Of a stretch of DNA of 64,000 bases, positions 1 through 64,000 are shown piece after piece. Under the pieces are notes generated by a model that saw only the letters and a list, made by a program, of their open reading frames with translations, ran no database searches and was not told where the DNA came from. Numbering within the stretch: position 1 is the first letter of the stretch; every line of letters starts with the position of its first letter. The stretch is taken from the NCBI GenBank assembly GCA_965214705.1, contig OZ243972.1, forward strand, positions 3,104,001 through 3,168,000. Direction: 5' to 3'. A program made the translations under genes and the position numbers. This stretch comes from Alphaproteobacteria bacterium (GTDB lineage Bacteria; Pseudomonadota; Alphaproteobacteria; UBA828).

Positions 1-1220
1 CCCGACTTTCAGGAGAAGTTTTTTTGGGCGAGCGTGGCCTTGGTCTCGTGCCCGACCGCGCTCATGACATGAGCCTGGGTCCCGTCCTCGTCGATGGCCC
101 CCCTCAGGGTCTTGCCGTCGATGGCAAGCGCCGCGTCGCCTGAGCCGTGGGCCTCCTGCCACTTGCGCAACGCCTCGTCCAACTGGTCCGGGTCCACCCG
201 GATCACCACATTGCGGATGGTCGACATCGAAGGCGGCCGGCGCACCCCGTCGCGCAGCCGCACGCCGAAGCGGGCCAGCGCCTTCTCGCCGAGATCGTCG
301 ACCCACTCGGAGATGGCCTTCCAGCCTCGCATGCCGCAGAGCGTCGCGCCACTCGCAAGCGCGAGCACGCTGGGCAGCGAATGCCGCCGTCCCTTGCGCG
401 TGCGGGGGTCGTCGATGTCCTTGAAGTAGGCGTAGAGCGACTCTTGCTGAGCGGCGCTGATCATGGTTCTCGGAACTCCTTTCTTCCACAACTCCCGATC
501 CAGCCCGGCAGCGGACAGCCGGCGGCAGGCGTCGGGAACCAGGGGGCGCAGCAGCACAAGCTTCGGCGTCGAGCCGGCGACATAGCCCGAGCGGTGGCGC
601 CGGAAGCCGCGGGTCTGGCCGACCGCCAGCCATCCAGCCGCCCGGTAGACCGTGCCCCGGAACCTCGCCGCGTCCACGAATGTTTCCAGCATCAGCACGG
701 GGTGGCCGAAGCGGGCCGGCCAGTCGCGCGCCAAGCGCCGCGCGCAAAGCCCCAGCACCCGCGAGCCGAGGTTCGGAACACCCCGTCCCGGCAGGATCAG
801 GAAGCGCGCGTTGTTCGCGATCAGATGCAGCCGCCCGTGCTGCGTGCGGAAGTCCCAGCCGATCCACTCGTCCCGCGCCCGGCACTTGCGCGCCGCAGCC
901 GAAAACACGGCCAGCGCCAGCCACTCGCCGCGCCGATGGGCGACGTACCACGCCGTCGCCCCCACCTTCGCAGACGCACCCAGGTAGTGATGCCCCTCCA
1001 TCAGCGCGCGGAACCGGGCCTCGTCCTCCGGCCGGACAGCAGCGACATCGACCTCGGAAAGATCCACCGTAGAAACCGTCCCCCTGCTCGAAGCCGATCC
1101 GCAGCAGAACACCGCGAATCCAGTCGCCTCAATCCATAGCAGGGTTGGCGCGCGCTGACCAGACCCAAGGTCAACTCGTAGCGCAGAACTCAAAAATCAG
1201 GCTTGGACAAATTCGCCCTG
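1..1220 (-). mobile_element. ISAs1-family element with N-terminal DUF4338 domain, copy A (runs off the window start)
   Basis: Reverse complement of the element at 41585-43787. Terminal IR gcttggacaaattcgccctg at 1201-1220. ORF 9..1193 is identical to ORF 41612..42796. Confidence 0.9.
9..1193 (-). CDS. DUF4338-ISAs1 transposase fusion, part before the frameshift
   Basis: HHYLG...NNARFLIL...LETFVD...GTVYRAAGW is DUF4338-like. DPR...RHSL...IDGKTLRG is the ISAs1 DDE N-terminus. Confidence 0.85.
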   Translation of the reverse strand: MSSALRVDLGSGQRAPTLLWIEATGFAVFCCGSASSRGTVSTVDLSEVDVAAVRPEDEARFRALMEGHHYLGASAKVGATAWYVAHRRGEWLALAVFSAAARKCRARDEWIGWDFRTQHGRLHLIANNARFLILPGRGVPNLGSRVLGLCARRLARDWPARFGHPVLMLETFVDAARFRGTVYRAAGWLAVGQTRGFRRHRSGYVAGSTPKLVLLRPLVPDACRRLSAAGLDRELWKKGVPRTMISAAQQESLYAYFKDIDDPRTRKGRRHSLPSVLALASGATLCGMRGWKAISEWVDDLGEKALARFGVRLRDGVRRPPSMSTIRNVVIRVDPDQLDEALRKWQEAHGSGDAALAIDGKTLRGAIDEDGTQAHVMSAVGHETKATLAQKNFS

Positions 1221-1282
1221 AGCTGCACCTTGACTAACGAGGCGCCGTGGCTAGGAATTACCCACCGCGCCGCTCCTTTTCG

Positions 1283-2961
1283 GGGTGTAGGTCTGGCATG
1301 GCGATCGTAAGTCATTGATTTAGCGCGATTGGCGGGTGGCCGTAGGCAGCCAGAATCGGGTTTTCGTGACAATCGGCCGGTGCAGGGCCGGATTTTGTCA
1401 CAACGGCGGCATCCAGCAGTGGTGGGTGGGAACGCTCCGCACCGCGAGATGCGGTAGGATGCCGCGCCGACAACCCAACATCAGACCCAACATCAGGAGC
1501 GTTCCCATGCCAGTGTCGCAGTCTCTCATCGCCTCGTCCATCGACCTTTTGGGCCTGCCTGCCGAAGTCGCCGAAGCGGTCGCCCAGGTGGTGGAGTTCT
1601 GTCGCGAACAGGCTGGGTCTGACCCGTCTGCCGAGACGTTCGAAACGGTTGAGACGGGGCTGCGGGACGCCATGAACGGCTTGGGTTGCAAGCTCCTTGG
1701 GGCCTTCGCCGAGAGCCGCGACGACGGTGCGAGCCGGATCGAGCGCGACGGACAGAGCTGGGTCCGGGTGGCGGCGACGCCGAAGACGATCATGACGACG
1801 CTCGGTCCCGTGACCTATCGGCGTGCGCGCTATCGCAGCGGCGCGAGCAGCACGTCGCTGGTGCCGGTGGACGAGAGCCTGGGCCTCATCGACGACTACC
1901 TGACGCGGCCGGCGGCGCAGCTCGGGCTGATGATGATGGGCCACTGTACGCCGCGTGAAGCGGAGGAGTTCTTCGCGAAAATGGGCGGAATGACGCCGTC
2001 GGTGAGCACGCTGCAGCGCCTGGCCCTGAGCATGCATGAGCACTGGGAGAGCGTCGCCCCGGAGACGCTGGCCAGCATCCGTGAAACCCAGGGCATACCG
2101 CCCGATGCGGTCACCGCGTCCGTCTCCCTTGACGGCGTCATGGTGGCGCTGCGGGCCGGCGAGGACGGCCGTGCCGAGGCGTGCTGGCGCGAGGCCTCTT
2201 GCGGCACGGTCTCCTTCCACGACGCCGAGGGCCAACGGCTGAAGACCCTCTATCTCGGCCGTATGCCCGAGAGCGGCAAGGCCGCGCTGAAAGCGCAACT
2301 TGCAAGCGAGGTCGCCCATATCCGCCGTGTGAGCCCGAAGATCAGGATCGGCGCCGTCGCCGACGGGGCCGCCGACAACTGGACCTTCCTCGAAAGCCTC
2401 TCGCCCGAGACCGAGGTCATCGACTTCTGGCACGCTTGCGAGCATCTCCGCGTGGCCTCTGACCATGCGGTGGCGCGCCACTGGTTCGAGAAGCACCGCG
2501 AAATCCTGCGCCACGACCCCCGCGGCGTCGACAAGGTGATCCGGGCACTGCGCTACCTCCTGGACAGGGCAAAGGGGGACCCGGCCGAGATCGAGCGCGA
2601 GCTGGCCTTCTTCCGAAAGCACCGCCATCGGATGCGCTACCACGCCCTGAAGGAAGAGGGCATCGCCATCGGCTCGGGTGTGGTCGAGGCGGCCTGCAAG
2701 ACCCTCGTCGCGCAGCGCTTGAAACGCTCGGGCATGCGCTGGCGGATCGACGGCGGGCAGGCGGTTCTGACCTTCCGCGCCCTGATCAAATCCGGCCTCT
2801 TCGACCGGGCATGGGATGCGCTCATGGACGCCCGATCCGGACCAGCTAACGACAACATCAGCCCAACCGAAGTCCTGGCACTCGCTACTTGACCAAAATG
2901 AACCAGCCCATATCCTTTAGCGCCATCACGACTGGCATATCGCCATACGAGAATCACACCC
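1283..2961 (+). mobile_element. ISKra4/ISLre2-type (Mutator-like DDE) IS, copy A, 1679 bp
   Basis: Ends are GGGTGT...ACACCC. 8-bp TSD CCTTTTCG at 1275-1282 and 2962-2969. Near-identical copy at 31170-32848. Confidence 0.92.
1336..2892 (+). CDS. ISKra4/ISLre2-family transposase (true start probably downstream, near 1459-1508)
   Basis: Motifs LDGVMV, ADGAADNW, IDFWHACEHL and IGSGVVEAACKTLV.QRLKRSGMRW. Confidence 0.88.
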   Translation: MAVGSQNRVFVTIGRCRAGFCHNGGIQQWWVGTLRTARCGRMPRRQPNIRPNIRSVPMPVSQSLIASSIDLLGLPAEVAEAVAQVVEFCREQAGSDPSAETFETVETGLRDAMNGLGCKLLGAFAESRDDGASRIERDGQSWVRVAATPKTIMTTLGPVTYRRARYRSGASSTSLVPVDESLGLIDDYLTRPAAQLGLMMMGHCTPREAEEFFAKMGGMTPSVSTLQRLALSMHEHWESVAPETLASIRETQGIPPDAVTASVSLDGVMVALRAGEDGRAEACWREASCGTVSFHDAEGQRLKTLYLGRMPESGKAALKAQLASEVAHIRRVSPKIRIGAVADGAADNWTFLESLSPETEVIDFWHACEHLRVASDHAVARHWFEKHREILRHDPRGVDKVIRALRYLLDRAKGDPAEIERELAFFRKHRHRMRYHALKEEGIAIGSGVVEAACKTLVAQRLKRSGMRWRIDGGQAVLTFRALIKSGLFDRAWDALMDARSGPANDNISPTEVLALAT

Positions 2962-2974
2962 CCTTTTCGTGTGC

Positions 2975-3673
2975 CTAGACGACAGTTTCGAGGACGTGCT
3001 CCGATGAGGATACGGCGCCCAACTGCCCGCCATTGGACTTGGTGATGCGAACGACTGCTTCGTGATTCGCGACCTCCGAAGCGGCGCAGCAATCTTCAAG
3101 CAGCAGGCATTCGTAGCCGCGATCGTTGGCACCACGCAGCGTCGTGTAGACGCAACAATCGGTCGTTACCCCTGCGAAGATCAGATTGCGAATTCCACGT
3201 TGCCGAAGAATCTGATCCAGATCAGTTGCGTAGAAGCTGCCCTTGCCAGGCTTGTCAATGATGGGCTCTCCCGGCTGGGGGGCGAGTTCTGGCACGATTT
3301 CCCAACCCGGCTCACCGCGCACCAGGATGCGGCCGAGGGGACCTTGCGATCCGATTTCGGCGCCGTTACGGGCGGAGCGCCAGCGCTTGTTCTTGTTAAG
3401 GTCCGACAAGTCCGCCCGGTGTCCCTCGCGGGTATGCAGGATATGAAAATCGTGCGCGCGCATTCGTTCGAGCACCATTTGCAAGGGCTCGATCGGCCTG
3501 CGAGTGAGTGACATGTCGATCCCCATCTGGTCGCAGTAGCCACCGTAGCCGCAAAAGTCCATCTGCATGTCGATGACGATCAGACCCGTGTTTGTCGGCT
3601 CGAGAGTGCCGTCGGAGGGCCAGTCGTAGGGATCGGCCGAGATGCGGGCATATGCCGTCCGACTTTGCATCAT
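2975..3673 (-). CDS. Cysteine hydrolase (isochorismatase family), biuret hydrolase BiuH-like
   Basis: IDMQMDFCG.GGY, HTREGHR.DL.DL..NKRWRS, IDKPGKGSF, TTDCC, ANDRGYECLLLEDCC. Asp-Lys-Cys triad present. Its start overlaps the upstream gene's stop (ATGA). Confidence 0.88.
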   Translation of the reverse strand: MMQSRTAYARISADPYDWPSDGTLEPTNTGLIVIDMQMDFCGYGGYCDQMGIDMSLTRRPIEPLQMVLERMRAHDFHILHTREGHRADLSDLNKNKRWRSARNGAEIGSQGPLGRILVRGEPGWEIVPELAPQPGEPIIDKPGKGSFYATDLDQILRQRGIRNLIFAGVTTDCCVYTTLRGANDRGYECLLLEDCCAASEVANHEAVVRITKSNGGQLGAVSSSEHVLETVV

Positions 3674-4347
3674 TCGATCGCCTTTAAGAGTGCTGCCGAG
3701 TGCGCGATGGAGCCGTAAAGCCCGTTGAGAATGCTTAGCATTTCCAGGGTCGCCTTGCCGTCTTGCGGTACGGCGGCGCCGCAACAGTCTTCCAGCAGCA
3801 AGCACTCGTATCCGCGGTCGTTGGCGTCGCGCAACGTGGCTTGCACACTGCCCTCGGCCGTGACGCCGCCTACGATTAGGTTTCTTATTCCCTGCCCACG
3901 CAGCACCTGTTCGAGCTCGCTGGCGTAGAAGCCACTCATCCCCGGCTTGTCGATTACCGGCTCGCCGGACTGCGGCGCAAGCTCCGGCACGATGTCGGTA
4001 CCGGGTTGGCCTCGAACCAGGACACGCCCGTTGGCGCCGTTCGCTCCGATGGCCACGCCTCGATGCGTCGTGCGCCACAGTTTTGTGCGGTTGAGATCGG
4101 AGAGGTCTGGCCGATAACTCTCCCGCAAGTAGATCGTGCGAAAGCCTGAACTCCGCGAGGCATTCAACACGCGGCGGAGCGGATCTAGCGGCCGCCTGAG
4201 TGCCGTCAAATCGACGCCAAGTTGGTCGAGCCAGCCGCCCGGCGCGCAGAAATCGACCTGCATGTCTACGATCAGCAGGGCGGTGTTGTCCTTCTCCAGG
4301 CGGCCATCGAAGGGCCAGGGATAGGAGCCTTCAACGGAAATCGGCAT
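3670..4347 (-). CDS. BiuH-like cysteine-hydrolase paralogue with Ser at the nucleophile position
   Basis: VDMQVDFC, IDKPGMSGF, VTAEGSV (versus TTDxC), ANDRGYECLLLEDCC. RBS AAAGGAG precedes the ATG at 4347. Confidence 0.85.
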   Translation of the reverse strand: MPISVEGSYPWPFDGRLEKDNTALLIVDMQVDFCAPGGWLDQLGVDLTALRRPLDPLRRVLNASRSSGFRTIYLRESYRPDLSDLNRTKLWRTTHRGVAIGANGANGRVLVRGQPGTDIVPELAPQSGEPVIDKPGMSGFYASELEQVLRGQGIRNLIVGGVTAEGSVQATLRDANDRGYECLLLEDCCGAAVPQDGKATLEMLSILNGLYGSIAHSAALLKAIE

Positions 4348-5095
4348 CTCGCTCCTTTCCATTTTCGCTGGCCCCGCAGGACGCGCGAGAGCGGTTGCGC
4401 GGATCAAGGCCGCGTCTTCAGACTTCCGACTCCCGGTTTACGAACGCTCATTCAGGTTCCCAAACAACGCATTTGGGATCGCGTGGCACCCCACCACTTG
4501 ACGATAGTGCCCAGCTTAGTGTCGAGGTGCAATCGCTTTGAGCCTCACGAAAGTGGATTGGCCCGGCGCTCCCCGAACGCGTTCGCAATGGCGTGAGCTG
4601 CAGCAACGCGGACGCCGGCATCGCCGTCCACGCCGAGCGCTAACGTCGAAAGGCTCTAAACCCATTGGTTTGATACGAACTATAATGATCTCAGTCGCGC
4701 TGCGTCCGTTCATCATCGGACCAGCCATGCGGGGCGACATTCTCTTGCAGGAATCGCTGACTGCCACTTAATGCGCTGACGTCAGATATCGAAGCAGACG
4801 ATGACCACTCGCTTGACGCGTGAACTGTAGTTCTCTTGTCAGCACGTTCGGCAAATTGTCTTCGTCCACAGCGCCGCTCGAACCAGCCCCATGCCGTACC
4901 AAACCCTCATCACTGGATGAGGATCAGGGATAAGCAGGAAAGATTTAGCCCCGTCCGCCGGTGAGCGTCGATGACGGAAAATACTTGGACATACTTCGGG
5001 CTGGGAGAGCGGGAAGGTGCCCGCTGGTTGCTGCTATCGCGCGTCCGCGTCCAACTTCTTGTCCTCCACCGGCGACGGATGGTTCAACGCGCCCA

Positions 5096-6051
5096 TCACG
5101 TCGCTCGGCGCTCCTGTGTCTGCCGCTCCATGAACGCCGCCACTTGGTTGCGGTTGGGCTGGGGGGCGATGGCGCCGACACCGGTCGTGGTCAAGGCGCC
5201 GACTGCGTTTGCAAACCGTCCCGCTTCGTCGGGCGCTGCGCCCCGCAGCCACGACAGAATGAACCCGGCGCTGAAGGCATCGCCCGCGCCGGTCGCATCG
5301 ATCGCCTCGACTGTCCAGCCGGGCACGTACAATCGGGTGCCGGCGTCACCACCAATGAGGCAACCGCGTGCGCCCAGCTTAGCGATGGCGAGCGTGGGCT
5401 GCTCGCCCAGAATCCGGTCGAGGGCGACCTCGACCGGGGAGTCGTCGTAGAGGTATGCGATATCCTCCTCGCTCACGAAAACGATGTCAGCGAGCGAAAG
5501 CGCCTGCGCGAAATTGCCTCGCAGGCTCTCTGCGGTCCCGAGCGCCGGGCGCACGTTGGCGTCATAACTCACCGTCGTGCCAGCAGCACGCGCGATAGTC
5601 ATCGCCGTCTCGACTGCGTCTGCGGAGGGGCGCGAAATCGCCTGCGAGATGCCGCTCGCGTGCAGGACGCGGGCGCCTCCGATATAGAGGGGATCGATAT
5701 CGCCACCGGCAAGATGACTCGCCGCCGAATCGCGGCGAAGGTACGTGAACCGGTGCTGTCGTTCGTCTGTGTAGGACACAAATAAACGCCGGTGTGGTGC
5801 GCCGCGTCGATTCCTACCTGGCTGGCATCGATGCCGTTGCGCTCAAGAAGGGCGACGAAGGCGCGACCGAATTCGTCGTCGCCGACCCGCGTGACATAGC
5901 CGCAGGCCCCGCCTAGGCGGGCGGCGGCCAGCAGACAATTTGCCGTGTCTCCGCCCCAGCCGCGCCGGAAACGTTCCACATCGCCCAACCGGCCGGTGGA
6001 CTCTGCGGCCAGCTCGACGAGCGGCTCTCCGATTGCGATCAAGTCAATCAT
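5096..6051 (-). pseudogene. PfkB-family sugar kinase (KdgK-like), frameshifted near 5780
   Basis: The N-half (IGEPLVE, GGDTAN, VGDDEFG) and C-half (YDANVR, DATGAGDAF) are in different frames. Adding one T at ...TAT TT(T) GTG TCC restores the frame. Confidence 0.8.
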
Positions 6052-6250
6052 CGGCAGGCTCCGGTTTCAGCCCGACGAGCTCTCGTCCAGCCAGACCGAC
6101 TGGTCCGGACGCGGACGGCGTCTTCGACATTATCGGCGATGGGGTCGGTGCCAAAGGGACAGGGGCCGAATGGCGGCTTCGTTGCGCGGGCCGTATCCGG
6201 CGGAGAGAACCTCACCGTTCGTCCTTTGCTGACGTGGCTTCAGTGCTCCA

Positions 6251-7423
6251 TCAAGCCTCGGTTCGATACCTGCTGACTACCTCGTCGTTTACCGTGATAC
6301 CGAGGCCGTGGCCACTGGGCACGGCGAGGCAGCCGTCCTCCAGCGCGATGGTCTCCACAAGTAGCTCGTCGCGCAGGGAATTGGGCTGCCGGTCGTACTC
6401 GACCACCGGCTCGTTCTCGATCGGCACCGGGTTGTCGGTGTGCGGCGTCGGCGGCACCACAGCGAGCGCATGCAGCGCGGTCGCGAGCGCGACACCTGAG
6501 CCCCAGACGTGGGGAATGGTCAGCACGCTGTGCGCCGAGGCCAGAGCCTGGATCTTCAACCACTCCGAGTACCCGCCGCAGACGCAGAGGTCGGGTTGGG
6601 CAATGTCGACGCATTCGCCTTCGAAAAGATCGCGGAAGCCGTAGCGCGTGAACTCGCACTCGCCACCGGCTACGGGGATGGAGAGCGCGTCCCGCACCCG
6701 GCGGTAGCCGGCACGGTCTTCCGGCACCACCGGCTCTTCGAACCAGCCCACCTGCCAACGCTCCAACTCGCGACCCATGCGGATGGCGCCCGCCGCGTTG
6801 TACGCGTGATTGGCATCCACGAGCAGTGCGACATCCGGCCCGATCGCCTCGCGCACAGCAGCAACTCGCTTGCCGTCTTGCGCGATCGACAGCAGGCCGA
6901 TCTTCATCTTGAGTGTGGAGAAGCCTGAGCGGATGTGCTCCTCGGCCTCGGCCGCGAGGGCATCGAGCATCGCGGCGCCGGTGCCGATGTCTTCGGGATA
7001 GTAGCAGCCAGTTGCGTAGGCATGGACCCTGTCGCGAAAGGCGCCGCCGAGGAGGGCGTGGATCGGTTGGCCGAGCGCCTTTCCCCAAATGTCCCAATGG
7101 GCGATGTCGAGCGCGCTCAATGCCTCGATATAGGTGCCTTTCTGGCCAAAATCGCGGCTGTGGGTGTAGAGTTGCTCCCATAGCCTCACCGGCTCGCAGA
7201 ACGGGCGCTCGACGATCAGCGGAGCGAGCACCCTATCGATGCACGCCGCCACCGGCCCCGGAGGGCCGTATTGGCCGCCCTCGCCCCAGCCGACGATGCC
7301 GTCGCTGGTCGTGACCTGAACGAGTAGCGAGTTGCGCTCGGGAAACTTGGCCTGTGACGAGCGGAAGGTCTTGGATCCCAGCGGGACGCGCAGGATGAAT
7401 GTCTCAACCTTGCTGATCCGCAC
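6251..7423 (-). CDS. Mandelate racemase/muconate-lactonizing (enolase superfamily) enzyme, probably a sugar-acid dehydratase
   Basis: GIVGWGE, LDIAHWDIWGK, KMKIG, DANH, WFEEP, GGECE, QPD, PHVW. GTG start inferred at 7423. Confidence 0.9.
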   Translation of the reverse strand: MRISKVETFILRVPLGSKTFRSSQAKFPERNSLLVQVTTSDGIVGWGEGGQYGPPGPVAACIDRVLAPLIVERPFCEPVRLWEQLYTHSRDFGQKGTYIEALSALDIAHWDIWGKALGQPIHALLGGAFRDRVHAYATGCYYPEDIGTGAAMLDALAAEAEEHIRSGFSTLKMKIGLLSIAQDGKRVAAVREAIGPDVALLVDANHAYNAAGAIRMGRELERWQVGWFEEPVVPEDRAGYRRVRDALSIPVAGGECEFTRYGFRDLFEGECVDIAQPDLCVCGGYSEWLKIQALASAHSVLTIPHVWGSGVALATALHALAVVPPTPHTDNPVPIENEPVVEYDRQPNSLRDELLVETIALEDGCLAVPSGHGLGITVNDEVVSRYRTEA

Positions 7424-8105
7424 CAGCGATCCTTTCGTCGGTGTGTGCGGCCGCTCTCCCGTCGAGGACCATCGCGATCCGGTTGTAAGAGTTTTCCAGA
7501 TGTGTCCGCATGGCCGCAGCGGCCCTTTCGCCATCGCGCGCGCATAGTGCCTCGGCGATCTCGATATGCTCCGGCAGTGCCTCTGCGTAGGGGCGTTCTA
7601 GATGGCTGATCAGCGTGCTTCGGCTCCAGTTGATCAGTGCCCGGAGATTCTCGATGAGCTCGATGAGCCGGCGATTGCCGCAGTACTCGACGGCGAGATC
7701 GTGGATTAGCGCATCGATGTCGCGCAGGATATGCTCGCGATCCTGCTCGTCGGGCGCTTCCTTGGCCGACCTGTAGAGGCTGAGCGCCCTTTCCGCCTCG
7801 GCTTCCGGCATCCGCGCGGTCGCCGATCGTATCGCCAGGCTTTCGAGGGCTGTCCGCAGCTCGAAGATCTCGCGCAGCTCCTGTCGGTCGATCTCGGAGA
7901 CGAACACGCCGCGCCGGGGCGAGACCTCGACGAGGCCGGCCGCCTCCAGCCGCTTCACCGCATCGCGCATCGGCGTCGAGCTGACATTCCAGCTCGACGC
8001 GTATCTGCCTATGTCGATCCGCTGCCTCGGGGCGAGGCGCCCGGACAGGATTTCGTCCTTCAGCGCTTCGGCAACCTGTTCTCCGAGCGAGCTCTTCTCA
8101 AACAA
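7404..8105 (-). CDS. GntR/FCD-family transcriptional regulator
   Basis: VSSTPMRDAVKRLEAAGLVE.SPRRG wHTH, followed by an FCD-type tail (EHIEIAEAL...MRTHL). Confidence 0.9.
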   Translation of the reverse strand: MFEKSSLGEQVAEALKDEILSGRLAPRQRIDIGRYASSWNVSSTPMRDAVKRLEAAGLVEVSPRRGVFVSEIDRQELREIFELRTALESLAIRSATARMPEAEAERALSLYRSAKEAPDEQDREHILRDIDALIHDLAVEYCGNRRLIELIENLRALINWSRSTLISHLERPYAEALPEHIEIAEALCARDGERAAAAMRTHLENSYNRIAMVLDGRAAAHTDERIAGADQQG

Positions 8106-8240
8106 GCGCCGTCACCTCCTGGCAGTGAGCCGCTGACCCGCCGCCCCGATGCTGTTGCGGACGCAGCACCCGACCGGTCCCGTCGGATACCGCACCAGGG
8201 TGTGCGTCGAATTGAGTGTACACACCCGATGACATGATGC

Positions 8241-8275
8241 TTGACAGCGTACCATATCTGATGTCTGATGCAAAA
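8241..8275 (+). promoter_or_regulatory. Putative sigma70 promoter with overlapping TCTGATG direct repeat (possible GntR operator)
   Basis: TTGACA at 8241-8246 and TCTGATG twice in tandem in the AT-rich divergent spacer. The -10 box is weak. Confidence 0.4.
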
Positions 8276-8341
8276 TATTTCTATATGATCGTGAATGCGG
8301 ACGCCTCGGAAGGATCGCGTCCCTGCACCAATGAGGGAGGA

Positions 8342-9049
8342 ATGGGCGTGTCTTCACTCGACTACACCTACGAGCATCTCGATGAGGTCGTCTCGCGCGA
8401 CGCCTTCGTGGCGCCGGAATTCGACACGTCGCGAACCGCTCTGTTGGCGATGGACATCCAGAAGCTCTGTGTGGATCCCGCCGGGGCCGCCTATATCCCG
8501 AGCGTCGCCGGTGCGCCGGAAGGCAAGGACGTCATCGAGCCGATCTGCCGGGTCATCGACCACTGCCGTTCGATCGGCATCCCGGTGTTCTATTCCGCGT
8601 GGGGCCTGCGCGGCGACGGTGCCGACAAGGGCATCTGCGCCCTCAAGTGGCCAGGCATGAATCCGGGGACCCCGGACTCGCCGGCGACCTGGGGAGGACG
8701 TGATGCCGAGCTCGACAACGCGATCAAGCCGGCCGACAACGAAATCCTCATGCGAAAGAGCCGCTTCAGCTCGTTCTACAACACCGAGTTCGACGAGTAT
8801 CTGCGGGAGCTGGGCTGCGACACCGTCGTGATCGCCGGCGTGACCAGCGCCAACTGCGCGCATGCGACCTGCATCGACGGCTGGAACAAGACCTACAAGA
8901 TGGTGGTGCTTGCGGATTGCACCACCTCGATTCCCCATTCAGGCCAGGGGCAACCCATGGGAACCGGGCAGCACTGGGAGGCGCTGCGCAATATCCAGAT
9001 GAATTACGGAGACGTTCGGACCAGCAAGGAGTTCATCGACCTGACGTGA
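8342..9049 (+). CDS. Isochorismatase-family cysteine hydrolase
   Basis: LLAMDIQ, KSRFSSF, GVTSANC, VLADCT. RBS GAGGGAGG precedes the ATG at 8342. Confidence 0.85.
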   Translation: MGVSSLDYTYEHLDEVVSRDAFVAPEFDTSRTALLAMDIQKLCVDPAGAAYIPSVAGAPEGKDVIEPICRVIDHCRSIGIPVFYSAWGLRGDGADKGICALKWPGMNPGTPDSPATWGGRDAELDNAIKPADNEILMRKSRFSSFYNTEFDEYLRELGCDTVVIAGVTSANCAHATCIDGWNKTYKMVVLADCTTSIPHSGQGQPMGTGQHWEALRNIQMNYGDVRTSKEFIDLT

Positions 9050-9098
9050 GCGAGTGTCGCCGAGCGTCCGCACAACGAGCAGAAAGGGAGTGACAGGC

Positions 9099-10268
9099 AT
9101 GGCTAGGAGACGAATTCCCAGCAAGTGGTACGACATGGAGAATGCGCCCAACACCGTGACGCGGCGTTCGGTGATGAAGGGCGCGGCAGTAGCGACCGCC
9201 GGCGCGGGCCTCGTCGCCGGCGGGGTTGCCGGCGGTAGCAGCCCGGCGGTGGCCGACAGTCATTTGAGCGGCGGGTTCGCGATTCCCGAATATGACGCGA
9301 TCATCCGCTCGATGGCCGAGGGGAGGACCCTGAAGGTCGGCTTCACGCCGCCCGTTCTCTCCGAGTTCTTCGACGAGATCGAGCATGCGTGCTGGCGCAA
9401 GTGCCACGAATACACCGAGCGCTTCGGTGTCCAGTGGTCATGGCACAGGGCGGCGCCGACCGGCGACTTCGATACCGTCGAGGAACACTTCGACCTGATC
9501 CAGAACTGGGTTACGGCCGGCATGGACGCCATCATTATCTGCACGGCGGGCGACTTCAAAGCCATGCAGAAGGTGTTCTCGGACGCGCGGGCAAAGGGCA
9601 CACGGATCATCCAGCTCAACATGCCGATGGAGCTCTGGCCGATCGACGAGGTGCAGTCGGATACAGCCGTCGGTTACAACAACGCTCTCCAGGCTGGATA
9701 CATCGCCGGCGAGTACATCGCCAAGCAGCTCGGTGGCGAGGGCAAGATGCTTCAGGTCTGGGGGCCGTCCGGCCACTGGGCGGAATCCCGCGACAACGGG
9801 CTGAAGCTCGCGCTCGAGAGTTATCCGGGTCTCGAGATCGTCGGCAAGGCAGACGGCGGCTATGTCCGGGACAAGGGCTTCGCCGCTGCACAGAACCTCC
9901 TGAGTGCCAATCCCAACGTAAACGCCGTCTACGGCGAGAACGAGGAGATGGGCCTGGGCGCCTCTCTCGCGATCTCGTCGCTCGGGCTCAAGCATTGGGA
10001 CGGCACCGACGGAATTCTCACCATCGGCGCCGACGGCCTGCGCTCGGGCTACCAGGAAATCCGCGACGGCCGGCTCACCGCGACAATCGACGTGGGTACG
10101 GTCGATCAGGGTCTGGAGTCGGTGCGGATGGCGTTCGAGCTCGTCGTCTTGCAGCACACCGTCGGCAGGCTGCATAATCAGCCGACCAAGGTGGTTGACA
10201 AGACCAACGTCGAATACGCCGACGCGTACGTGACGTGGGCGTTAGGCGCCGAGGAAATTTCCGGATAG
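9099..10268 (+). CDS. Sugar ABC transporter substrate-binding protein (RbsB-like) with Tat signal
   Basis: Twin-arginine TRRSVMKG. Periplasmic-binding motifs AVYGENEEMGLGA and IGADG. Confidence 0.85.
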   Translation: MARRRIPSKWYDMENAPNTVTRRSVMKGAAVATAGAGLVAGGVAGGSSPAVADSHLSGGFAIPEYDAIIRSMAEGRTLKVGFTPPVLSEFFDEIEHACWRKCHEYTERFGVQWSWHRAAPTGDFDTVEEHFDLIQNWVTAGMDAIIICTAGDFKAMQKVFSDARAKGTRIIQLNMPMELWPIDEVQSDTAVGYNNALQAGYIAGEYIAKQLGGEGKMLQVWGPSGHWAESRDNGLKLALESYPGLEIVGKADGGYVRDKGFAAAQNLLSANPNVNAVYGENEEMGLGASLAISSLGLKHWDGTDGILTIGADGLRSGYQEIRDGRLTATIDVGTVDQGLESVRMAFELVVLQHTVGRLHNQPTKVVDKTNVEYADAYVTWALGAEEISG

Positions 10269-10329
10269 AAGCGGGAACGGGCGCCGGACGTGATTGCCGG
10301 CGCCCGCTTTCCCTTATACGGAGGCTCAG

Positions 10330-10884
10330 ATGGATCTGACTGGCAAGCGAGTGGCTCTCCTCGTCGAGGAGGAATATCAGGAACTGGAGGTCTGGTACCC
10401 GAACCTGCGGCTGCAGGAGGCGGGCGCCACGGTGGTGACCGTCGGCAGTGGCCGCAAGACGACCTTCGGCAGCAAGCTAGGTTACCTGATCGACGCCGAC
10501 AAGTCGGCGGATGAGGTCAGCGCCGACGAATTTGACGCGGTTATCGTGCCGGGCGGCTTCGCGCCCGACTACATGCGCCTCAGCCGACCCATGGTCGATC
10601 TCGTCAAGGACGTCTACGAGGATGGCAAGCTGGTCGCCGCTATCTGCCATGGCGGCTGGATGCTCGTGTCTGCGGGGGCCGTAAACGGGCGCCGGGCAAC
10701 GGGATACGACCCGATCCGCGTCGATGTCGAGAATGCCGGCGGCACTTGGGTGGACGAAGAGGTGGTGATTGACGGCAACGTGATCACCTCGCGGACCCCG
10801 CCGGACCTGCCCGCCTTCGCCCGCGAGATCATCCGCTATCTGGCGGAGGAGCAGACGTCGCAGAAGGCCGCAGCAGCCGAGTAG
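10330..10884 (+). CDS. PfpI/DJ-1 family protein (type 1 glutamine-amidotransferase-like)
   Basis: ELEVWYP, VPGGFAPD, AAICHG (catalytic Cys-His), TSRTPPDLPAF. Confidence 0.9.
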   Translation: MDLTGKRVALLVEEEYQELEVWYPNLRLQEAGATVVTVGSGRKTTFGSKLGYLIDADKSADEVSADEFDAVIVPGGFAPDYMRLSRPMVDLVKDVYEDGKLVAAICHGGWMLVSAGAVNGRRATGYDPIRVDVENAGGTWVDEEVVIDGNVITSRTPPDLPAFAREIIRYLAEEQTSQKAAAAE

Positions 10885-10923
10885 AGCCGTGGTGCGGCCG
10901 AACCTTCCAGTCACGGCGCCGGG

Positions 10924-12615
10924 GTGACCATGAACTACCATGCCGCGAAACCGGAGCCGGTGGACGCCGTGATCGTCGGCTGCGGTGCCTCCGGCTCCAC
11001 GGCTGCCAAGGTCCTGAGCGAGGCAGGGTTCAAGGTTGTGGGCCTGGATCGGGGCCCCTGGCTGAAGCCGGAGGACTATTCCGGGGACGAGCTGAAATAC
11101 GTCAACCGGAACTTTCTGTGGCCCGATCCCACGCTGAAGCCGCGGACCGTCCGGGAGGACGAGGACTCGCCCACGGAGTTGTTCCCGTTCTCGCCGCTCC
11201 CCCAGCTCGTCGGTGGCGGAACTGTACATTGGGCGGGCTGGCTTCCCCGCCCGATGCCGTCGGACTTCATCCAGCGCACTCTGCACGGCGACTTGTCGGA
11301 CGCGAGCTTGGCTGACTGGCCATTCCTTTACGACGACCTCGAGCCCTACCTGAGCAAGGTCGAGTGGGAGTTCGGCTGCACCGGCCTCGACGGGGCGGAC
11401 AAGTACGCGCCACCTCGCAGCAAACCCTACCCAAGCCCGCCGCTGCCGCCCACGAAGTTCGCGAAGGTGTTCTACGACGCCTGTGCCAAGCTCGACATCA
11501 ACGGGTTCCCCTTGCCGCACGCCATGGTTTCGACGGCTCACAAGGGGCGCAACCCGTCCAACTGGACGGGGTTCTGGAACCAGTATGGCGATCCCACGAC
11601 GACGCGCTCCAACGCAGCGACCACGTTCATTCCCGAGGCGCTCGCAACCGGGAACTACGAGCTGCGGCCCGAATGCTTCGTCACTCGTGTGAGCACACGG
11701 CCGGATGGCACGGCGAAGGGCGTGGTCTATCTCGACATCGACGGGCGGGAGGTGGAGCAGGAAGCCCGCCTCGTGCTTCTGTGTCAGGGCGCGATCGAGT
11801 CCGCCCGGCTCCTGCTGCTCTCGGAGTCTGCCGCCTTCCCGGACGGTTTGGCGAACGCGAGTGGACTGGTGGGCAAGAATGCCACCTTCCACGAGTATCT
11901 CTACGCCGTCGGCCTGTTCGAGCGTGAGCTATACGGGCCGCTGTGCGGCTTTACCGGCAACTATATCAGCGGCGGCTCAATGCAATTCTACGAGACCGAC
12001 GAGGGGCGCGGCCATATCGGGGGCTGCATCATCGCCGCGTCGCAGGTGGGTCACCCGATAAACTGGAATTTCCCCGGCCGGCCGCTCTGGGGCGAGGCGG
12101 CGAAGGACGGCGATCGGGAGTTCTACAACTACTCGATGAAGATCGGGCTGATCCTTCACGACATGCCCGTGGAGAGCAATCGGGTCGACCTAGACCCCGA
12201 GATCACGGACGCCTGGGGTCTGCCCGTCGCGCGCATCACCCACAAGCCGCACCCGAACGATGTGAAGATGGCCAAGTGGCAGGTCGACAAGAACCAGGAG
12301 ATCCTAGGCGCGGCCGGTGCGGCCAAGACCATTCCGGTCTACCTGGAGCGCAGCACCGGCAACACCTGCCATCAGCACGGCACGCTGCGCATGGGCTTCG
12401 ACCCTGACAAGTCGGTCCTGAACGAGTGGTGCCGGAGCCATCAGGTTCCCAACCTCTATGTCCTCGACGGCAGCGGCTTCCCCACCGCTCTCGGGGTCAA
12501 CCCGACTCTCACCATGATGGCCAATGCGTGGCGCTGCTCCGAATACATCGTCGAACACCACGCGAACGGGAACGAGGTTCGCCTCGACAAGCCCAAGGTG
12601 GAGGTTTCCGCCTGA
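10924..12615 (+). CDS. GMC-family FAD oxidoreductase (gluconate 2-/glycoside 3-dehydrogenase large-subunit type)
   Basis: VGCGASG, VGGGTVHW, ESARLLLLS, HQHGTLRMG, NPTLT. Confidence 0.92.
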   Translation: MTMNYHAAKPEPVDAVIVGCGASGSTAAKVLSEAGFKVVGLDRGPWLKPEDYSGDELKYVNRNFLWPDPTLKPRTVREDEDSPTELFPFSPLPQLVGGGTVHWAGWLPRPMPSDFIQRTLHGDLSDASLADWPFLYDDLEPYLSKVEWEFGCTGLDGADKYAPPRSKPYPSPPLPPTKFAKVFYDACAKLDINGFPLPHAMVSTAHKGRNPSNWTGFWNQYGDPTTTRSNAATTFIPEALATGNYELRPECFVTRVSTRPDGTAKGVVYLDIDGREVEQEARLVLLCQGAIESARLLLLSESAAFPDGLANASGLVGKNATFHEYLYAVGLFERELYGPLCGFTGNYISGGSMQFYETDEGRGHIGGCIIAASQVGHPINWNFPGRPLWGEAAKDGDREFYNYSMKIGLILHDMPVESNRVDLDPEITDAWGLPVARITHKPHPNDVKMAKWQVDKNQEILGAAGAAKTIPVYLERSTGNTCHQHGTLRMGFDPDKSVLNEWCRSHQVPNLYVLDGSGFPTALGVNPTLTMMANAWRCSEYIVEHHANGNEVRLDKPKVEVSA

Positions 12616-12630
12616 ACACGGAGGACGCGT

Positions 12631-13329
12631 ATGGCGAGCAAGGCGGAGTGGCCAGCGGCGCCTGCCGATCTCACGCAAGAATCCAATGAGCGCCTGTTCT
12701 TCAGCGATCACGAGTGGGAGACGATTGACGCGGCGACGGCGCGCATCTATCCCACCGATCACCAACCCGGCGCGCGCGAAGCCCGGGTCGTCCGTTTCAT
12801 TGACCGCTACCTCTCGGGCATCGACTATATCTATGCGAGCGCGGACGGGAGCGGCTTCCTGCAGATGAGCGGGAAGCTCGCCGACGCTTGGCGCGCCCGC
12901 AACGCCGCCATGCGGCGCACCTATCGCGACGGGATCGCGGAACTCGACCGCATCGCCGTCCGGCGCCACAGCAAGCCCTTCGCTGAGCTGACGGAAGCGG
13001 AGCAGGACGGTGTGCTCGAGGAGCTGTCGGGAGCGCCGAAGCCGAAACCGGTTACGCTGACCGATACCGGGCCGCTCGGCACCATGTTGCAGGGGGTCGC
13101 CGACGACGGAATGGGATTCTTCGATGCGCTTTGCCTGCACACCCGCCAGGGCATGTATTCCGATCCCGCCTACGGAGGAAACAGGGACCATGTGGGTTGG
13201 GAGATCGTCGAATTTCCAGGACCGAAGTCGCTCGCCGACACCAACGACTGCAGCTACAGCGTCAAGGAATACTTCGTTCACGATTACGGGTGGGAAGACC
13301 TGATCCCCTTCATGAGGAAAAAGGGGTAG
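12631..13329 (+). CDS. Gluconate 2-dehydrogenase subunit-3 family small subunit
   Basis: RIYPTD..PGAREA.V..FIDR and TRQGMYSDPAYGGN...GW....FPG. Lies directly after the GMC gene. Confidence 0.9.
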   Translation: MASKAEWPAAPADLTQESNERLFFSDHEWETIDAATARIYPTDHQPGAREARVVRFIDRYLSGIDYIYASADGSGFLQMSGKLADAWRARNAAMRRTYRDGIAELDRIAVRRHSKPFAELTEAEQDGVLEELSGAPKPKPVTLTDTGPLGTMLQGVADDGMGFFDALCLHTRQGMYSDPAYGGNRDHVGWEIVEFPGPKSLADTNDCSYSVKEYFVHDYGWEDLIPFMRKKG

Positions 13330-13333
13330 GCAG

Positions 13334-14944
13334 GTGACTGCGGCCGCCGAGACCGCGCCGGAGGAAACCCGATCCGTGGCCGAGGTGCTGGCGATCGACC
13401 ACCTGGTGAAGCGGTTTCCCGGCACGGTCGCGGTCGATGATGTGAGCTTCGCCATCGAGCGCGGCGCCATTCACGCGCTGGTCGGCGAGAACGGCGCAGG
13501 CAAGTCGACCATCATCAAGGTTCTCTCCGGCGTCTACCAGCCGGATGGCGGGCAGGTTCTGGTGCGCGGGGAGCCAACGCGCATACGTTCGCCCCACCAC
13601 GCCCAGGAGCTGGGCGTCACCACGATCCACCAGGAACAGACCCTCATCGACAGCCTGACGGCGATCGAGAACGTGTTCCTGGGACGCGAGCATCTGCGCG
13701 GGCCGCTCCGGCTCCGACGGGTGCTGAACATCGTCGATACCGGCCGCATGCGCCAGGAGGTTCTCTCCCTCTTCGAAGACTTCGAGTTCGACACCACGCA
13801 GCTCGGTCGCTCCGTCCGTAATCTCTCCGGCCTGGATAAGCAGATCGTCGAGATCGTCAAGGCCCTCGCCTTCCGCTCCGAGGTCATCATCATGGACGAA
13901 CCGACCGCCGGGCTGACGGAGCACGAGCGCGTAGCACTGTTCCGTCACATGCGCCGGCTTCAGGATCGGGAGACAGCCATCCTCTGGGTGACCCACCGCC
14001 TGGAGGAGCTGGAGGGGATGGCCGACCGCGTGCATGTCCTGCGCGACGCCCGGTTGGTCGGCACGCTCACGAAGGAAGAAGTGACGCCCGCCCGCGTCGT
14101 CAGAATGATGATCGGGCGCGACGTCGAATCCATGGAAAGCCTCGTCGCTGAGCAGAAGGGTACGGCGGCGGAGACGGCCGACCACGACGAGGTCCTGCGC
14201 GTCGAAGGTCTTTCGAGAGGCCGGGACTTCACAGATGTTTCTTTCGTGGTCCGCCGCGGCGAAATTTTCGGGATCGGCGGCCTCGCCGGGGCCGGGCGCA
14301 CTGCGCTCGCGCGGGCCGTCATCGGCGCGGATCGCCTGGATTCGGGCGAGATCCGCATCCAAAACAAGCGAGTCGGCATCCGCAACACGGCCCGCGCACT
14401 AACGGCTGGCATCGCCTATGTCCCGAAGGAGCGGAAGACGCAGGGGATCCTGCCCGAGTTCAGCGTGACCCGGAACATCACGATGTCGGCGCTCGAGCGC
14501 TTTCGTCGCGCCGGCCTTCTCAATTCCCGAATGGAGTCCGACGAAGCAGATCGCTACATCGGGGACCTGCAGATCCGGGCGCGCAGCAACCGCCAGCCGA
14601 TCTCCTCGCTGAGCGGCGGCAACCAGCAGAAGGCGATCATCGCCCGCGCGCTCTCGGCCGGTCCGGCGGTGATCATCTTCGACGAGCCGACGCAGGGCGT
14701 CGATATCGGCGCCAAGATGGAGATCTTCAAGCTGATCAACGACTACGTGGCCGGCGGCGGCAGCGCGGTGATCATCTCATCGGAGATGGTCGAGCTCCTG
14801 GGCCTGTGCAGCCGCGTTCTGGTGATGCGCAAAGGGCAGGTCGTCGGCGAGCTGCCGGGCTATCAGACGGCCGGCGGCGAGACGGACGTCCATTCACTCG
14901 AGGAACGCTTCATGGCTCTCGCGGTGGGGGCTAGGCCCGCCTGA
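13334..14944 (+). CDS. Sugar ABC transporter ATP-binding protein (RbsA-like, two NBDs)
   Basis: GENGAGKST, MDEPT, LSGGNQQK, FDEPTQGVD. Confidence 0.95.
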   Translation: MTAAAETAPEETRSVAEVLAIDHLVKRFPGTVAVDDVSFAIERGAIHALVGENGAGKSTIIKVLSGVYQPDGGQVLVRGEPTRIRSPHHAQELGVTTIHQEQTLIDSLTAIENVFLGREHLRGPLRLRRVLNIVDTGRMRQEVLSLFEDFEFDTTQLGRSVRNLSGLDKQIVEIVKALAFRSEVIIMDEPTAGLTEHERVALFRHMRRLQDRETAILWVTHRLEELEGMADRVHVLRDARLVGTLTKEEVTPARVVRMMIGRDVESMESLVAEQKGTAAETADHDEVLRVEGLSRGRDFTDVSFVVRRGEIFGIGGLAGAGRTALARAVIGADRLDSGEIRIQNKRVGIRNTARALTAGIAYVPKERKTQGILPEFSVTRNITMSALERFRRAGLLNSRMESDEADRYIGDLQIRARSNRQPISSLSGGNQQKAIIARALSAGPAVIIFDEPTQGVDIGAKMEIFKLINDYVAGGGSAVIISSEMVELLGLCSRVLVMRKGQVVGELPGYQTAGGETDVHSLEERFMALAVGARPA

Positions 14945-14946
14945 TC

Positions 14947-16008
14947 ATGCGCCGTTATCTCGGACAGGCATTCGCCGCCGACGGTGTGGCGATCGGCCTC
15001 GCCCTGATCATTGCCGTGCTCGCCTTCTCGATCCTCGAGCCGGCGTTCTGGTCGATCGACAACGTGCTGAACGTCATCGTCCAGTCCGCCTTCATCATGC
15101 TGCTCGCGGTGGGGATGACCTTCGTGCTGACTGCCGGCGGCATCGACCTCTCGGTCGGCACGGTGCTGGGGTTCAGCGCCGGTGTCTCCATGTACGTAAT
15201 GGGCGAAGGCTACTGGTTCGGCATAGCCATCCTCGCGGGCTTCGGCACGGGCATTTTCTTCGGCCTGCTCAACGGCTTCCTCGTCGCCCGTCTCGGGCTC
15301 AACGACTTCATCGTGACACTCGGCTCGCTCGGCGTGGCCGGCGGCGCGCTCCGGCTCCTCGACTCCATTCGACCGCTCCGGCTCGAACGCGTGGTGGAGG
15401 AGACCGAGGCGTTCACCTTCCTCGCCCACGGCAAAGTGATCGGCATCCCGGTCCCGATCATCATCGCGGTCGGCGTGGTCATCGGCCTCGAGGTCCTGCT
15501 CAGGCGCTCGCCATTCGGGCGCCGCGTCCAGGCCGTCGGGATGCAGCGGGACGCCGCCGAACTCGCGGGCATCAACGTCGCGCGCATCCGCCACACGGTC
15601 TTCATCATGGCGGGGCTGCTCGCCGCCGTCGCCGGTGTGCTGATGGCTGCGCGGCTCTCGTCCGTGCCGGCGCGGCTGGGCCTCGGCTTCGAACTGCAGG
15701 CCATCGCCGCTGCTGTTCTCGGCGGTACCAGCCTGTTCGGCGGACGCGGCACCGTGGTCGGGACCGCTCTTGCGGCGCTGCTTCTCGCAACCCTCAACGC
15801 CGGACTGCAGATCTCCGGCGTGGATGCCACCTGGTATCGGGTGATTCTGGGCGTCGGCATTGTCGCTGCGGTTGCCTTCCATCAGTGGACGGTGCGCTTC
15901 TCGGCGGCCCAGGCGCTCGGCCCAGCGCTGACGCGCCCGCCCCCGCGCTCTGATGGAAGATCAAGTGACGCCGGCCAAGAGGATGCCCGCGGGGAGGCCG
16001 GACGATGA
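14947..16008 (+). CDS. Sugar ABC transporter permease (RbsC-like)
   Basis: GGIDLSVG, FIVTLG, ELQAIAAAVLGGTSLFGG. Confidence 0.93.
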   Translation: MRRYLGQAFAADGVAIGLALIIAVLAFSILEPAFWSIDNVLNVIVQSAFIMLLAVGMTFVLTAGGIDLSVGTVLGFSAGVSMYVMGEGYWFGIAILAGFGTGIFFGLLNGFLVARLGLNDFIVTLGSLGVAGGALRLLDSIRPLRLERVVEETEAFTFLAHGKVIGIPVPIIIAVGVVIGLEVLLRRSPFGRRVQAVGMQRDAAELAGINVARIRHTVFIMAGLLAAVAGVLMAARLSSVPARLGLGFELQAIAAAVLGGTSLFGGRGTVVGTALAALLLATLNAGLQISGVDATWYRVILGVGIVAAVAFHQWTVRFSAAQALGPALTRPPPRSDGRSSDAGQEDARGEAGR

Positions 16009-17009
16009 ACGCGCTGGGCTTCGCCCGCCGCTCGGCGCGGTGGGCATTCGCTCAACCGTGGAGCGGCATCGCGCTCTTCCTGATCGTGGTCTTTGTGGTG
16101 ATGAGCTTCGCCTCGCCGGTTTTCCTCACCTCGATCAACCTGCTCAACATCCTCAACCAGTCGGCCTTCCTCATGATTCTGGCAGCTGGCATGGCGATCG
16201 TGCTCATGGGAGGCGGCATTGACCTCTCGGTGGGCGCGATTGCCGGGCTGGTGGGCGGGGTCGCCGCTTGGCTGATTGCCGAGACAGGCACGCCGCTGTT
16301 CGGCGCCATCCTGGTCGGTCTGGTGGTGGCGCTTGGCCTCGGCACGCTCAACGCGCTCATCATCATTCACCTGCGCATCCCGGACTTCATCGCGACACTC
16401 GCCATGCTGGGCTTCGTGCGCGGGCTGTTGCACGTCTGGACCGAAGGCGTGCCCTTCATCAATTACAGCAGCAACGACTTCCGTATCCTCGGCGGTCTCT
16501 TCCGCCTTATCGGTGGCGTCACGGCGCCCGAGGTCATCGCCCTCTTCATCGTCGTTGGCGCGATCCTGATCCTCCTCTTCACCAAGTTCGGCCGGCACCT
16601 GCGGGCGACCGGCGACAACCCGGATATCGCGCGCCTTTCCGGCGTCAACGTCATCCGCACGAAGTACACCATCTACCTCATTTCCGGCTTTCTAGCCGGC
16701 GTCGTCGGCATCCTGCTGGCGGGCCGTCTGATGACGGTCCAGGCGAACATGGGTCTCGGAATGGAGATCAAGGCGCTGGCCGCGGCGATCATGGGCGGTG
16801 CGGTCTTGACCGGCGGGCGCGGAAGCATTCTGGGCGCCGTGCTCGGCGCGCTCGCGCTCACGATAATTCAGAACATCATCAACCTGTTCGGCATCGAACC
16901 GGCCTGGGAGACCCTGGTCGTGGGCGCGATCATCCTGATCGTAGTCTTCTCGGGCAAGGCGCCCGAGCTCCTCGCCACGTCCCGTCGTGTACCGAAGGCG
17001 CCCGATTAG
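16005..17009 (+). CDS. Sugar ABC transporter permease (RbsC-like)
   Basis: GGIDLSVG, PDFIATL, ARLSGVN. Confidence 0.93.
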   Translation: MNALGFARRSARWAFAQPWSGIALFLIVVFVVMSFASPVFLTSINLLNILNQSAFLMILAAGMAIVLMGGGIDLSVGAIAGLVGGVAAWLIAETGTPLFGAILVGLVVALGLGTLNALIIIHLRIPDFIATLAMLGFVRGLLHVWTEGVPFINYSSNDFRILGGLFRLIGGVTAPEVIALFIVVGAILILLFTKFGRHLRATGDNPDIARLSGVNVIRTKYTIYLISGFLAGVVGILLAGRLMTVQANMGLGMEIKALAAAIMGGAVLTGGRGSILGAVLGALALTIIQNIINLFGIEPAWETLVVGAIILIVVFSGKAPELLATSRRVPKAPD

Positions 17010-17414
17010 CTGCCGTTTGGCCGCCTGTCACCGCACCGCCGTCGCCGATCGATGGGAAGGTCCGGGTGAGAGGGGCCCCAACGGCCGATGCCAAACCGTC
17101 GGCCCGCCTCGTGATGTCTCAGACCCTCATCGACAACCGCCAGCCGAAACGCCGCGCGGAGTTCCACGCCGAGCATCCCCCACTCCGTGCCCGGGCACAC
17201 ATGGCGATATAGTTGGCGCACTCTTACGGTGCCGCGATCGCACCGCCCGGCCGCCTCGCGTGCCGCATCGTCCCTCCGCCGTCAACATGCCCGCCTTGTG
17301 CCGCGCAACGAGCCGTTCCGGCAGACCGGCGACTGCCGGCACACAGTCAGCAGGAGACATACGGCTCTCACCCAGACTGAAGCAACGCAGTCACACGAGG
17401 TTTCTCGTCTCCAC

Positions 17415-18197
17415 TCAGCCCTCGAATCGCATGCCGCCGTTGATGTGCAGAATCTGGCCCGTGATGAAGGACGACAGGTCCGACAACAGGAACGCGACCG
17501 CATTGCCGATGTCGTCCGGTCGCCCCAGGCGGCGAAGCGGGATGATTTCGGCCCAGCTATCGACGGTCGCCTCGCCGAAGGGATCGAGCATGGGCGTTCG
17601 AATGATGCCCGGCGCAATCCCGTTGACCCGAATGCCCTCCGGGGCGAGTACGCGGGCATAAGTCTTCGTGACGCAATTCAAACCTGCCTTGGACACGTTG
17701 TAGGGAATGCCCTCGGGCCCGGCGCCTTCATTGGCCGAAATGGAGGAGCTGATATTGATCACGCATCCCGAACGCTGCTCGCGCAGATGGCCGAGCACTG
17801 CGTTGGTCAGGAACACCGGTCCGCGCAAGTTAACCGAGAGAGTCCGGTCCCACGAACCTTCGGTGAGTTCCTCGAGCGGAAAGAGCTCAATGATCCCGGC
17901 GTTGTTGACCAGATGATCGATACGGCCGAACGTATCTAGCGCTTCCCGGACGAATCGTTTCCCGTCGTCTATGCTGGCGGTGTCGCCTTCCACGACCACG
18001 GCATTGCCGCCGAGTTCGACCACCTCATCGCGCAGCCGCACGGCATCGTCGGCCCCGCTGTGCGTGTGCAGAACGAGATTGCTGTCGCAGCGGGCAAGCA
18101 CTTTCGCGATTCCCTGCCCGATCCCGCCAGTCGCGCCGGTGACGATCGTGGTCTTCCCCGACAAGTCGAATGCAATCTGAGAGGTTCCGTCCGTCAT
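17415..18197 (-). CDS. Short-chain dehydrogenase/reductase (FabG-like)
   Basis: TGATGGIG, NNAG, YNVSK, RVNGIAPG, ITGQILHINGG. Confidence 0.93.
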   Translation of the reverse strand: MTDGTSQIAFDLSGKTTIVTGATGGIGQGIAKVLARCDSNLVLHTHSGADDAVRLRDEVVELGGNAVVVEGDTASIDDGKRFVREALDTFGRIDHLVNNAGIIELFPLEELTEGSWDRTLSVNLRGPVFLTNAVLGHLREQRSGCVINISSSISANEGAGPEGIPYNVSKAGLNCVTKTYARVLAPEGIRVNGIAPGIIRTPMLDPFGEATVDSWAEIIPLRRLGRPDDIGNAVAFLLSDLSSFITGQILHINGGMRFEG

Positions 18198-18253
18198 CGT
18201 CCTTGCTCCTTTCTCTTCACGCCGGTCCTGCCAAGCGGACTCGCAACTGCCGT

Positions 18254-19447
18254 TCAGTCGGCGGCGGCGATCGCACCGTCGACAAATGCCAAGAGAAGCC
18301 TGCCAACCTCGTCGGGCTGTTCCTGCTGCACCCAATGACCTGCGTTCTCGATCAGATGACAGCCGACCATCCGAGTGCAGGCATTGCCCTGCATGCGTTC
18401 GAGTGCGCCAGGCACCTGGTAGTTGCCCCAGTCATGAAATCCCGCCATGTACATCGCCGGAATGTCGATCGTGCGACCGGAATACAGCGAGAGCTCCGCG
18501 TCGTTATGTCCTTCAGTCCTGTTGCGGTACCACTGTAGCCCGCCCTGAAAACCCGTGTGCGCGAACGCGGCGCTGTAGACCGCCAATTCATCTTCGGGAA
18601 GCCAAGAGCACCGCGAAATGTCGGCAGCGGACGGCATCTCGGTCGCCACTGTTTCCGCCATATTTTTCTTGCGATCCATGATGTAGTAGGTGGGCATCTT
18701 TGCCAGTTCTTCGGCGGACCAAGACGCGAGAGGAGAGGGCTGGTTTCCTGGCCAGTCTGCGCTCTTGTGATGGAAATACGCCCGCAAGAACCGGTGGATA
18801 CCTTGGGTGCATTTCACCATGTCGGACTGCGCTTGCCGGGTCGAATAATACCACTGGTAGTGCTTTCGCGGCCGCTCGAGTCGCGCCAGAGCCTCATCAA
18901 TTGGCGGCGACTTCGGCTTCGGCACGGACCCCAGGTCCTGAGTGCCGAACGGCAGAGCCGGGGCGCCCGCGAAGGGCGCGCTCATCAAGACGACCGAGCG
19001 AAACATGTCGGGCCGCATGAGGGCGCACCAGGCTGCGACCGACGCGCCGAAGTCATGACCCACGACACAGGCGATACTGCGGTACCCGAGGGCAAGCGTC
19101 AGGGCTACGGTGTCCTTCACGAGGTTGAGGAGGCGGAACGATGCGAGGTCGCCGTCATATCGACTGTCCCACCCCGTCGTGCGGCCGTATCCCCTTTGGT
19201 CAGGCGCAATCACGTGATATCCCGCCGCCGCCAATGGCGCCATGATTTTTCGCCAGGAATAGGACAGCTCCGGAAATCCGTGAAGCAGAATCACGCAGGG
19301 CGCCTGCAAGTGCTCGTGCCCTGCCTCCAGGACATGCATCCGCAAGCCGTTGACGCCCTCGACGAAGCGGGAACGGATGCCAGTTGGCAGAGGCGCATAG
19401 TCCGGCAGCTCAGACACGGGCACCCGGTCCGTCGTCTTGCGCCGCAA
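18254..19447 (-). CDS. Alpha/beta hydrolase, epoxide-hydrolase type (start uncertain)
   Basis: HGFPE, PDQRGYG, GHDFGA (Asp nucleophile), AGHWVQQE. Confidence 0.9.
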   Translation of the reverse strand: MRRKTTDRVPVSELPDYAPLPTGIRSRFVEGVNGLRMHVLEAGHEHLQAPCVILLHGFPELSYSWRKIMAPLAAAGYHVIAPDQRGYGRTTGWDSRYDGDLASFRLLNLVKDTVALTLALGYRSIACVVGHDFGASVAAWCALMRPDMFRSVVLMSAPFAGAPALPFGTQDLGSVPKPKSPPIDEALARLERPRKHYQWYYSTRQAQSDMVKCTQGIHRFLRAYFHHKSADWPGNQPSPLASWSAEELAKMPTYYIMDRKKNMAETVATEMPSAADISRCSWLPEDELAVYSAAFAHTGFQGGLQWYRNRTEGHNDAELSLYSGRTIDIPAMYMAGFHDWGNYQVPGALERMQGNACTRMVGCHLIENAGHWVQQEQPDEVGRLLLAFVDGAIAAAD

Positions 19448-19532
19448 CCGCTAGCGAACGCATGGCGTGCCCCGGACCTCGCGCTTGCTCACGGTGCGTA
19501 ATTGTTTGGATCCTCGATGACCGGCCCCGCGA

Positions 19533-19898
19533 TCACCGCAATTCGTTCGACCCAGCCGTTTGCTCGGTCACGGTCGCGCGTGTCATCTCGCGGATACGCC
19601 TGATCACCGATGGCGCCGCGGCGGTCCGGGGCGGCTCGATGTGGGTCACGCCGTCGATCCTCGCAAGGGCCGGTTCCACCGCGGCATGGAAGGTGAATGC
19701 CTGCGCCGGACATCCGCGACAGGCGCCCAGAAACTCCAGCGTGACACGGCCGTCATCGACACTGTCGATAACGACGTCTCCGGCGTGCCCCCTTATCCGC
19801 GCTCGCACGTCAGTCAGGGCGACATTGAGCGTGCGCCGCAAAGACTCGTCTTCCGGTCTTTCGGGAGCTTGCCGTTGCAGCGTTGTCACCCGAGCCAT
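19533..19898 (-). CDS. NifU/Nfu C-terminal-domain protein
   Basis: VRARIRGHAGDV...LEFLGACRGCP, with a CxxC motif. Confidence 0.75.
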   Translation of the reverse strand: MARVTTLQRQAPERPEDESLRRTLNVALTDVRARIRGHAGDVVIDSVDDGRVTLEFLGACRGCPAQAFTFHAAVEPALARIDGVTHIEPPRTAAAPSVIRRIREMTRATVTEQTAGSNELR

Positions 19899-19901
19899 CG
19901 C

Positions 19902-20909
19902 CTAGACTGCCGGGCCCGCCAGAGCCTTCGCCTTCGCCTCGATATCGATGCCCATCATGTTGGCGAAGCTCAATCCGAAGATCTTCCGCCTGACCTCGTC
20001 GGTGATCGCGGGATAACCGTATTGGTCCTGGAGTTCCTCGGGCATTTCGAGAGTAGCAAGCGTATCGATATAGGCCTGAACGCCGGGCCACACGAAGGCA
20101 TCGGTGCCGTAGCAGACCCTGTCGGGGCCGACGAGAAGCAGGGACTGACCGAGGCGGTGAAGCATTTCGCGCGGCTGGACGAAGTAGAGATTGAACCAGA
20201 TGGGCATGACGATGAAGACGTTGGAAAAGCGGCTGGCGATGTTGATCATCTCGGCAACGTAGGGGTCGCCAAAATGATGCGCGCCGAAATGCAGGTCCGG
20301 AAAATCATAGGCCGCTTGCTGGAGATCGTTGGGGGCTAGATCCTCGACGCGCTGCCAGCCCAGCGGTAGGCCCTTGTGGAACTGGACGGCCTTGATTCCC
20401 AGCTTCAGAGCCCTTTCGTACAGCGGATAGGCCAGCTTCTCGTCGTCGGCCCGCCAGCTGTTGCGCATGTCCTGGGCCTGGTAGAATTTGAACCCGACCG
20501 CGCCCCACTCCTCGACTTGGCGATCCATCTCGTCGAGCCCCGCTTCGACCCCGCGATGCAGCGGGTCCACGCCACCGCAGAAGAACAGCCGGGACGGGTT
20601 TGAGCTGGCCAGCTCGTAGCTCAGCCGCGCAGGGGACATCCCTTCCTCGAACAGGCTCATCAGCGGCACCGTCTGAACCATGGCGAAGTCGGTATCCGAT
20701 TCGTCGAAGAGAACTCGGTTCGCCCACTCGTGGCTGGGCGGATTCTCCACCACCTCATGGGATACCGTGTGTCCCCCCCGATGGACCGTCCAGTCGAGCG
20801 CGCCATGGACCGCATCCTTGAGATGGTGCGCGTCATCGTTCCTCATGTTTGTGGCGCGAAAGTCGTGCGGATGGACGACCGCGTCGAAGACCAGCATATC
20901 GTTGTGCAT
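19902..20909 (-). CDS. Amidohydrolase_2-family metal-dependent enzyme
   Basis: FDAVVH, GFKFY, FHKG, HHFG, YGTD. Confidence 0.88.
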   Translation of the reverse strand: MHNDMLVFDAVVHPHDFRATNMRNDDAHHLKDAVHGALDWTVHRGGHTVSHEVVENPPSHEWANRVLFDESDTDFAMVQTVPLMSLFEEGMSPARLSYELASSNPSRLFFCGGVDPLHRGVEAGLDEMDRQVEEWGAVGFKFYQAQDMRNSWRADDEKLAYPLYERALKLGIKAVQFHKGLPLGWQRVEDLAPNDLQQAAYDFPDLHFGAHHFGDPYVAEMINIASRFSNVFIVMPIWFNLYFVQPREMLHRLGQSLLLVGPDRVCYGTDAFVWPGVQAYIDTLATLEMPEELQDQYGYPAITDEVRRKIFGLSFANMMGIDIEAKAKALAGPAV

Positions 20910-20980
20910 TGCACGTCACCCTTCCGACGGATTCCGATCGAATCCGCATCCGCCCTGCGAACCGAGCGACTGCGCGTATC

Positions 20981-22132
20981 TCAGTCCGAACGTCTTCGCA
21001 TGGCCTCGTCGAAGGAATTCAGGCGATGACCGGACTCGCGATCGAACAGATGGAGCGCTGTAGGCCGATAGCCCAGGCGGTGCTGATCGCCTGACAGATC
21101 CCGCGCTTCCCTGCGGCGTTGCACCACCGTCAGCAGCTGCCCCTTAAGGTCCACGGTGAGGACCGAGATTTCTCCGAGCTGCTCGGAGCGCACGAACTGC
21201 GCCGGGCTCTCGAAGACATGTTCCATCTCTCCATCATCCGCAAAGAACAATTCCGACGGCCGCACCCCGAGCAGAAGGTCGTTCGCGCGCTCGCTGATGT
21301 GGGCGCCTTGGGGCAGCCCGATTTCCACACCGGTCTCGGCGACCAGCGGTGCTGAGGATCCGTTCTCGAACCGGCAAGGGATGAAATTCATCGGTGGCTC
21401 GCCGACGAAGTCCGCGACGAAAAGATTTGAGGGTCGCATGACAATGTCCGACGGCGTGCCCAACTGTTGAAGCAGGCCGTCGTTCAGGACGATCACGCGA
21501 TCGGCCAGTTCGAGCGCCTCCTCCTGATCGTGCGTAATCAGGATCATCGTCAGGCCGTGCTCCTGCTGCAGCGACTTGAGTTTTGCAACGACCTCGTTGC
21601 GAAACTGAAGGTCGAGATGCGACAGGGGCTCATCGAGGATGTGGACATCGGCCGGCTTGATGAGCGCCCGGCCCAGCGACACCATTTGCCGATGACCGCC
21701 GCTCAGCGCGGCCGGCTTGCTGTTGGCGACGTCGCCGAGGTTCAGATACTCGAGGATTTCGTGAACGCGTGCCCTGATTGCCTGCCGGTCGTATTTCTTC
21801 AGGTTCTTGAGCGGAAATCCAAGGTTCTGCTGGACGGTCATAGCCGGATAGAGGGCATAGTTCTCGAAGGCCAGCGATACGTTGCGCCGTTGCGGGGGCA
21901 CATCGTTGACGCGCTGACCGCTGATCGTGACCTCGCCGGCACTCGCCTGCTCGAGCCCCGCGATCATCCGCATCAGCGAGCTCTTGCCGGAGCCTGATGG
22001 GCCGAGAACCGACAGGATCTCGCCGCTGCGACATTCGAGATCCACGCCCCGGACTGCGTGCAACGGCCCCTTGCTGGTGGGATAGATCTTGTGGACGTCG
22101 TTGAGGCCGACAACGATTTCGTCGTTGCTCAT
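20981..22132 (-). CDS. Carbohydrate ABC transporter ATP-binding protein (MalK-like)
   Basis: GPSGSGKS, LSGGHRQ, LDEPLSHLD, THDQEEA. Confidence 0.93.
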   Translation of the reverse strand: MSNDEIVVGLNDVHKIYPTSKGPLHAVRGVDLECRSGEILSVLGPSGSGKSSLMRMIAGLEQASAGEVTISGQRVNDVPPQRRNVSLAFENYALYPAMTVQQNLGFPLKNLKKYDRQAIRARVHEILEYLNLGDVANSKPAALSGGHRQMVSLGRALIKPADVHILDEPLSHLDLQFRNEVVAKLKSLQQEHGLTMILITHDQEEALELADRVIVLNDGLLQQLGTPSDIVMRPSNLFVADFVGEPPMNFIPCRFENGSSAPLVAETGVEIGLPQGAHISERANDLLLGVRPSELFFADDGEMEHVFESPAQFVRSEQLGEISVLTVDLKGQLLTVVQRRREARDLSGDQHRLGYRPTALHLFDRESGHRLNSFDEAMRRRSD

Positions 22133-23283
22133 GCCGGGGCCCCTTGGACCGCGATATCGCCGAGACGACGCTCGGTGAGCTGCTCGAAAACGAGAATTTT
22201 CGAGAGATCGAGCTGGATGTTGATCTTCTCGCCGAATGCCGGATGGGCCTGCGCGGCCAGTGTCGCCTGGACCACCTCCCGTCCGGTGTCCGCGATGACC
22301 GATTGCGCGGCATCCTGCTGCACCTTGACGGCTCGAACGGTGGCGCTTAGTCCGCCGTTCCGGTTGCTGCCGTCCCACCAGCAGTCCATCGGCCGGATTC
22401 CAAGCCAGACGGGGCCTCCCTCGAAGGCGTTGCCGGACTGAACGTTCAACGCGCCGAGCGCCCGGTGATCGTCATCCTCGGCACTCCCCAGTCGAACCAA
22501 CCCGTCCTCGACGAAGCCGCCGACGACATTCATGGGCGGATTGCCGACGAACCGCGCGACAAAAAGGGTCGAGGGTTGCTCGAATATCTCCTCCTGGGTT
22601 CCGACCTGCTCGATAACGCCTTCCCGAATGACCGCGATCCGATCGCCCAGTGCGAACGCCTCGCGATAGTCATGCGTGACATAGATCATGGTGGCCCGAA
22701 GGCTTGACACCATGCGCTTGAACTCGGTGCGCATCGACATGCGCAGCTTGGCATCGAGATGCGCAAGCGGCTCGTCAAGCAGATAGATGGAGGCGTCGCG
22801 CACGAGGCACCGAGCCAGAGACACGCGCTGGCGCTGCCCGCCGCTCAATTGATCGGTCTGACGGTCCAGCAGGTGGTGGATGCCTAACATTTCGGTGATT
22901 TGCTTGATCCGGTCCTCAATCTCGCTCTCGCTCATCCCGGCGACCTCCGCCCTCTTCGACCGAAGCGGGAAGGCGATGTTGTCGTGGACCGAAAGATGCG
23001 GATACAGGGCATAGTGTTCGAAGGTCATGCCGACCCGGCGGGCCCAGGGGCCGTCCTTGGTGGCGAGCTTTCCCTCGAACATGACCGCTCCATCGTCGGC
23101 CCTCTCCAGCCCGGCGATGACGCGCAGCATCGTAGTTTTTCCGGCACCTGACGGGCCCGCGAGCACCAGGCATTCGCCCTTTTGCACCGAGATGCTCACC
23201 TCGTTCAGCGCGACGGTCTTGTCGAACCGTTTCGAGACTGCGCGGAGCTCGACGACGTCCTGCGCTTCGCGCTCCGTTCTCAC
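22129..23283 (-). CDS. Carbohydrate ABC transporter ATP-binding protein (MalK-like)
   Basis: GPSGAGKT, LSGGQRQR, LDEPLAHLD. Confidence 0.93.
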   Translation of the reverse strand: MRTEREAQDVVELRAVSKRFDKTVALNEVSISVQKGECLVLAGPSGAGKTTMLRVIAGLERADDGAVMFEGKLATKDGPWARRVGMTFEHYALYPHLSVHDNIAFPLRSKRAEVAGMSESEIEDRIKQITEMLGIHHLLDRQTDQLSGGQRQRVSLARCLVRDASIYLLDEPLAHLDAKLRMSMRTEFKRMVSSLRATMIYVTHDYREAFALGDRIAVIREGVIEQVGTQEEIFEQPSTLFVARFVGNPPMNVVGGFVEDGLVRLGSAEDDDHRALGALNVQSGNAFEGGPVWLGIRPMDCWWDGSNRNGGLSATVRAVKVQQDAAQSVIADTGREVVQATLAAQAHPAFGEKINIQLDLSKILVFEQLTERRLGDIAVQGAPA

Positions 23284-23286
23284 GGC

Positions 23287-24201
23287 CTAACCCCTCACGC
23301 CGCCGAGGCCGACGCCCTTGGCGAGAAACGCCACGACAATTCCGTAGAGTATGAGCACCGGTACGATCGCGAGGGTAGACAGCGCCATGATCTTTCCCCA
23401 CTCGACCCCCCACGGCGAGCCGGCAAGCGTTGCCAGGGCCAGCGGCAGCGTGCCCGCCCCCGCCATCGTCGTGGTGATGAGGGCGAACAGGAACTCGTTC
23501 CACGCGAAAATGAATATGAAGATCGAGGTGGTGGCGATGCCGACCGTAAGCAGCGGCAGGGTCACTTTTCGGAATACGGCGAACGGCCGGTAGCCGTCGA
23601 CATGCGCGGCCTCCTCCAACTCTACCGGCACGCTCCGCACGAATGAGCGCATGATCCAGACGGCCAGCGGCAGGTTGAAGACGGTGTAGAGCAGGATCAG
23701 CGCCAGCAGCGTGTCGTTGACACCGATGAAGCGAATGAGGAGGAGGATCGGGATCGCGATGGCGATGGGCGGCATCATTCTCTGGCTCAGAATGAAGAAC
23801 GCCAGATCCTCGCGCCCGCGGAAGCGGTACCGCTCCAAGCCATAGGCCGCGAGCGTGCCGATACCGACCGCGAGTATGGTGCTGACGACGCCGGCGATCA
23901 GGCTGTTCATGATCCCGGGCATCAGGTGGCTCTCGAAGACCACGATGTAGTTCTCGTACGTAATCTCCTCGGGCCAGAGGATCGAGCCGGCGGTCGAGAT
24001 CGCGGCCTGGGGACGGATGCTCGTGATGAACATCCAGTAGAGCGGAAACAGCACGATGAACCCGAATATCGCGAGCACGATATGCGCCAGGATGCGCCCG
24101 ACCGTCCACTTCGCCTTCTGCTCAGTGGTGTCCGGCATCGGAACGTCGACGTGGGTGTGCTTAAGCTCGAAATGACCCGACGTCGACGTGGTTGCGGTCA
24201 T
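23287..24201 (-). CDS. Carbohydrate ABC transporter permease (MalG-like)
   Basis: ELEEAAHVDG loop and FAWNEFLFA. Confidence 0.93.
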   Translation of the reverse strand: MTATTSTSGHFELKHTHVDVPMPDTTEQKAKWTVGRILAHIVLAIFGFIVLFPLYWMFITSIRPQAAISTAGSILWPEEITYENYIVVFESHLMPGIMNSLIAGVVSTILAVGIGTLAAYGLERYRFRGREDLAFFILSQRMMPPIAIAIPILLLIRFIGVNDTLLALILLYTVFNLPLAVWIMRSFVRSVPVELEEAAHVDGYRPFAVFRKVTLPLLTVGIATTSIFIFIFAWNEFLFALITTTMAGAGTLPLALATLAGSPWGVEWGKIMALSTLAIVPVLILYGIVVAFLAKGVGLGGVRG

Positions 24202-24237
24202 CGGGGATTCCCCTCGGGTGCTGCCACTATCCTGCGG

Positions 24238-25122
24238 TTACACACTGAAGAGCTTCTTTCCGAAACTCTTGAACAGAACCATCGCTGCGATCACCACCGC
24301 GATCAGAAGGACCCAGGCGATCGCGGCGCCGTAGCTCAACTGGAAGGTCTTGAAGCCGACCTGATAGGCATAGAACGACAGCGTTTCGGTCGCGTTTCCC
24401 GGGCCCCCGGATGTGAGGGCGAAGATGATGTCGAACAACTTGACGATCTCGATGCCTCGAATCACCAACATGATCACGAACAAGGAGACGATCGCGGGAA
24501 AGGTTATCGCCCGAAACACCTGCCACGGATTGGCGCGATCGAGAAGGGCCGCCTCGTAGGGCTCGCTGCGGATGCTGATGATTCCCGCGACAAACACGAC
24601 GGTCAGGAACGGTGTCCATTGCCACGTGTCGGTCACCAGCACCGCGATCAGCGCCGGCCCGGACTGGCCGACCCAGTCGATGTTGATGTCCTGCTGGGTG
24701 ATCGCGCTCAGGAATGCATTGATCGGCCCACCCTGCGGACTGAACAGAAGGCGGAATATGTACCCTGTTGCGATGGGATTGATGAAGGCGGGGAGGAACG
24801 CGATCACCAGCAGGACGCGCCGCCCGATGATGTCCTTACGCGCCAGCAGCAGCGCGAGGCCTAGTGCGATCGTGCCCTGAAGAAACAGGCCGCCCGCGAG
24901 AAGAATGACCGTCACGCGGATCCCGTTGAAGAACCGCGGGTCGCTAAATGCGCTTTCGAAGTTGCCGCCACCGACAAAGGGTGGGTTGGCAGCCGTCAGC
25001 GGAGACCAGTTGTGGACCGCCAACCATACTGCGTAGCCCAATGGAAAAATGGAAATGGCGAGGATCAGGATCATCGCCGGCGCGAGATAGAGTACCCATT
25101 CGGGCACCGCGCCGCGTCTCAT
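24238..25122 (-). CDS. Carbohydrate ABC transporter permease (MalF-like)
   Basis: DTWQWTPF, YEAALLD, TSGGPGNATE. Confidence 0.93.
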   Translation of the reverse strand: MRRGAVPEWVLYLAPAMILILAISIFPLGYAVWLAVHNWSPLTAANPPFVGGGNFESAFSDPRFFNGIRVTVILLAGGLFLQGTIALGLALLLARKDIIGRRVLLVIAFLPAFINPIATGYIFRLLFSPQGGPINAFLSAITQQDINIDWVGQSGPALIAVLVTDTWQWTPFLTVVFVAGIISIRSEPYEAALLDRANPWQVFRAITFPAIVSLFVIMLVIRGIEIVKLFDIIFALTSGGPGNATETLSFYAYQVGFKTFQLSYGAAIAWVLLIAVVIAAMVLFKSFGKKLFSV

Positions 25123-25159
25123 CCGTTCACCTCCCCATTTCCAGGACCGCCTGTGAGCT

Positions 25160-26806
25160 TTATGAGAGAGTGTAGCGCTGAGAGGTCTTCTGGTACCACA
25201 TCTTCAGCACATCCTTTCCCCTCTGATCGATTACCCGCGCCCACTCTTCGGCGATTGCATCGACTGCCTCCTTCGCAGTCTTGCTGCCTTCGAGAGCCGC
25301 GCCCTTGTGATTGACGATCGAGTCGTAGAGCTGCTTCTGGCCGGGTATGCGGAGATCCGGCACCGAGAGCAGCATGCTCTGCCTCTGCGCTTCGAAATAT
25401 GACGGGTTGGCGTCGGCGTAGAAGGCCACGATCTCGGGATCCTCGAACTCCCAGTCGTGGTAGATCTCGAACTCCGCATACTGGCGCAGCTCGATCGAGA
25501 CCCGCCGGGCACCGGTGCACAGCCACCGCATCAGGTCATAGGCTGCGTCGGGGTTCTCGGAGGTCGAGGCGAGCATCCAGCCCCAACCCCAGGACGCCGT
25601 CGGCATCCGCCTGACCTCAGGCAGCGTGACCCAGCTGCCCGACGCGGTGTCGAACACCTCGGCCGATCCCGGAATGATGAACGCGCCGGTCGCCTTCATC
25701 CCGTTGGGGATCTTGCTGCGGCCCGGATCGGCTGCGATCTTCTGCATTGCCGGCCAGGTCATCCCCATCGAGAGGCGCCCGCTCTGCCAGTATTCCTGGA
25801 GATCGCCCCAGTTCAGAGACTGCGCGTTCGGCGGGGAGTACCTCTCGGACGACGACATGATGAGGTCTTCCATCGCCCTGACGCCAGCCTCGTTGTTGAT
25901 TAGAGGCTCCATCGTCTCCCGATCGAAGTATACGTCGCCCGCGCGCATCTGCTCGTCGGTTCCGTGCTGAAGATAGGTGGTGTAGCGCCAGAGGAAGTGC
26001 CAGGGCGAGGCCACCGTCGCGTTGATGTCGTGATGGCCGAAGACCGTCTGGCCGTCGATTTCGCGATTGTTGAAGAACTCCGCGATATCGTAGTACTTGG
26101 GCCAAGTATCCGGGAACCAGGCGTTGTCGACCTCCAGTTCGTAACCGTACTTCTGCGCGAACTCATCGCCGTGCTGGATCCACCAGTCCTTGCGATAGAA
26201 GCCCTGGTGATTATCGCCATCGAAATTGATGTGGTAGACATGAGGCTCTTCCGTCCTCGGGTCGATGCTCCAGATAACCTGGTCGCGCAGCACCGGGAAC
26301 ACCGAATCGTACTCCACACCGCCCTCGTCGTAGCTGGCGGAAAGAGGCGCCTGCTTGATGTAGTCGTCGAGCGAGACCGCGTATCCGCCAGCGACGAGGT
26401 CGGCAGACTGGTTGAAGGGCATCAGCATCATGTCGAACGCGCTGCCGCCGGTGGCGAATTCAGCCAGAACCTTCTCGTACATTTCGCCGCCCGGCAGCTC
26501 GACCACCCTGAGCTCGGCGCCGGTGAGCTCGGCCCAATCGGCTGCCTCGATATACGCGAATGCCCCGAACTTCCCGCCCGGCTGCGCGAGGGTCAGCGTC
26601 ACGTCCTCGTACGAAGGCATGTCTGCCGCGCGCGCCGGCCGCCGCTTGAGACCCTTCACGACCGCGGCGGCCGTCGTCGCCGACATGCCGGCCGCCACCA
26701 GGCCCTTGAGCATTCCCCTACGGGTCAGCTTGCCGGCGGCAACCCCCTTGGATAGGTCGTTAAGCGTTGAAATGGGAAAAGACTTGTCGGTCAGTCTTGT
26801 CTTCAT
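25160..26806 (-). CDS. Carbohydrate ABC transporter substrate-binding protein with Tat signal
   Basis: TRRGMLKG, FYRKD, PDTW..Y.DIAEFF. First gene of the ABC cluster. Confidence 0.85.
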   Translation of the reverse strand: MKTRLTDKSFPISTLNDLSKGVAAGKLTRRGMLKGLVAAGMSATTAAAVVKGLKRRPARAADMPSYEDVTLTLAQPGGKFGAFAYIEAADWAELTGAELRVVELPGGEMYEKVLAEFATGGSAFDMMLMPFNQSADLVAGGYAVSLDDYIKQAPLSASYDEGGVEYDSVFPVLRDQVIWSIDPRTEEPHVYHINFDGDNHQGFYRKDWWIQHGDEFAQKYGYELEVDNAWFPDTWPKYYDIAEFFNNREIDGQTVFGHHDINATVASPWHFLWRYTTYLQHGTDEQMRAGDVYFDRETMEPLINNEAGVRAMEDLIMSSSERYSPPNAQSLNWGDLQEYWQSGRLSMGMTWPAMQKIAADPGRSKIPNGMKATGAFIIPGSAEVFDTASGSWVTLPEVRRMPTASWGWGWMLASTSENPDAAYDLMRWLCTGARRVSIELRQYAEFEIYHDWEFEDPEIVAFYADANPSYFEAQRQSMLLSVPDLRIPGQKQLYDSIVNHKGAALEGSKTAKEAVDAIAEEWARVIDQRGKDVLKMWYQKTSQRYTLS

Positions 26807-26978
26807 CTCAGCCTCCCATTGTCGGTTCGTTTTGATTTGATTTGTGTGACCGTCTTCGGGCGTGTGCCGGTTATGTCGTCAGTCGATCAGCATCCCTCCC
26901 GAAACACGCCATTTGCACGGGGCAGAAGCATGCTGCGCGCTTCATGCCCGGATACGGGATGCAGGTGGCTGGATCGCA

Positions 26979-28343
26979 TCACTGGCCCGCCTCCTCGCTC
27001 GACGCCAGATCGATGTAGCCGCCGCGCGAGCGTATCTCTGCCTGCACTTCGGAAACCGATATCGAGGGCACATCGACGTTGCGGGCGGCAACCATGCCAG
27101 CCGTCACCCCGGCGCCTTCGCCGGTGACCATGCACGCCCCCATGTTGCGGGTGGACGCATGCGCCACCGAGTCGACCGAGATGCACCGCCCCGCGACCAG
27201 GAGATTGGAGAAGCCCGCCGGAATGAGACATCGGAGCGGAATGCCGAACGATCCGTCCCCTCCGATCTCCACGAACGAGGCTTGCCCGGTGTCCGGATCA
27301 TGTATGTCAACCGGGAAGCACGCCTCACCGATGGAATCGTCGAACTTCCGTCCGCTGAGCACGTCATTGCGTACGATCTGATAGTGCCCCTTAATGTTGC
27401 GGGTTTCGCGCACGCCCGCGAAAGCTGATGGCACGTAATGGACTCCTTGGAAGCCGTCGACGTTGCGCTTGAGGAACTCGCCGATCCGGGCCGTCTGTCG
27501 AATCAACTGGACACTCGCCCGCGACAGCGCGATCGGGTCGGTCCCATCAATTCCGAAGACTGCCGCGGTGTTGACATTCAATTGATTCGGCCAAACCGAA
27601 TTGAAGAAAACCATCTGATCGCAATTGGGAACAATCTTTTCGCGCAGCACTTGGTCGTTCCATTGCGAAAGTGATCCTCTGAAATAAACCGGGAAAGGCT
27701 CGGGATGGTCAGCCCTCGTGGCGCGGGCAATCGGGCTGTTGGCGAGCGCGCTGGCGACCTTTTCGTTATCCGTTCCGAAGCAGCGCAGAAGCATTGAAAT
27801 CGGCTGCATCTTGCCGGTTTCCTCGTGCCCCATGCGAAATTCGGCGCCCGCTGCTGCTGCGACGTCGCCGTCGCCACTGCTGTCCACCACCACTTTCGCG
27901 TCGATCGGACGGACACTGTTCTTCATCGCGACGTGGACTGTGGAAATACGTCCGTCGGACGAATCGACCCCCACAGCGTTGACGCCGTAGATGACGATCA
28001 CGCCTGCCTCGGCCAATTTCTCGGTCACTAGAATGCGGAACAGATCGCCGTCCACCGGCGTGACTGAGTGATAATGCTCTCCGTAGGGGATGTGCCCGAC
28101 GGCACCGCCGCGTTCGATCAGGTCCGAGACGATCTCCTGGCCGATGCCGAAGACGACCTGCTTGCCAAGCTTCGTCTTGAAGGCGTGAAGGCACAGGCCG
28201 GTCGTCGCATTTCCACCGACGAAGGGCTTGTTTTCGAGAAGAATGGTTTCGGCACCGCTCCGCCTGGCGGCCAGAGCGGCCACCACACCCGTGACGCCGC
28301 CACCCACAACCAGAACGTCGCACTGCAGGGTGTCGGCGCTCAT
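26979..28343 (-). CDS. FAD-dependent oxidoreductase (FAD_oxidored type)
   Basis: VGGGVTG, DSSGDGD, GVRETR, NLLVAGRCIS, TGEGAG. Confidence 0.9.
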   Translation of the reverse strand: MSADTLQCDVLVVGGGVTGVVAALAARRSGAETILLENKPFVGGNATTGLCLHAFKTKLGKQVVFGIGQEIVSDLIERGGAVGHIPYGEHYHSVTPVDGDLFRILVTEKLAEAGVIVIYGVNAVGVDSSDGRISTVHVAMKNSVRPIDAKVVVDSSGDGDVAAAAGAEFRMGHEETGKMQPISMLLRCFGTDNEKVASALANSPIARATRADHPEPFPVYFRGSLSQWNDQVLREKIVPNCDQMVFFNSVWPNQLNVNTAAVFGIDGTDPIALSRASVQLIRQTARIGEFLKRNVDGFQGVHYVPSAFAGVRETRNIKGHYQIVRNDVLSGRKFDDSIGEACFPVDIHDPDTGQASFVEIGGDGSFGIPLRCLIPAGFSNLLVAGRCISVDSVAHASTRNMGACMVTGEGAGVTAGMVAARNVDVPSISVSEVQAEIRSRGGYIDLASSEEAGQ

Positions 28344-29005
28344 CGTCCGCCCCCCGTCTTGATGACGTCACCCCTCATGTGGCGCAACGCGACGTCGGCC
28401 CAATAGGAGATGTGCTCGCGCATGTGTTTCTCGGCGAGTTTCGAGTTCCTGTCGGCGATGGCCTGGATGACGCGCAAGTGCTGGTGCGCGGCGATCTTGG
28501 ACAGTTCGAAGGTCGCCTGGACGTAGGAGATCCTTCGGACAAGTCGAAAGCGATCGGAGATGGAGCCGCCGAATTCGATGATCATCGAATTGCCGCTGCC
28601 ATCTATGATGGCGGCGTGCAGCTGGTCTCCGAGATTGGAGAGGATCTCCGTCTCCGACGGGACGGATGCACGGATGATCGCTTGGATGGGATCGTGAAAA
28701 CGAACGAGCTCGCCGGAGTCCATGCGTTCAGCAGCCAGCCGTGCCGCCATGCCCTCGACCGCCTCGCGCACGTGGTAGAGACTCTCGATGTTGCTCGCGT
28801 TGTACTGGCAAACCCATGCGCCCCGGGTCGGCCGGATGACGACCAGCCCGTCATGCTCAAGCTTGGAGAGGGCCTCTCTGATGGGAAGCCGGCTCACGCC
28901 GAGTTCTTCTGCCAACGCTCGTTCAGCCAGCGGATCGCCCGGAGAGTAGTACCCGGAAATGATCCGTTCTCTGACGGCAGCCACAACCTCGTCCTGCTTT
29001 CGCAA
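28340..29005 (-). CDS. GntR/FCD-family transcriptional regulator
   Basis: ERALAEELGVSRLPIREALSKLEHDGLV. Confidence 0.92.
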   Translation of the reverse strand: MRKQDEVVAAVRERIISGYYSPGDPLAERALAEELGVSRLPIREALSKLEHDGLVVIRPTRGAWVCQYNASNIESLYHVREAVEGMAARLAAERMDSGELVRFHDPIQAIIRASVPSETEILSNLGDQLHAAIIDGSGNSMIIEFGGSISDRFRLVRRISYVQATFELSKIAAHQHLRVIQAIADRNSKLAEKHMREHISYWADVALRHMRGDVIKTGGGR

Positions 29006-29029
29006 CGTACTGGAACCTGAAACCCCCTA

Positions 29030-29068
29030 TGCTATACTCTGGTATACCATGAGTCGTCCACCTGTCAA
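29030..29068. promoter_or_regulatory. Divergent promoter region with GntR/FadR-type operator palindrome
   Basis: Perfect palindrome TGGTATACCA at 29040-29049. Extended -10 TGCTATACT at 29030-29038 (+). TTGACA at 29063-29068 (-). Confidence 0.6.
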
Positions 29069-29130
29069 CGAGGAGTTACCCCTTCCTCCAAGCCCCGATG
29101 CGCGGACCAACTGCGCCATTGGCGGCACTA

Positions 29131-30349
29131 GTGTCATGTCACATACGATATGTCGCCCATTTCATGATAGCTTTCTCGTCGTCGCACGACGGCGAGGAGG
29201 CTGGCATGAAGCGTTACGTGGTGACTTTGGAGAAGGAGGAGCGGGACGAGCTCGCAGAGATCACGCGCAAGGGCTCTCATCAGTCACAGAAGGTGATCAA
29301 CGCGCTGATCCTGCTCAACTGCGACGAAGGCGAGTTCAACGAGCACCGGGCGCACGGGGAGGCCATTGCGGAGATCCTGCGCATCAGTGCGCGCAAGGTG
29401 GAGCGGGTCAAGAAGCGTTTCGTCGAGGCGGGCATGGCGGCGGCGCTCGGTGGCCGGCAGGGTCGCCGTCCCAGCTACGTGCGCAAGGCCGACGGCGAGT
29501 TCGAGGCGCACTTGGTGGCGCTGAGCTGCGCCGAGCCGCCGGAGGGCCACTCGCAGTGGTCGCTGCGGTTGCTGGCGGACCGCATCGTGGAACTCGGCCA
29601 CATCGACAGCGTGTCGCACGAGACGGTGCGCCGGGTGCTAAAAAAAACGCAATCAAGCCGTGGCGGCGCGTCGGCTGGGTGATTCCCCCACAGGGCAACG
29701 CGGACTTCGCCGCGGCGATGGAGAAGGTTCTCGACGTCTACCGGCGTCCCTACGATGCAGCCTTTCCGGTGGTGTGCATGGACGAGACGCCCCGGCAACT
29801 GATCGGCGAGACACGCGAACCGGTTCCGGCAGCGCCGGGTCGGCCGGCGCGCGAAGACTACGAGTACCGACGTTGCGGAAGCTGCAACGTGTTCATGGCG
29901 ACCGAACCCCTGGCCGGGCGGCGTATGACCAAGGTGACGGCGCGCAGAACCAAAACCGACTGGGCGCACTTCCTCAACGACATCGCCGAGCGCCACCCCC
30001 GCGCCAAGAGGATCACGCTTGTGATGGACAACCTGAACACCCACCGCCCCGGCGCCCTCTACGAGGCATTTCCGCCGGACCAGGCCAAGGCGCTGTGGGA
30101 CCGCTTCGAGTTCGTCTACACGCCCAAGCACGGCAGTTGGCTCAACGTCGCCGAGGTCGAGCTCAACGTCATGATCCGTCAGTGTCTCAACCGCCGCATC
30201 GCCTCCCTCGAAGTCCTGCGCGACGAGGTCGCGGCTTGGCAGGCGTCCCGAGACCGCATCCGGGGCAACGTCAACTGGCAGTTCACCACGGACGACGCAC
30301 GGGTGAAGCTGAAACGCCTCTATCCGACAGTTGATGAATGACAGGACAC
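29131..30349 (+). mobile_element. IS630-family insertion sequence
   Basis: IRs GTGTCATGTCA / TGACAGGACAC, flanked by TA at 29129-30 and 30350-51. Confidence 0.92.
29206..30341 (+). CDS. IS630 transposase, two ORFs joined by a -1 frameshift at the A-run near 29640
   Basis: HTH part WSLRLLADR...SHETVRRVLKK and DDE part CMDE, MDNLNTH, PKHGSWLNVAE. Confidence 0.9.
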
Positions 30350-30407
30350 TAGTCCCGGCTCGTAATGCGTTATCGTTCAACATGACTCGCTGACCTGGGC
30401 GGCGCGT

Positions 30408-33400
30408 GTGGAGGGCACGGTTGTGAGCAGCAGGGCGACGGACGTGTTCGATGCGCTCATCATCGGCGGAGGGACGTCGGGGGGTGTCGTCGCGAAGCAT
30501 CTCTCCGAGGCCGGTATGAAGGTGGTGGTGCTCGAGCAGGGTGAGTGGCCGGACCGCGACGATCTGCCCGGCGAGAAGGTCGAGTACGAGTTTCTCGCCG
30601 CGATGAAGTGGTGGCCCAATCCGAATGTTCGCGACAACCCGGCGGACTACCCGATCAACATCGACGACTCCGACACCGAAATCTGGATGTACAACGGCGT
30701 AGGGGGATCCAGCGTGCTCTGGGCGGGGTGTTGGACACGGGCCCTGCCGTCCGACTTTCGGGTCCGCACGCTCGACGGCGTCTGCGACGATTGGCCGATC
30801 ACGTATGAGGACCTGTTGCCCTTCTACCAGGAGATGGACCACGAGATCGGCGCCGCGGTGAAGCCGGGCAACACGGCGTACCCGCGCGACTCGCGGCCGG
30901 CCCCGATGGACGCCCATCCCATCAATCTGGGCGGGCGCAAGGCGGCCGAAGGCCTGAACAAGCTCGGCTGGCACTGGTGGCCGGGACATAACGGCATCCC
31001 GACGAAGGACTACAACAACCTGAAACAGTGCGAGCGCCTGGGAGTTTGCAGGATGGGATGCCCAAACAACTCCAAGTTTTCGTCAGATCTGACCCATTTT
31101 CCGATCGCGATAAAGCACGGAGCGCGCGTTGTCACCGGCGCACGAGTGTCGGAAATCACCCTGGACGAGGGGTGTGATTCTCGTATGGCGATATGCCAGT
31201 CGTGATGGCGCTAAAGGATATGGGCTGGTTCATTTTGGTCAAGCAGCGAGTGCCAGGACTTCGGTTGGGCTGATGTTGTCGTTAGCTGGTCCGGATCGGG
31301 CGTCCATGAGCGCATCCCATGCCCGGTCGAAGAGGCCGGATTTGATCAGGGCGCGGAAGGTCAGAACCGCCTGCCCGCCGTCGATCCGCCAGCGCATGCC
31401 CGAGCGTTTCAAGCGCTGCGCGACGAGGGTCTTGCAGGCCGCCTCGACCACACCCGAGCCGATGGCGATGCCCTCTTCCTTCAGGGCGTGGTAGCGCATC
31501 CGATGGCGGTGCTTTCGGAAGAAGGCCAGTTCGCGCTCGATCTCGGCCGGGTCCCCCTTTGCCCTGTCCAGGAGGTAGCGCAGTGCCCGGATCACCTTGT
31601 CGACGCCGCGGGGGTCGTGGCGCAGGATTTCGCGGTGCTTCTCGAACCAGTGGCGCGCCACCGCATGGTCAGAGGCCACGCGGAGATGCTCGCAAGCGTG
31701 CCAGAAGTCGATGACCTCGGTCTCGGGCGAGAGGCTTTCGAGGAAGGTCCAGTTGTCGGCGGCCCCGTCGGCGACGGCGCCGATCCTGATCTTCGGGCTC
31801 ACACGGCGGATATGGGCGACCTCGCTTGCAAGTTGCGCTTTCAGCGCGGCCTTGCCGCTCTCGGGCATACGGCCGAGATAGAGGGTCTTCAGCCGTTGGC
31901 CCTCGGCGTCGTGGAAGGAGACCGTGCCGCAAGAGGCCTCGCGCCAGCACGCCTCGGCACGGCCGTCCTCGCCGGCCCGCAGCGCCACCATGACGCCGTC
32001 AAGGGAGACGGACGCGGTGACCGCATCGGGCGGTATGCCCTGGGTTTCACGGATGCTGGCCAGCGTCTCCGGGGCGACGCTCTCCCAGTGCTCATGCATG
32101 CTCAGGGCCAGGCGCTGCAGCGTGCTCACCGACGGCGTCATTCCGCCCATTTTCGCGAAGAACTCCTCCGCTTCACGCGGCGTACAGTGGCCCATCATCA
32201 TCAGCCCGAGCTGCGCCGCCGGCCGCGTCAGGTAGTCGTCGATGAGGCCCAGGCTCTCGTCCACCGGCACCAGCGACGTGCTGCTCGCGCCGCTGCGATA
32301 GCGCGCACGCCGATAGGTCACGGGACCGAGCGTCGTCATGATCGTCTTCGGCGTCGCCGCCACCCGGACCCAGCTCTGTCCGTCGCGCTCGATCCGGCTC
32401 GCACCGTCGTCGCGGCTCTCGGCGAAGGCCCCAAGGAGCTTGCAACCCAAGCCGTTCATGGCGTCCCGCAGCCCCGTCTCAACCGTTTCGAACGTCTCGG
32501 CAGACGGGTCAGACCCAGCCTGTTCGCGACAGAACTCCACCACCTGGGCGACCGCTTCGGCGACTTCGGCAGGCAGGCCCAAAAGGTCGATGGACGAGGC
32601 GATGAGAGACTGCGACACTGGCATGGGAACGCTCCTGATGTTGGGTCTGATGTTGGGTTGTCGGCGCGGCATCCTACCGCATCTCGCGGTGCGGAGCGTT
32701 CCCACCCACCACTGCTGGATGCCGCCGTTGTGACAAAATCCGGCCCTGCACCGGCCGATTGTCACGAAAACCCGATTCTGGCTGCCTACGGCCACCCGCC
32801 AATCGCGCTAAATCAATGACTTACGATCGCCATGCCAGACCTACACCCTGGACGAGAACGGGAGGGCCAACGGAGCAAGGTATTTCCGAAACGGCAGGCA
32901 ACGATCCATCGCGGCATCGCGGGTCATTGTCGCGTGCAACGGAATTGGCACGCCGCGCCTGCTGTTGTTGTCGAAGTCTGAACGCTTTCCCAATGGCCTG
33001 GCGAATTCGTCCGGCTTGGTAGGTAAGCGACTCATGACGCACCCGTACGGCACGGCTATCGGAATCTACGATGAGTTCCTCGAGGACTGGCTCGGACCCG
33101 TTGGCGAGATGGTCCAGTCGCTCGAGTTCTACGAGACGGATGCCAGCCGCGGCTTCGTACGCGGCGCAAAGTGGCACATCATGGCAACCGGCGGGCCCAT
33201 GCAGAGCGTGGGCAGAATGAAGGTGGATATGGAGTGGCCCGACGACTTCTGGGGCGAGAATTTTTGCAAGACCATGAAGGAGGCAATCGGCCACATCATC
33301 GAGTGGTGTGTCGTGCCCGAGGATCTCCCCGAAGAAACGAATTGCGTGACCCTGGACCCGGTGCTCAAAGATACGGATGGTCTTCCGGCGGCTAAGGTTC

Positions 33401-33747
33401 GCTACAAGCTGTCGAACAACACGCAGAACCTATTGGACTTTCATCTGAAGAAGGCGCTCGAATTGCATCGCGCGTCGGGCGCCAAGAAAGCCTGGATCAA
33501 TGGTCGGGCGTTCGCGTCCGGACACAATATGGGTACGACCAAGATGGGCGACGATCCGTGCACGTCGGTGGTGAACGGATTCGGACAGACGCATGACGTC
33601 CCCAATCTCTATATCGTCGACGGCAGCGTTTTCACGACGTCAACCGGCGTGAATCCCACGGCGACGATATGCGCCATTGCGAAGCGTACCGCGACCCATA
33701 TCGCAGACAGCGCCCGGAAAGACACGACAGGAGTCGCGCATGGCTGA
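30408..33747 (+). pseudogene. GMC oxidoreductase interrupted by an ISKra4-type IS (coding parts 30408-31169 and 32857-33747)
   Basis: Removing the IS and one TSD restores ...EITLDE|NGRANGARY...NGIGTPRLLLLS in frame. Motifs IGGGTSG, HNMGT and NPTAT. Confidence 0.9.
31170..32848 (-). mobile_element. ISKra4/ISLre2-type IS, copy B, 1679 bp (transposase ORF 31239..32795)
   Basis: 8-bp TSD TGGACGAG at 31162-31169 and 32849-32856. Near-identical to 1283-2961. Confidence 0.93.
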
Positions 33748-34192
33748 AACCGTCGAGAGCCTGGCCGACTCGCTGTGGAGGCAACGGCTGGCGGCCTTTG
33801 CCGACGCTCTCATACCGGGCGATGCCGGCATGCCCTCTGCCAGCGCAGCCGGTGTCCACAAAGCTGGGATCGACAGGGCGCTCGCCTGCAGGCCGGACCT
33901 ACGGGAACTGGTCACTGGCGTGATCGGCGTCGACGCAGAACCTTGCGAGGCGCTGGATCGGCTGCAGGCGGAGGAGCCCGGTGTCTTCGACCGGTTCGCC
34001 GTCACCATCGCCGGAATCTATTTCATGAATCCAAACGTCCGTCGATTGGTGGGATATCCCGGCGATGCTCCACAGCGCAAGCGAGCCAAGCCGGGCGAGG
34101 CGGAAGAGTATCTGAAAGACGGCATTCTGGACCCTGTCATCGAACGTGGACCCATCTATCGCCCGACGCCGACGCGACTTGCCGGGGGCTGA
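33740..34192 (+). CDS. Gluconate 2-dehydrogenase subunit-3-like small protein
   Basis: ADALIPG..GMPSAS.AGV and YFMNP.VRRLVGYPG. Overlaps the GMC stop codon. Confidence 0.7.
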   Translation: MAETVESLADSLWRQRLAAFADALIPGDAGMPSASAAGVHKAGIDRALACRPDLRELVTGVIGVDAEPCEALDRLQAEEPGVFDRFAVTIAGIYFMNPNVRRLVGYPGDAPQRKRAKPGEAEEYLKDGILDPVIERGPIYRPTPTRLAGG

Positions 34193-34418
34193 AGGTCCGC
34201 TGGCCCGAACGAGAATGGCTGTCGACATTGGCTGGTCGTCCCTGCGTCACGCCCGCCATCTGATACGGAGGAGTGAAGAGTCGGTCAGTGAACGTGGTGG
34301 TGGAACTCTTCGATTCACGCGGTAGGGCGCGCACTAACCGGTCTCTCCGGCCGACTCTGCCGACCGTCGGCCTTCACGAGCATCGACTTCTTATCGGCGG
34401 GACGGGCGGGAGCCGATC

Positions 34419-35189
34419 ATGAACATACTGGTCCTGCTGCGTCTGACGCCCGACCCGGCAAGCGAATTCGAGATCCTTCAGGACGGTACCGGTATCGACT
34501 ACGAGTGGGTGGACTACAAGATGAACGAATTCGACGAGCACGCGCTCGAGGAAGCGATCCTGCTCAAAGAAGCCTGTGGCGCTCGGGTATCGGTCATCGG
34601 CACGGGAGAGGGGACGGTCCGCGCCCTGCAGATGGCGGCGGCGCGTGGCGCCGACGACGTCTTTCTGCTCGAATACGAAGGCGATTCCTTCCTGAATTCG
34701 AGGCGGCTGGCCGCGAACCTGGCCGAATGGGTACGGGAGAACGACGTCGATCTCATCCTTAGTGGCGTACTGGCCGGAGAGGATCTCTTCGGCCAGTTCG
34801 TGCCTTTCGTGGGAGCCGCGCTGGACTGGCCGCACGTTTCCGGCTCGAGCCGACTGTCGCTCTCCGGCGATACCTTGTCCGTAGCCGTCGAAATCGGCGG
34901 TGGCGCCGTCGCGAACTACAGCATGTCATTGCCTGCCGTTATCGGCGTGCAAACGGCGTCGAGGGCACTGCGCTATGTGACGGGCAGCATGCTGAAGGAG
35001 GCCATGACGGTTCCGATCGGAACCGTGGATCCCATCGACGACATCGTGCATGCGGATGTCGAAATCGCATCGGTGACTCTGCCGCCTCAAGCCAACGCCG
35101 AAATCCTGGGTGAGGATGCCGCGGATGCTGCCGATAAAGTGGCGCGTATCCTCGCAGACGTCGGTCTAATCGGGGGGAAGCCGCAATGA
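34419..35189 (+). CDS. etfB: Electron transfer flavoprotein beta subunit
   Basis: MNEFDEHALEEAILLKE, ARGAD, LPAVIGVQ. Confidence 0.9.
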   Translation: MNILVLLRLTPDPASEFEILQDGTGIDYEWVDYKMNEFDEHALEEAILLKEACGARVSVIGTGEGTVRALQMAAARGADDVFLLEYEGDSFLNSRRLAANLAEWVRENDVDLILSGVLAGEDLFGQFVPFVGAALDWPHVSGSSRLSLSGDTLSVAVEIGGGAVANYSMSLPAVIGVQTASRALRYVTGSMLKEAMTVPIGTVDPIDDIVHADVEIASVTLPPQANAEILGEDAADAADKVARILADVGLIGGKPQ

Positions 35190-36154
35190 AACTTCTTGTT
35201 TGCGCGGAAGCACGCTCGGGTGAGCTTGATCGGGTTAGCCTGGAGTTGCTGCAGGCCGCGCGGGGTATTGCTCGGAACGGCGATGAAGTGACGGCTCTGG
35301 TTGTTGCCGATGGAGGACACTCTGCTGCACAGCACCTCGGCGCGGTGGACCGGCTGATTTTGGCGCTAGACCCGGCGCTTGCCAAACCCACTGCGGAGGC
35401 ATATCGGCGCATTCTCTGCGATGTCACGGCGAGGTATCGGCCGGATCTCGTGCTGATTGCCTATTCGACGACCGGCCTCGGCATCTCCGCAGATCTGGCG
35501 TTTCGGGCGGACCTTCCGCTCGTCGCGTATGTGATCGACCTGCAACGCTCCGAGCAATCGATTTCAGCCACCGCCCAGGTTCACGGCGGCAAGTTACTCG
35601 CCAATGTGAAGATTAGCGGACCGGCTATCGTGCTGATCAATCCGGGAGCCTTCGAGGAGATCGCTTCCTGGCAGGTCGACCCTGCGTCGATCATCGACTA
35701 CGATCCGAAAGCGGATCTCGTAGACCTTAGGGTTCGTCTGACGGGAGAAGAGCCGCCGGAGCCCGCTGGATCGAACGTCGTCGATCTCTCAGCTGCCGAG
35801 TGTATCGTTTGTGTTGGCCGAGGCATCGGCGACGAGCACGGCATTCCGGAGCTCCGCAGACTGGCCGTTCTCCTGAATGCCGAGCTCGCCGGCAGCCGAC
35901 CGATCATCGACAATGGCTGGCTTCCGAAACATCTCCAGGTCGGCAAGTCGGGCCGCAAGGTCAAGCCGCGACTCTATCTCGCTCTCGGCATTTCCGGTGC
36001 CCCGGAGCATTTGGAGGGCATGGTGCGATCCGATCTGATCATCGCCGTCAACACTGATCCGCAAGCTCCCATCTTCGGTGTCGCGCATTATGGCGCGGTT
36101 TGCGATGTTCACGGCTTTGCCGCTGCCCTAAGCAGTCGCCTCGAGGACGGGTAA
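35186..36154 (+). CDS. etfA: Electron transfer flavoprotein alpha subunit
   Basis: GSRPIIDNGW, QVGKSG, GISGAPEH, AVNTDPQAPIF. Confidence 0.93.
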   Translation: MKLLVCAEARSGELDRVSLELLQAARGIARNGDEVTALVVADGGHSAAQHLGAVDRLILALDPALAKPTAEAYRRILCDVTARYRPDLVLIAYSTTGLGISADLAFRADLPLVAYVIDLQRSEQSISATAQVHGGKLLANVKISGPAIVLINPGAFEEIASWQVDPASIIDYDPKADLVDLRVRLTGEEPPEPAGSNVVDLSAAECIVCVGRGIGDEHGIPELRRLAVLLNAELAGSRPIIDNGWLPKHLQVGKSGRKVKPRLYLALGISGAPEHLEGMVRSDLIIAVNTDPQAPIFGVAHYGAVCDVHGFAAALSSRLEDG

Positions 36155-36212
36155 GAGCAACCGGCAATCGATGATGGCGTTGCTCTCCGCGGTGGCATGA
36201 AGGAGAACCATC

Positions 36213-39200
36213 GTGTGGGACAAGACCACGGTCCTCTCGATCGTCACCGCGGTGAGTGTCGGGATTTTCCTGGCTCGCTTCTACCGGATTTTGCGGCCGC
36301 TGTTCCTCGCCCCGGCCGAATCGCGTTTCGACCGGGCGGGAGAACGTCTCGCGGGCGTGGCCGTTGCGGTCGGCCTGCATCGCCGCTTGCTCAGGAGCCA
36401 CTTGCAAAATTCCGCATTTGAGCGGGATTTTGCCGCCGTGGCGGTCAGATTGTCCTGGAAATCGGGACCGCTCTCTGTTCCTGTCGGGTTTCGGACAACG
36501 TCGACGGAGAGGGCGGCCCCATGTCGCTGGGACAGACACTATCCGGATTCTGGCATCACATTCAAGCGGATCTTTTCCCGTGGCTTGAGGAGGAGCTCGG
36601 GCCGCTCGGCGAGAGGTACCGGCGCTTCGTCACCGTGCTTGAGCTTGCGCGGGTCGAGAGCTTCCTTCCCCATTTCCATGGCCTGCCCGGTCGGCCGGTC
36701 GAGGATCGGGCGGCCTTGGCCCGCGCCTTCATCGCCAAGGCGGTGTTCGACGTACCCACGACGCGCGCCCTGATCGAGCGCCTTGAGAACGACAAGACGC
36801 TACGCCGTCTCTGCGGCTGGACCTATGCCGCAGAGATCCCGAGCGAGGCGACGTTTTCGCGGGCGTTTGCGGAGTTCTCCGAGAGTGCGTTGCCCGCTCG
36901 CGTGCATGAGGCGCTGATCAAGCAGACCCTCGGAGACCATCTGGTCGGGCACGTCTCGCGCGACTCGACGGCGATCGAGGCGCGCGAGAAGCCTCAGCCC
37001 AAGCCCAAGGCGGAGAAGCCGAAGCGCAAGCGCGGCCGCCCGCGCAAGGGCGAGGAGCGGCCCAAGGAGGAGCGCCGCGTGAAACGCCAGCTCACGATGA
37101 GCTTGCCCCAGATGCTCGACGACCTGCCGAAAGCCTGCGACGTCGGCACCAAGCGCAACGCCAGGGGCCATACCACATCGTGGATCGGTTACAAGCTGCA
37201 CATCGACGCCGCCGATGGCGGCATTCCGATCAGTTGCATCCTGACGTCCGCCTCGCTGCACGACAGCCAGGCCGCGATCCCGCTGGCGAGTATGACCGCC
37301 GACCGCGTCACCAATCTGTACGACCTCATGGACTCAGCCTATGACGCGCCCGAGATCGGCTGGCACAGCTACCTGCTGGGCCACGTCCCGATCATCGACG
37401 TCAACCCTCGCGACAAGGAGTACAAGGAGGAGCTGGCGCGCGAGGCCAGGGCGCAGAGAGGCGTCGGTCACCGCCACCCGGCGGACGAGCGCTACAACGA
37501 GCGCTCGAACATCGAGCGCATCAACGGTGGGCTGAAGGACAACTGCGGGGGCCGCCATGTCCGCGTGTGCGGCCATGCCAAGGTTCATTGCCACCTGATG
37601 TTCGGCATCCTGGTGCTGACGGTCGACCAGCTGATGCGCCTCCTGGCCTGAGCGGCGCCTCCGTCGCTGTCACGCCGGCACGCCTCCCTCCGCGGAGGCG
37701 CAAAAAGCCATGTCCGCATCGCGACGGCGGGTCCAAAATGCGCCCGCATGGGCATCGGTTTGCGGCGAATCGGCGCCCCGGCGGCAGCCAGCGACGTCCG
37801 CTCGTCCCGAAGTTCATGTTACGTTCCGACCGTCAATGTCCTCACGCCGGGCTCTCGGGAAAAGCAGACCGCGCCTGGGAGTTTTGCAAGTGGCTCTCAG
37901 GATACGCTTTGGCGGGGCGCTTCACGCCTTCATATTCACCAGTTTCCTCGTCCTTTTTACCGCCATCGTGGAATCGTTCGGGTCGGGTCTCTTCCCCGGC
38001 TTCTCACTGGCACCGATCGGGGGCGACAACTGGATCGCCGTCTTGCAGGACTTGTTTGCGGTGCTTCTGCTCGTCGTCATCCTGTTGGCGGCACACCAGC
38101 GCCTGATCCTGCGCTTGCCGCGCTTCGGCGGGTCGAACACGACCGACGCCGTCGTGATCTACGGCCTCGTAGTTGCAATCGTCGTCTCCATGATCCTGGA
38201 ATTTGCCGGCGGCATTGCGGCCGGCGGCAACGCATCCGCAGCTTGGCGACCGCTGAGCAGTGCCGTCGCCTCGCTCCTGACCGCCGCCGGCGCGTCGGGG
38301 GAGGCGGCCGTTCGCCTGGAGGAAGCGGCCTATTGGCTGCACGTCGCGGCGATCCTCGTTTTCCTCATCTATATCCCCGGGTCCAAGCACCGGCACATGT
38401 TTCTTGCGGCACCGAACGTCTACTTTCGCAACCTGAAGCCGAATGGCGTTCTGCCGCCGCCGCCGCCGGAGCGAGAGACGGCCGGTGTCGCGCGCATCGA
38501 CCAGTTTTCCTGGAAGAGCGTGCTGGACCTTTATAGCTGTACCGAGTGCGGTCGCTGTCAGGCAGTGTGCCCGGCTCATGCCTCCGGATTGCCCCTCAGC
38601 CCGAAGCTGCTCGTCATGGACCTGCGCGACCATCTCCGCGAAGGCACCGGGAGCAAGGACGGCGATCGTGCCCTGCTGGGGTCGGTCATATCGGAGGAAA
38701 CGCTGTGGGCGTGCACCACCTGCCGGGCATGCATGGAGGCCTGCCCGATCCACATTGAGCACGTCCCCAAAATCGTAGACATGCGCCGCCAGCTGGTCGA
38801 CGAGGCCAGGCTGGAGCCATTACTTCAGGAATCGCTGTCCAATCTGCAGCGGTCGGGCAATGCACTGGGCAAGCCCGCGAAGATGCGGGCCAGGTGGACG
38901 AGAGAACTGCCATTCAAGGTCAAGGACGCGCGCAGGGAGCCGGTCGACGTGCTGTGGTTCGTCGGAGATTTCGCTTCATACGATCCGCGCGCGCAGCGGA
39001 TCACCGTGGAGGTGGCCCGCATGCTCGTTGCCGCCGGGGTCGATTTTGGCATTCTTTATGACGCCGAGCACAACAGCGGCAACGACGTGCGGCGTGTCGG
39101 CGAGGAGGGGCTCTTCGAGATGCTCGCGCGCCACAATATCGAAGCGCTCGCCGGCTGCAGCTTCAATCGGATCATGACGACGGACCCCCACAGCCTCAAT

Positions 39201-39683
39201 GCATTGCGTCAGGAGTACGCGCTCTATGGAGCCGTCTACCAGGTCGTGCATTACACCGAACTTCTCGTGGAACTCCTGGACGACAACAGGCTCGTTCTAG
39301 AGAAGGCGGCCGGCGAGGTAGTGACCTATCACGACCCCTGCTATCTGGGGCGCTACAACGGCGGCTTCGACGCTCCGCGAGCCATCATCGAGCGGGCCGG
39401 CTACACCCTGCGGGAGATGGGCCGTTGCCGCGAGAACAGCTTTTGCTGCGGTGCCGGGGGCGGTCGCATATGGAGCGACGACAGCGGCGTCGCCGAGCGA
39501 CCGAGCGAGAACCGGATCATGGAAGCGCTCGCTTTGGGCGATGCCAGGGCCTTCGTTGTCGCCTGCCCGAAGGATACGGTCATGTACACGGCCGCGGTCC
39601 AGGCTCTGGGGGTGGAAGACCGAATCGTGGTCCGCGATGTGATCGACCTGATGGAGATTACCCAGCCGAAAAAGCCATTGTAA
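36213..39683 (+). pseudogene. FadF/HdrD-like membrane Fe-S (CCG-domain) oxidoreductase interrupted by an IS (coding parts 36213-36394 and 37901-39683)
   Basis: Removing the IS restores HRRLLR|IRFGGALH. Motifs CTECGRCQAVCP, CTTCRACMEACP, YHDPCYLGR and CCGAGGG. Confidence 0.88.
36395..37896 (+). mobile_element. IS1182/IS5-like DDE insertion sequence (transposase 36521..37651)
   Basis: IRs GAGCCACTTGCAAAA at both ends. 4-bp TSD TCAG at 36391-94 and 37897-900. Motifs SRDSTAI, GYKLH, LHDSQ, MDSAYD, RSNIER. Confidence 0.88.
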
Positions 39684-39689
39684 TGCGGC

Positions 39690-39980
39690 TTGAATCAGCT
39701 CGAAGCGCTGACCATAGCCGACCACGTGGCAATCATGCACCAGGGCGGGCTGCAGCAGGTGTGATCGTCCGAGGACGTCTACCGCCGCCCGGCCAACCGC
39801 TTCGTCGCCGCCTTCGTCGGCGAGCCGCCCGTGAATGTCATCCGGGCCACGGGTAGCGCCGGGCTCAGGATGCGCGAAGGCGAGATCGTGCGGCTCCACC
39901 CGAGAGCGGACCGCATTCGCTTCTTCGATGCGGCCACCGGCGTGGCAGTCGGGCAATCGGTAGGCTCCGGCGCTGACTGA
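39690..39980 (+). pseudogene. C-terminal remnant of a MalK-like ABC ATPase
   Basis: [43 protein letters not shown] has an internal stop and no N-terminus. Confidence 0.7.
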
Positions 39981-40004
39981 ACAACGAAGAGAAGGGACAT
40001 CTCA

Positions 40005-40976
40005 ATGGCGCAGAAGATTATCATCGATACCGACATCGGCACCTACTACGACGATGCGCTCGCCGTCTCCGTCGGCTGCCAGTCGCCGGAGCTGGACCTG
40101 CTGGGCGTCACCACCGTCTATGGCGACACTCACCTGCGCTCGCGGATTGCGCGCAAGGTGCTCGACGTGAACGGCCGGCCCGACGTGCCGGTCGCCCGCG
40201 GCGTGGGTCAGCCGCTCGGCGGCAACTACCTGATGTTCGGCTTCGAGGGCGAAGGCATCCTCGAGGAAGGCGACGGCGATCTCGCCTATCTCGACGAGCC
40301 GGCGCCCAACTTCATCATCCGCAACATCATGGAGAACCCGGGCGAGGTCACGGTGGTCACGCTCGGCGCCGTCAGCAACATGGCGGTCGCCTACGTCCTG
40401 GAGCCGGCGATCAGGGAGAACATCAAGGAACTGATCATGATGGCCGGCGTGATCGTGCCCATCGTGGACGAGAAGGGGATCCGCCGCTCGCCGGTCGAGG
40501 AATACAACTTCAACAACGACCCCGTGGCGGCCCAGATCGTCTGCAACTCAGGGCTACCGATGGTGCTCTGCCCCATCGACGTGACGCTCAAGGTGCCGCT
40601 ACGCGACGACCAGCTCGCGACCATCAACGCCTCCGACCGACCGGTCGCGCAGATGGTGAGCCGCATCCTCGCGGTCTGGCCGCCGCAGGAGCGCCAGATC
40701 TACCTCTCGGTGGGCATCCCTACGGAGCACACCGGCCTCTGGCTACACGACCCGCTGGCGGTGACGCTGGCCCACGACAAGTCCTACTGCGAGATGACCC
40801 GGCTGCACATTTCGGCCGAGTTCGCGCCGACGCCAATCGACCGCGACCTCATCGTTCGGAACGACATCCTGCGCACCATCCCGCGCAAGCTGGAGCCCAA
40901 CATGGATGCCTGCGTGGATGTGGACGCCGACCGCTTCACGGCCTTCTTCACGGAGCGGATCGCCAAGGGCGCCTGA
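40005..40976 (+). CDS. Nucleoside hydrolase (IU-NH family)
   Basis: IIDTDIGTYYDDA, EYNFNNDP, LHDPLA. Confidence 0.92.
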   Translation: MAQKIIIDTDIGTYYDDALAVSVGCQSPELDLLGVTTVYGDTHLRSRIARKVLDVNGRPDVPVARGVGQPLGGNYLMFGFEGEGILEEGDGDLAYLDEPAPNFIIRNIMENPGEVTVVTLGAVSNMAVAYVLEPAIRENIKELIMMAGVIVPIVDEKGIRRSPVEEYNFNNDPVAAQIVCNSGLPMVLCPIDVTLKVPLRDDQLATINASDRPVAQMVSRILAVWPPQERQIYLSVGIPTEHTGLWLHDPLAVTLAHDKSYCEMTRLHISAEFAPTPIDRDLIVRNDILRTIPRKLEPNMDACVDVDADRFTAFFTERIAKGA

Positions 40977-41265
40977 GCGGCGTTCGACAGGTGCGGTTGC
41001 ACGGTCCTCGCCGACCCATGCTCCTCTCCAGGATGCCAAGTTGCCCTTGCCCAGGACGGCGGTCGGCTGGATCACGGCCATGATCGTGATCGACCGGCGA
41101 TCACGATGGCCTGGAGTTGGTGATTGCCCAGTCTCCTCGCGAGTGTTCGGCGCGCGTGTTGGACGCCGATCGGCGTAGTAAGGCATTGATTCGCCCTGAT
41201 TCGGAGGGGTCAAACGCCGCCGCCGAATAACAGTAACTAGGGGAGGAGCTCGGTAACGATCCCTC

Positions 41266-41517
41266 CTACCCGGCCATGTCCATGATGTCTGCGACCGATC
41301 GCCCAATCCGTTCGGCGGCAGCCTCGATTTCCCGGTCGCCGAGATGGGCGTAGCGCAGCGTCATGCGGACGTTGGAGTGACCCAGCATCCGTGAGACGAC
41401 CGGCACCGGGACGCCGTTCATCACCGCGTGGCTCGCATGGGTATGACGAAGATCGTGAAGGCGGACATCCTCGATTCCGGCCTCGCGGCGAACCCGCCAG
41501 CTCGCCGGCACGACCAT
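41266..41517 (-). pseudogene. C-terminal fragment of a tyrosine recombinase/integrase
   Basis: LHDLRHTHASH...MLGHSNVRMTLRYAH. The N-terminal part is absent. Confidence 0.85.
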
Positions 41518-41584
41518 CGCGCGGGTGTTGGATGGTAGGAAGTCAGTTCATACGGCTGATTCAAACCCAACTTCAACAGAGGGC

Positions 41585-43787
41585 CAGGGCGAATTTGTCC
41601 AAGCCTGATTTTTGAGTTCTGCGCTACGAGTTGACCTTGGGTCTGGTCAGCGCGCGCCAACCCTGCTATGGATTGAGGCGACTGGATTCGCGGTGTTCTG
41701 CTGCGGATCGGCTTCGAGCAGGGGGACGGTTTCTACGGTGGATCTTTCCGAGGTCGATGTCGCTGCTGTCCGGCCGGAGGACGAGGCCCGGTTCCGCGCG
41801 CTGATGGAGGGGCATCACTACCTGGGTGCGTCTGCGAAGGTGGGGGCGACGGCGTGGTACGTCGCCCATCGGCGCGGCGAGTGGCTGGCGCTGGCCGTGT
41901 TTTCGGCTGCGGCGCGCAAGTGCCGGGCGCGGGACGAGTGGATCGGCTGGGACTTCCGCACGCAGCACGGGCGGCTGCATCTGATCGCGAACAACGCGCG
42001 CTTCCTGATCCTGCCGGGACGGGGTGTTCCGAACCTCGGCTCGCGGGTGCTGGGGCTTTGCGCGCGGCGCTTGGCGCGCGACTGGCCGGCCCGCTTCGGC
42101 CACCCCGTGCTGATGCTGGAAACATTCGTGGACGCGGCGAGGTTCCGGGGCACGGTCTACCGGGCGGCTGGATGGCTGGCGGTCGGCCAGACCCGCGGCT
42201 TCCGGCGCCACCGCTCGGGCTATGTCGCCGGCTCGACGCCGAAGCTTGTGCTGCTGCGCCCCCTGGTTCCCGACGCCTGCCGCCGGCTGTCCGCTGCCGG
42301 GCTGGATCGGGAGTTGTGGAAGAAAGGAGTTCCGAGAACCATGATCAGCGCCGCTCAGCAAGAGTCGCTCTACGCCTACTTCAAGGACATCGACGACCCC
42401 CGCACGCGCAAGGGACGGCGGCATTCGCTGCCCAGCGTGCTCGCGCTTGCGAGTGGCGCGACGCTCTGCGGCATGCGAGGCTGGAAGGCCATCTCCGAGT
42501 GGGTCGACGATCTCGGCGAGAAGGCGCTGGCCCGCTTCGGCGTGCGGCTGCGCGACGGGGTGCGCCGGCCGCCTTCGATGTCGACCATCCGCAATGTGGT
42601 GATCCGGGTGGACCCGGACCAGTTGGACGAGGCGTTGCGCAAGTGGCAGGAGGCCCACGGCTCAGGCGACGCGGCGCTTGCCATCGACGGCAAGACCCTG
42701 AGGGGGGCCATCGACGAGGACGGGACCCAGGCTCATGTCATGAGCGCGGTCGGGCACGAGACCAAGGCCACGCTCGCCCAAAAAAACTTCTCCTGAAAGT
42801 CGGGGCCGACGAGGAGACAAAGCGCACCAACGAGATCGGCACCGTGACGGCGCTGGTGGACCTGATCCCGAACATCGCGGGCAAGACGGTCACGACGGAC
42901 GCGCTGCTAACCCAGCGCAAGTTCGCCCGCTACCTGCTCGACCGGGGCGCGCACTTCATGTTCATCGTGAAAGGGAACCAGAAGACCATGCGGGACGATG
43001 TGACGCTGCTCTTCGAAGAGGCGCCGGAGCGTGAGCCCGACTTCGAGGAGGAGGCCGCGCTGTCGCACGGACGCATCGAGCAGCGGGCAATCTGGACGAG
43101 CACGGAGTTGAACGGCTTTCTCGACTTCCCGGGCGTCGGCCAGGTCTTCATGATCGAGCGCTCCCGCCAGGACAAGAAGACCGGCGAGACCGGCACCGAG
43201 ACCGCCTACGGGATCTCCAGCCACACGCCCGGCACGGCCAACGCGCAGAGCCTGCTCGCCCTCAACCGCGGCCACTGGTGCATCGAGAACAGCTCGCACC
43301 ACTGCCTCGACTGGACCTGGGACGAGGACCGCAGCCGCATACGCACAGGCTTCGGCCCCGAGAACATGACCCGCCTGCGGCGCTTCGCCATCGGCCTGAT
43401 CAAGGGCCGGGGGCTCGAGGTCGCCTCGACCGTGCGCAGGCTCGCCCGCAACGTCCGCGCCGTCCTCGACTTCCTGAAAATGACCGGGAACACCCAGCCG
43501 AGGACCGCAAAGCGCGCCGCGCCGGCCTGAACCCCGGCGCCCGGCAAGCCGGGCGCAAAGATCGTACCTGCCCTCGCTCCCGACCACGCCGGTGGCGCGA
43601 TCCATCATGTCGGGGCACCGCCAAATCGCGACGGCACCGCCCGCACCGCCCACACGGTAATGCCAGAACCGTCTGACCGAACCGGATGCTCGGCCAGACC
43701 CCGCCGCAAACCCCGTAACAAAGCCGATCCGCACAACCCGTGGCCAGAACTCAACCGCCTACCAGCCGCTTGGACAAATTTGCCCTG
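41585..43787 (+). mobile_element. ISAs1-family element with DUF4338 fusion, copy B (complete)
   Basis: 20-bp IRs CAGGGCGAATTTGTCCAAGC / GCTTGGACAAATTTGCCCTG with 1 mismatch. No TSD visible. Confidence 0.9.
41612..43530 (+). CDS. DUF4338-ISAs1 transposase with a -1 frameshift at A AAA AAC near 42780-42787
   Basis: ORF1 ends AQKNFS*. The -1 frame continues ...TNEIG, TTDALLTQ, VKGNQ, HGRIE, RGHWCIEN..H..LD....ED.SR, the ISAs1 catalytic region. Confidence 0.85.
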
Positions 43788-44215
43788 ACCGAACCTGCGC
43801 CCAAGTTGACGGCAGGGAGCTGACGATGCCAAGGTTGCCATTTCGCAGCATGCATAAACGGGGTAAAGCTCGCATATGAGGCAAGCAGGTGATGGAAGCC
43901 TCTGGAAGGTTAAGGGTTGGGCAGGCTCTCTCTCGAGAGCCTGCCCAACCCTTTTGAACGAAGCCGCGGGCCACGAGAGGCGAAGTTGAGCTATGTGGAA
44001 AGTGCGCTGATGTCAGCGTCAGGCGGCATCCACCGGCAGCAGAGTTGCGCATAAAATCGACGCTCGCGCCGGTCTTTCGGCAGGCATGCGGGCGCACGCT
44101 GCGAGGACTGAGCGGGGTGTGAGCCGAGGGCTGTCAGCCCGGCTCAAGCGGAGACAGGTTCGGTCGTGCGTCGGCGCTTTGGCGCCGTTGCGCGGGGCCG
44201 AAGCGAGCGGGCGTC

Positions 44216-45457
44216 TCACGGTTTCCCCCTGTGGGTCGGCGGCAGCGCCGGCGGGCCGCGCGTCGAGCGGGGCTCATGGCGGCGGCGGATTTCGCGGACG
44301 AGGCGCATGACGCCGCCGCAGTGGGGGCAGGCCACGGGCGCGGTGCCGATCTCGGGCTCTTCGTCGGGCTCGGCCTGAGCGCCGTCCACGCTTCCCTCGG
44401 GGGCGGCGCAGCCGAGGGCGCCGAGAGCCTGGCGTGCTCTCTCCAGCGTGCTGGCGCGGCAGCCGTTGGCGAGGATGCCGAAGTAGCGAATGCGGTGCAT
44501 GCCGTCCGGCAGGACGTGCCTCAGGAAGCGGCGGATGAACTCGTCGGCGCTCACGGTGGCGATGCCGTAGCGCGGCTTTCTCTGCCCCGGCGCCTTGGGC
44601 TTTCGGTGGCGGAAGGAGACCGTCTCGCCGTCGAAGGAGACGATGCGGCTGTCGGAGATGGCGATCCTGTGCGTGTAGTGCGAGAGGTACCGGAAGACCT
44701 GCTCAGGCCCGCGGAAGGGCCGCTTGGCGTAGACCACCCAGTCCCTGGCCCGGGCGGCGGCAAGCGTGGCGTGGAACTCGCCGGGATTGGCGAGGTGGGC
44801 GAGGGTGCCGTGGAACTCCAGGTCCCCCCGGCCGTGGGCGCGGGCGAGCTCCTCGAGGAAGAGGCGGCGGAACAGGCTGCCGAGGACCTTGACGGGGGCG
44901 AGGAAGGTGGTGCTCCCCGTCTTCCACTCGCCACTGTCTACGTCGAAGCCCGCGTTGGGCACGACCACGTGCAGGTGCGGGTGGAAGCGGAGCTTCTGAT
45001 CCCAGGTATGGAGGACCGCGGTGCCGCCGATGCGCATGCCGCCGTGGCGGGGATCGGCGGCGATGGTGCGCAGGGTCTCGGCGACGGCCCGGAAGAGGAT
45101 GTCGAACACCACCCTGCGGTTGCAGAAGGCAATGGCGGCAACCTCCTTGGGCAGGGTGAAGACCACATGGAAGTAGGGCACCGGCAGGATGTCCCCGGCG
45201 CGCTCCTCGCTCCAGAGGTTGGCGGCGAGACCCTGGCAGGTGGGGCAGTGGCGGTTGCGGCAGGAGTTGAAGAGCGGATGCTCGCGCCCGCAGCCCTCGC
45301 AGGCGTACATGTGGCCGCCGAGCACGGCGGTGCGGCACGCCTCGATGGCGCCCATGACCTTGAGCCGGGCGGCGTCGATGCGCCCTTTGTGGCGCTCACG
45401 GAAAGCGGCGCCGGCGCGGCGGAAGATCTCCGCCACGCCCGCGCGTTCGGCCTCCAC
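44216..45457 (-). CDS. IS91-family (Y2/HUH) transposase with Zn-binding N-terminus
   Basis: CRT..LGG, SCRNRHCPTC, YFHVVFTLP, HPHLH (HUH), YLSHY, FLRHVLP.G..RIRYFG. Confidence 0.93.
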   Translation of the reverse strand: MEAERAGVAEIFRRAGAAFRERHKGRIDAARLKVMGAIEACRTAVLGGHMYACEGCGREHPLFNSCRNRHCPTCQGLAANLWSEERAGDILPVPYFHVVFTLPKEVAAIAFCNRRVVFDILFRAVAETLRTIAADPRHGGMRIGGTAVLHTWDQKLRFHPHLHVVVPNAGFDVDSGEWKTGSTTFLAPVKVLGSLFRRLFLEELARAHGRGDLEFHGTLAHLANPGEFHATLAAARARDWVVYAKRPFRGPEQVFRYLSHYTHRIAISDSRIVSFDGETVSFRHRKPKAPGQRKPRYGIATVSADEFIRRFLRHVLPDGMHRIRYFGILANGCRASTLERARQALGALGCAAPEGSVDGAQAEPDEEPEIGTAPVACPHCGGVMRLVREIRRRHEPRSTRGPPALPPTHRGKP

Positions 45458-45463
45458 GCGCCG

Positions 45464-46342
45464 TCAGTTGCGCAACGCTGCGAAGCCTGAGATCGGGTGG
45501 TCGAGGCCCTCGAACATCTTGCCGGTGACGCGGGCGTAGTGACGGGTCGTGTTCGCGCTTCGATGGCCGAGCATGTCCCGGATCACCTCGATATCGCCGC
45601 CGCGCTCGAGGAGATGGGTCGCCGCCGAATGGCGCAGGCAATGGAAGGTGTAGCTGCGGTCGAGCTCGGCAATGTCGCGCGCCCTCCTGAAGGCGGCCTG
45701 CAAGGTCTCCGTTGCGATGGGCCTGTCGAGCGAGACGCCGTAGAAGAGCCAGTTCGTCGGACGCGGCCAGATGTTCCTGTAGTAGACGCGCAAGTAGTGG
45801 ATGACGATGTCCGGCAACGGTGCCATTCTCTCGGTGCCGCCTTTGCCGGAGGGGATGTGCAGCAGCTTCTTCTCCGACAGGATGTCGCCGACCTTGATGG
45901 CCAAGGTCTCGGAGATGCGGAGCCCGCCGCCATAGCCGGTGACAATGGCAGCACGGTGGCGGAGGTCGGGTGTCGCAAGGATGAGGTGCTCGACCTCCTG
46001 CTCCGACATGTAGCGCGGCAGCTTGCCGGGCTTCTTGCGGGAGCGCAGGCCGGCGACATGGTCAGGCCAGCCGAGTGTGTCGATGTAGAGGAAGTTCAGC
46101 GCGGCGAAGGAGACGTTGGTCGTGCCCGGACTGAGCCCCTTGTCGATCCGCCCCAGGTACCACTGGCGCACCTGCTCGGCGTCGAGCTCGTCCGGCGAGG
46201 CGTCGTAGTACCTGGCCAGGTTCTTGATCTCGCAGATGTAGGCCTTGGACGTGCTCGCGGCCAGATTGGCGATGCGGAGCTGCTCCTCCATGCGCTGGCG
46301 AAGAGGGGTGACGGTGTTCGTGTCGCACGCGGTCCCGGTCAT
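45464..46342 (-). CDS. Tyrosine recombinase (IS91-associated)
   Basis: YGGGLRISE, GKGG.ER, HCLRHS.ATHLLE, LGH....T..Y. ATG at 46342 follows a GGGAG RBS. Confidence 0.92.
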   Translation of the reverse strand: MTGTACDTNTVTPLRQRMEEQLRIANLAASTSKAYICEIKNLARYYDASPDELDAEQVRQWYLGRIDKGLSPGTTNVSFAALNFLYIDTLGWPDHVAGLRSRKKPGKLPRYMSEQEVEHLILATPDLRHRAAIVTGYGGGLRISETLAIKVGDILSEKKLLHIPSGKGGTERMAPLPDIVIHYLRVYYRNIWPRPTNWLFYGVSLDRPIATETLQAAFRRARDIAELDRSYTFHCLRHSAATHLLERGGDIEVIRDMLGHRSANTTRHYARVTGKMFEGLDHPISGFAALRN

Positions 46343-46805
46343 TATCGATCTCCCTGGATCGCGACGGCGCGCCGCCGGACCGATCCGGCGACGGTCCGTC
46401 GCAGGGGTCGATGCTAACCACTGGTGATCGGGAGGCTGCTGGGGATCCGCCACCCGACGGGCGGAGCGCCACTGACGCAACCGGGAAGCGAACGCACAGA
46501 ACAAACGGCACCCGCGACGCCTCGGAAATGAATGAACTCTACGCCGCTAACTCCGCGTAGCGGCTTCGTTCAAATGATCTTGGACAGACGCCGCCGCAGA
46601 GAACCGGCACGTCGAAATCTCGCGCTTGTGACACGATGATGGGCGCTGCTAGGAATTTAGATGGTTGGAGTGAGGAATCGAACGGAAGCAACGCCTTGCG
46701 TTCTAGGGTGGTCTGTACTGATCGAGGGTATTCAATGATCTGCCGTGACACTTCATCTGAGGGCATTGCTCGCGAACACCCGGCTGCCGTTCTGAGGTTG
46801 GGCTC

Positions 46806-49165
46806 GTGACGACTCTTGTGGCACTTGCCTCCAAGGATGCGCTCGTCATGGGGACCGATAGCCTTGGCACCGTTACCAGGCGGCTATTGGATCCGTTTGA
46901 TCTCTTGGAGTGCTTTGACCCCAAGGACGATTTTAAGATCAAGGTCGACGACGAAGGCAAACCGTTACTCGATAACTTCTCCATCCTTATGGAACAAGCG
47001 CAGGTCGTTCCCTATAATCAGCTGAGCAATGTCTCAAAGTTGTTCGACCTTAGCCCTCTACCGATGGGAGTGATGTTCACCGGAATTACGTCGATTGGTC
47101 ACCGTACTATTGGTAAGTTGGTATCCGACTTCAAAGAAGCCGATTCGGCCTTTAGCAAAGACGCAGAGCCGTCGAATTATGCAGTTCGCGCGGTCGGTGT
47201 CCGGCTGCTGCAGACCTTGAGACAACTCTATGCAAGCACATACCCGCAAGAATACGCCCGCCCCGAACTTGAGCTCATAATTGGCGGCTACGACAATCTA
47301 CGCTACTTGCCTAGCCTATACAGGATTGACGTTCGCGAGGATACGATCGACGAGATATTCTCGAGCGACTCACCCTTCGGCGTAGCGTTTGGCGGGCAAA
47401 AGGACTGGATACAACGAATCGTCTTTGGTACAGACGAGGATAACCAAGTTAGCTTGGCACAGCGCGTACGCGATTTGCTCGTCGTCTATCATGATAAGAT
47501 AAGTGCCGCTGTTGCGGACGCAGGAATCGAGTTTGAAGTTCCACACCCACACACATGGGATGATGAACTCTATCTCTTCAATGGGTGGAACCTCCACGGC
47601 TTGGACGCCAACATCGCAGACTTCTCCGAACAGAATGCTATCGATTGCGTAGACTTCTTCATCGAAATCATGATCAGGGCCACTAGTGTCCCAACGTTAG
47701 CGGAATAAATTCAATTGGTTAGGGTGGTCTAGTTGGCCGATTTGCAGGTCCTCTGGGTCAAACAGTTGATAGAGAGGCGTTTTCTCGAACACCGTAAGGC
47801 TCAGGATCTGTAGAATTGTGTAGAGGCTCTGCTCCAGCTTCAGCCGCTTGCGGATGATGGCGACCAGGACATAGACCGACACCGCGATCCAGATCTGGGT
47901 CTTCACCGCGTTCTCCGAGGTGCCGAAGAAGGACTTGATCCGGAGGTGCTGCTTGATCCATTTGAAGAACAACTCAATGTGCCAGCGGGCACGGTAGAGT
48001 TCGGCGATCGTCAGAGCCGGCAGAACAAAGTTGTTGGTGAGGAAGACGAGGGTTTTGTCGCGCTCGGCATCTCGGTACCGGATCCGCCGTAGCTTGTCGG
48101 GATAATCGGTCGCGCTGTTGACGCCGCTTGGCCGTACGACCTGATCGCAGATGAGACCGCGGGTGCGATCGACAGGGCGGGAGTAGAGGCGGCGGAGCTT
48201 GGTGTTGGATTTCGCGCGCAGGACAAAGAAGCTGCCACTGTGATGCAGGTGATGGAGACGGCTGAAGTCGAGGTAGGCCCGGTCCATGATGTAGAAGGCT
48301 CCGGCCTCCGGCAGCAGCATGTCCATCACATTGACGTCGTGGAGTTTTCCGTCGGAGATGTGGATGAAGGCGGGGATGTGGCCGTGCAGGTCGAGCAGGG
48401 TGTGGAGCTTGACGGCGCCCTTTGTCTTGCGGAACGGAGCCCACGGGAACAGCGACAGGCAGAGGTCGATTGTCGAGGAGTCGAGGGCGTAGACGGTGTT
48501 ATCAAGATCAAGGCCGAGCGTATTGTCGTCGGCGTAGAGGTTTCGGGCGATGTGGATGAGATGTTGAGCGAAGTCGGCGTAGATCTGCCATTCGCGAACG
48601 GCGTTGGCATTGGCGAGGGTGTTGCGCGAGACCCTGCCACGGATCCCCATGTGATAGAGCTTTGTGGGTTGAACGCGCAGGCAGGTCTCGATGTCGCGCA
48701 AGCTGGCCCGATAAGTGAGCTGAGCGAAGGCCATGCATCGGTACTGATCCGCGCAGGTGAACGACTTGATCTTGCGGTTTCCGTTGTAACGGGCCACGCA
48801 GCGACGGAAACTGTGCCAGGGTAGGTGTTCCATGATTTGCGCGAAGACCAGCTTGCCGGAATACATCGGCCATCCTCTCCTGATACATGTTGGACAGGAA
48901 AAGCGTGCCGGACCGGCGCTACGGTCTCAAGTCGGTGACTCCCTTGAACAGGATTTCTCGAACGAATATCAATCTGTTAACCGCACCAGCTTCGAAAACG
49001 TTGGGACACTAGTGGATCAGGGCACAAGCTGTTAGTTCGCAATTGCCAACGGTCGGAGGTGATATAAACATAGCAGTAATACGCAAGGATGGATTTCGCT
49101 TTGTTTCGCGCCAAGAGTGGCGACACCGAGACCACAGCATCAAGATACCGGGGGTGCAGCAATGA
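46806..49165 (+). pseudogene. Proteasome-beta/HslV-like Ntn hydrolase (338 aa when restored), interrupted by IS4 (coding parts 46806-47680 and 49024-49165)
   Basis: M-T1-T-L-V-A-L...D17-S18, SKLF, FTG, LIIGGYD. Restored C-terminus IMIRAQAVSSQLPTVGGDINIAVIRKDGFRFVS...VQQ*. Confidence 0.8.
47681..49014 (-). mobile_element. IS4-family insertion sequence (transposase 47697..48866)
   Basis: Perfect 18-bp IRs CACTAGTGTCCCAACGTT. 9-bp TSD GATCAGGGC. Motifs LDSSTI, MDRAY and YRARWHIELFFKWIKQ. Confidence 0.95.
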
Positions 49166-49353
49166 AACTAAGAACACGCTTGTATCCAACAGTCAGGGAA
49201 GAGCGCGAAAGGAAGGCGCTCAAGAACAGGTTAGGGCTCACTCGCACTGCCATTGCCAAGGGCGGTGGCACGCCGAAGCCTAAATCGCAGGAGAAAGTGG
49301 GTGCCAAAGAGCACAGGGTGGTGACTGACTTGACAGGTGTCAACAAGAACTAG
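49162..49353 (+). CDS. Small basic hypothetical protein (63 aa)
   Basis: ATG overlaps the restored Ntn gene's stop (ATGA at 49162-65) and the ORF fills the gap up to the E1 stop. No recognisable family. Confidence 0.5.
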   Translation: MKLRTRLYPTVREERERKALKNRLGLTRTAIAKGGGTPKPKSQEKVGAKEHRVVTDLTGVNKN

Positions 49354-49361
49354 GCCCCGTT

Positions 49362-50765
49362 CTAACTTATATTCCGGGCTTTCACGAACCCTGGGTTGGT
49401 CGCTATAGCTTCAAGTGTGTTGTCAGATGCTTGTGATCTGTCGGGACTTCGCAGCGTGACACCTAACACCTCGATTCTTGGGCCTCCAGCGAGCGAACGC
49501 AGTACCTCCGCAAGCACGAATGTTGCAGCAACGCAGCCTACGAAAGCAGCTCCTATCGACCTTCCGGCCACTTCGATGATACCGCATCTAATCTCGCTAT
49601 CTGTTAGATCGGTGGTCCCCCTGACTCGCCGATGAAAGTCCTGATAGGCGGGTTGGTCAACGAGCACGCTTGTGTGCTGCGTGTGCTGCGTGTTGCGCGC
49701 AAGAAAAGCGTTCGTCGCTTTGATGCCTGAGGGGAACGAATGAATCAAGATGTCTAGGTAATTCCTTGGGCCTCCACCCAATCCCGCGTCGACAATTAGA
49801 TCAAACCCCGCACCCTCAAGATGGCGTCTTGGAGCAGGGTCATCGACCCCAACGAGCGCAACGCCTGGCTCGTTGACGCTGCGGCGTGTAGCAGAATCGA
49901 AGTACCGTTCGGTTATGTTCGTATTGAACCCTAGCGCTTCTAGGCGGCAGGAGACGACCCGTGTCTTCTTTCGGCCAATCAGCGAATCATCGCTGAGCAT
50001 CCCCGTACTTCCATTGGCCTTCACGATGCTGTCGAAATCCTGAAGAACCAAATCAACAGCTGAGCGATCCTCGTACGGCAGGAATGCCAGCGCCCACGCA
50101 TATGCCTGTCCCAGGTGGCCGAGGCCGATCAGCCAGAGTCGCTTGGGTAGATAGCGGCATGGTTCACCAAAGGCGGGCTCTTCTCGCCAATCGCACCGCG
50201 GCTCCCAAAGCGATAGCCCCGTCGACCTTCGACCGGCGACAACGTTGCCGCGCAGATTCTGAAACGCCTCCGATACTCCAAGCGATGCTGCAAGCATTCC
50301 TGCCAAGGGAAATTCGATTGATTCACCTAGTCGATCGTTCGTCTTCTGGACGACACCGCCGGACCACCCCTCCCAGGTTCCGTACAAAACCAAGCTCCCA
50401 ACCGGCTCTTCTCTTACTTCCCCAACTACGAGAGTCGGGTGGTGGTGGTCTAACGATTCGACAATCTCTCCCCCATAGGTCTCGACCGCAGTGGCTATGT
50501 TCATGCCCTCGACCCAGGATACTGCGACGCGCCCATGCTCACGAAGACGAACTCGAACGCCGCCAAGGAAAGCACGAACCGCTGTATTGACTGCGGTCAG
50601 TAACATTGCCTGACGGGTTTCGCTTTTGGCAATGCCAACGCCTACGTCGATTTGCAGTACGTAACTCGCCATGATCTCCTGTGCTTCATCGACAGTGCGA
50701 GCACGACCTTCGTCCAGTTCGAGTTTGGTGGTGCGGTGAAGCTGGTCGGAGTTGAGTGTGTCCAT
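49362..50765 (-). CDS. bilD: ThiF/E1-like ubiquitin-activating enzyme (BilD-like)
   Basis: LIGLGHLG nucleotide loop, QDFD...AN, RKKT, GVDD...RR, DAGLG, candidate catalytic Cys in IRCG. N-terminal extension consistent with an inactive adenylation domain. Confidence 0.85.
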   Translation of the reverse strand: MDTLNSDQLHRTTKLELDEGRARTVDEAQEIMASYVLQIDVGVGIAKSETRQAMLLTAVNTAVRAFLGGVRVRLREHGRVAVSWVEGMNIATAVETYGGEIVESLDHHHPTLVVGEVREEPVGSLVLYGTWEGWSGGVVQKTNDRLGESIEFPLAGMLAASLGVSEAFQNLRGNVVAGRRSTGLSLWEPRCDWREEPAFGEPCRYLPKRLWLIGLGHLGQAYAWALAFLPYEDRSAVDLVLQDFDSIVKANGSTGMLSDDSLIGRKKTRVVSCRLEALGFNTNITERYFDSATRRSVNEPGVALVGVDDPAPRRHLEGAGFDLIVDAGLGGGPRNYLDILIHSFPSGIKATNAFLARNTQHTQHTSVLVDQPAYQDFHRRVRGTTDLTDSEIRCGIIEVAGRSIGAAFVGCVAATFVLAEVLRSLAGGPRIEVLGVTLRSPDRSQASDNTLEAIATNPGFVKARNIS

Positions 50766-51299
50766 TCACCTGTTCCTTATGCGGAGGACGCGTTCCGCAT
50801 TTGAGCCGAACCATGATGCCCAACCACGTTCGCCGCGATACTCGTGAACTCCGACCTCTCTTGCTTGGACTGGACGGGTACCGTAGTGCGGCACGATAAG
50901 CGCGAGATGCCCCTCTCTCGCGATCATGGGATTCGCTCGATCTATGCCGCTTTGGGCGACTGAATTACCTGGGTGGGTATGTATGTCCGCTACGACCCGG
51001 AGACCTTCCGCATCACACAGATCCCAGAGTCTTGAGAAGCCTGATGCTCGAATGTGAATGTTGCCGACCAAGCACTCGGGGTCGAGGTCGTCAAAGTAGG
51101 CGACCTTTACCACGGTAAGTACTCCCTCCCGGGCTCGGCCAAGCAAGAAGACGCCCGATTCCCGTCGGCCACCAAGACCCCTACGACCGAGTTCCTGAAC
51201 TGTCTCTTGCCACAAGTCGAGCCCAATCTCTATGCGCGGTCGGCTGGGCCAAAGCCGTAGCCACCAACGAAAGACTGATCTATATGCCCGTATAATCAT
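50766..51299 (-). CDS. bilC: JAB/JAMM metallopeptidase (BilC-like)
   Basis: RESGVFLLG (Glu) and DIHTHP....QSGID give an intact JAMM E...HxH...SxxD motif. Confidence 0.88.
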   Translation of the reverse strand: MIIRAYRSVFRWWLRLWPSRPRIEIGLDLWQETVQELGRRGLGGRRESGVFLLGRAREGVLTVVKVAYFDDLDPECLVGNIHIRASGFSRLWDLCDAEGLRVVADIHTHPGNSVAQSGIDRANPMIAREGHLALIVPHYGTRPVQAREVGVHEYRGERGWASWFGSNAERVLRIRNR

Positions 51300-54200
51300 C
51301 GTTGTTCAGCATCTCGTGCAGAATTTGAAGTAGCCATGCGAGGTCTTTTGAAGGATCCCAAACCCGACGCGAATGCTGCGTCATCCAATTCGGGTGCCCA
51401 TTCAACGCCACACGGTCAAAAGGGGCGTAGAGCGCTCCCCCATCTTCCCAGTCAGTGCGAAATACGTGGCCCACTCGTTCCCCCTTGGGCCTCAATTCTG
51501 ACTCGAGCACACTCCCGGTTGTCGCGTTCCAGGGTGTTGCCGTTGGCGCCGACTCCGGATATCCGGATAAGTCGAACCGCAAAAAGGTTAAGGGTTGGGC
51601 AGGCTCTCTCTCGAGAGCCTGCCCAACCCTTTTGAACGAAGCCGCGGGCCACGAGAGGCGAAGTTGAGCTATGTGGAAAGTGCGCTGATGTCAGCGTCAG
51701 GCGGCATCCACCGGCAGCAGAGTTGCGCATAAAATCGACGCTCGCGCCGGTCTTTCGGCAGGCATGCGGGCGCACGCTGCGAGGACTGAGCGGGGTGTGA
51801 GCCGAGGGCTGTCAGCCCGGCTCAAGCGGAGACAGGTTCGGTCGTGCGTCGGCGCTTTGGCGCCGTTGCGCGGGGCCGAAGCGAGCGGGCGTCTCACGGT
51901 TTCCCCCTGTGGGTCGGCGGCAGCGCCGGCGGGCCGCGCGTCGAGCGGGGCTCATGGCGGCGGCGGATTTCGCGGACGAGGCGCATGACGCCGCCGCAGT
52001 GGGGGCAGGCCACGGGCGCGGTGCCGATCTCGGGCTCTTCGTCGGGCTCGGCCCGAGCGCCGTCCACGCTTCCCTCGGGGGCGGCGCAGCCGAGGGCGCC
52101 GAGAGCCTGGCGTGCTCTCTCCAGCGTGCTGGCGCGGCAGCCGTTGGCGAGGATGCCGAAGTAGCGAATGCGGTGCATGCCGTCCGGCAGGACGTGCCTC
52201 AGGAAGCGGCGGATGAACTCGTCGGCGCTCACGGTGGCGATGCCGTAGCGCGGCTTTCTCTGCCCCGGCGCCTTGGGCTTTCGGTGGCGGAAGGAGACCG
52301 TCTCGCCGTCGAAGGAGACGATGCGGCTGTCGGAGATGGCGATCCTGTGCGTGTAGTGCGAGAGGTACCGGAAGACCTGCTCAGGCCCGCGGAAGGGCCG
52401 CTTGGCGTAGACCACCCAGTCCCTGGCCCGGGCGGCGGCAAGCGTGGCGTGGAACTCGCCGGGATTGGCGAGGTGGGCGACGGTGCCGTGGAACTCCAGG
52501 TCCCCCCGGCCGTGGGCGCGGGCGAGCTCCTCGAGGAAGAGGCGGCGGAACAGGCTGCCGAGGACCTTGACGGGGGCGAGGAAGGTGGTGCTCCCCGTCT
52601 TCCACTCGCCACTGTCTACGTCGAAGCCCGCGTTGGGCACGACCACGTGCAGGTGCGGGTGGAAGCGGAGCTTCTGATCCCAGGTATGGAGGACCGCGGT
52701 GCCGCCGATGCGCATGCCGCCGTGGCGGGGATCGGCGGCGATGGTGCGCAGGGTCTCGGCGACGGCCCGGAAGAGGATGTCGAACACCACCCTGCGGTTG
52801 CAGAAGGCAATGGCGGCAACCTCCTTGGGCAGGGTGAAGACCACATGGAAGTAGGGCACCGGCAGGATGTCCCCGGCGCGCTCCTCGCTCCAGAGGTTGG
52901 CGGCGAGACCCTGGCAGGTGGGGCAGTGGCGGTTGCGGCAGGAGTTGAAGAGCGGATGCTCGCGCCCGCAGCCCTCGCAGGCGTACATGTGGCCGCCGAG
53001 CACGGCGGTGCGGCACGCCTCGATGGCGCCCATGACCTTGAGCCGGGCGGCGTCGATGCGCCCTTTGTGGCGCTCACGGAAAGCGGCGCCGGCGCGGCGG
53101 AAGATCTCCGCCACGCCCGCGCGTTCGGCCTCCACGCGCCGTCAGTTGCGCAACGCTGCGAAGCCTGAGATCGGGTGGTCGAGGCCCTCGAACATCTTGC
53201 CGGTGACGCGGGCGTAGTGACGGGTCGTGTTCGCGCTTCGATGGCCGAGCATGTCCCGGATCACCTCGATATCGCCGCCGCGCTCGAGGAGATGGGTCGC
53301 CGCCGAATGGCGCAGGCAATGGAAGGTGTAGCTGCGGTCGAGCTCGGCAATGTCGCGCGCCCTCCTGAAGGCGGCCTGCAAGGTCTCCGTTGCGATGGGC
53401 CTGTCGAGCGAGACGCCGTAGAAGAGCCAGCTCGTCGGACGCGGCCAGATGTTCCTGTAGTAGACGCGCAAGTAGTGGATGACGATGTCCGGCAACGGTG
53501 CCATTCTCTCGGTGCCGCCTTTGCCGGAGGGGATGTGCAGCAGCTTCTTCTCCGACAGGATGTCGCCGACCTTGATGGCCAAGGTCTCGGAGATGCGGAG
53601 CCCGCCGCCATAGCCGGTGACAATGGCAGCACGGTGGCGGAGGTCGGGTGTCGCAAGGATGAGGTGCTCGACCTCCTGCTCCGACATGTAGCGCGGCAGC
53701 TTGCCGGGCTTCTTGCGGGAGCGCAGGCCGGCGACATGGTCAGGCCAGCCGAGTGTGTCGATGTAGAGGAAGTTCAGCGCGGCGAAGGAGACGTTGGTCG
53801 TGCCCGGACTGAGCCCCTTGTCGATCCGCCCCAGGTACCACTGGCGCACCTGCTCGGCGTCGAGCTCGTCCGGCGAGGCGTCGTAGTACCTGGCCAGGTT
53901 CTTGATCTCGCAGATGTAGGCCTTGGACGTGCTCGCGGCCAGATTGGCGATGCGGAGCTGCTCCTCCATGCGCTGGCGAAGAGGGGTGACGGTGTTCGTG
54001 TCGCACGCGGTCCCGGTCATTATCGATCTCCCTGGATCGCGACGGCGCGCCGCCGGACCGATCCGGCGACGGTCCGTCGCAGGGGTCGATACTAACCACT
54101 GGTGATCGGGAGGCTGCTGGGGATCCGCCACCCGACGGGCGGAGCGCCACTGACGCAACCGGGAAGCGAACGCACAGAACAAACGGCACCCGCGACGCCT

Positions 54201-54426
54201 CGGAAATGAATGAACTCTACGCCGCTAACTCCGCGTAGCGGCTTCGTTCAAGGTACTCAGAAGGCGCGCCGTCTCTTCGGGCAGCCGTTACGGTAATCAT
54301 GACGATAGGCCAAGCGGTCTCGTCCACGATCTGCCATCTGCCTCGGTAGACACCCTCTTGGAACCGAGCGCTCGCCACATGTTGGCGAAGGGCGCGTTCA
54401 TCTGGGGGTATAGAAACTATATCCAC
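51280..54426 (-). pseudogene. bilB: E2-like conjugating enzyme (BilB-like), interrupted by IS91 copy 2 (coding parts 54252-54426 and 51280-51585)
   Basis: PDERALRQH...F..G...GRW....WP joined to LRFDLSGYP..APTA.PW...LYAPFDR...GHPNW. Lies between the Ubl and JAB genes. Confidence 0.75.
51586..54251 (-). mobile_element. IS91 + tyrosine recombinase element, copy 2 (transposase 51894..53135, recombinase 53142..54020)
   Basis: Same 2666-bp length and ends as copy 1, with a few SNPs. Confidence 0.92.
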
Positions 54427-54429
54427 ACC

Positions 54430-57400
54430 CTAGCCCTCGAAGCGTTCCCTCGGAACAAGATCCAAGCATACGGAGCAATCGTCATCCGCGTAAAAGCCGA
54501 TGTGATCTGCTTGGTCGAGTTCGGTCTCCGTTCCGCAGATCGCGAACAAGTGCTTGGCAGCTTCACTGTCAGTCAGCTTGAAGCCTTCAGGGCTTGCAGC
54601 CCACTTGAGGATGAAGTCAACACTAGTCGGCGGGGAGAATGATCCCTCTATCGAATCGCCGCCAAAGCGAACTTTGACAAGAACTGCCTTGCGACCACAC
54701 CTGCTTCTGTCAACGTTTTCTCAGGATCAAGCGGTTCCTTACCATCCTCTAGCCAGACCAGAGCTTCCTCGTCCAGGCACTCTTTCGCGAAGTCACCGAC
54801 TTTCATGTCGGGATCGACCTTTACGAAGCCTGTCTCAGTGGCTCGCTGGTGAAGGTTAAGGGTTGGGCAGGCTCTCTCTCGAGAGCCTGCCCAACCCTTT
54901 TGAACGAAGCCGCGGGCCACGAGAGGCGAAGTTGAGCTATGTGGAAAGTGCGCTGATGTCAGCGTCAGGCGGCATCCACCGGCAGCAGAGTTGCGCATAA
55001 AATCGACGCTCGCGCCGGTCTTTCGGCAGGCATGCGGGCGCACGCTGCGAGGACTGAGCGGGGTGTGAGCCGAGGGCTGTCAGCCCGGCTCAAGCGGAGA
55101 CAGGTTCGGTCGTGCGTCGGCGCTTTGGCGCCGTTGCGCGGGGCCGAAGCGAGCGGGCGTCTCACGGTTTCCCCCTGTGGGTCGGCGGCAGCGCCGGCGG
55201 GCCGCGCGTCGAGCGGGGCTCATGGCGGCGGCGGATTTCGCGGACGAGGCGCATGACGCCGCCGCAGTGGGGGCAGGCCACGGGCGCGGTGCCGATCTCG
55301 GGCTCTTCGTCGGGCTCGGCCCGAGCGCCGTCCACGCTTCCCTCGGGGGCGGCGCAGCCGAGGGCGCCGAGAGCCTGGCGTGCTCTCTCCAGCGTGCTGG
55401 CGCGGCAGCCGTTGGCGAGGATGCCGAAGTAGCGAATGCGGTGCATGCCGTCCGGCAGGACGTGCCTCAGGAAGCGGCGGATGAACTCGTCGGCGCTCAC
55501 GGTGGCGATGCCGTAGCGCGGCTTTCTCTGCCCCGGCGCCTTGGGCTTTCGGTGGCGGAAGGAGACCGTCTCGCCGTCGAAGGAGACGATGCGGCTGTCG
55601 GAGATGGCGATCCTGTGCGTGTAGTGCGAGAGGTACCGGAAGACCTGCTCAGGCCCGCGGAAGGGCCGCTTGGCGTAGACCACCCAGTCCCTGGCCCGGG
55701 CGGCGGCAAGCGTGGCGTGGAACTCGCCGGGATTGGCGAGGTGGGCGACGGTGCCGTGGAACTCCAGGTCCCCCCGGCCGTGGGCGCGGGCGAGCTCCTC
55801 GAGGAAGAGGCGGCGGAACAGGCTGCCGAGGACCTTGACGGGGGCGAGGAAGGTGGTGCTCCCCGTCTTCCACTCGCCACTGTCTACGTCGAAGCCCGCG
55901 TTGGGCACGACCACGTGCAGGTGCGGGTGGAAGCGGAGCTTCTGATCCCAGGTATGGAGGACCGCGGTGCCGCCGATGCGCATGCCGCCGTGGCGGGGAT
56001 CGGCGGCGATGGTGCGCAGGGTCTCGGCGACGGCCCGGAAGAGGATGTCGAACACCACCCTGCGGTTGCAGAAGGCAATGGCGGCAACCTCCTTGGGCAG
56101 GGTGAAGACCACATGGAAGTAGGGCACCGGCAGGATGTCCCCGGCGCGCTCCTCGCTCCAGAGGTTGGCGGCGAGACCCTGGCAGGTGGGGCAGTGGCGG
56201 TTGCGGCAGGAGTTGAAGAGCGGATGCTCGCGCCCGCAGCCCTCGCAGGCGTACATGTGGCCGCCGAGCACGGCGGTGCGGCACGCCTCGATGGCGCCCA
56301 TGACCTTGAGCCGGGCGGCGTCGATGCGCCCTTTGTGGCGCTCACGGAAAGCGGCGCCGGCGCGGCGGAAGATCTCCGCCACGCCCGCGCGTTCGGCCTC
56401 CACGCGCCGTCAGTTGCGCAACGCTGCGAAGCCTGAGATCGGGTGGTCGAGGCCCTCGAACATCTTGCCGGTGACGCGGGCGTAGTGACGGGTCGTGTTC
56501 GCGCTTCGATGGCCGAGCATGTCCCGGATCACCTCGATATCGCCGCCGCGCTCGAGGAGATGGGTCGCCGCCGAATGGCGCAGGCAATGGAAGGTGTAGC
56601 TGCGGTCGAGCTCGGCAATGTCGCGCGCCCTCCTGAAGGCGGCCTGCAAGGTCTCCGTTGCGATGGGCCTGTCGAGCGAGACGCCGTAGAAGAGCCAGTT
56701 CGTCGGACGCGGCCAGATGTTCCTGTAGTAGACGCGCAAGTAGTGGATGACGATGTCCGGCAACGGTGCCATTCTCTCGGTGCCGCCTTTGCCGGAGGGG
56801 ATGTGCAGCAGCTTCTTCTCCGACAGGATGTCGCCGACCTTGATGGCCAAGGTCTCGGAGATGCGGAGCCCGCCGCCATAGCCGGTGACAATGGCAGCAC
56901 GGTGGCGGAGGTCGGGTGTCGCAAGGATGAGGTGCTCGACCTCCTGCTCCGACATGTAGCGCGGCAGCTTGCCGGGCTTCTTGCGGGAGCGCAGGCCGGC
57001 GACATGGTCAGGCCAGCCGAGTGTGTCGATGTAGAGGAAGTTCAGCGCGGCGAAGGAGACGTTGGTCGTGCCCGGACTGAGCCCCTTGTCGATCCGCCCC
57101 AGGTACCACTGGCGCACCTGCTCGGCGTCGAGCTCGTCCGGCGAGGCGTCGTAGTACCTGGCCAGGTTCTTGATCTCGCAGATGTAGGCCTTGGACGTGC
57201 TCGCGGCCAGATTGGCGATGCGGAGCTGCTCCTCCATGCGCTGGCGAAGAGGGGTGACGGTGTTCGTGTCGCACGCGGTCCCGGTCATTATCGATCTCCC
57301 TGGATCGCGACGGCGCGCCGCCGGACCGATCCGGCGACGGTCCGTCGCAGGGGTCGATACTAACCACTGGTGATCGGGAGGCTGCTGGGGATCCGCCACC

Positions 57401-57535
57401 CGACGGGCGGAGCGCCACTGACGCAACCGGGAAGCGAACGCACAGAACAAACGGCACCCGCGACGCCTCGGAAATGAATGAACTCTACGCCGCTAACTCC
57501 GCGTAGCGGCTTCGTTCAAGAAAGATCTCCATCAT
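54430..57535 (-). pseudogene. bilA: Two-domain ubiquitin-like protein (BilA-like), interrupted by IS91 copy 3 and frameshifted near 54695 (coding parts 57520-57535 and 54430-54853)
   Basis: AAGGAG RBS, then MMEIF|LHQRATETG...VWLEDGKEPLDPEKTLTEAGV. A second frame gives KAVLVKVRFGG...SVCLDLVPRERFEG*, ending in Gly. First gene of the Ubl-E2-JAB-E1 operon. Confidence 0.75.
54854..57519 (-). mobile_element. IS91 + tyrosine recombinase element, copy 3 (transposase 55162..56403, recombinase 56410..57288)
   Basis: Same ends and length as copies 1 and 2. Excision restores MEIFLHQR in frame. Confidence 0.92.
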
Positions 57536-57597
57536 ACGTTCTCCTTGCACTCACGCCGCGGTGGACGAGCTTGCGCTGCAGCCCACCATGATGTAGC

Positions 57598-57660
57598 ATT
57601 TGCAAATCCGACGTTTGATTCGACAAGGGCAATATTGCACATGCGAGGGACAATTGCAAG
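57598..57660. promoter_or_regulatory. Palindromic candidate operators between the Ubl operon and the XRE gene
   Basis: ATTTGCAAAT at 57598-57607, GCAATATTGC at 57629-57638 and CAATTG at 57651-56, with recurring TTGCA half-sites. Confidence 0.5.
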
Positions 57661-58057
57661 AGGGCAATTCTCAAAGGCCGATCAAGTTGGGCAAAGCAGA
57701 GCGTCGCGCACGCAACGCTTTGATGCAGAGGCTTTTTTCTCGGCCCTTGATGCGGAGCGCAGGAGTCGACGGCAGACTTGGAAGGGGGTTGCAGAAGAGG
57801 CCCGGGTCAGCGCCTCCACCCTCACGCGCATGGCGCAAGGCAGGCGGCCGGACGTAGACAGTATGGCGGCCCTGATAGCATGGTCCGGTTTGAGCGCAGA
57901 CGCGTTCGTGAGGGACATCCGAGCAACGCCCGGACCCAGTTCCTTATCAGTGATCTCAACGTCCTTGAAGAGAGACCCTCACCTAACTCCGGAAGCCGCT
58001 GAAGCCCTCGACGAGTTGATGAAGGCAACTTACGAGCGGATGCGGAGCAAGAACTAA
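57641..58057 (+). CDS. XRE-family HTH regulator, divergent from the Ubl operon (start uncertain)
   Basis: FDAEAFFSALDAERRSR..TWKGVAEEARVSASTLTRMAQGRRPDVDS..AL..W. Confidence 0.85.
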   Translation: MRGTIARGQFSKADQVGQSRASRTQRFDAEAFFSALDAERRSRRQTWKGVAEEARVSASTLTRMAQGRRPDVDSMAALIAWSGLSADAFVRDIRATPGPSSLSVISTSLKRDPHLTPEAAEALDELMKATYERMRSKN

Positions 58058-58631
58058 CTTCTCGAGTCAAGGGGTCTCAAGCACGAAATTCGGTGACGAG
58101 GACATGGAAGGCCTGTCGTCGTCTGGGGATTGAATCGATCCGATTACGGCACGATGACAGGCGTCCCGCGTATTTCGCCGGGCCAATCGAAGAATCAAGG
58201 AATTCCGCCGGGTTGCGCGCCCCCTCGCCGCGTCGGGCCGCGATTCTGACGAAATGAGGGCAAGTGGTGACTTTCCTAGATCGCGACCTGCGATCGGAGA
58301 GCGGGAGCGGCGTGTAATGTTGGTTTCTCCCGGGGTCGGGTTCGGGATCAAGGTGTCGACCAAGCAGCGGCCGATGCGCGAAGCCTAAGGTGAGCGATCT
58401 CGAGGCGTGTCGCGGTATCTCCGGGCGTCGTGGCCTGGTTCCTGCCCAGGAGCGGTGACATCCGCCTGAAGAACCGCCCCGAGGACGGCCTGCGCGCGAC
58501 GGTCGCGCTTCCGGGAACGGACCGGCCGTGAGTGGGCGCCGGCGATCGGCGGCACCAGACATACTCTGAATAGCTCCCGGTGCGGACTCGGCTTCGCGGG
58601 CCCCGCGCTACCCTTCCGTCCACGGCACGAG

Positions 58632-59050
58632 TTAGCCGACGCCGCGCTTGTTGAGGATCCAGGCCGGCCGGGCCGGGTCGTCGCCGAGCTTGCGCTGCAG
58701 CTGCTTGACGAAGGTGCGGACCCGGTCCGCGTCGCGCCCGTCCGGCTCGCTCCACAGCCGGCGGATCAGCGACTCGTAGGTCGAGACCCGCACAGCGTTC
58801 TGCGTGAACAAGCGCAGGAACTCGTATCCGGTGGCGGTCAGCCGCACCGGAAGCCCGCCCGTGGCGACCCGCCGCGCCTCGTAGTCGACGGCGAGGTCGC
58901 CGAGCGCGAAGGCCTCCGGTCCGGCCCGTTTGCGAAGCGCCGCCTGGATTCGCGCCGTGAGCTCGGTCGCAGAGAGGGGCTTGACCTGGTAGTCGACGGC
59001 ACCTCGCTCCAGTGCCCTGGCAATGGTCTCGTCGCGTCCGTAGGCGGAGT
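58632..59050 (-). pseudogene. Truncated OmpR/KdpE-family response regulator
   Basis: SAYG..ETIARALERGAVDY.VKP...EL.ARI and LRKLGDDP-like ...P.WILN.RGVG*. N-terminus missing and the end is premature. Confidence 0.8.
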
Positions 59051-59139
59051 TAGCAATCTGTTGCTCAAAGTCGAATGTGGCGGCGCGGCGGTCCAAATTC
59101 GTCTCGGGAACGTGGCGCGGTTCCCCGACGATAGCACGC

Positions 59140-59843
59140 GCGTCGCCACGCTCGCGATGCACAATGGCGGCGTCATCGCCCTGCCGCCGCCGAGGGGGCG
59201 CAAGTACCGGCCCAGACCGATTGTCTTCGGTCTTGAGACCGAGCCGCCGCTGTTCCCCGCACCGACGAGCCTCGACGAGGCGCGCCCGCTGGACATGCGC
59301 ATCGTCGCGAGAGGCACCCGCGAGGGCAGGCTGTGGAACGAGTTCGTCGCCCGTTACCACTACCTCGGATACAGGACCCTCGTCGGCGCCCAGATGCGCT
59401 GCGCCGTCCACGACCGCAACGGCTAGCCGCTCGCCATGCTCGGCTTCTCCACCGCCGCCTGGAAGCTCGCCCCGCGCGACAGCTTCATCGGATGGACGCC
59501 CAAGATGCGCGAGAAGAACCTCCCGCTGGTGGTCGACAACCCGCGCTTCCTGATCCCGCCCTGGATCCAGATCCCCAACCTTGGATCGCACATCCTTGCC
59601 ATCGTGCGCCGTCGCCTGCTCGGGGACTGGACCGAGCGCTACAACACCACGCCCGTGCTCATCAAGACCTTCGTCGAGACCCCGCGCTTCACCGGCGCGC
59701 TCTACAAGGCGTCAGGCTGGAACTACGTCGGAACCACCCAGGGCCGCGGGCGCTACGGCAGGCACACCAAGCGGGACCAGCCGAAGAAAGACATCTGGCT
59801 CCGGCCGCTCCGAAAAGACTGGAAGCGAACTCTCAACCGATGA
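59140..59843 (+). pseudogene. DUF4338 (DruA-like) protein remnant with an in-frame TAG at 59424-26
   Basis: YHYLGY..LVGAQ, AAWKLAPRD.FIGW, NPRFLIPPW, TFVE..RFTG..YKASGW...G.TQGRG. Both ORFs are in the same frame. Confidence 0.8.
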
Positions 59844-60146
59844 CATCATGCCCGCCCATCACGGCTTGACCGAACGCATTCCCCCGGCGACGGAACGCTC
59901 ACCCGCACAGAGTTCGACCTGTGTGTTGACTCGGTGTTTGCAGTGTAGTGTATGATGCTACATGCGGAAGGAGTGTGATTGGTAACTGAATGATCTTACT
60001 TATTAAATGCACGTCATCAACCAAGCCAAGAAGTAGCACCGATAGGCGCGTAGGCAAGCGAGTGGAACGAGCGCCCGCCGTCGAGGGAAATGAAAAAGCT
60101 CGCGCCCGGCGCCTGAGGGAAATGAAAAAAGGGACGAGCGTCTGGC

Positions 60147-61190
60147 CTAACCGTAGATCGGGCGCAGCTGCTCGGCCATCGTCGCGAGCGGCTCGGGCGC
60201 GACGATGACGCCGTCTTCGAGGATCTGCTGCCCTTCGATCCACATCGACTGCATCGAGATCACGCAGTCGGGATGGTTCTCGCCACCGCCAGGCACCCAG
60301 AACGGCAGCCCGAGCCCGATGGCGTTGTAGCCTGCCACGCGCTGGTCCTCGATGAAGCACTTGCCGGTGTAGCGCGCCGCCGGATGAAAGCCGCAGGTGA
60401 AATGGACGACGTAGCCGAACTCGCCGTTTCCGGCCCGCGTCAGGGCGCGGCGCATGACCTTGTTCTCCGGCCCGCCGCCGATGACCTCCCTGACCTTGCC
60501 GTCGATCTTCAGCGTCATCGGCTCGGCAAGCTCGGTGTAGTACTCGTGGAACATGTTGCTGGTGACGACCGAGCCCACGACCGACTCCAGCTCCGGCAGG
60601 ATCATCACGGTGCCGGGCACGAAATAGCCGCCTGGCTCGGTCGCGCGGGCGAAGGCGAACCCTTCCGGCTTGCCCAGCGTGAAGCCGACATCGGTGCCGT
60701 GCGCATTGGTGATGCGGCACTCCTTGCCGGCGGATTGGGCGATCAACTCTCCGAATGCGTCGCCGAGCGCGAACATGCCGTCGAGATCGGCGCCACCCAT
60801 GAGGCGCACCATCTCGTCGGCGCCGACGTCGGCACCGAGGAAGTAGCGAACGCGGTTCTTCTCCATCGCGTCATCGAAGGCCTTGGAGCCGGCCAGGTAG
60901 GGCATGCAGAGATCGATCCAGACGTCGCACGCGCCCGCGGCCGCCTTGACGTGATCCGGCAGATACTCGTCCGCCAGCCCGCCCTGGAAGGGCACCGGCG
61001 GCGCCAGCGTGATCGAGGCGACCTTCGCGCCGAGCCGGTAGGCGGCATCCTGGATCGCCTGGACGCCGACGACATCGGTCCCCGTGTCGGTCGTGATGAG
61101 GACGCTCTCGCCTGCCTCGATGCACATCATGTCCCGCGTGAGGACATCGGCGGCGCGCGCCAGCTTCGGTCCGATCCCTGCATCGGGCAT
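60147..61190 (-). CDS. M29/AmpS-fold metalloprotein (leucyl aminopeptidase or NicX 2,5-dihydroxypyridine dioxygenase-like)
   Basis: GESVLITTDT N-domain, VHFTCGFHP.A, EDQR, ENHPD, GQQILEDG. Confidence 0.65.
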   Translation of the reverse strand: MPDAGIGPKLARAADVLTRDMMCIEAGESVLITTDTGTDVVGVQAIQDAAYRLGAKVASITLAPPVPFQGGLADEYLPDHVKAAAGACDVWIDLCMPYLAGSKAFDDAMEKNRVRYFLGADVGADEMVRLMGGADLDGMFALGDAFGELIAQSAGKECRITNAHGTDVGFTLGKPEGFAFARATEPGGYFVPGTVMILPELESVVGSVVTSNMFHEYYTELAEPMTLKIDGKVREVIGGGPENKVMRRALTRAGNGEFGYVVHFTCGFHPAARYTGKCFIEDQRVAGYNAIGLGLPFWVPGGGENHPDCVISMQSMWIEGQQILEDGVIVAPEPLATMAEQLRPIYG

Positions 61191-61288
61191 GGCTCTTACC
61201 CTCGATCTGGAGGTTGAGGCTCCGCAGGCCCCAACGAGTGTCTGCTGGCCGGCAGTATACCGTAGTGGGAATTCCTGGCTCACCTTAA

Positions 61289-63448
61289 CCCAGGTTGGCA
61301 CTTTTGTCCTACCCATGTCCTTTATCATGTTGATGTAACGCGATATTTCTCTCGGCCGATTCCAACATGGCACTACATTTTGTTGGATTCTGTCAGTTCG
61401 GCAGGCGGGTCCTCGTGCGGTGGATGGCGGGTTCCACGCCCGCCGCCGAGGAGATTGCGGCTACCTCAGCGGCCGGGCGCGTGTCCTGTCGATTGACGAT
61501 CAACGTGCCGTCGGTCTGGCGCAGGCGCGTGGTGATCCGCACCCAGGTCCGCATGCTCTCGCGGATCGATGCCCAGCACTTGTGGATGCCGCGCGCGGCC
61601 AGCCGGGTACGGATCAGATGCACGGCGTGGTAGGCCAGCACGGCGATCAGCAGGTGGGCCGCGATGCGCCGGTCGAGCTGGTGCCAGATCGGGCGAAGGC
61701 CGAGCTCGGATTTTAGGCTCTTGAATGTCGCCTCGATATCCGTGATCCGCCAGTACGTCCGCAGGACCGTCTCGATATCCCAGTCGACGTGGCTGGTGCG
61801 CAGCACATAGGCGCCGGCGCCCTCATCGGCCTCGTCGTATCGCGGCCTGCGCTTGAAGCGCACGGCGGTGGCATTGGGGCCGGTTTTCGCCTTCTCGACC
61901 GTGATCTCGTAGTGCCTGGCGACGGCGGAGAAGCGCTGCTTGAGGCGGCCTATGCTCTCCAGCACCTTGTCGTAGCGCTTGAGGCGGCGCTTGACCGGGA
62001 GGCCGCTGTGGAGCCTTTCCAGCGCCGCCTCGAAGCGGTTCCGCCTCAGGCCGATGATCGCGTTCTCGGCCTTCTTCTTGCCCTCGCTGACGACGTAGAG
62101 CCGCGCCTCGCCGTCCTCGCTGGCAAGCCGCCAGGCCCGCACCTCGTGGCGCGCGCTGGTGATCAGCAGGGCCTCGGGTCCGCCCTCGGGCGGCGCAGGC
62201 CTGGCACCGCGGCTGACCGCGATCCAGTCGTAGCCCTGCTCGCCCAGCCAGACGATGTTTTCCTCGGTGGCGATGCCCGCATCCATGACCACCGTGGGCT
62301 TCGCCGCCGTGCCGCCGCACACCGCCTCGAGCCGCGCCAGCGCCTCGTGCAGCGTGCCCGGCTCGCTCACGTTGCCCGGCAGGATCTCGCAACTGCGCGG
62401 GAAGCCCGCGCCGTCGAGCGCCAGCGCCAGCGTGATGAGGGGACAGTCGTCGCGCTTCTGCTTGGAGCGCCCGAACCTGGGAAGCTCGCCGTGGGTGTGG
62501 CCGTGGTAGTGGACGTTGGTGAGATCGTAGAAGGCGATCGTCTCGGGCAGGTCGAGCAGCGCGCGCTCACGGTTGAACAGTTCCCTCTGGATGGCGGCCC
62601 GGTGGCGCCAGAGCAGGTCGCCGATGCGGTAGAGCGTCTTGCGCCGCAGCGCCTTGCGGTCGCCCTCCAGGCCCAGGAGCTCGGCGGCCGCGCTGTCGTG
62701 GCGGAGCCAGCGGCTGGTATCACGCTCGCTGGCGGGATGGACCATCCTGGCGACGATCAGCGCGCTCGCGATGCGCCCGTCTCGGCCTTTGATGCCAAGG
62801 CCGTGGAGGATGTCGGCGAAGCCAAGGTCGTCGAGGGCCTTGAGGCACAGGCGCTCGCAGCCGACCGTGCGCGGGTTCTCATGCTCCAGGGTATCGAGGT
62901 CGACGGTGGCGATCTCGGGCTTGCGCGCCTCTTCCTGCATCGCCTCGGCACGGAACCCCCTGGCCCTGAGCTTGGCGACGATGTCCTCGGCTGCGGCCTG
63001 CACGTCCGGGACGGCTTGGAGCAGCGGCGGGCGGCCGTGCAGCAGCGCCTCGGCGAGTTCGGCCACTTCGCGCCATTTCTCCTTCGGCACCGGATAGTCG
63101 GTGCCGAGGTTGAGGAGCGTGCGCTGCCTGACCTTGTCGCCGATGCGCTGGGAGAGCACGAGGCGATGGCTTCGGACGGGCTTGCCGTCGGTGGTGTGGG
63201 TCTTGGTTGCCCTGATGAACATGTCGCCCGTCGCGAGATTGTTGCGAGGGGCCAAGATTTGTCGGCTTGGGGTCTGGGGTCAAGGGAAAATCGTCAATAC
63301 CTAACAACTCCTGGCACTACAACGCGCTTCCAGCGCCTCAATTACACATATAGTGGCATCATCTCGGAGCTACCCCAATATGTGGTACTTCGGTCCGCAA
63401 AATATGGGCAGACCGGCATTGAGCAACCGGAAAAAGTGCCAACTTGGG
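61289..63448 (-). mobile_element. IS1634-family insertion sequence (transposase 61393..63222)
   Basis: IRs CCCAGGTTGGCACTTTT / AAAAGTGCCAACTTGGG flanked by TTAA. Motifs FYDLTN, GRSKQKR.D, VMDAG and IEATFKSLKSELGLRPIWH. Confidence 0.9.
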
Positions 63449-63489
63449 TTAAGGTACGCGCAACGAAATTCGAGGCGGGGTGCGGGCCG

Positions 63490-64000
63490 ATGACGAAGCG
63501 GTCGGGTGCAGAGGTTCTTGCGGAGATGCTGCAGGGCTACGGCGTCACGCATGTCTTCATGGTGCCCTCCATCCTGCGGCGTGCGCTGGTCGAAATGGAG
63601 CGGCGGACCACGATCCGGCGCATCCAGGTCCACGCCGAGAAGTCGGCCGCCTACATGGCAGACGGCTACGCGCGGGCCTGCGGCCGGCCCGGCATCTGCA
63701 TGGCGCAGGTGGTGGGCGCGCTCAACCTCGCCGCCGGCCTGCGCGACGCTCATCTCGCCAACGCGCCGGTGATCGCGATGACCGGCGGGCGCGACCCGCG
63801 CACCAAGTTCCGCAAGGCGTACCAGGACCTGGACGACCTGCCGGCCTTCGAGCCGGTAACCAAGTTCAATGCGACCGTGGACGAGGTGACGTGCATTCCC
63901 GACCTGCTGCGCCAGGCCTTCCGGGTCGCCGTCTCCGGCAAGCCCGGCCCGGTGCACCTGCAGTTCCGGGGCAACGAGGGGCAGATCGACTACGAGGAAG
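63490..64000 (+). CDS. Thiamine-diphosphate-dependent enzyme (acetolactate synthase large-subunit-like), runs off the window end
   Basis: MTKRSGAEVLAEMLQGYGVTHVF...HAEKSAAYMADGYAR..GRPG...APVIAMTG, translated by hand; not in the ORF track. Confidence 0.88.
   Translation, partial: MTKRSGAEVLAEMLQGYGVTHVFMVPSILRRALVEMERRTTIRRIQVHAEKSAAYMADGYARACGRPGICMAQVVGALNLAAGLRDAHLANAPVIAMTGGRDPRTKFRKAYQDLDDLPAFEPVTKFNATVDEVTCIPDLLRQAFRVAVSGKPGPVHLQFRGNEGQIDYEE

Follow-up and report, generated by a model that had tools for sequence, protein, structure and literature searches.

A disrupted mobile block joins a divergent Bil operon to a proteasome-β-like hydrolase and its small partner gene

Bacterial Bil operons conjugate a ubiquitin-like protein (Ubl), and the system of Collimonas has been reported to work as four genes (10.1101/2023.09.04.556158), with a C113A substitution reported to abolish its defence. 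A CapH gene is said to lie divergently upstream in 15% of Type II Bil operons (10.1101/2023.09.26.559546). Bub operons are described as combining Ubl conjugation, through cysteine-free E1/E2 chemistry, with BubE, a Ser-His DUF6527 protease (PMC11601596). Among proteasome relatives, Fuchs, Alva and Lupas (2021; PMC8665760) describe the bacterial and archaeal PMI group ('proteasome homologs with multiple insertions'), which carries insertions at S3/S4 and H3/H4, is patchily distributed and has some phage-borne members; they state that an informative genomic context was not found, and suggest that insertions at such positions could prevent ring or double-ring assembly. The same source presents the archaeal proteasome homologue Connectase as a sequence-specific, monomer-type ligase whose active site is covered by an insertion and which acts on a single protein, MtrA, at one short conserved motif (PMC8665760, PMC7980362).

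Here we describe a locus, within a window of 64,000 nucleotides (the whole stretch of DNA analysed), that carries genes of both kinds. Once an IS4-type insertion and two of IS91 type are disregarded, positions 46796–58063 reduce to a 4.6-kb, AT-richer block of seven genes (Table 1), in which the genes for the hydrolase (338 aa) and a 63-aa ORF converge on bilD, bilC, bilB and bilA, followed by an outward-facing XRE-type gene. The GC content is 0.50–0.58 in the block versus 0.64–0.74 in the IS copies and most flanks, and 0.59–0.62 directly past the XRE end. The layout, the compact AT-rich unit, the 8 bp between the convergent stops of the 63-aa ORF and bilD, and the splitting of three genes (the hydrolase gene by the IS4-type element, bilB and bilA by IS91-type copies) had all been claimed in a preliminary description, and all hold once the IS copies are removed from view. 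No description of such a hydrolase–Bil block was found in the literature searched. We put the probability at about 0.5 that this segment is an inactivated copy of a mobile block made of two modules, a Type-I-like Bil lineage and a captured, autonomous protease/partner cassette acting as its proteolytic arm.

Table 1. Features of the block and its insertions, in window coordinates
Feature	Position	Strand	Details
IS91-type copy 1	43908..46573	-	about 230 nt upstream of hydrolase gene; outside block
Hydrolase, N-terminal part	46806..47679	+	291 codons, start M-T-T; alignment to homologues
IS4-type insertion with second copy of target duplication	47680..49022	-	inverted ends, duplication, Pfam
Hydrolase, C-terminal part	49023..49165	+	47 codons and stop, TGA at 49163-49165
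63-aa partner ORF	49162..49353	+	N-terminal Y-x-T-x-x-E motif; ATG overlaps hydrolase stop
BilD (E1)	49362..50765	-	intact, 467 aa; PADLOC profile
BilC (JAB/JAMM peptidase)	50766..51299	-	intact, 177 aa; PADLOC and Pfam
BilB (E2-like, DUF7665), C-terminal piece	51280..51585	-	PADLOC E 5.3e-35; DUF7665 E 3.1e-32
IS91-type copy 2	51586..54251	-	inserted in bilB
BilB, N-terminal piece	54252..54426	-	58 codons; PADLOC E 1.2e-14; DUF7665 E 6e-10
BilA, main piece	54427..54853	-	tandem-domain Ubl ending in Gly; PADLOC
IS91-type copy 3	54854..57519	-	inserted after bilA codon 5
BilA, start	57520..57535	-	first 5 codons; matches M-E-I-F start of intact homologues
XRE-type HTH gene	57545..58057	+	divergent from bilA; HTH_31

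As in Type I BilABCD (e.g. Collimonas sp. OK412), the order is bilA-bilB-bilC-bilD and all four genes match PADLOC Bil profiles, which bears out the earlier identification of the Ubl-E2-JAB-E1 series as Bil. BilD covers profile positions 1–452 of 453 (E 9.7e-155), and BilC matches its profile (E 1.1e-59) and Pfam Prok-JAB (E 3.7e-5), its translation reading H-x-H-x7-S-x-x-D as expected of the JAB motif. BilA covers the 162-position profile in two parts (76–162, E 8.6e-25; 16–66, E 0.015), shares the Gly end, and has a Shine-Dalgarno-like AAGGAG before its start. Unlike Type I systems, the block has a BilB sequence with no cysteine; a Phe occupies the position of a Cys in a related BilB, probably the equivalent of Collimonas C113. 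The fixed convergent hydrolase gene, the small ORF and the XRE gene set it further apart, as does BilD, which is 28–37% identical to the BilD of the five other Bil operons in 401 genomes of the same phylum. By its BilD, the Bil lineage of the block is distinct. The XRE gene is conserved from about 57632 (ATG at 57641), its product is 84–85% identical to those of two intact copies of the block (L001 and L002), and its HTH_31 match is weak (E 2.4e-4, below the Pfam cut-off). Its place divergently upstream of bilA recalls the CapH/CapP regulators known from CBASS, Bil and further defence operons, but no M78 CapP-type peptidase gene is present among the seven genes by Pfam and PADLOC profiles.

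The reading frame of the hydrolase is supported by intact homologues (338 aa, up to 92% identical), which align gap-free over the IS4-type junction; we found 271 matches, mostly of 338 aa. The earlier claim of a proteasome-β homologue is supported by fold and not by Pfam, where the hydrolase has no match, the Proteasome family included. A model of one homologue (P0002) matched 20S β in Foldseek (E 3.5e-9) and aligned to it (VIA) with Z 19.3 and rmsd 4.1 over 196 residues; Z was 18.6 for Anbu, 14.3 for HslV, 14.1 for BPH and 11.6 for Connectase. Residue 2 of the model (Thr2) aligns to residue 1 of mature β, HslV and BPH, and at least 90% of the aligned homologues share T2, D18 and K78, with Asp and Lys at the expected places. 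As the hydrolase has no propeptide, Thr2 would become the N-terminal nucleophile after Met removal. The N-terminal Thr of Gram-negative HslV also directly follows the Met. From the modelled fold, the protein is predicted to be a proteasome-β-like Thr1 (Ntn) hydrolase; fold match and conserved residues together make it look active, presumably as a protease.

The hydrolase differs from 20S β, Anbu, HslV and BPH in its length (338 aa versus about 200), in two large insertions, one from the second strand to the Lys-bearing strand and the other between the last two core helices, in the missing Pfam Proteasome match, and in having a dedicated small downstream partner and no ATPase partner (there is no unfoldase ATPase among the genes of the block). 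Compared by published description only, it resembles the PMI group in its insertions, patchiness and phage-borne members, and departs from it in its two conserved partner genes and its Bil-linked lineage. Connectase has a related fold but is far more distant than 20S β and acts as a ligase; the partner of the hydrolase is encoded directly downstream. Bub operons, as described, are likewise bacterial Ubl-conjugation operons with an additional unusual protease, and offer a precedent for E1/E2 chemistry that needs no cysteine, but BubE is not an Ntn hydrolase, and they have other E1/E2/Ubl families and gene fusions.

The start of the 63-aa ORF and the stop of the hydrolase gene share 4 nt (ATGA). 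A small Y-x-T-x-x-E ORF lies downstream of the hydrolase gene in 33 of 58 loci, starting between −34 and +27 nt from the hydrolase stop, with the identical 4-nt overlap in eight of the 33. The proteins are basic and of ~55–63 aa; their alignment (A5) has an invariant Y8, and T10 and E13 are each shared by at least 90% of the sequences. Fourteen of the 58 loci have an alternative downstream partner, a ~107-aa GIY-YIG-like protein for which the Pfam GIY-YIG cut-off is passed by one locus alone (L017; E 8.6e-5, 23.2 bits versus 22.6). Partner type tracks the hydrolase tree: it changes 5 times, versus a mean of 9.9 after shuffling, and none of 200 shuffles gets as low (24 distinct rows, drawn from those 28 of the 58 loci that pass a start and length filter). 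Complex prediction gave a score of 0.58 for the hydrolase and the small protein, compared with 0.00 for the best of three controls; runs share at least 52% of contacts and partner pLDDT is at least 49. Of 80 solved complexes 58 reach the mark used, as do 2 of 110 mismatched pairs; these counts hold only roughly here, as we used our own alignments. Passes at 0.60 or below comprise just 7 of the 80 solved complexes, yet both passing mismatches. The prediction therefore backs the pairing weakly. From its recurrence in sequence, the 63-aa ORF is the conserved partner gene of the hydrolase, occurring far beyond Bil, and its product is most likely a bound partner or substrate. This role of the 63-aa ORF had been missed in the preliminary description.

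Intact seven-gene blocks with the same ends were found in Longimicrobiales (L001), Paracoccaceae (L002) and Dehalococcoidia (L003), counted with the window as four phyla. Their seven products are 56–98% identical to those of the window compared piece by piece (82% for BilD in L001), and DNA homology runs from ~10 nt before the hydrolase start to the XRE stop, with unrelated flanks. Transfer of a single lineage, and not four independent events, accounts for the four complete copies. The hydrolase and BilB families also occur together on at least 18 metagenome contigs, some of just 6–9 kb, as inferred from identical 'longest contig' sizes among 120 listed of the 271 hydrolase matches and 104 BilB matches. 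Across these 18 pairs identity drops in parallel, from 80 to 62% for the hydrolase (versus the window) and from 92 to 62% for BilB (versus L001), indirectly suggesting that the link persists to about 62–65% identity.

In the reading that we favour, the first module would be a divergent Type-I-like Bil operon with the XRE gene at the usual place of a CapH-type repressor, and the second a translationally coupled pair of the hydrolase and the small basic Y-x-T-x-x-E protein. This cassette, autonomous in most genomes, would have been captured and kept by one Bil lineage as its co-selected proteolytic arm. The Bil enzymes would attach BilA to their targets, and the hydrolase, under the guidance or restraint of the small partner, would cleave a component of the pathway, with conjugates, small partner and XRE repressor all being candidates. 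We give some functional coupling of cassette and Bil roughly even odds, and consider it rather doubtful that the hydrolase specifically degrades Bil conjugates. A tagging system and a protease that travel together hint at a bacterial tag-and-cleave defence, short of proof. The hydrolase insertions lie at positions where they could, as described, hinder the assembly of rings or double rings (PMC8665760), and the convergent orientation makes the modules separate transcription units; convergence, the missing ATPase and the insertion positions all argue for separate units.

A rival has a considerable, if less than even, chance of being correct, namely that two independent conflict modules have a mini-island and a history of transfer in common but no biochemistry, the protease and partner forming a self-contained two-gene system that, for instance, controls a small effector, and Bil with XRE forming another. 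Besides the orientation and the GIY-YIG-like alternative partner, it is favoured by the autonomy of the cassette: Bil genes are absent within 10 kb in 22 of 25 genome loci (tblastn and local HMMs) and from 35 of 35 metagenome loci, many on short contigs, and none is among the top 25 PADLOC families listed for 200 neighbouring ORFs (within 4.5 kb, 22 loci). One genome (L016) has a hydrolase pseudogene 70–72% identical and the small ORF alone without Bil, and BilB of this clade occurs nowhere in that genome or in L013; all five other Bil operons lack a hydrolase within 8 kb; and some Bil-less loci adjoin methyltransferase, type IIG restriction, integrase or transposase genes. Co-occurrence, put forward as a check on the link, is thus strict within one lineage (3 of 25 genome loci with the intact block, and the 18 contigs) and fails as a general rule. 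Bil elsewhere manages without the hydrolase, the four-gene Collimonas system included. Independence sits poorly with the exact adjacency and with block ends identical in four phyla, and the shared contigs with parallel divergence would not be expected of unlinked neighbours over so long a time.

Alternatively, the hydrolase could be a regulatory protease replacing CapP, cutting the XRE repressor or the small partner when phage or damage is signalled and thereby switching on bilABCD. The CapH-like position of the XRE gene, the missing M78 gene and a dedicated small partner suited to a switch-like protease agree with this, but we consider it unlikely: an HTH gene is missing beside most cassettes (of 200 neighbouring ORFs, 4 match HTH_3), the XRE translation lacks the Y-x-T-x-x-E motif, and hydrolase and XRE genes stand at opposite ends of the block. 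Chance adjacency, or a housekeeping hydrolase, is hardly credible given the exact shared ends of a seven-gene block recurring in four phyla. Three related Chloroflexota (L004, L005, L011) do carry syntenic cassettes in housekeeping surroundings that include purH and the gene for a penicillin-binding protein, but the L011 copy is a pseudogene, the distribution is patchy, and in 16 records of temperate Pseudomonas phages distant relatives adjoin the integrase gene.

Whichever function the intact block has, an IS burst has wrecked three of its genes, those for the hydrolase, BilA and BilB, in the genome of the window. The copy is dead, since in addition to the three split genes a 28-nt deletion near 54692 relative to an intact homologue shifts the BilA frame and the BilB pieces join 1 nt out of frame. 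Excising 2666 nt in silico, as had been suggested, restores the BilA frame and leaves BilB with 1 nt too many. The IS4-type element itself spans 47680–49015; its inverted ends measure 17 bp and a target duplication of 7 bp flanks it (47673–47679 and 49016–49022). It matches DUF4372 and DDE_Tnp_1 and has four full-length copies genome-wide. The preliminary count of two IS91-type copies is right for the block and overlooked the near-identical copy 1; the three match gaplessly across 2668 nt with 1–4 base differences. The element encodes a Y2 transposase and a tyrosine recombinase (Y2_Tnp, Zn_Tnp_IS91 and Phage_integrase in copy 2). The 2666-nt limits originally given for copies 2 and 3 agree with the 41 full-length copies genome-wide, eight of which match the 2668-nt query from base 3 onward only.

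With the insertion sequence (IS) copies set aside, the block is a 4.6-kb unit of seven genes, in which the gene for a 338-aa proteasome-beta-like hydrolase and a small open reading frame (ORF) run tail-to-tail into bilD, bilC, bilB and bilA, with an XRE gene beyond. The layout between the insertions given in the preliminary description is borne out, as PADLOC matches to BilA-D together with DUF7665, Prok-JAB and HTH matches confirm its content. PADLOC recognised BilA, BilB, BilC and BilD on the minus strand, in the order Ubl, E2, JAB and E1, with E values of 9.7e-155 for BilD and 1.1e-59 for BilC; BilB and BilA were each matched as two pieces, those of BilA covering profile positions 16-66 and 76-162, and BilA homologues terminate in Gly. 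The BilC translation carries the JAB/JAMM motif H-x-H-x7-S-x-x-D (Prok-JAB, E 3.7e-5), BilB is a match to DUF7665 in Pfam, and visual inspection shows a Cys-Gly, a candidate for the E1 catalytic cysteine, in corresponding C-terminal regions of the window BilD and of those from three other Bil operons (L068-L070). The HTH match of the XRE gene in Pfam is weak.

Among 25 loci encoding a hydrolase relative, taken from one-genome-per-species contigs, the whole arrangement is intact in three, namely L001 (Longimicrobiales), L002 (Paracoccaceae) and L003 (Dehalococcoidia), each with the hydrolase, the small ORF, a convergent and unbroken BilD-C-B-A operon and the XRE gene, and with products 56-98% identical when compared piece by piece. 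DNA similarity to these copies sets in about 10 nt upstream of the hydrolase start, ends with the XRE stop and does not extend into the flanks; homology with shared ends between unrelated flanks indicates that the moving unit is exactly the seven genes. The approximately 100 nt upstream of the hydrolase show weak similarity only, in some copies. A circularly permuted element, in which one divergent promoter would serve XRE-hydrolase and bilABCD, was considered and dropped, because the window, L001 and a pseudogene locus (L016) share a weak upstream similarity, so that signals of its own may lie ahead of the hydrolase gene. As an indirect test of shared contigs, we compared the longest contig sizes of the hydrolase matches (120 of 271 listed) with those of 104 BilB matches and found 18 identical values, some of 6-9 kb; across these pairs the identities drop together, from 80% to 62% for the hydrolase and from 92% to 62% for BilB. 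The BilB profile matched only L003's own genome among 401 genomes of its phylum.

The hydrolase belongs to a sizeable family. A search of 5.8 billion proteins returned 271 homologues, most of them 338 aa long, with identities reaching 92% and an alignment that is continuous through the IS junction, and searching 1.84 billion representatives with a profile gave 1087, 453 and 97 clusters at E values of 1e-3, 1e-10 and 1e-30, respectively, which puts the family at about 100-450 clusters at 50% identity. Its earlier assignment as a proteasome-beta homologue stands on the predicted fold and the position of the Thr, but finds no counterpart in family matches: Pfam Proteasome (PF00227) was not matched under E limits of 0.1 or 1, Pfam and PADLOC searches with the hydrolase and the small ORF yielded only chance-level matches to Kelch, S14 and ArfA, and the hydrolase profile against PDB sequences reached only a borderline match to beta type-4 (E 0.0098). 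The AlphaFold model of P0002, the intact homologue most similar to the window protein (92% identity; pLDDT 77.8), matched 20S beta in Foldseek with E 3.5e-9 and a TM score on target of 0.63-0.72, and by VIA with Z 19.3 and rmsd 4.1 over 196 aligned residues, followed by Anbu (Z 18.6), HslV (14.3), BPH (14.1) and Connectase (11.6). The predicted fold is thus the four-layer alpha-beta-beta-alpha proteasome-type Ntn fold. Residue 2 of the model superposes on residue 1 of mature beta, HslV and BPH, and T2, D18 and K78, each at least 90% conserved in the family alignment, are the counterparts of the Thr nucleophile, Asp17 and Lys33, the Lys by alignment rather than geometry. As the hydrolase begins M-T-T, removal of the Met would expose the nucleophile Thr. 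In Gram-negative HslV, the nucleophile Thr is exposed by Met removal. Insertions at about 24-70 and 199-275 explain the extra length of the protein, and their pattern resembles, by description, that of the PMI proteasome homologues in the available part of Fuchs, Alva and Lupas 2021 (PMC8665760); a cluster look-up of the hydrolase family gave no accession identical to the PMI-1 to PMI-6 representatives. The same available text describes 22 'new proteasome homologs' as lacking informative gene context.

The hydrolase is mostly accompanied by a downstream gene. Downstream sequence was sufficient at 58 loci, a few of which duplicate one contig, and 33 of them have an ORF of 44-95 aa starting between -34 and +27 nt from the hydrolase stop. 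In the window this ORF encodes 63 aa, overlaps the hydrolase stop by ATGA and has its own stop separated by 8 bp from that of BilD; the 4-nt overlap is identical in 8 of the 33. The small proteins share an N-terminal Y-x-T-x-x-E, with an invariant Tyr and the Thr and Glu at least 90% conserved, followed by a helix and a basic tail. At 14 of the 58 loci (L014, L015, L017, L039-L042, L045, L048, L049, L051, L054, L056 and L062) a GIY-YIG-like protein of about 107 aa takes the place of the small ORF; it reaches the Pfam cut-off in L017 only (E 8.6e-5), is found in one hydrolase clade, opens with a conserved M-x-G-P and has a pair of Cys in its C-terminal part. L014 also has, upstream of its GIY-YIG-like gene, a frame with an apparent small-ORF-like motif. 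Partner type tracks the hydrolase tree, requiring 5 changes compared with 9.9 in shuffles, of which 0/200 were equally low (of the 58 loci, 28 passed the filter and gave 24 distinct rows; L002 was among those filtered out). Only 24 homologues of the small ORF were found in the protein collection, at least 11 of them on contigs that, as judged from identical contig sizes, also encode the hydrolase or this clade's BilB, and three small-ORF matches had the same contig sizes as BilB or hydrolase matches. Complex prediction for the hydrolase and the small protein scored 0.58, compared with 0.00 for the best of three controls, with a contact agreement between runs of at least 52% and a partner pLDDT of at least 49. 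Of 80 solved complexes, 58 pass the mark used, as do 2 of 110 mismatched pairs; at 0.60 or under it is passed by only 7 of the 80 together with both passing mismatches. These counts are only roughly valid here, where our own alignments were used. The prediction lends weak support to binding of the small protein to the hydrolase. Another idea was that the small protein serves as a tag, like Pup or a Ubl, once an internal Gly-Gly-Gly is exposed. This motif is fixed in the Bil-linked clade, but the idea was rejected because L002 lacks it and because Bil-less relatives have T-G-H-x-P at that place.

The preliminary description proposed co-occurrence of the Ntn protein with Bil operons as a check, and the answer is divided: linkage holds in one lineage (three of 25 loci and the 18 contig pairs), but not across the families. 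No Bil gene lies within 10 kb at the other 22 genome loci (tblastn and HMMs built from the four copies), where 200 neighbouring ORFs analysed with Pfam and PADLOC mix housekeeping with mobile or restriction genes, Bil families being absent among those listed. Bil was likewise found at 0/35 metagenome hydrolase loci, many on short contigs, in a scan that returned distant hydrolases only (41-50% identity over the best segment of near-full-length matches). The genomes of L013 and L016 contain no BilB of this clade anywhere, and L016 has a hydrolase pseudogene (70-72% identity) and a small ORF, the rest of the block being absent. Conversely, the BilD profile, applied to 401 genomes from the phylum of the window, matches six, the window's own included, and five other Bil operons, with BilD 28-37% identical to that of the window, have BilA-D and no hydrolase within 8 kb. 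In viral contigs a pattern scan found neither hydrolase nor BilB relatives, and tblastn against plasmids gave no match. The protease and its partner are an autonomous, patchily distributed module. Two conserved partners and a connection with a defence system can now be assigned to the hydrolase family, which offers a starting point for its biochemistry. In three related Chloroflexota (L004, L005 and L011) the hydrolase/small-ORF pair sits in one syntenic housekeeping neighbourhood, and in L011 both genes are broken. A distant relative lies directly after the integrase gene in a temperate Pseudomonas phage (L076 4001-5023; 23% identical across 96% of its length, E 2e-13, Met-Thr start) and in 15 further records, with no small partner ORF seen downstream; the region after the integrase is a usual accessory-gene site in temperate phages.

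Conserved adjacency is the usual criterion for assigning genes to one system. On our reading, one Type-I-like Bil lineage acquired the cassette and has kept it through considerable divergence and inter-phylum transfer, and because adjacency was conserved through both we put the probability of some functional coupling between the cassette and Bil at about 0.5. That the two are separate systems merely travelling together is somewhat less probable, though a serious contender: the modules are convergent, each is autonomous elsewhere and no unfoldase is present, but adjacency was retained in one lineage despite divergence and transfer across phyla. In ubiquitin- and Pup-proteasome pathways an AAA+ unfoldase feeds tagged proteins to the protease, whereas none of the seven block genes encodes an AAA+ unfoldase or ATPase. 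Degradation of BilA conjugates specifically is unlikely. We are equally doubtful of the fuller scheme, in which this Bil lineage would be hard-wired to a proteasome-family Thr protease, BilA tagging targets for cleavage with no unfoldase and the Y-x-T-x-x-E protein acting as adaptor or gatekeeper; if true, it would amount to a bacterial tag-and-cleave immune pathway working without an unfoldase. A CapP-like role, with the hydrolase regulating the XRE repressor, seems very unlikely. CapH/CapP pairs an HTH repressor with an M78 peptidase, whereas the block has the XRE gene only and none of its seven products matched the M78 (CapP) model in Pfam or PADLOC.

The coupling can be tested in a 4.6-kb construct, and it bears on a published view. 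According to the available part of a preprint on Ubl diversity, Ubl conjugation in bacteria is not likely to mark proteins for degradation. The most direct lead from genomes against this view is a Bil lineage in which a proteasome homologue is always present. A proteasome-like gene is not mentioned in the accessible portions of that preprint, of the Bil preprints (10.1101/2023.09.04.556158 and 10.1101/2023.09.26.559546) or of the Bub preprint (PMC11601596), and searches of main article text on BilABCD with the proteasome, DUF7665 and proteasome-like antiphage operons turned up no account of the block among the papers listed. In the text available, 17% of Type II Bil operons are not four-gene, with possible extra genes there.

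BilB, whose two pieces in the window lie at 51280-51585 and 54252-54426, raises a separate question. Intact BilB gave nothing against PDB sequences at E up to 1 (phmmer), and 37 members of this clade, 47-96% identical, have no conserved Cys. Most have Phe in a strongly conserved L-Y-A-P-F-D-R, where L068, P0206 and P0222 have Cys, and four of the five other Bil operons sampled have Trp; the BilB of L071 has no Cys at all. The C113A substitution in Collimonas BilB abolishes defence, according to the available text of 10.1101/2023.09.04.556158, and from position only we infer that the Phe/Cys site is equivalent to C113. Loss of the Cys as a mark of the hydrolase-linked clade was rejected, as four of the five other operons also lack it. 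Judging from these sequences, many Bil 'E2' proteins may work without a thioester, which raises the question of how such variants transfer the Ubl at all.

The window copy itself is damaged. The block has a GC content of 0.50-0.58, compared with 0.64-0.74 in the IS copies and most flanks. The IS91-type element is present in the 7.9-Mb genome as 41 full-length copies that are virtually identical, three of them within a 14-kb part of the window, and the IS4-type element as four full-length copies, indicating that the locus was hit by a recent IS burst. The region had been said to collapse to a compact unit once the insertions are removed, which holds, with more damage than was described: in-silico excision of 2666 nt restores the bilA frame, but leaves bilB with 1 nt in excess, and by comparison with an intact homologue bilA lacks 28 nt near 54692. 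With bilA and bilB broken and the hydrolase gene split, three of the seven genes are damaged, and the tag-and-cleave question is therefore moot in the source genome.

Insertions, small ORF and decayed surroundings in the window
Feature	Position	Characteristics
IS91-type element, third copy	43908-46573	missed in the preliminary description
IS4-type element	47680-49015	17-bp inverted ends, 7-bp target duplication, DUF4372 + DDE_Tnp_1
Small partner ORF	49162-49353	
IS91-type element, 2666 nt	51586-54251	Y2_Tnp, Zn_Tnp_IS91, tyrosine-recombinase gene
IS91-type element, 2666 nt	54854-57519	Y2_Tnp, Zn_Tnp_IS91, tyrosine-recombinase gene
Decayed surroundings	36521-37648, 41854-43527, 58635-59591, 59436-59840	

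The surroundings of the block have decayed too; they hold two more DDE transposase genes, a fragment of Druantia DruA (E 7e-27) and an ORF for an OmpR-type regulator of which just the C-terminal domain is left.
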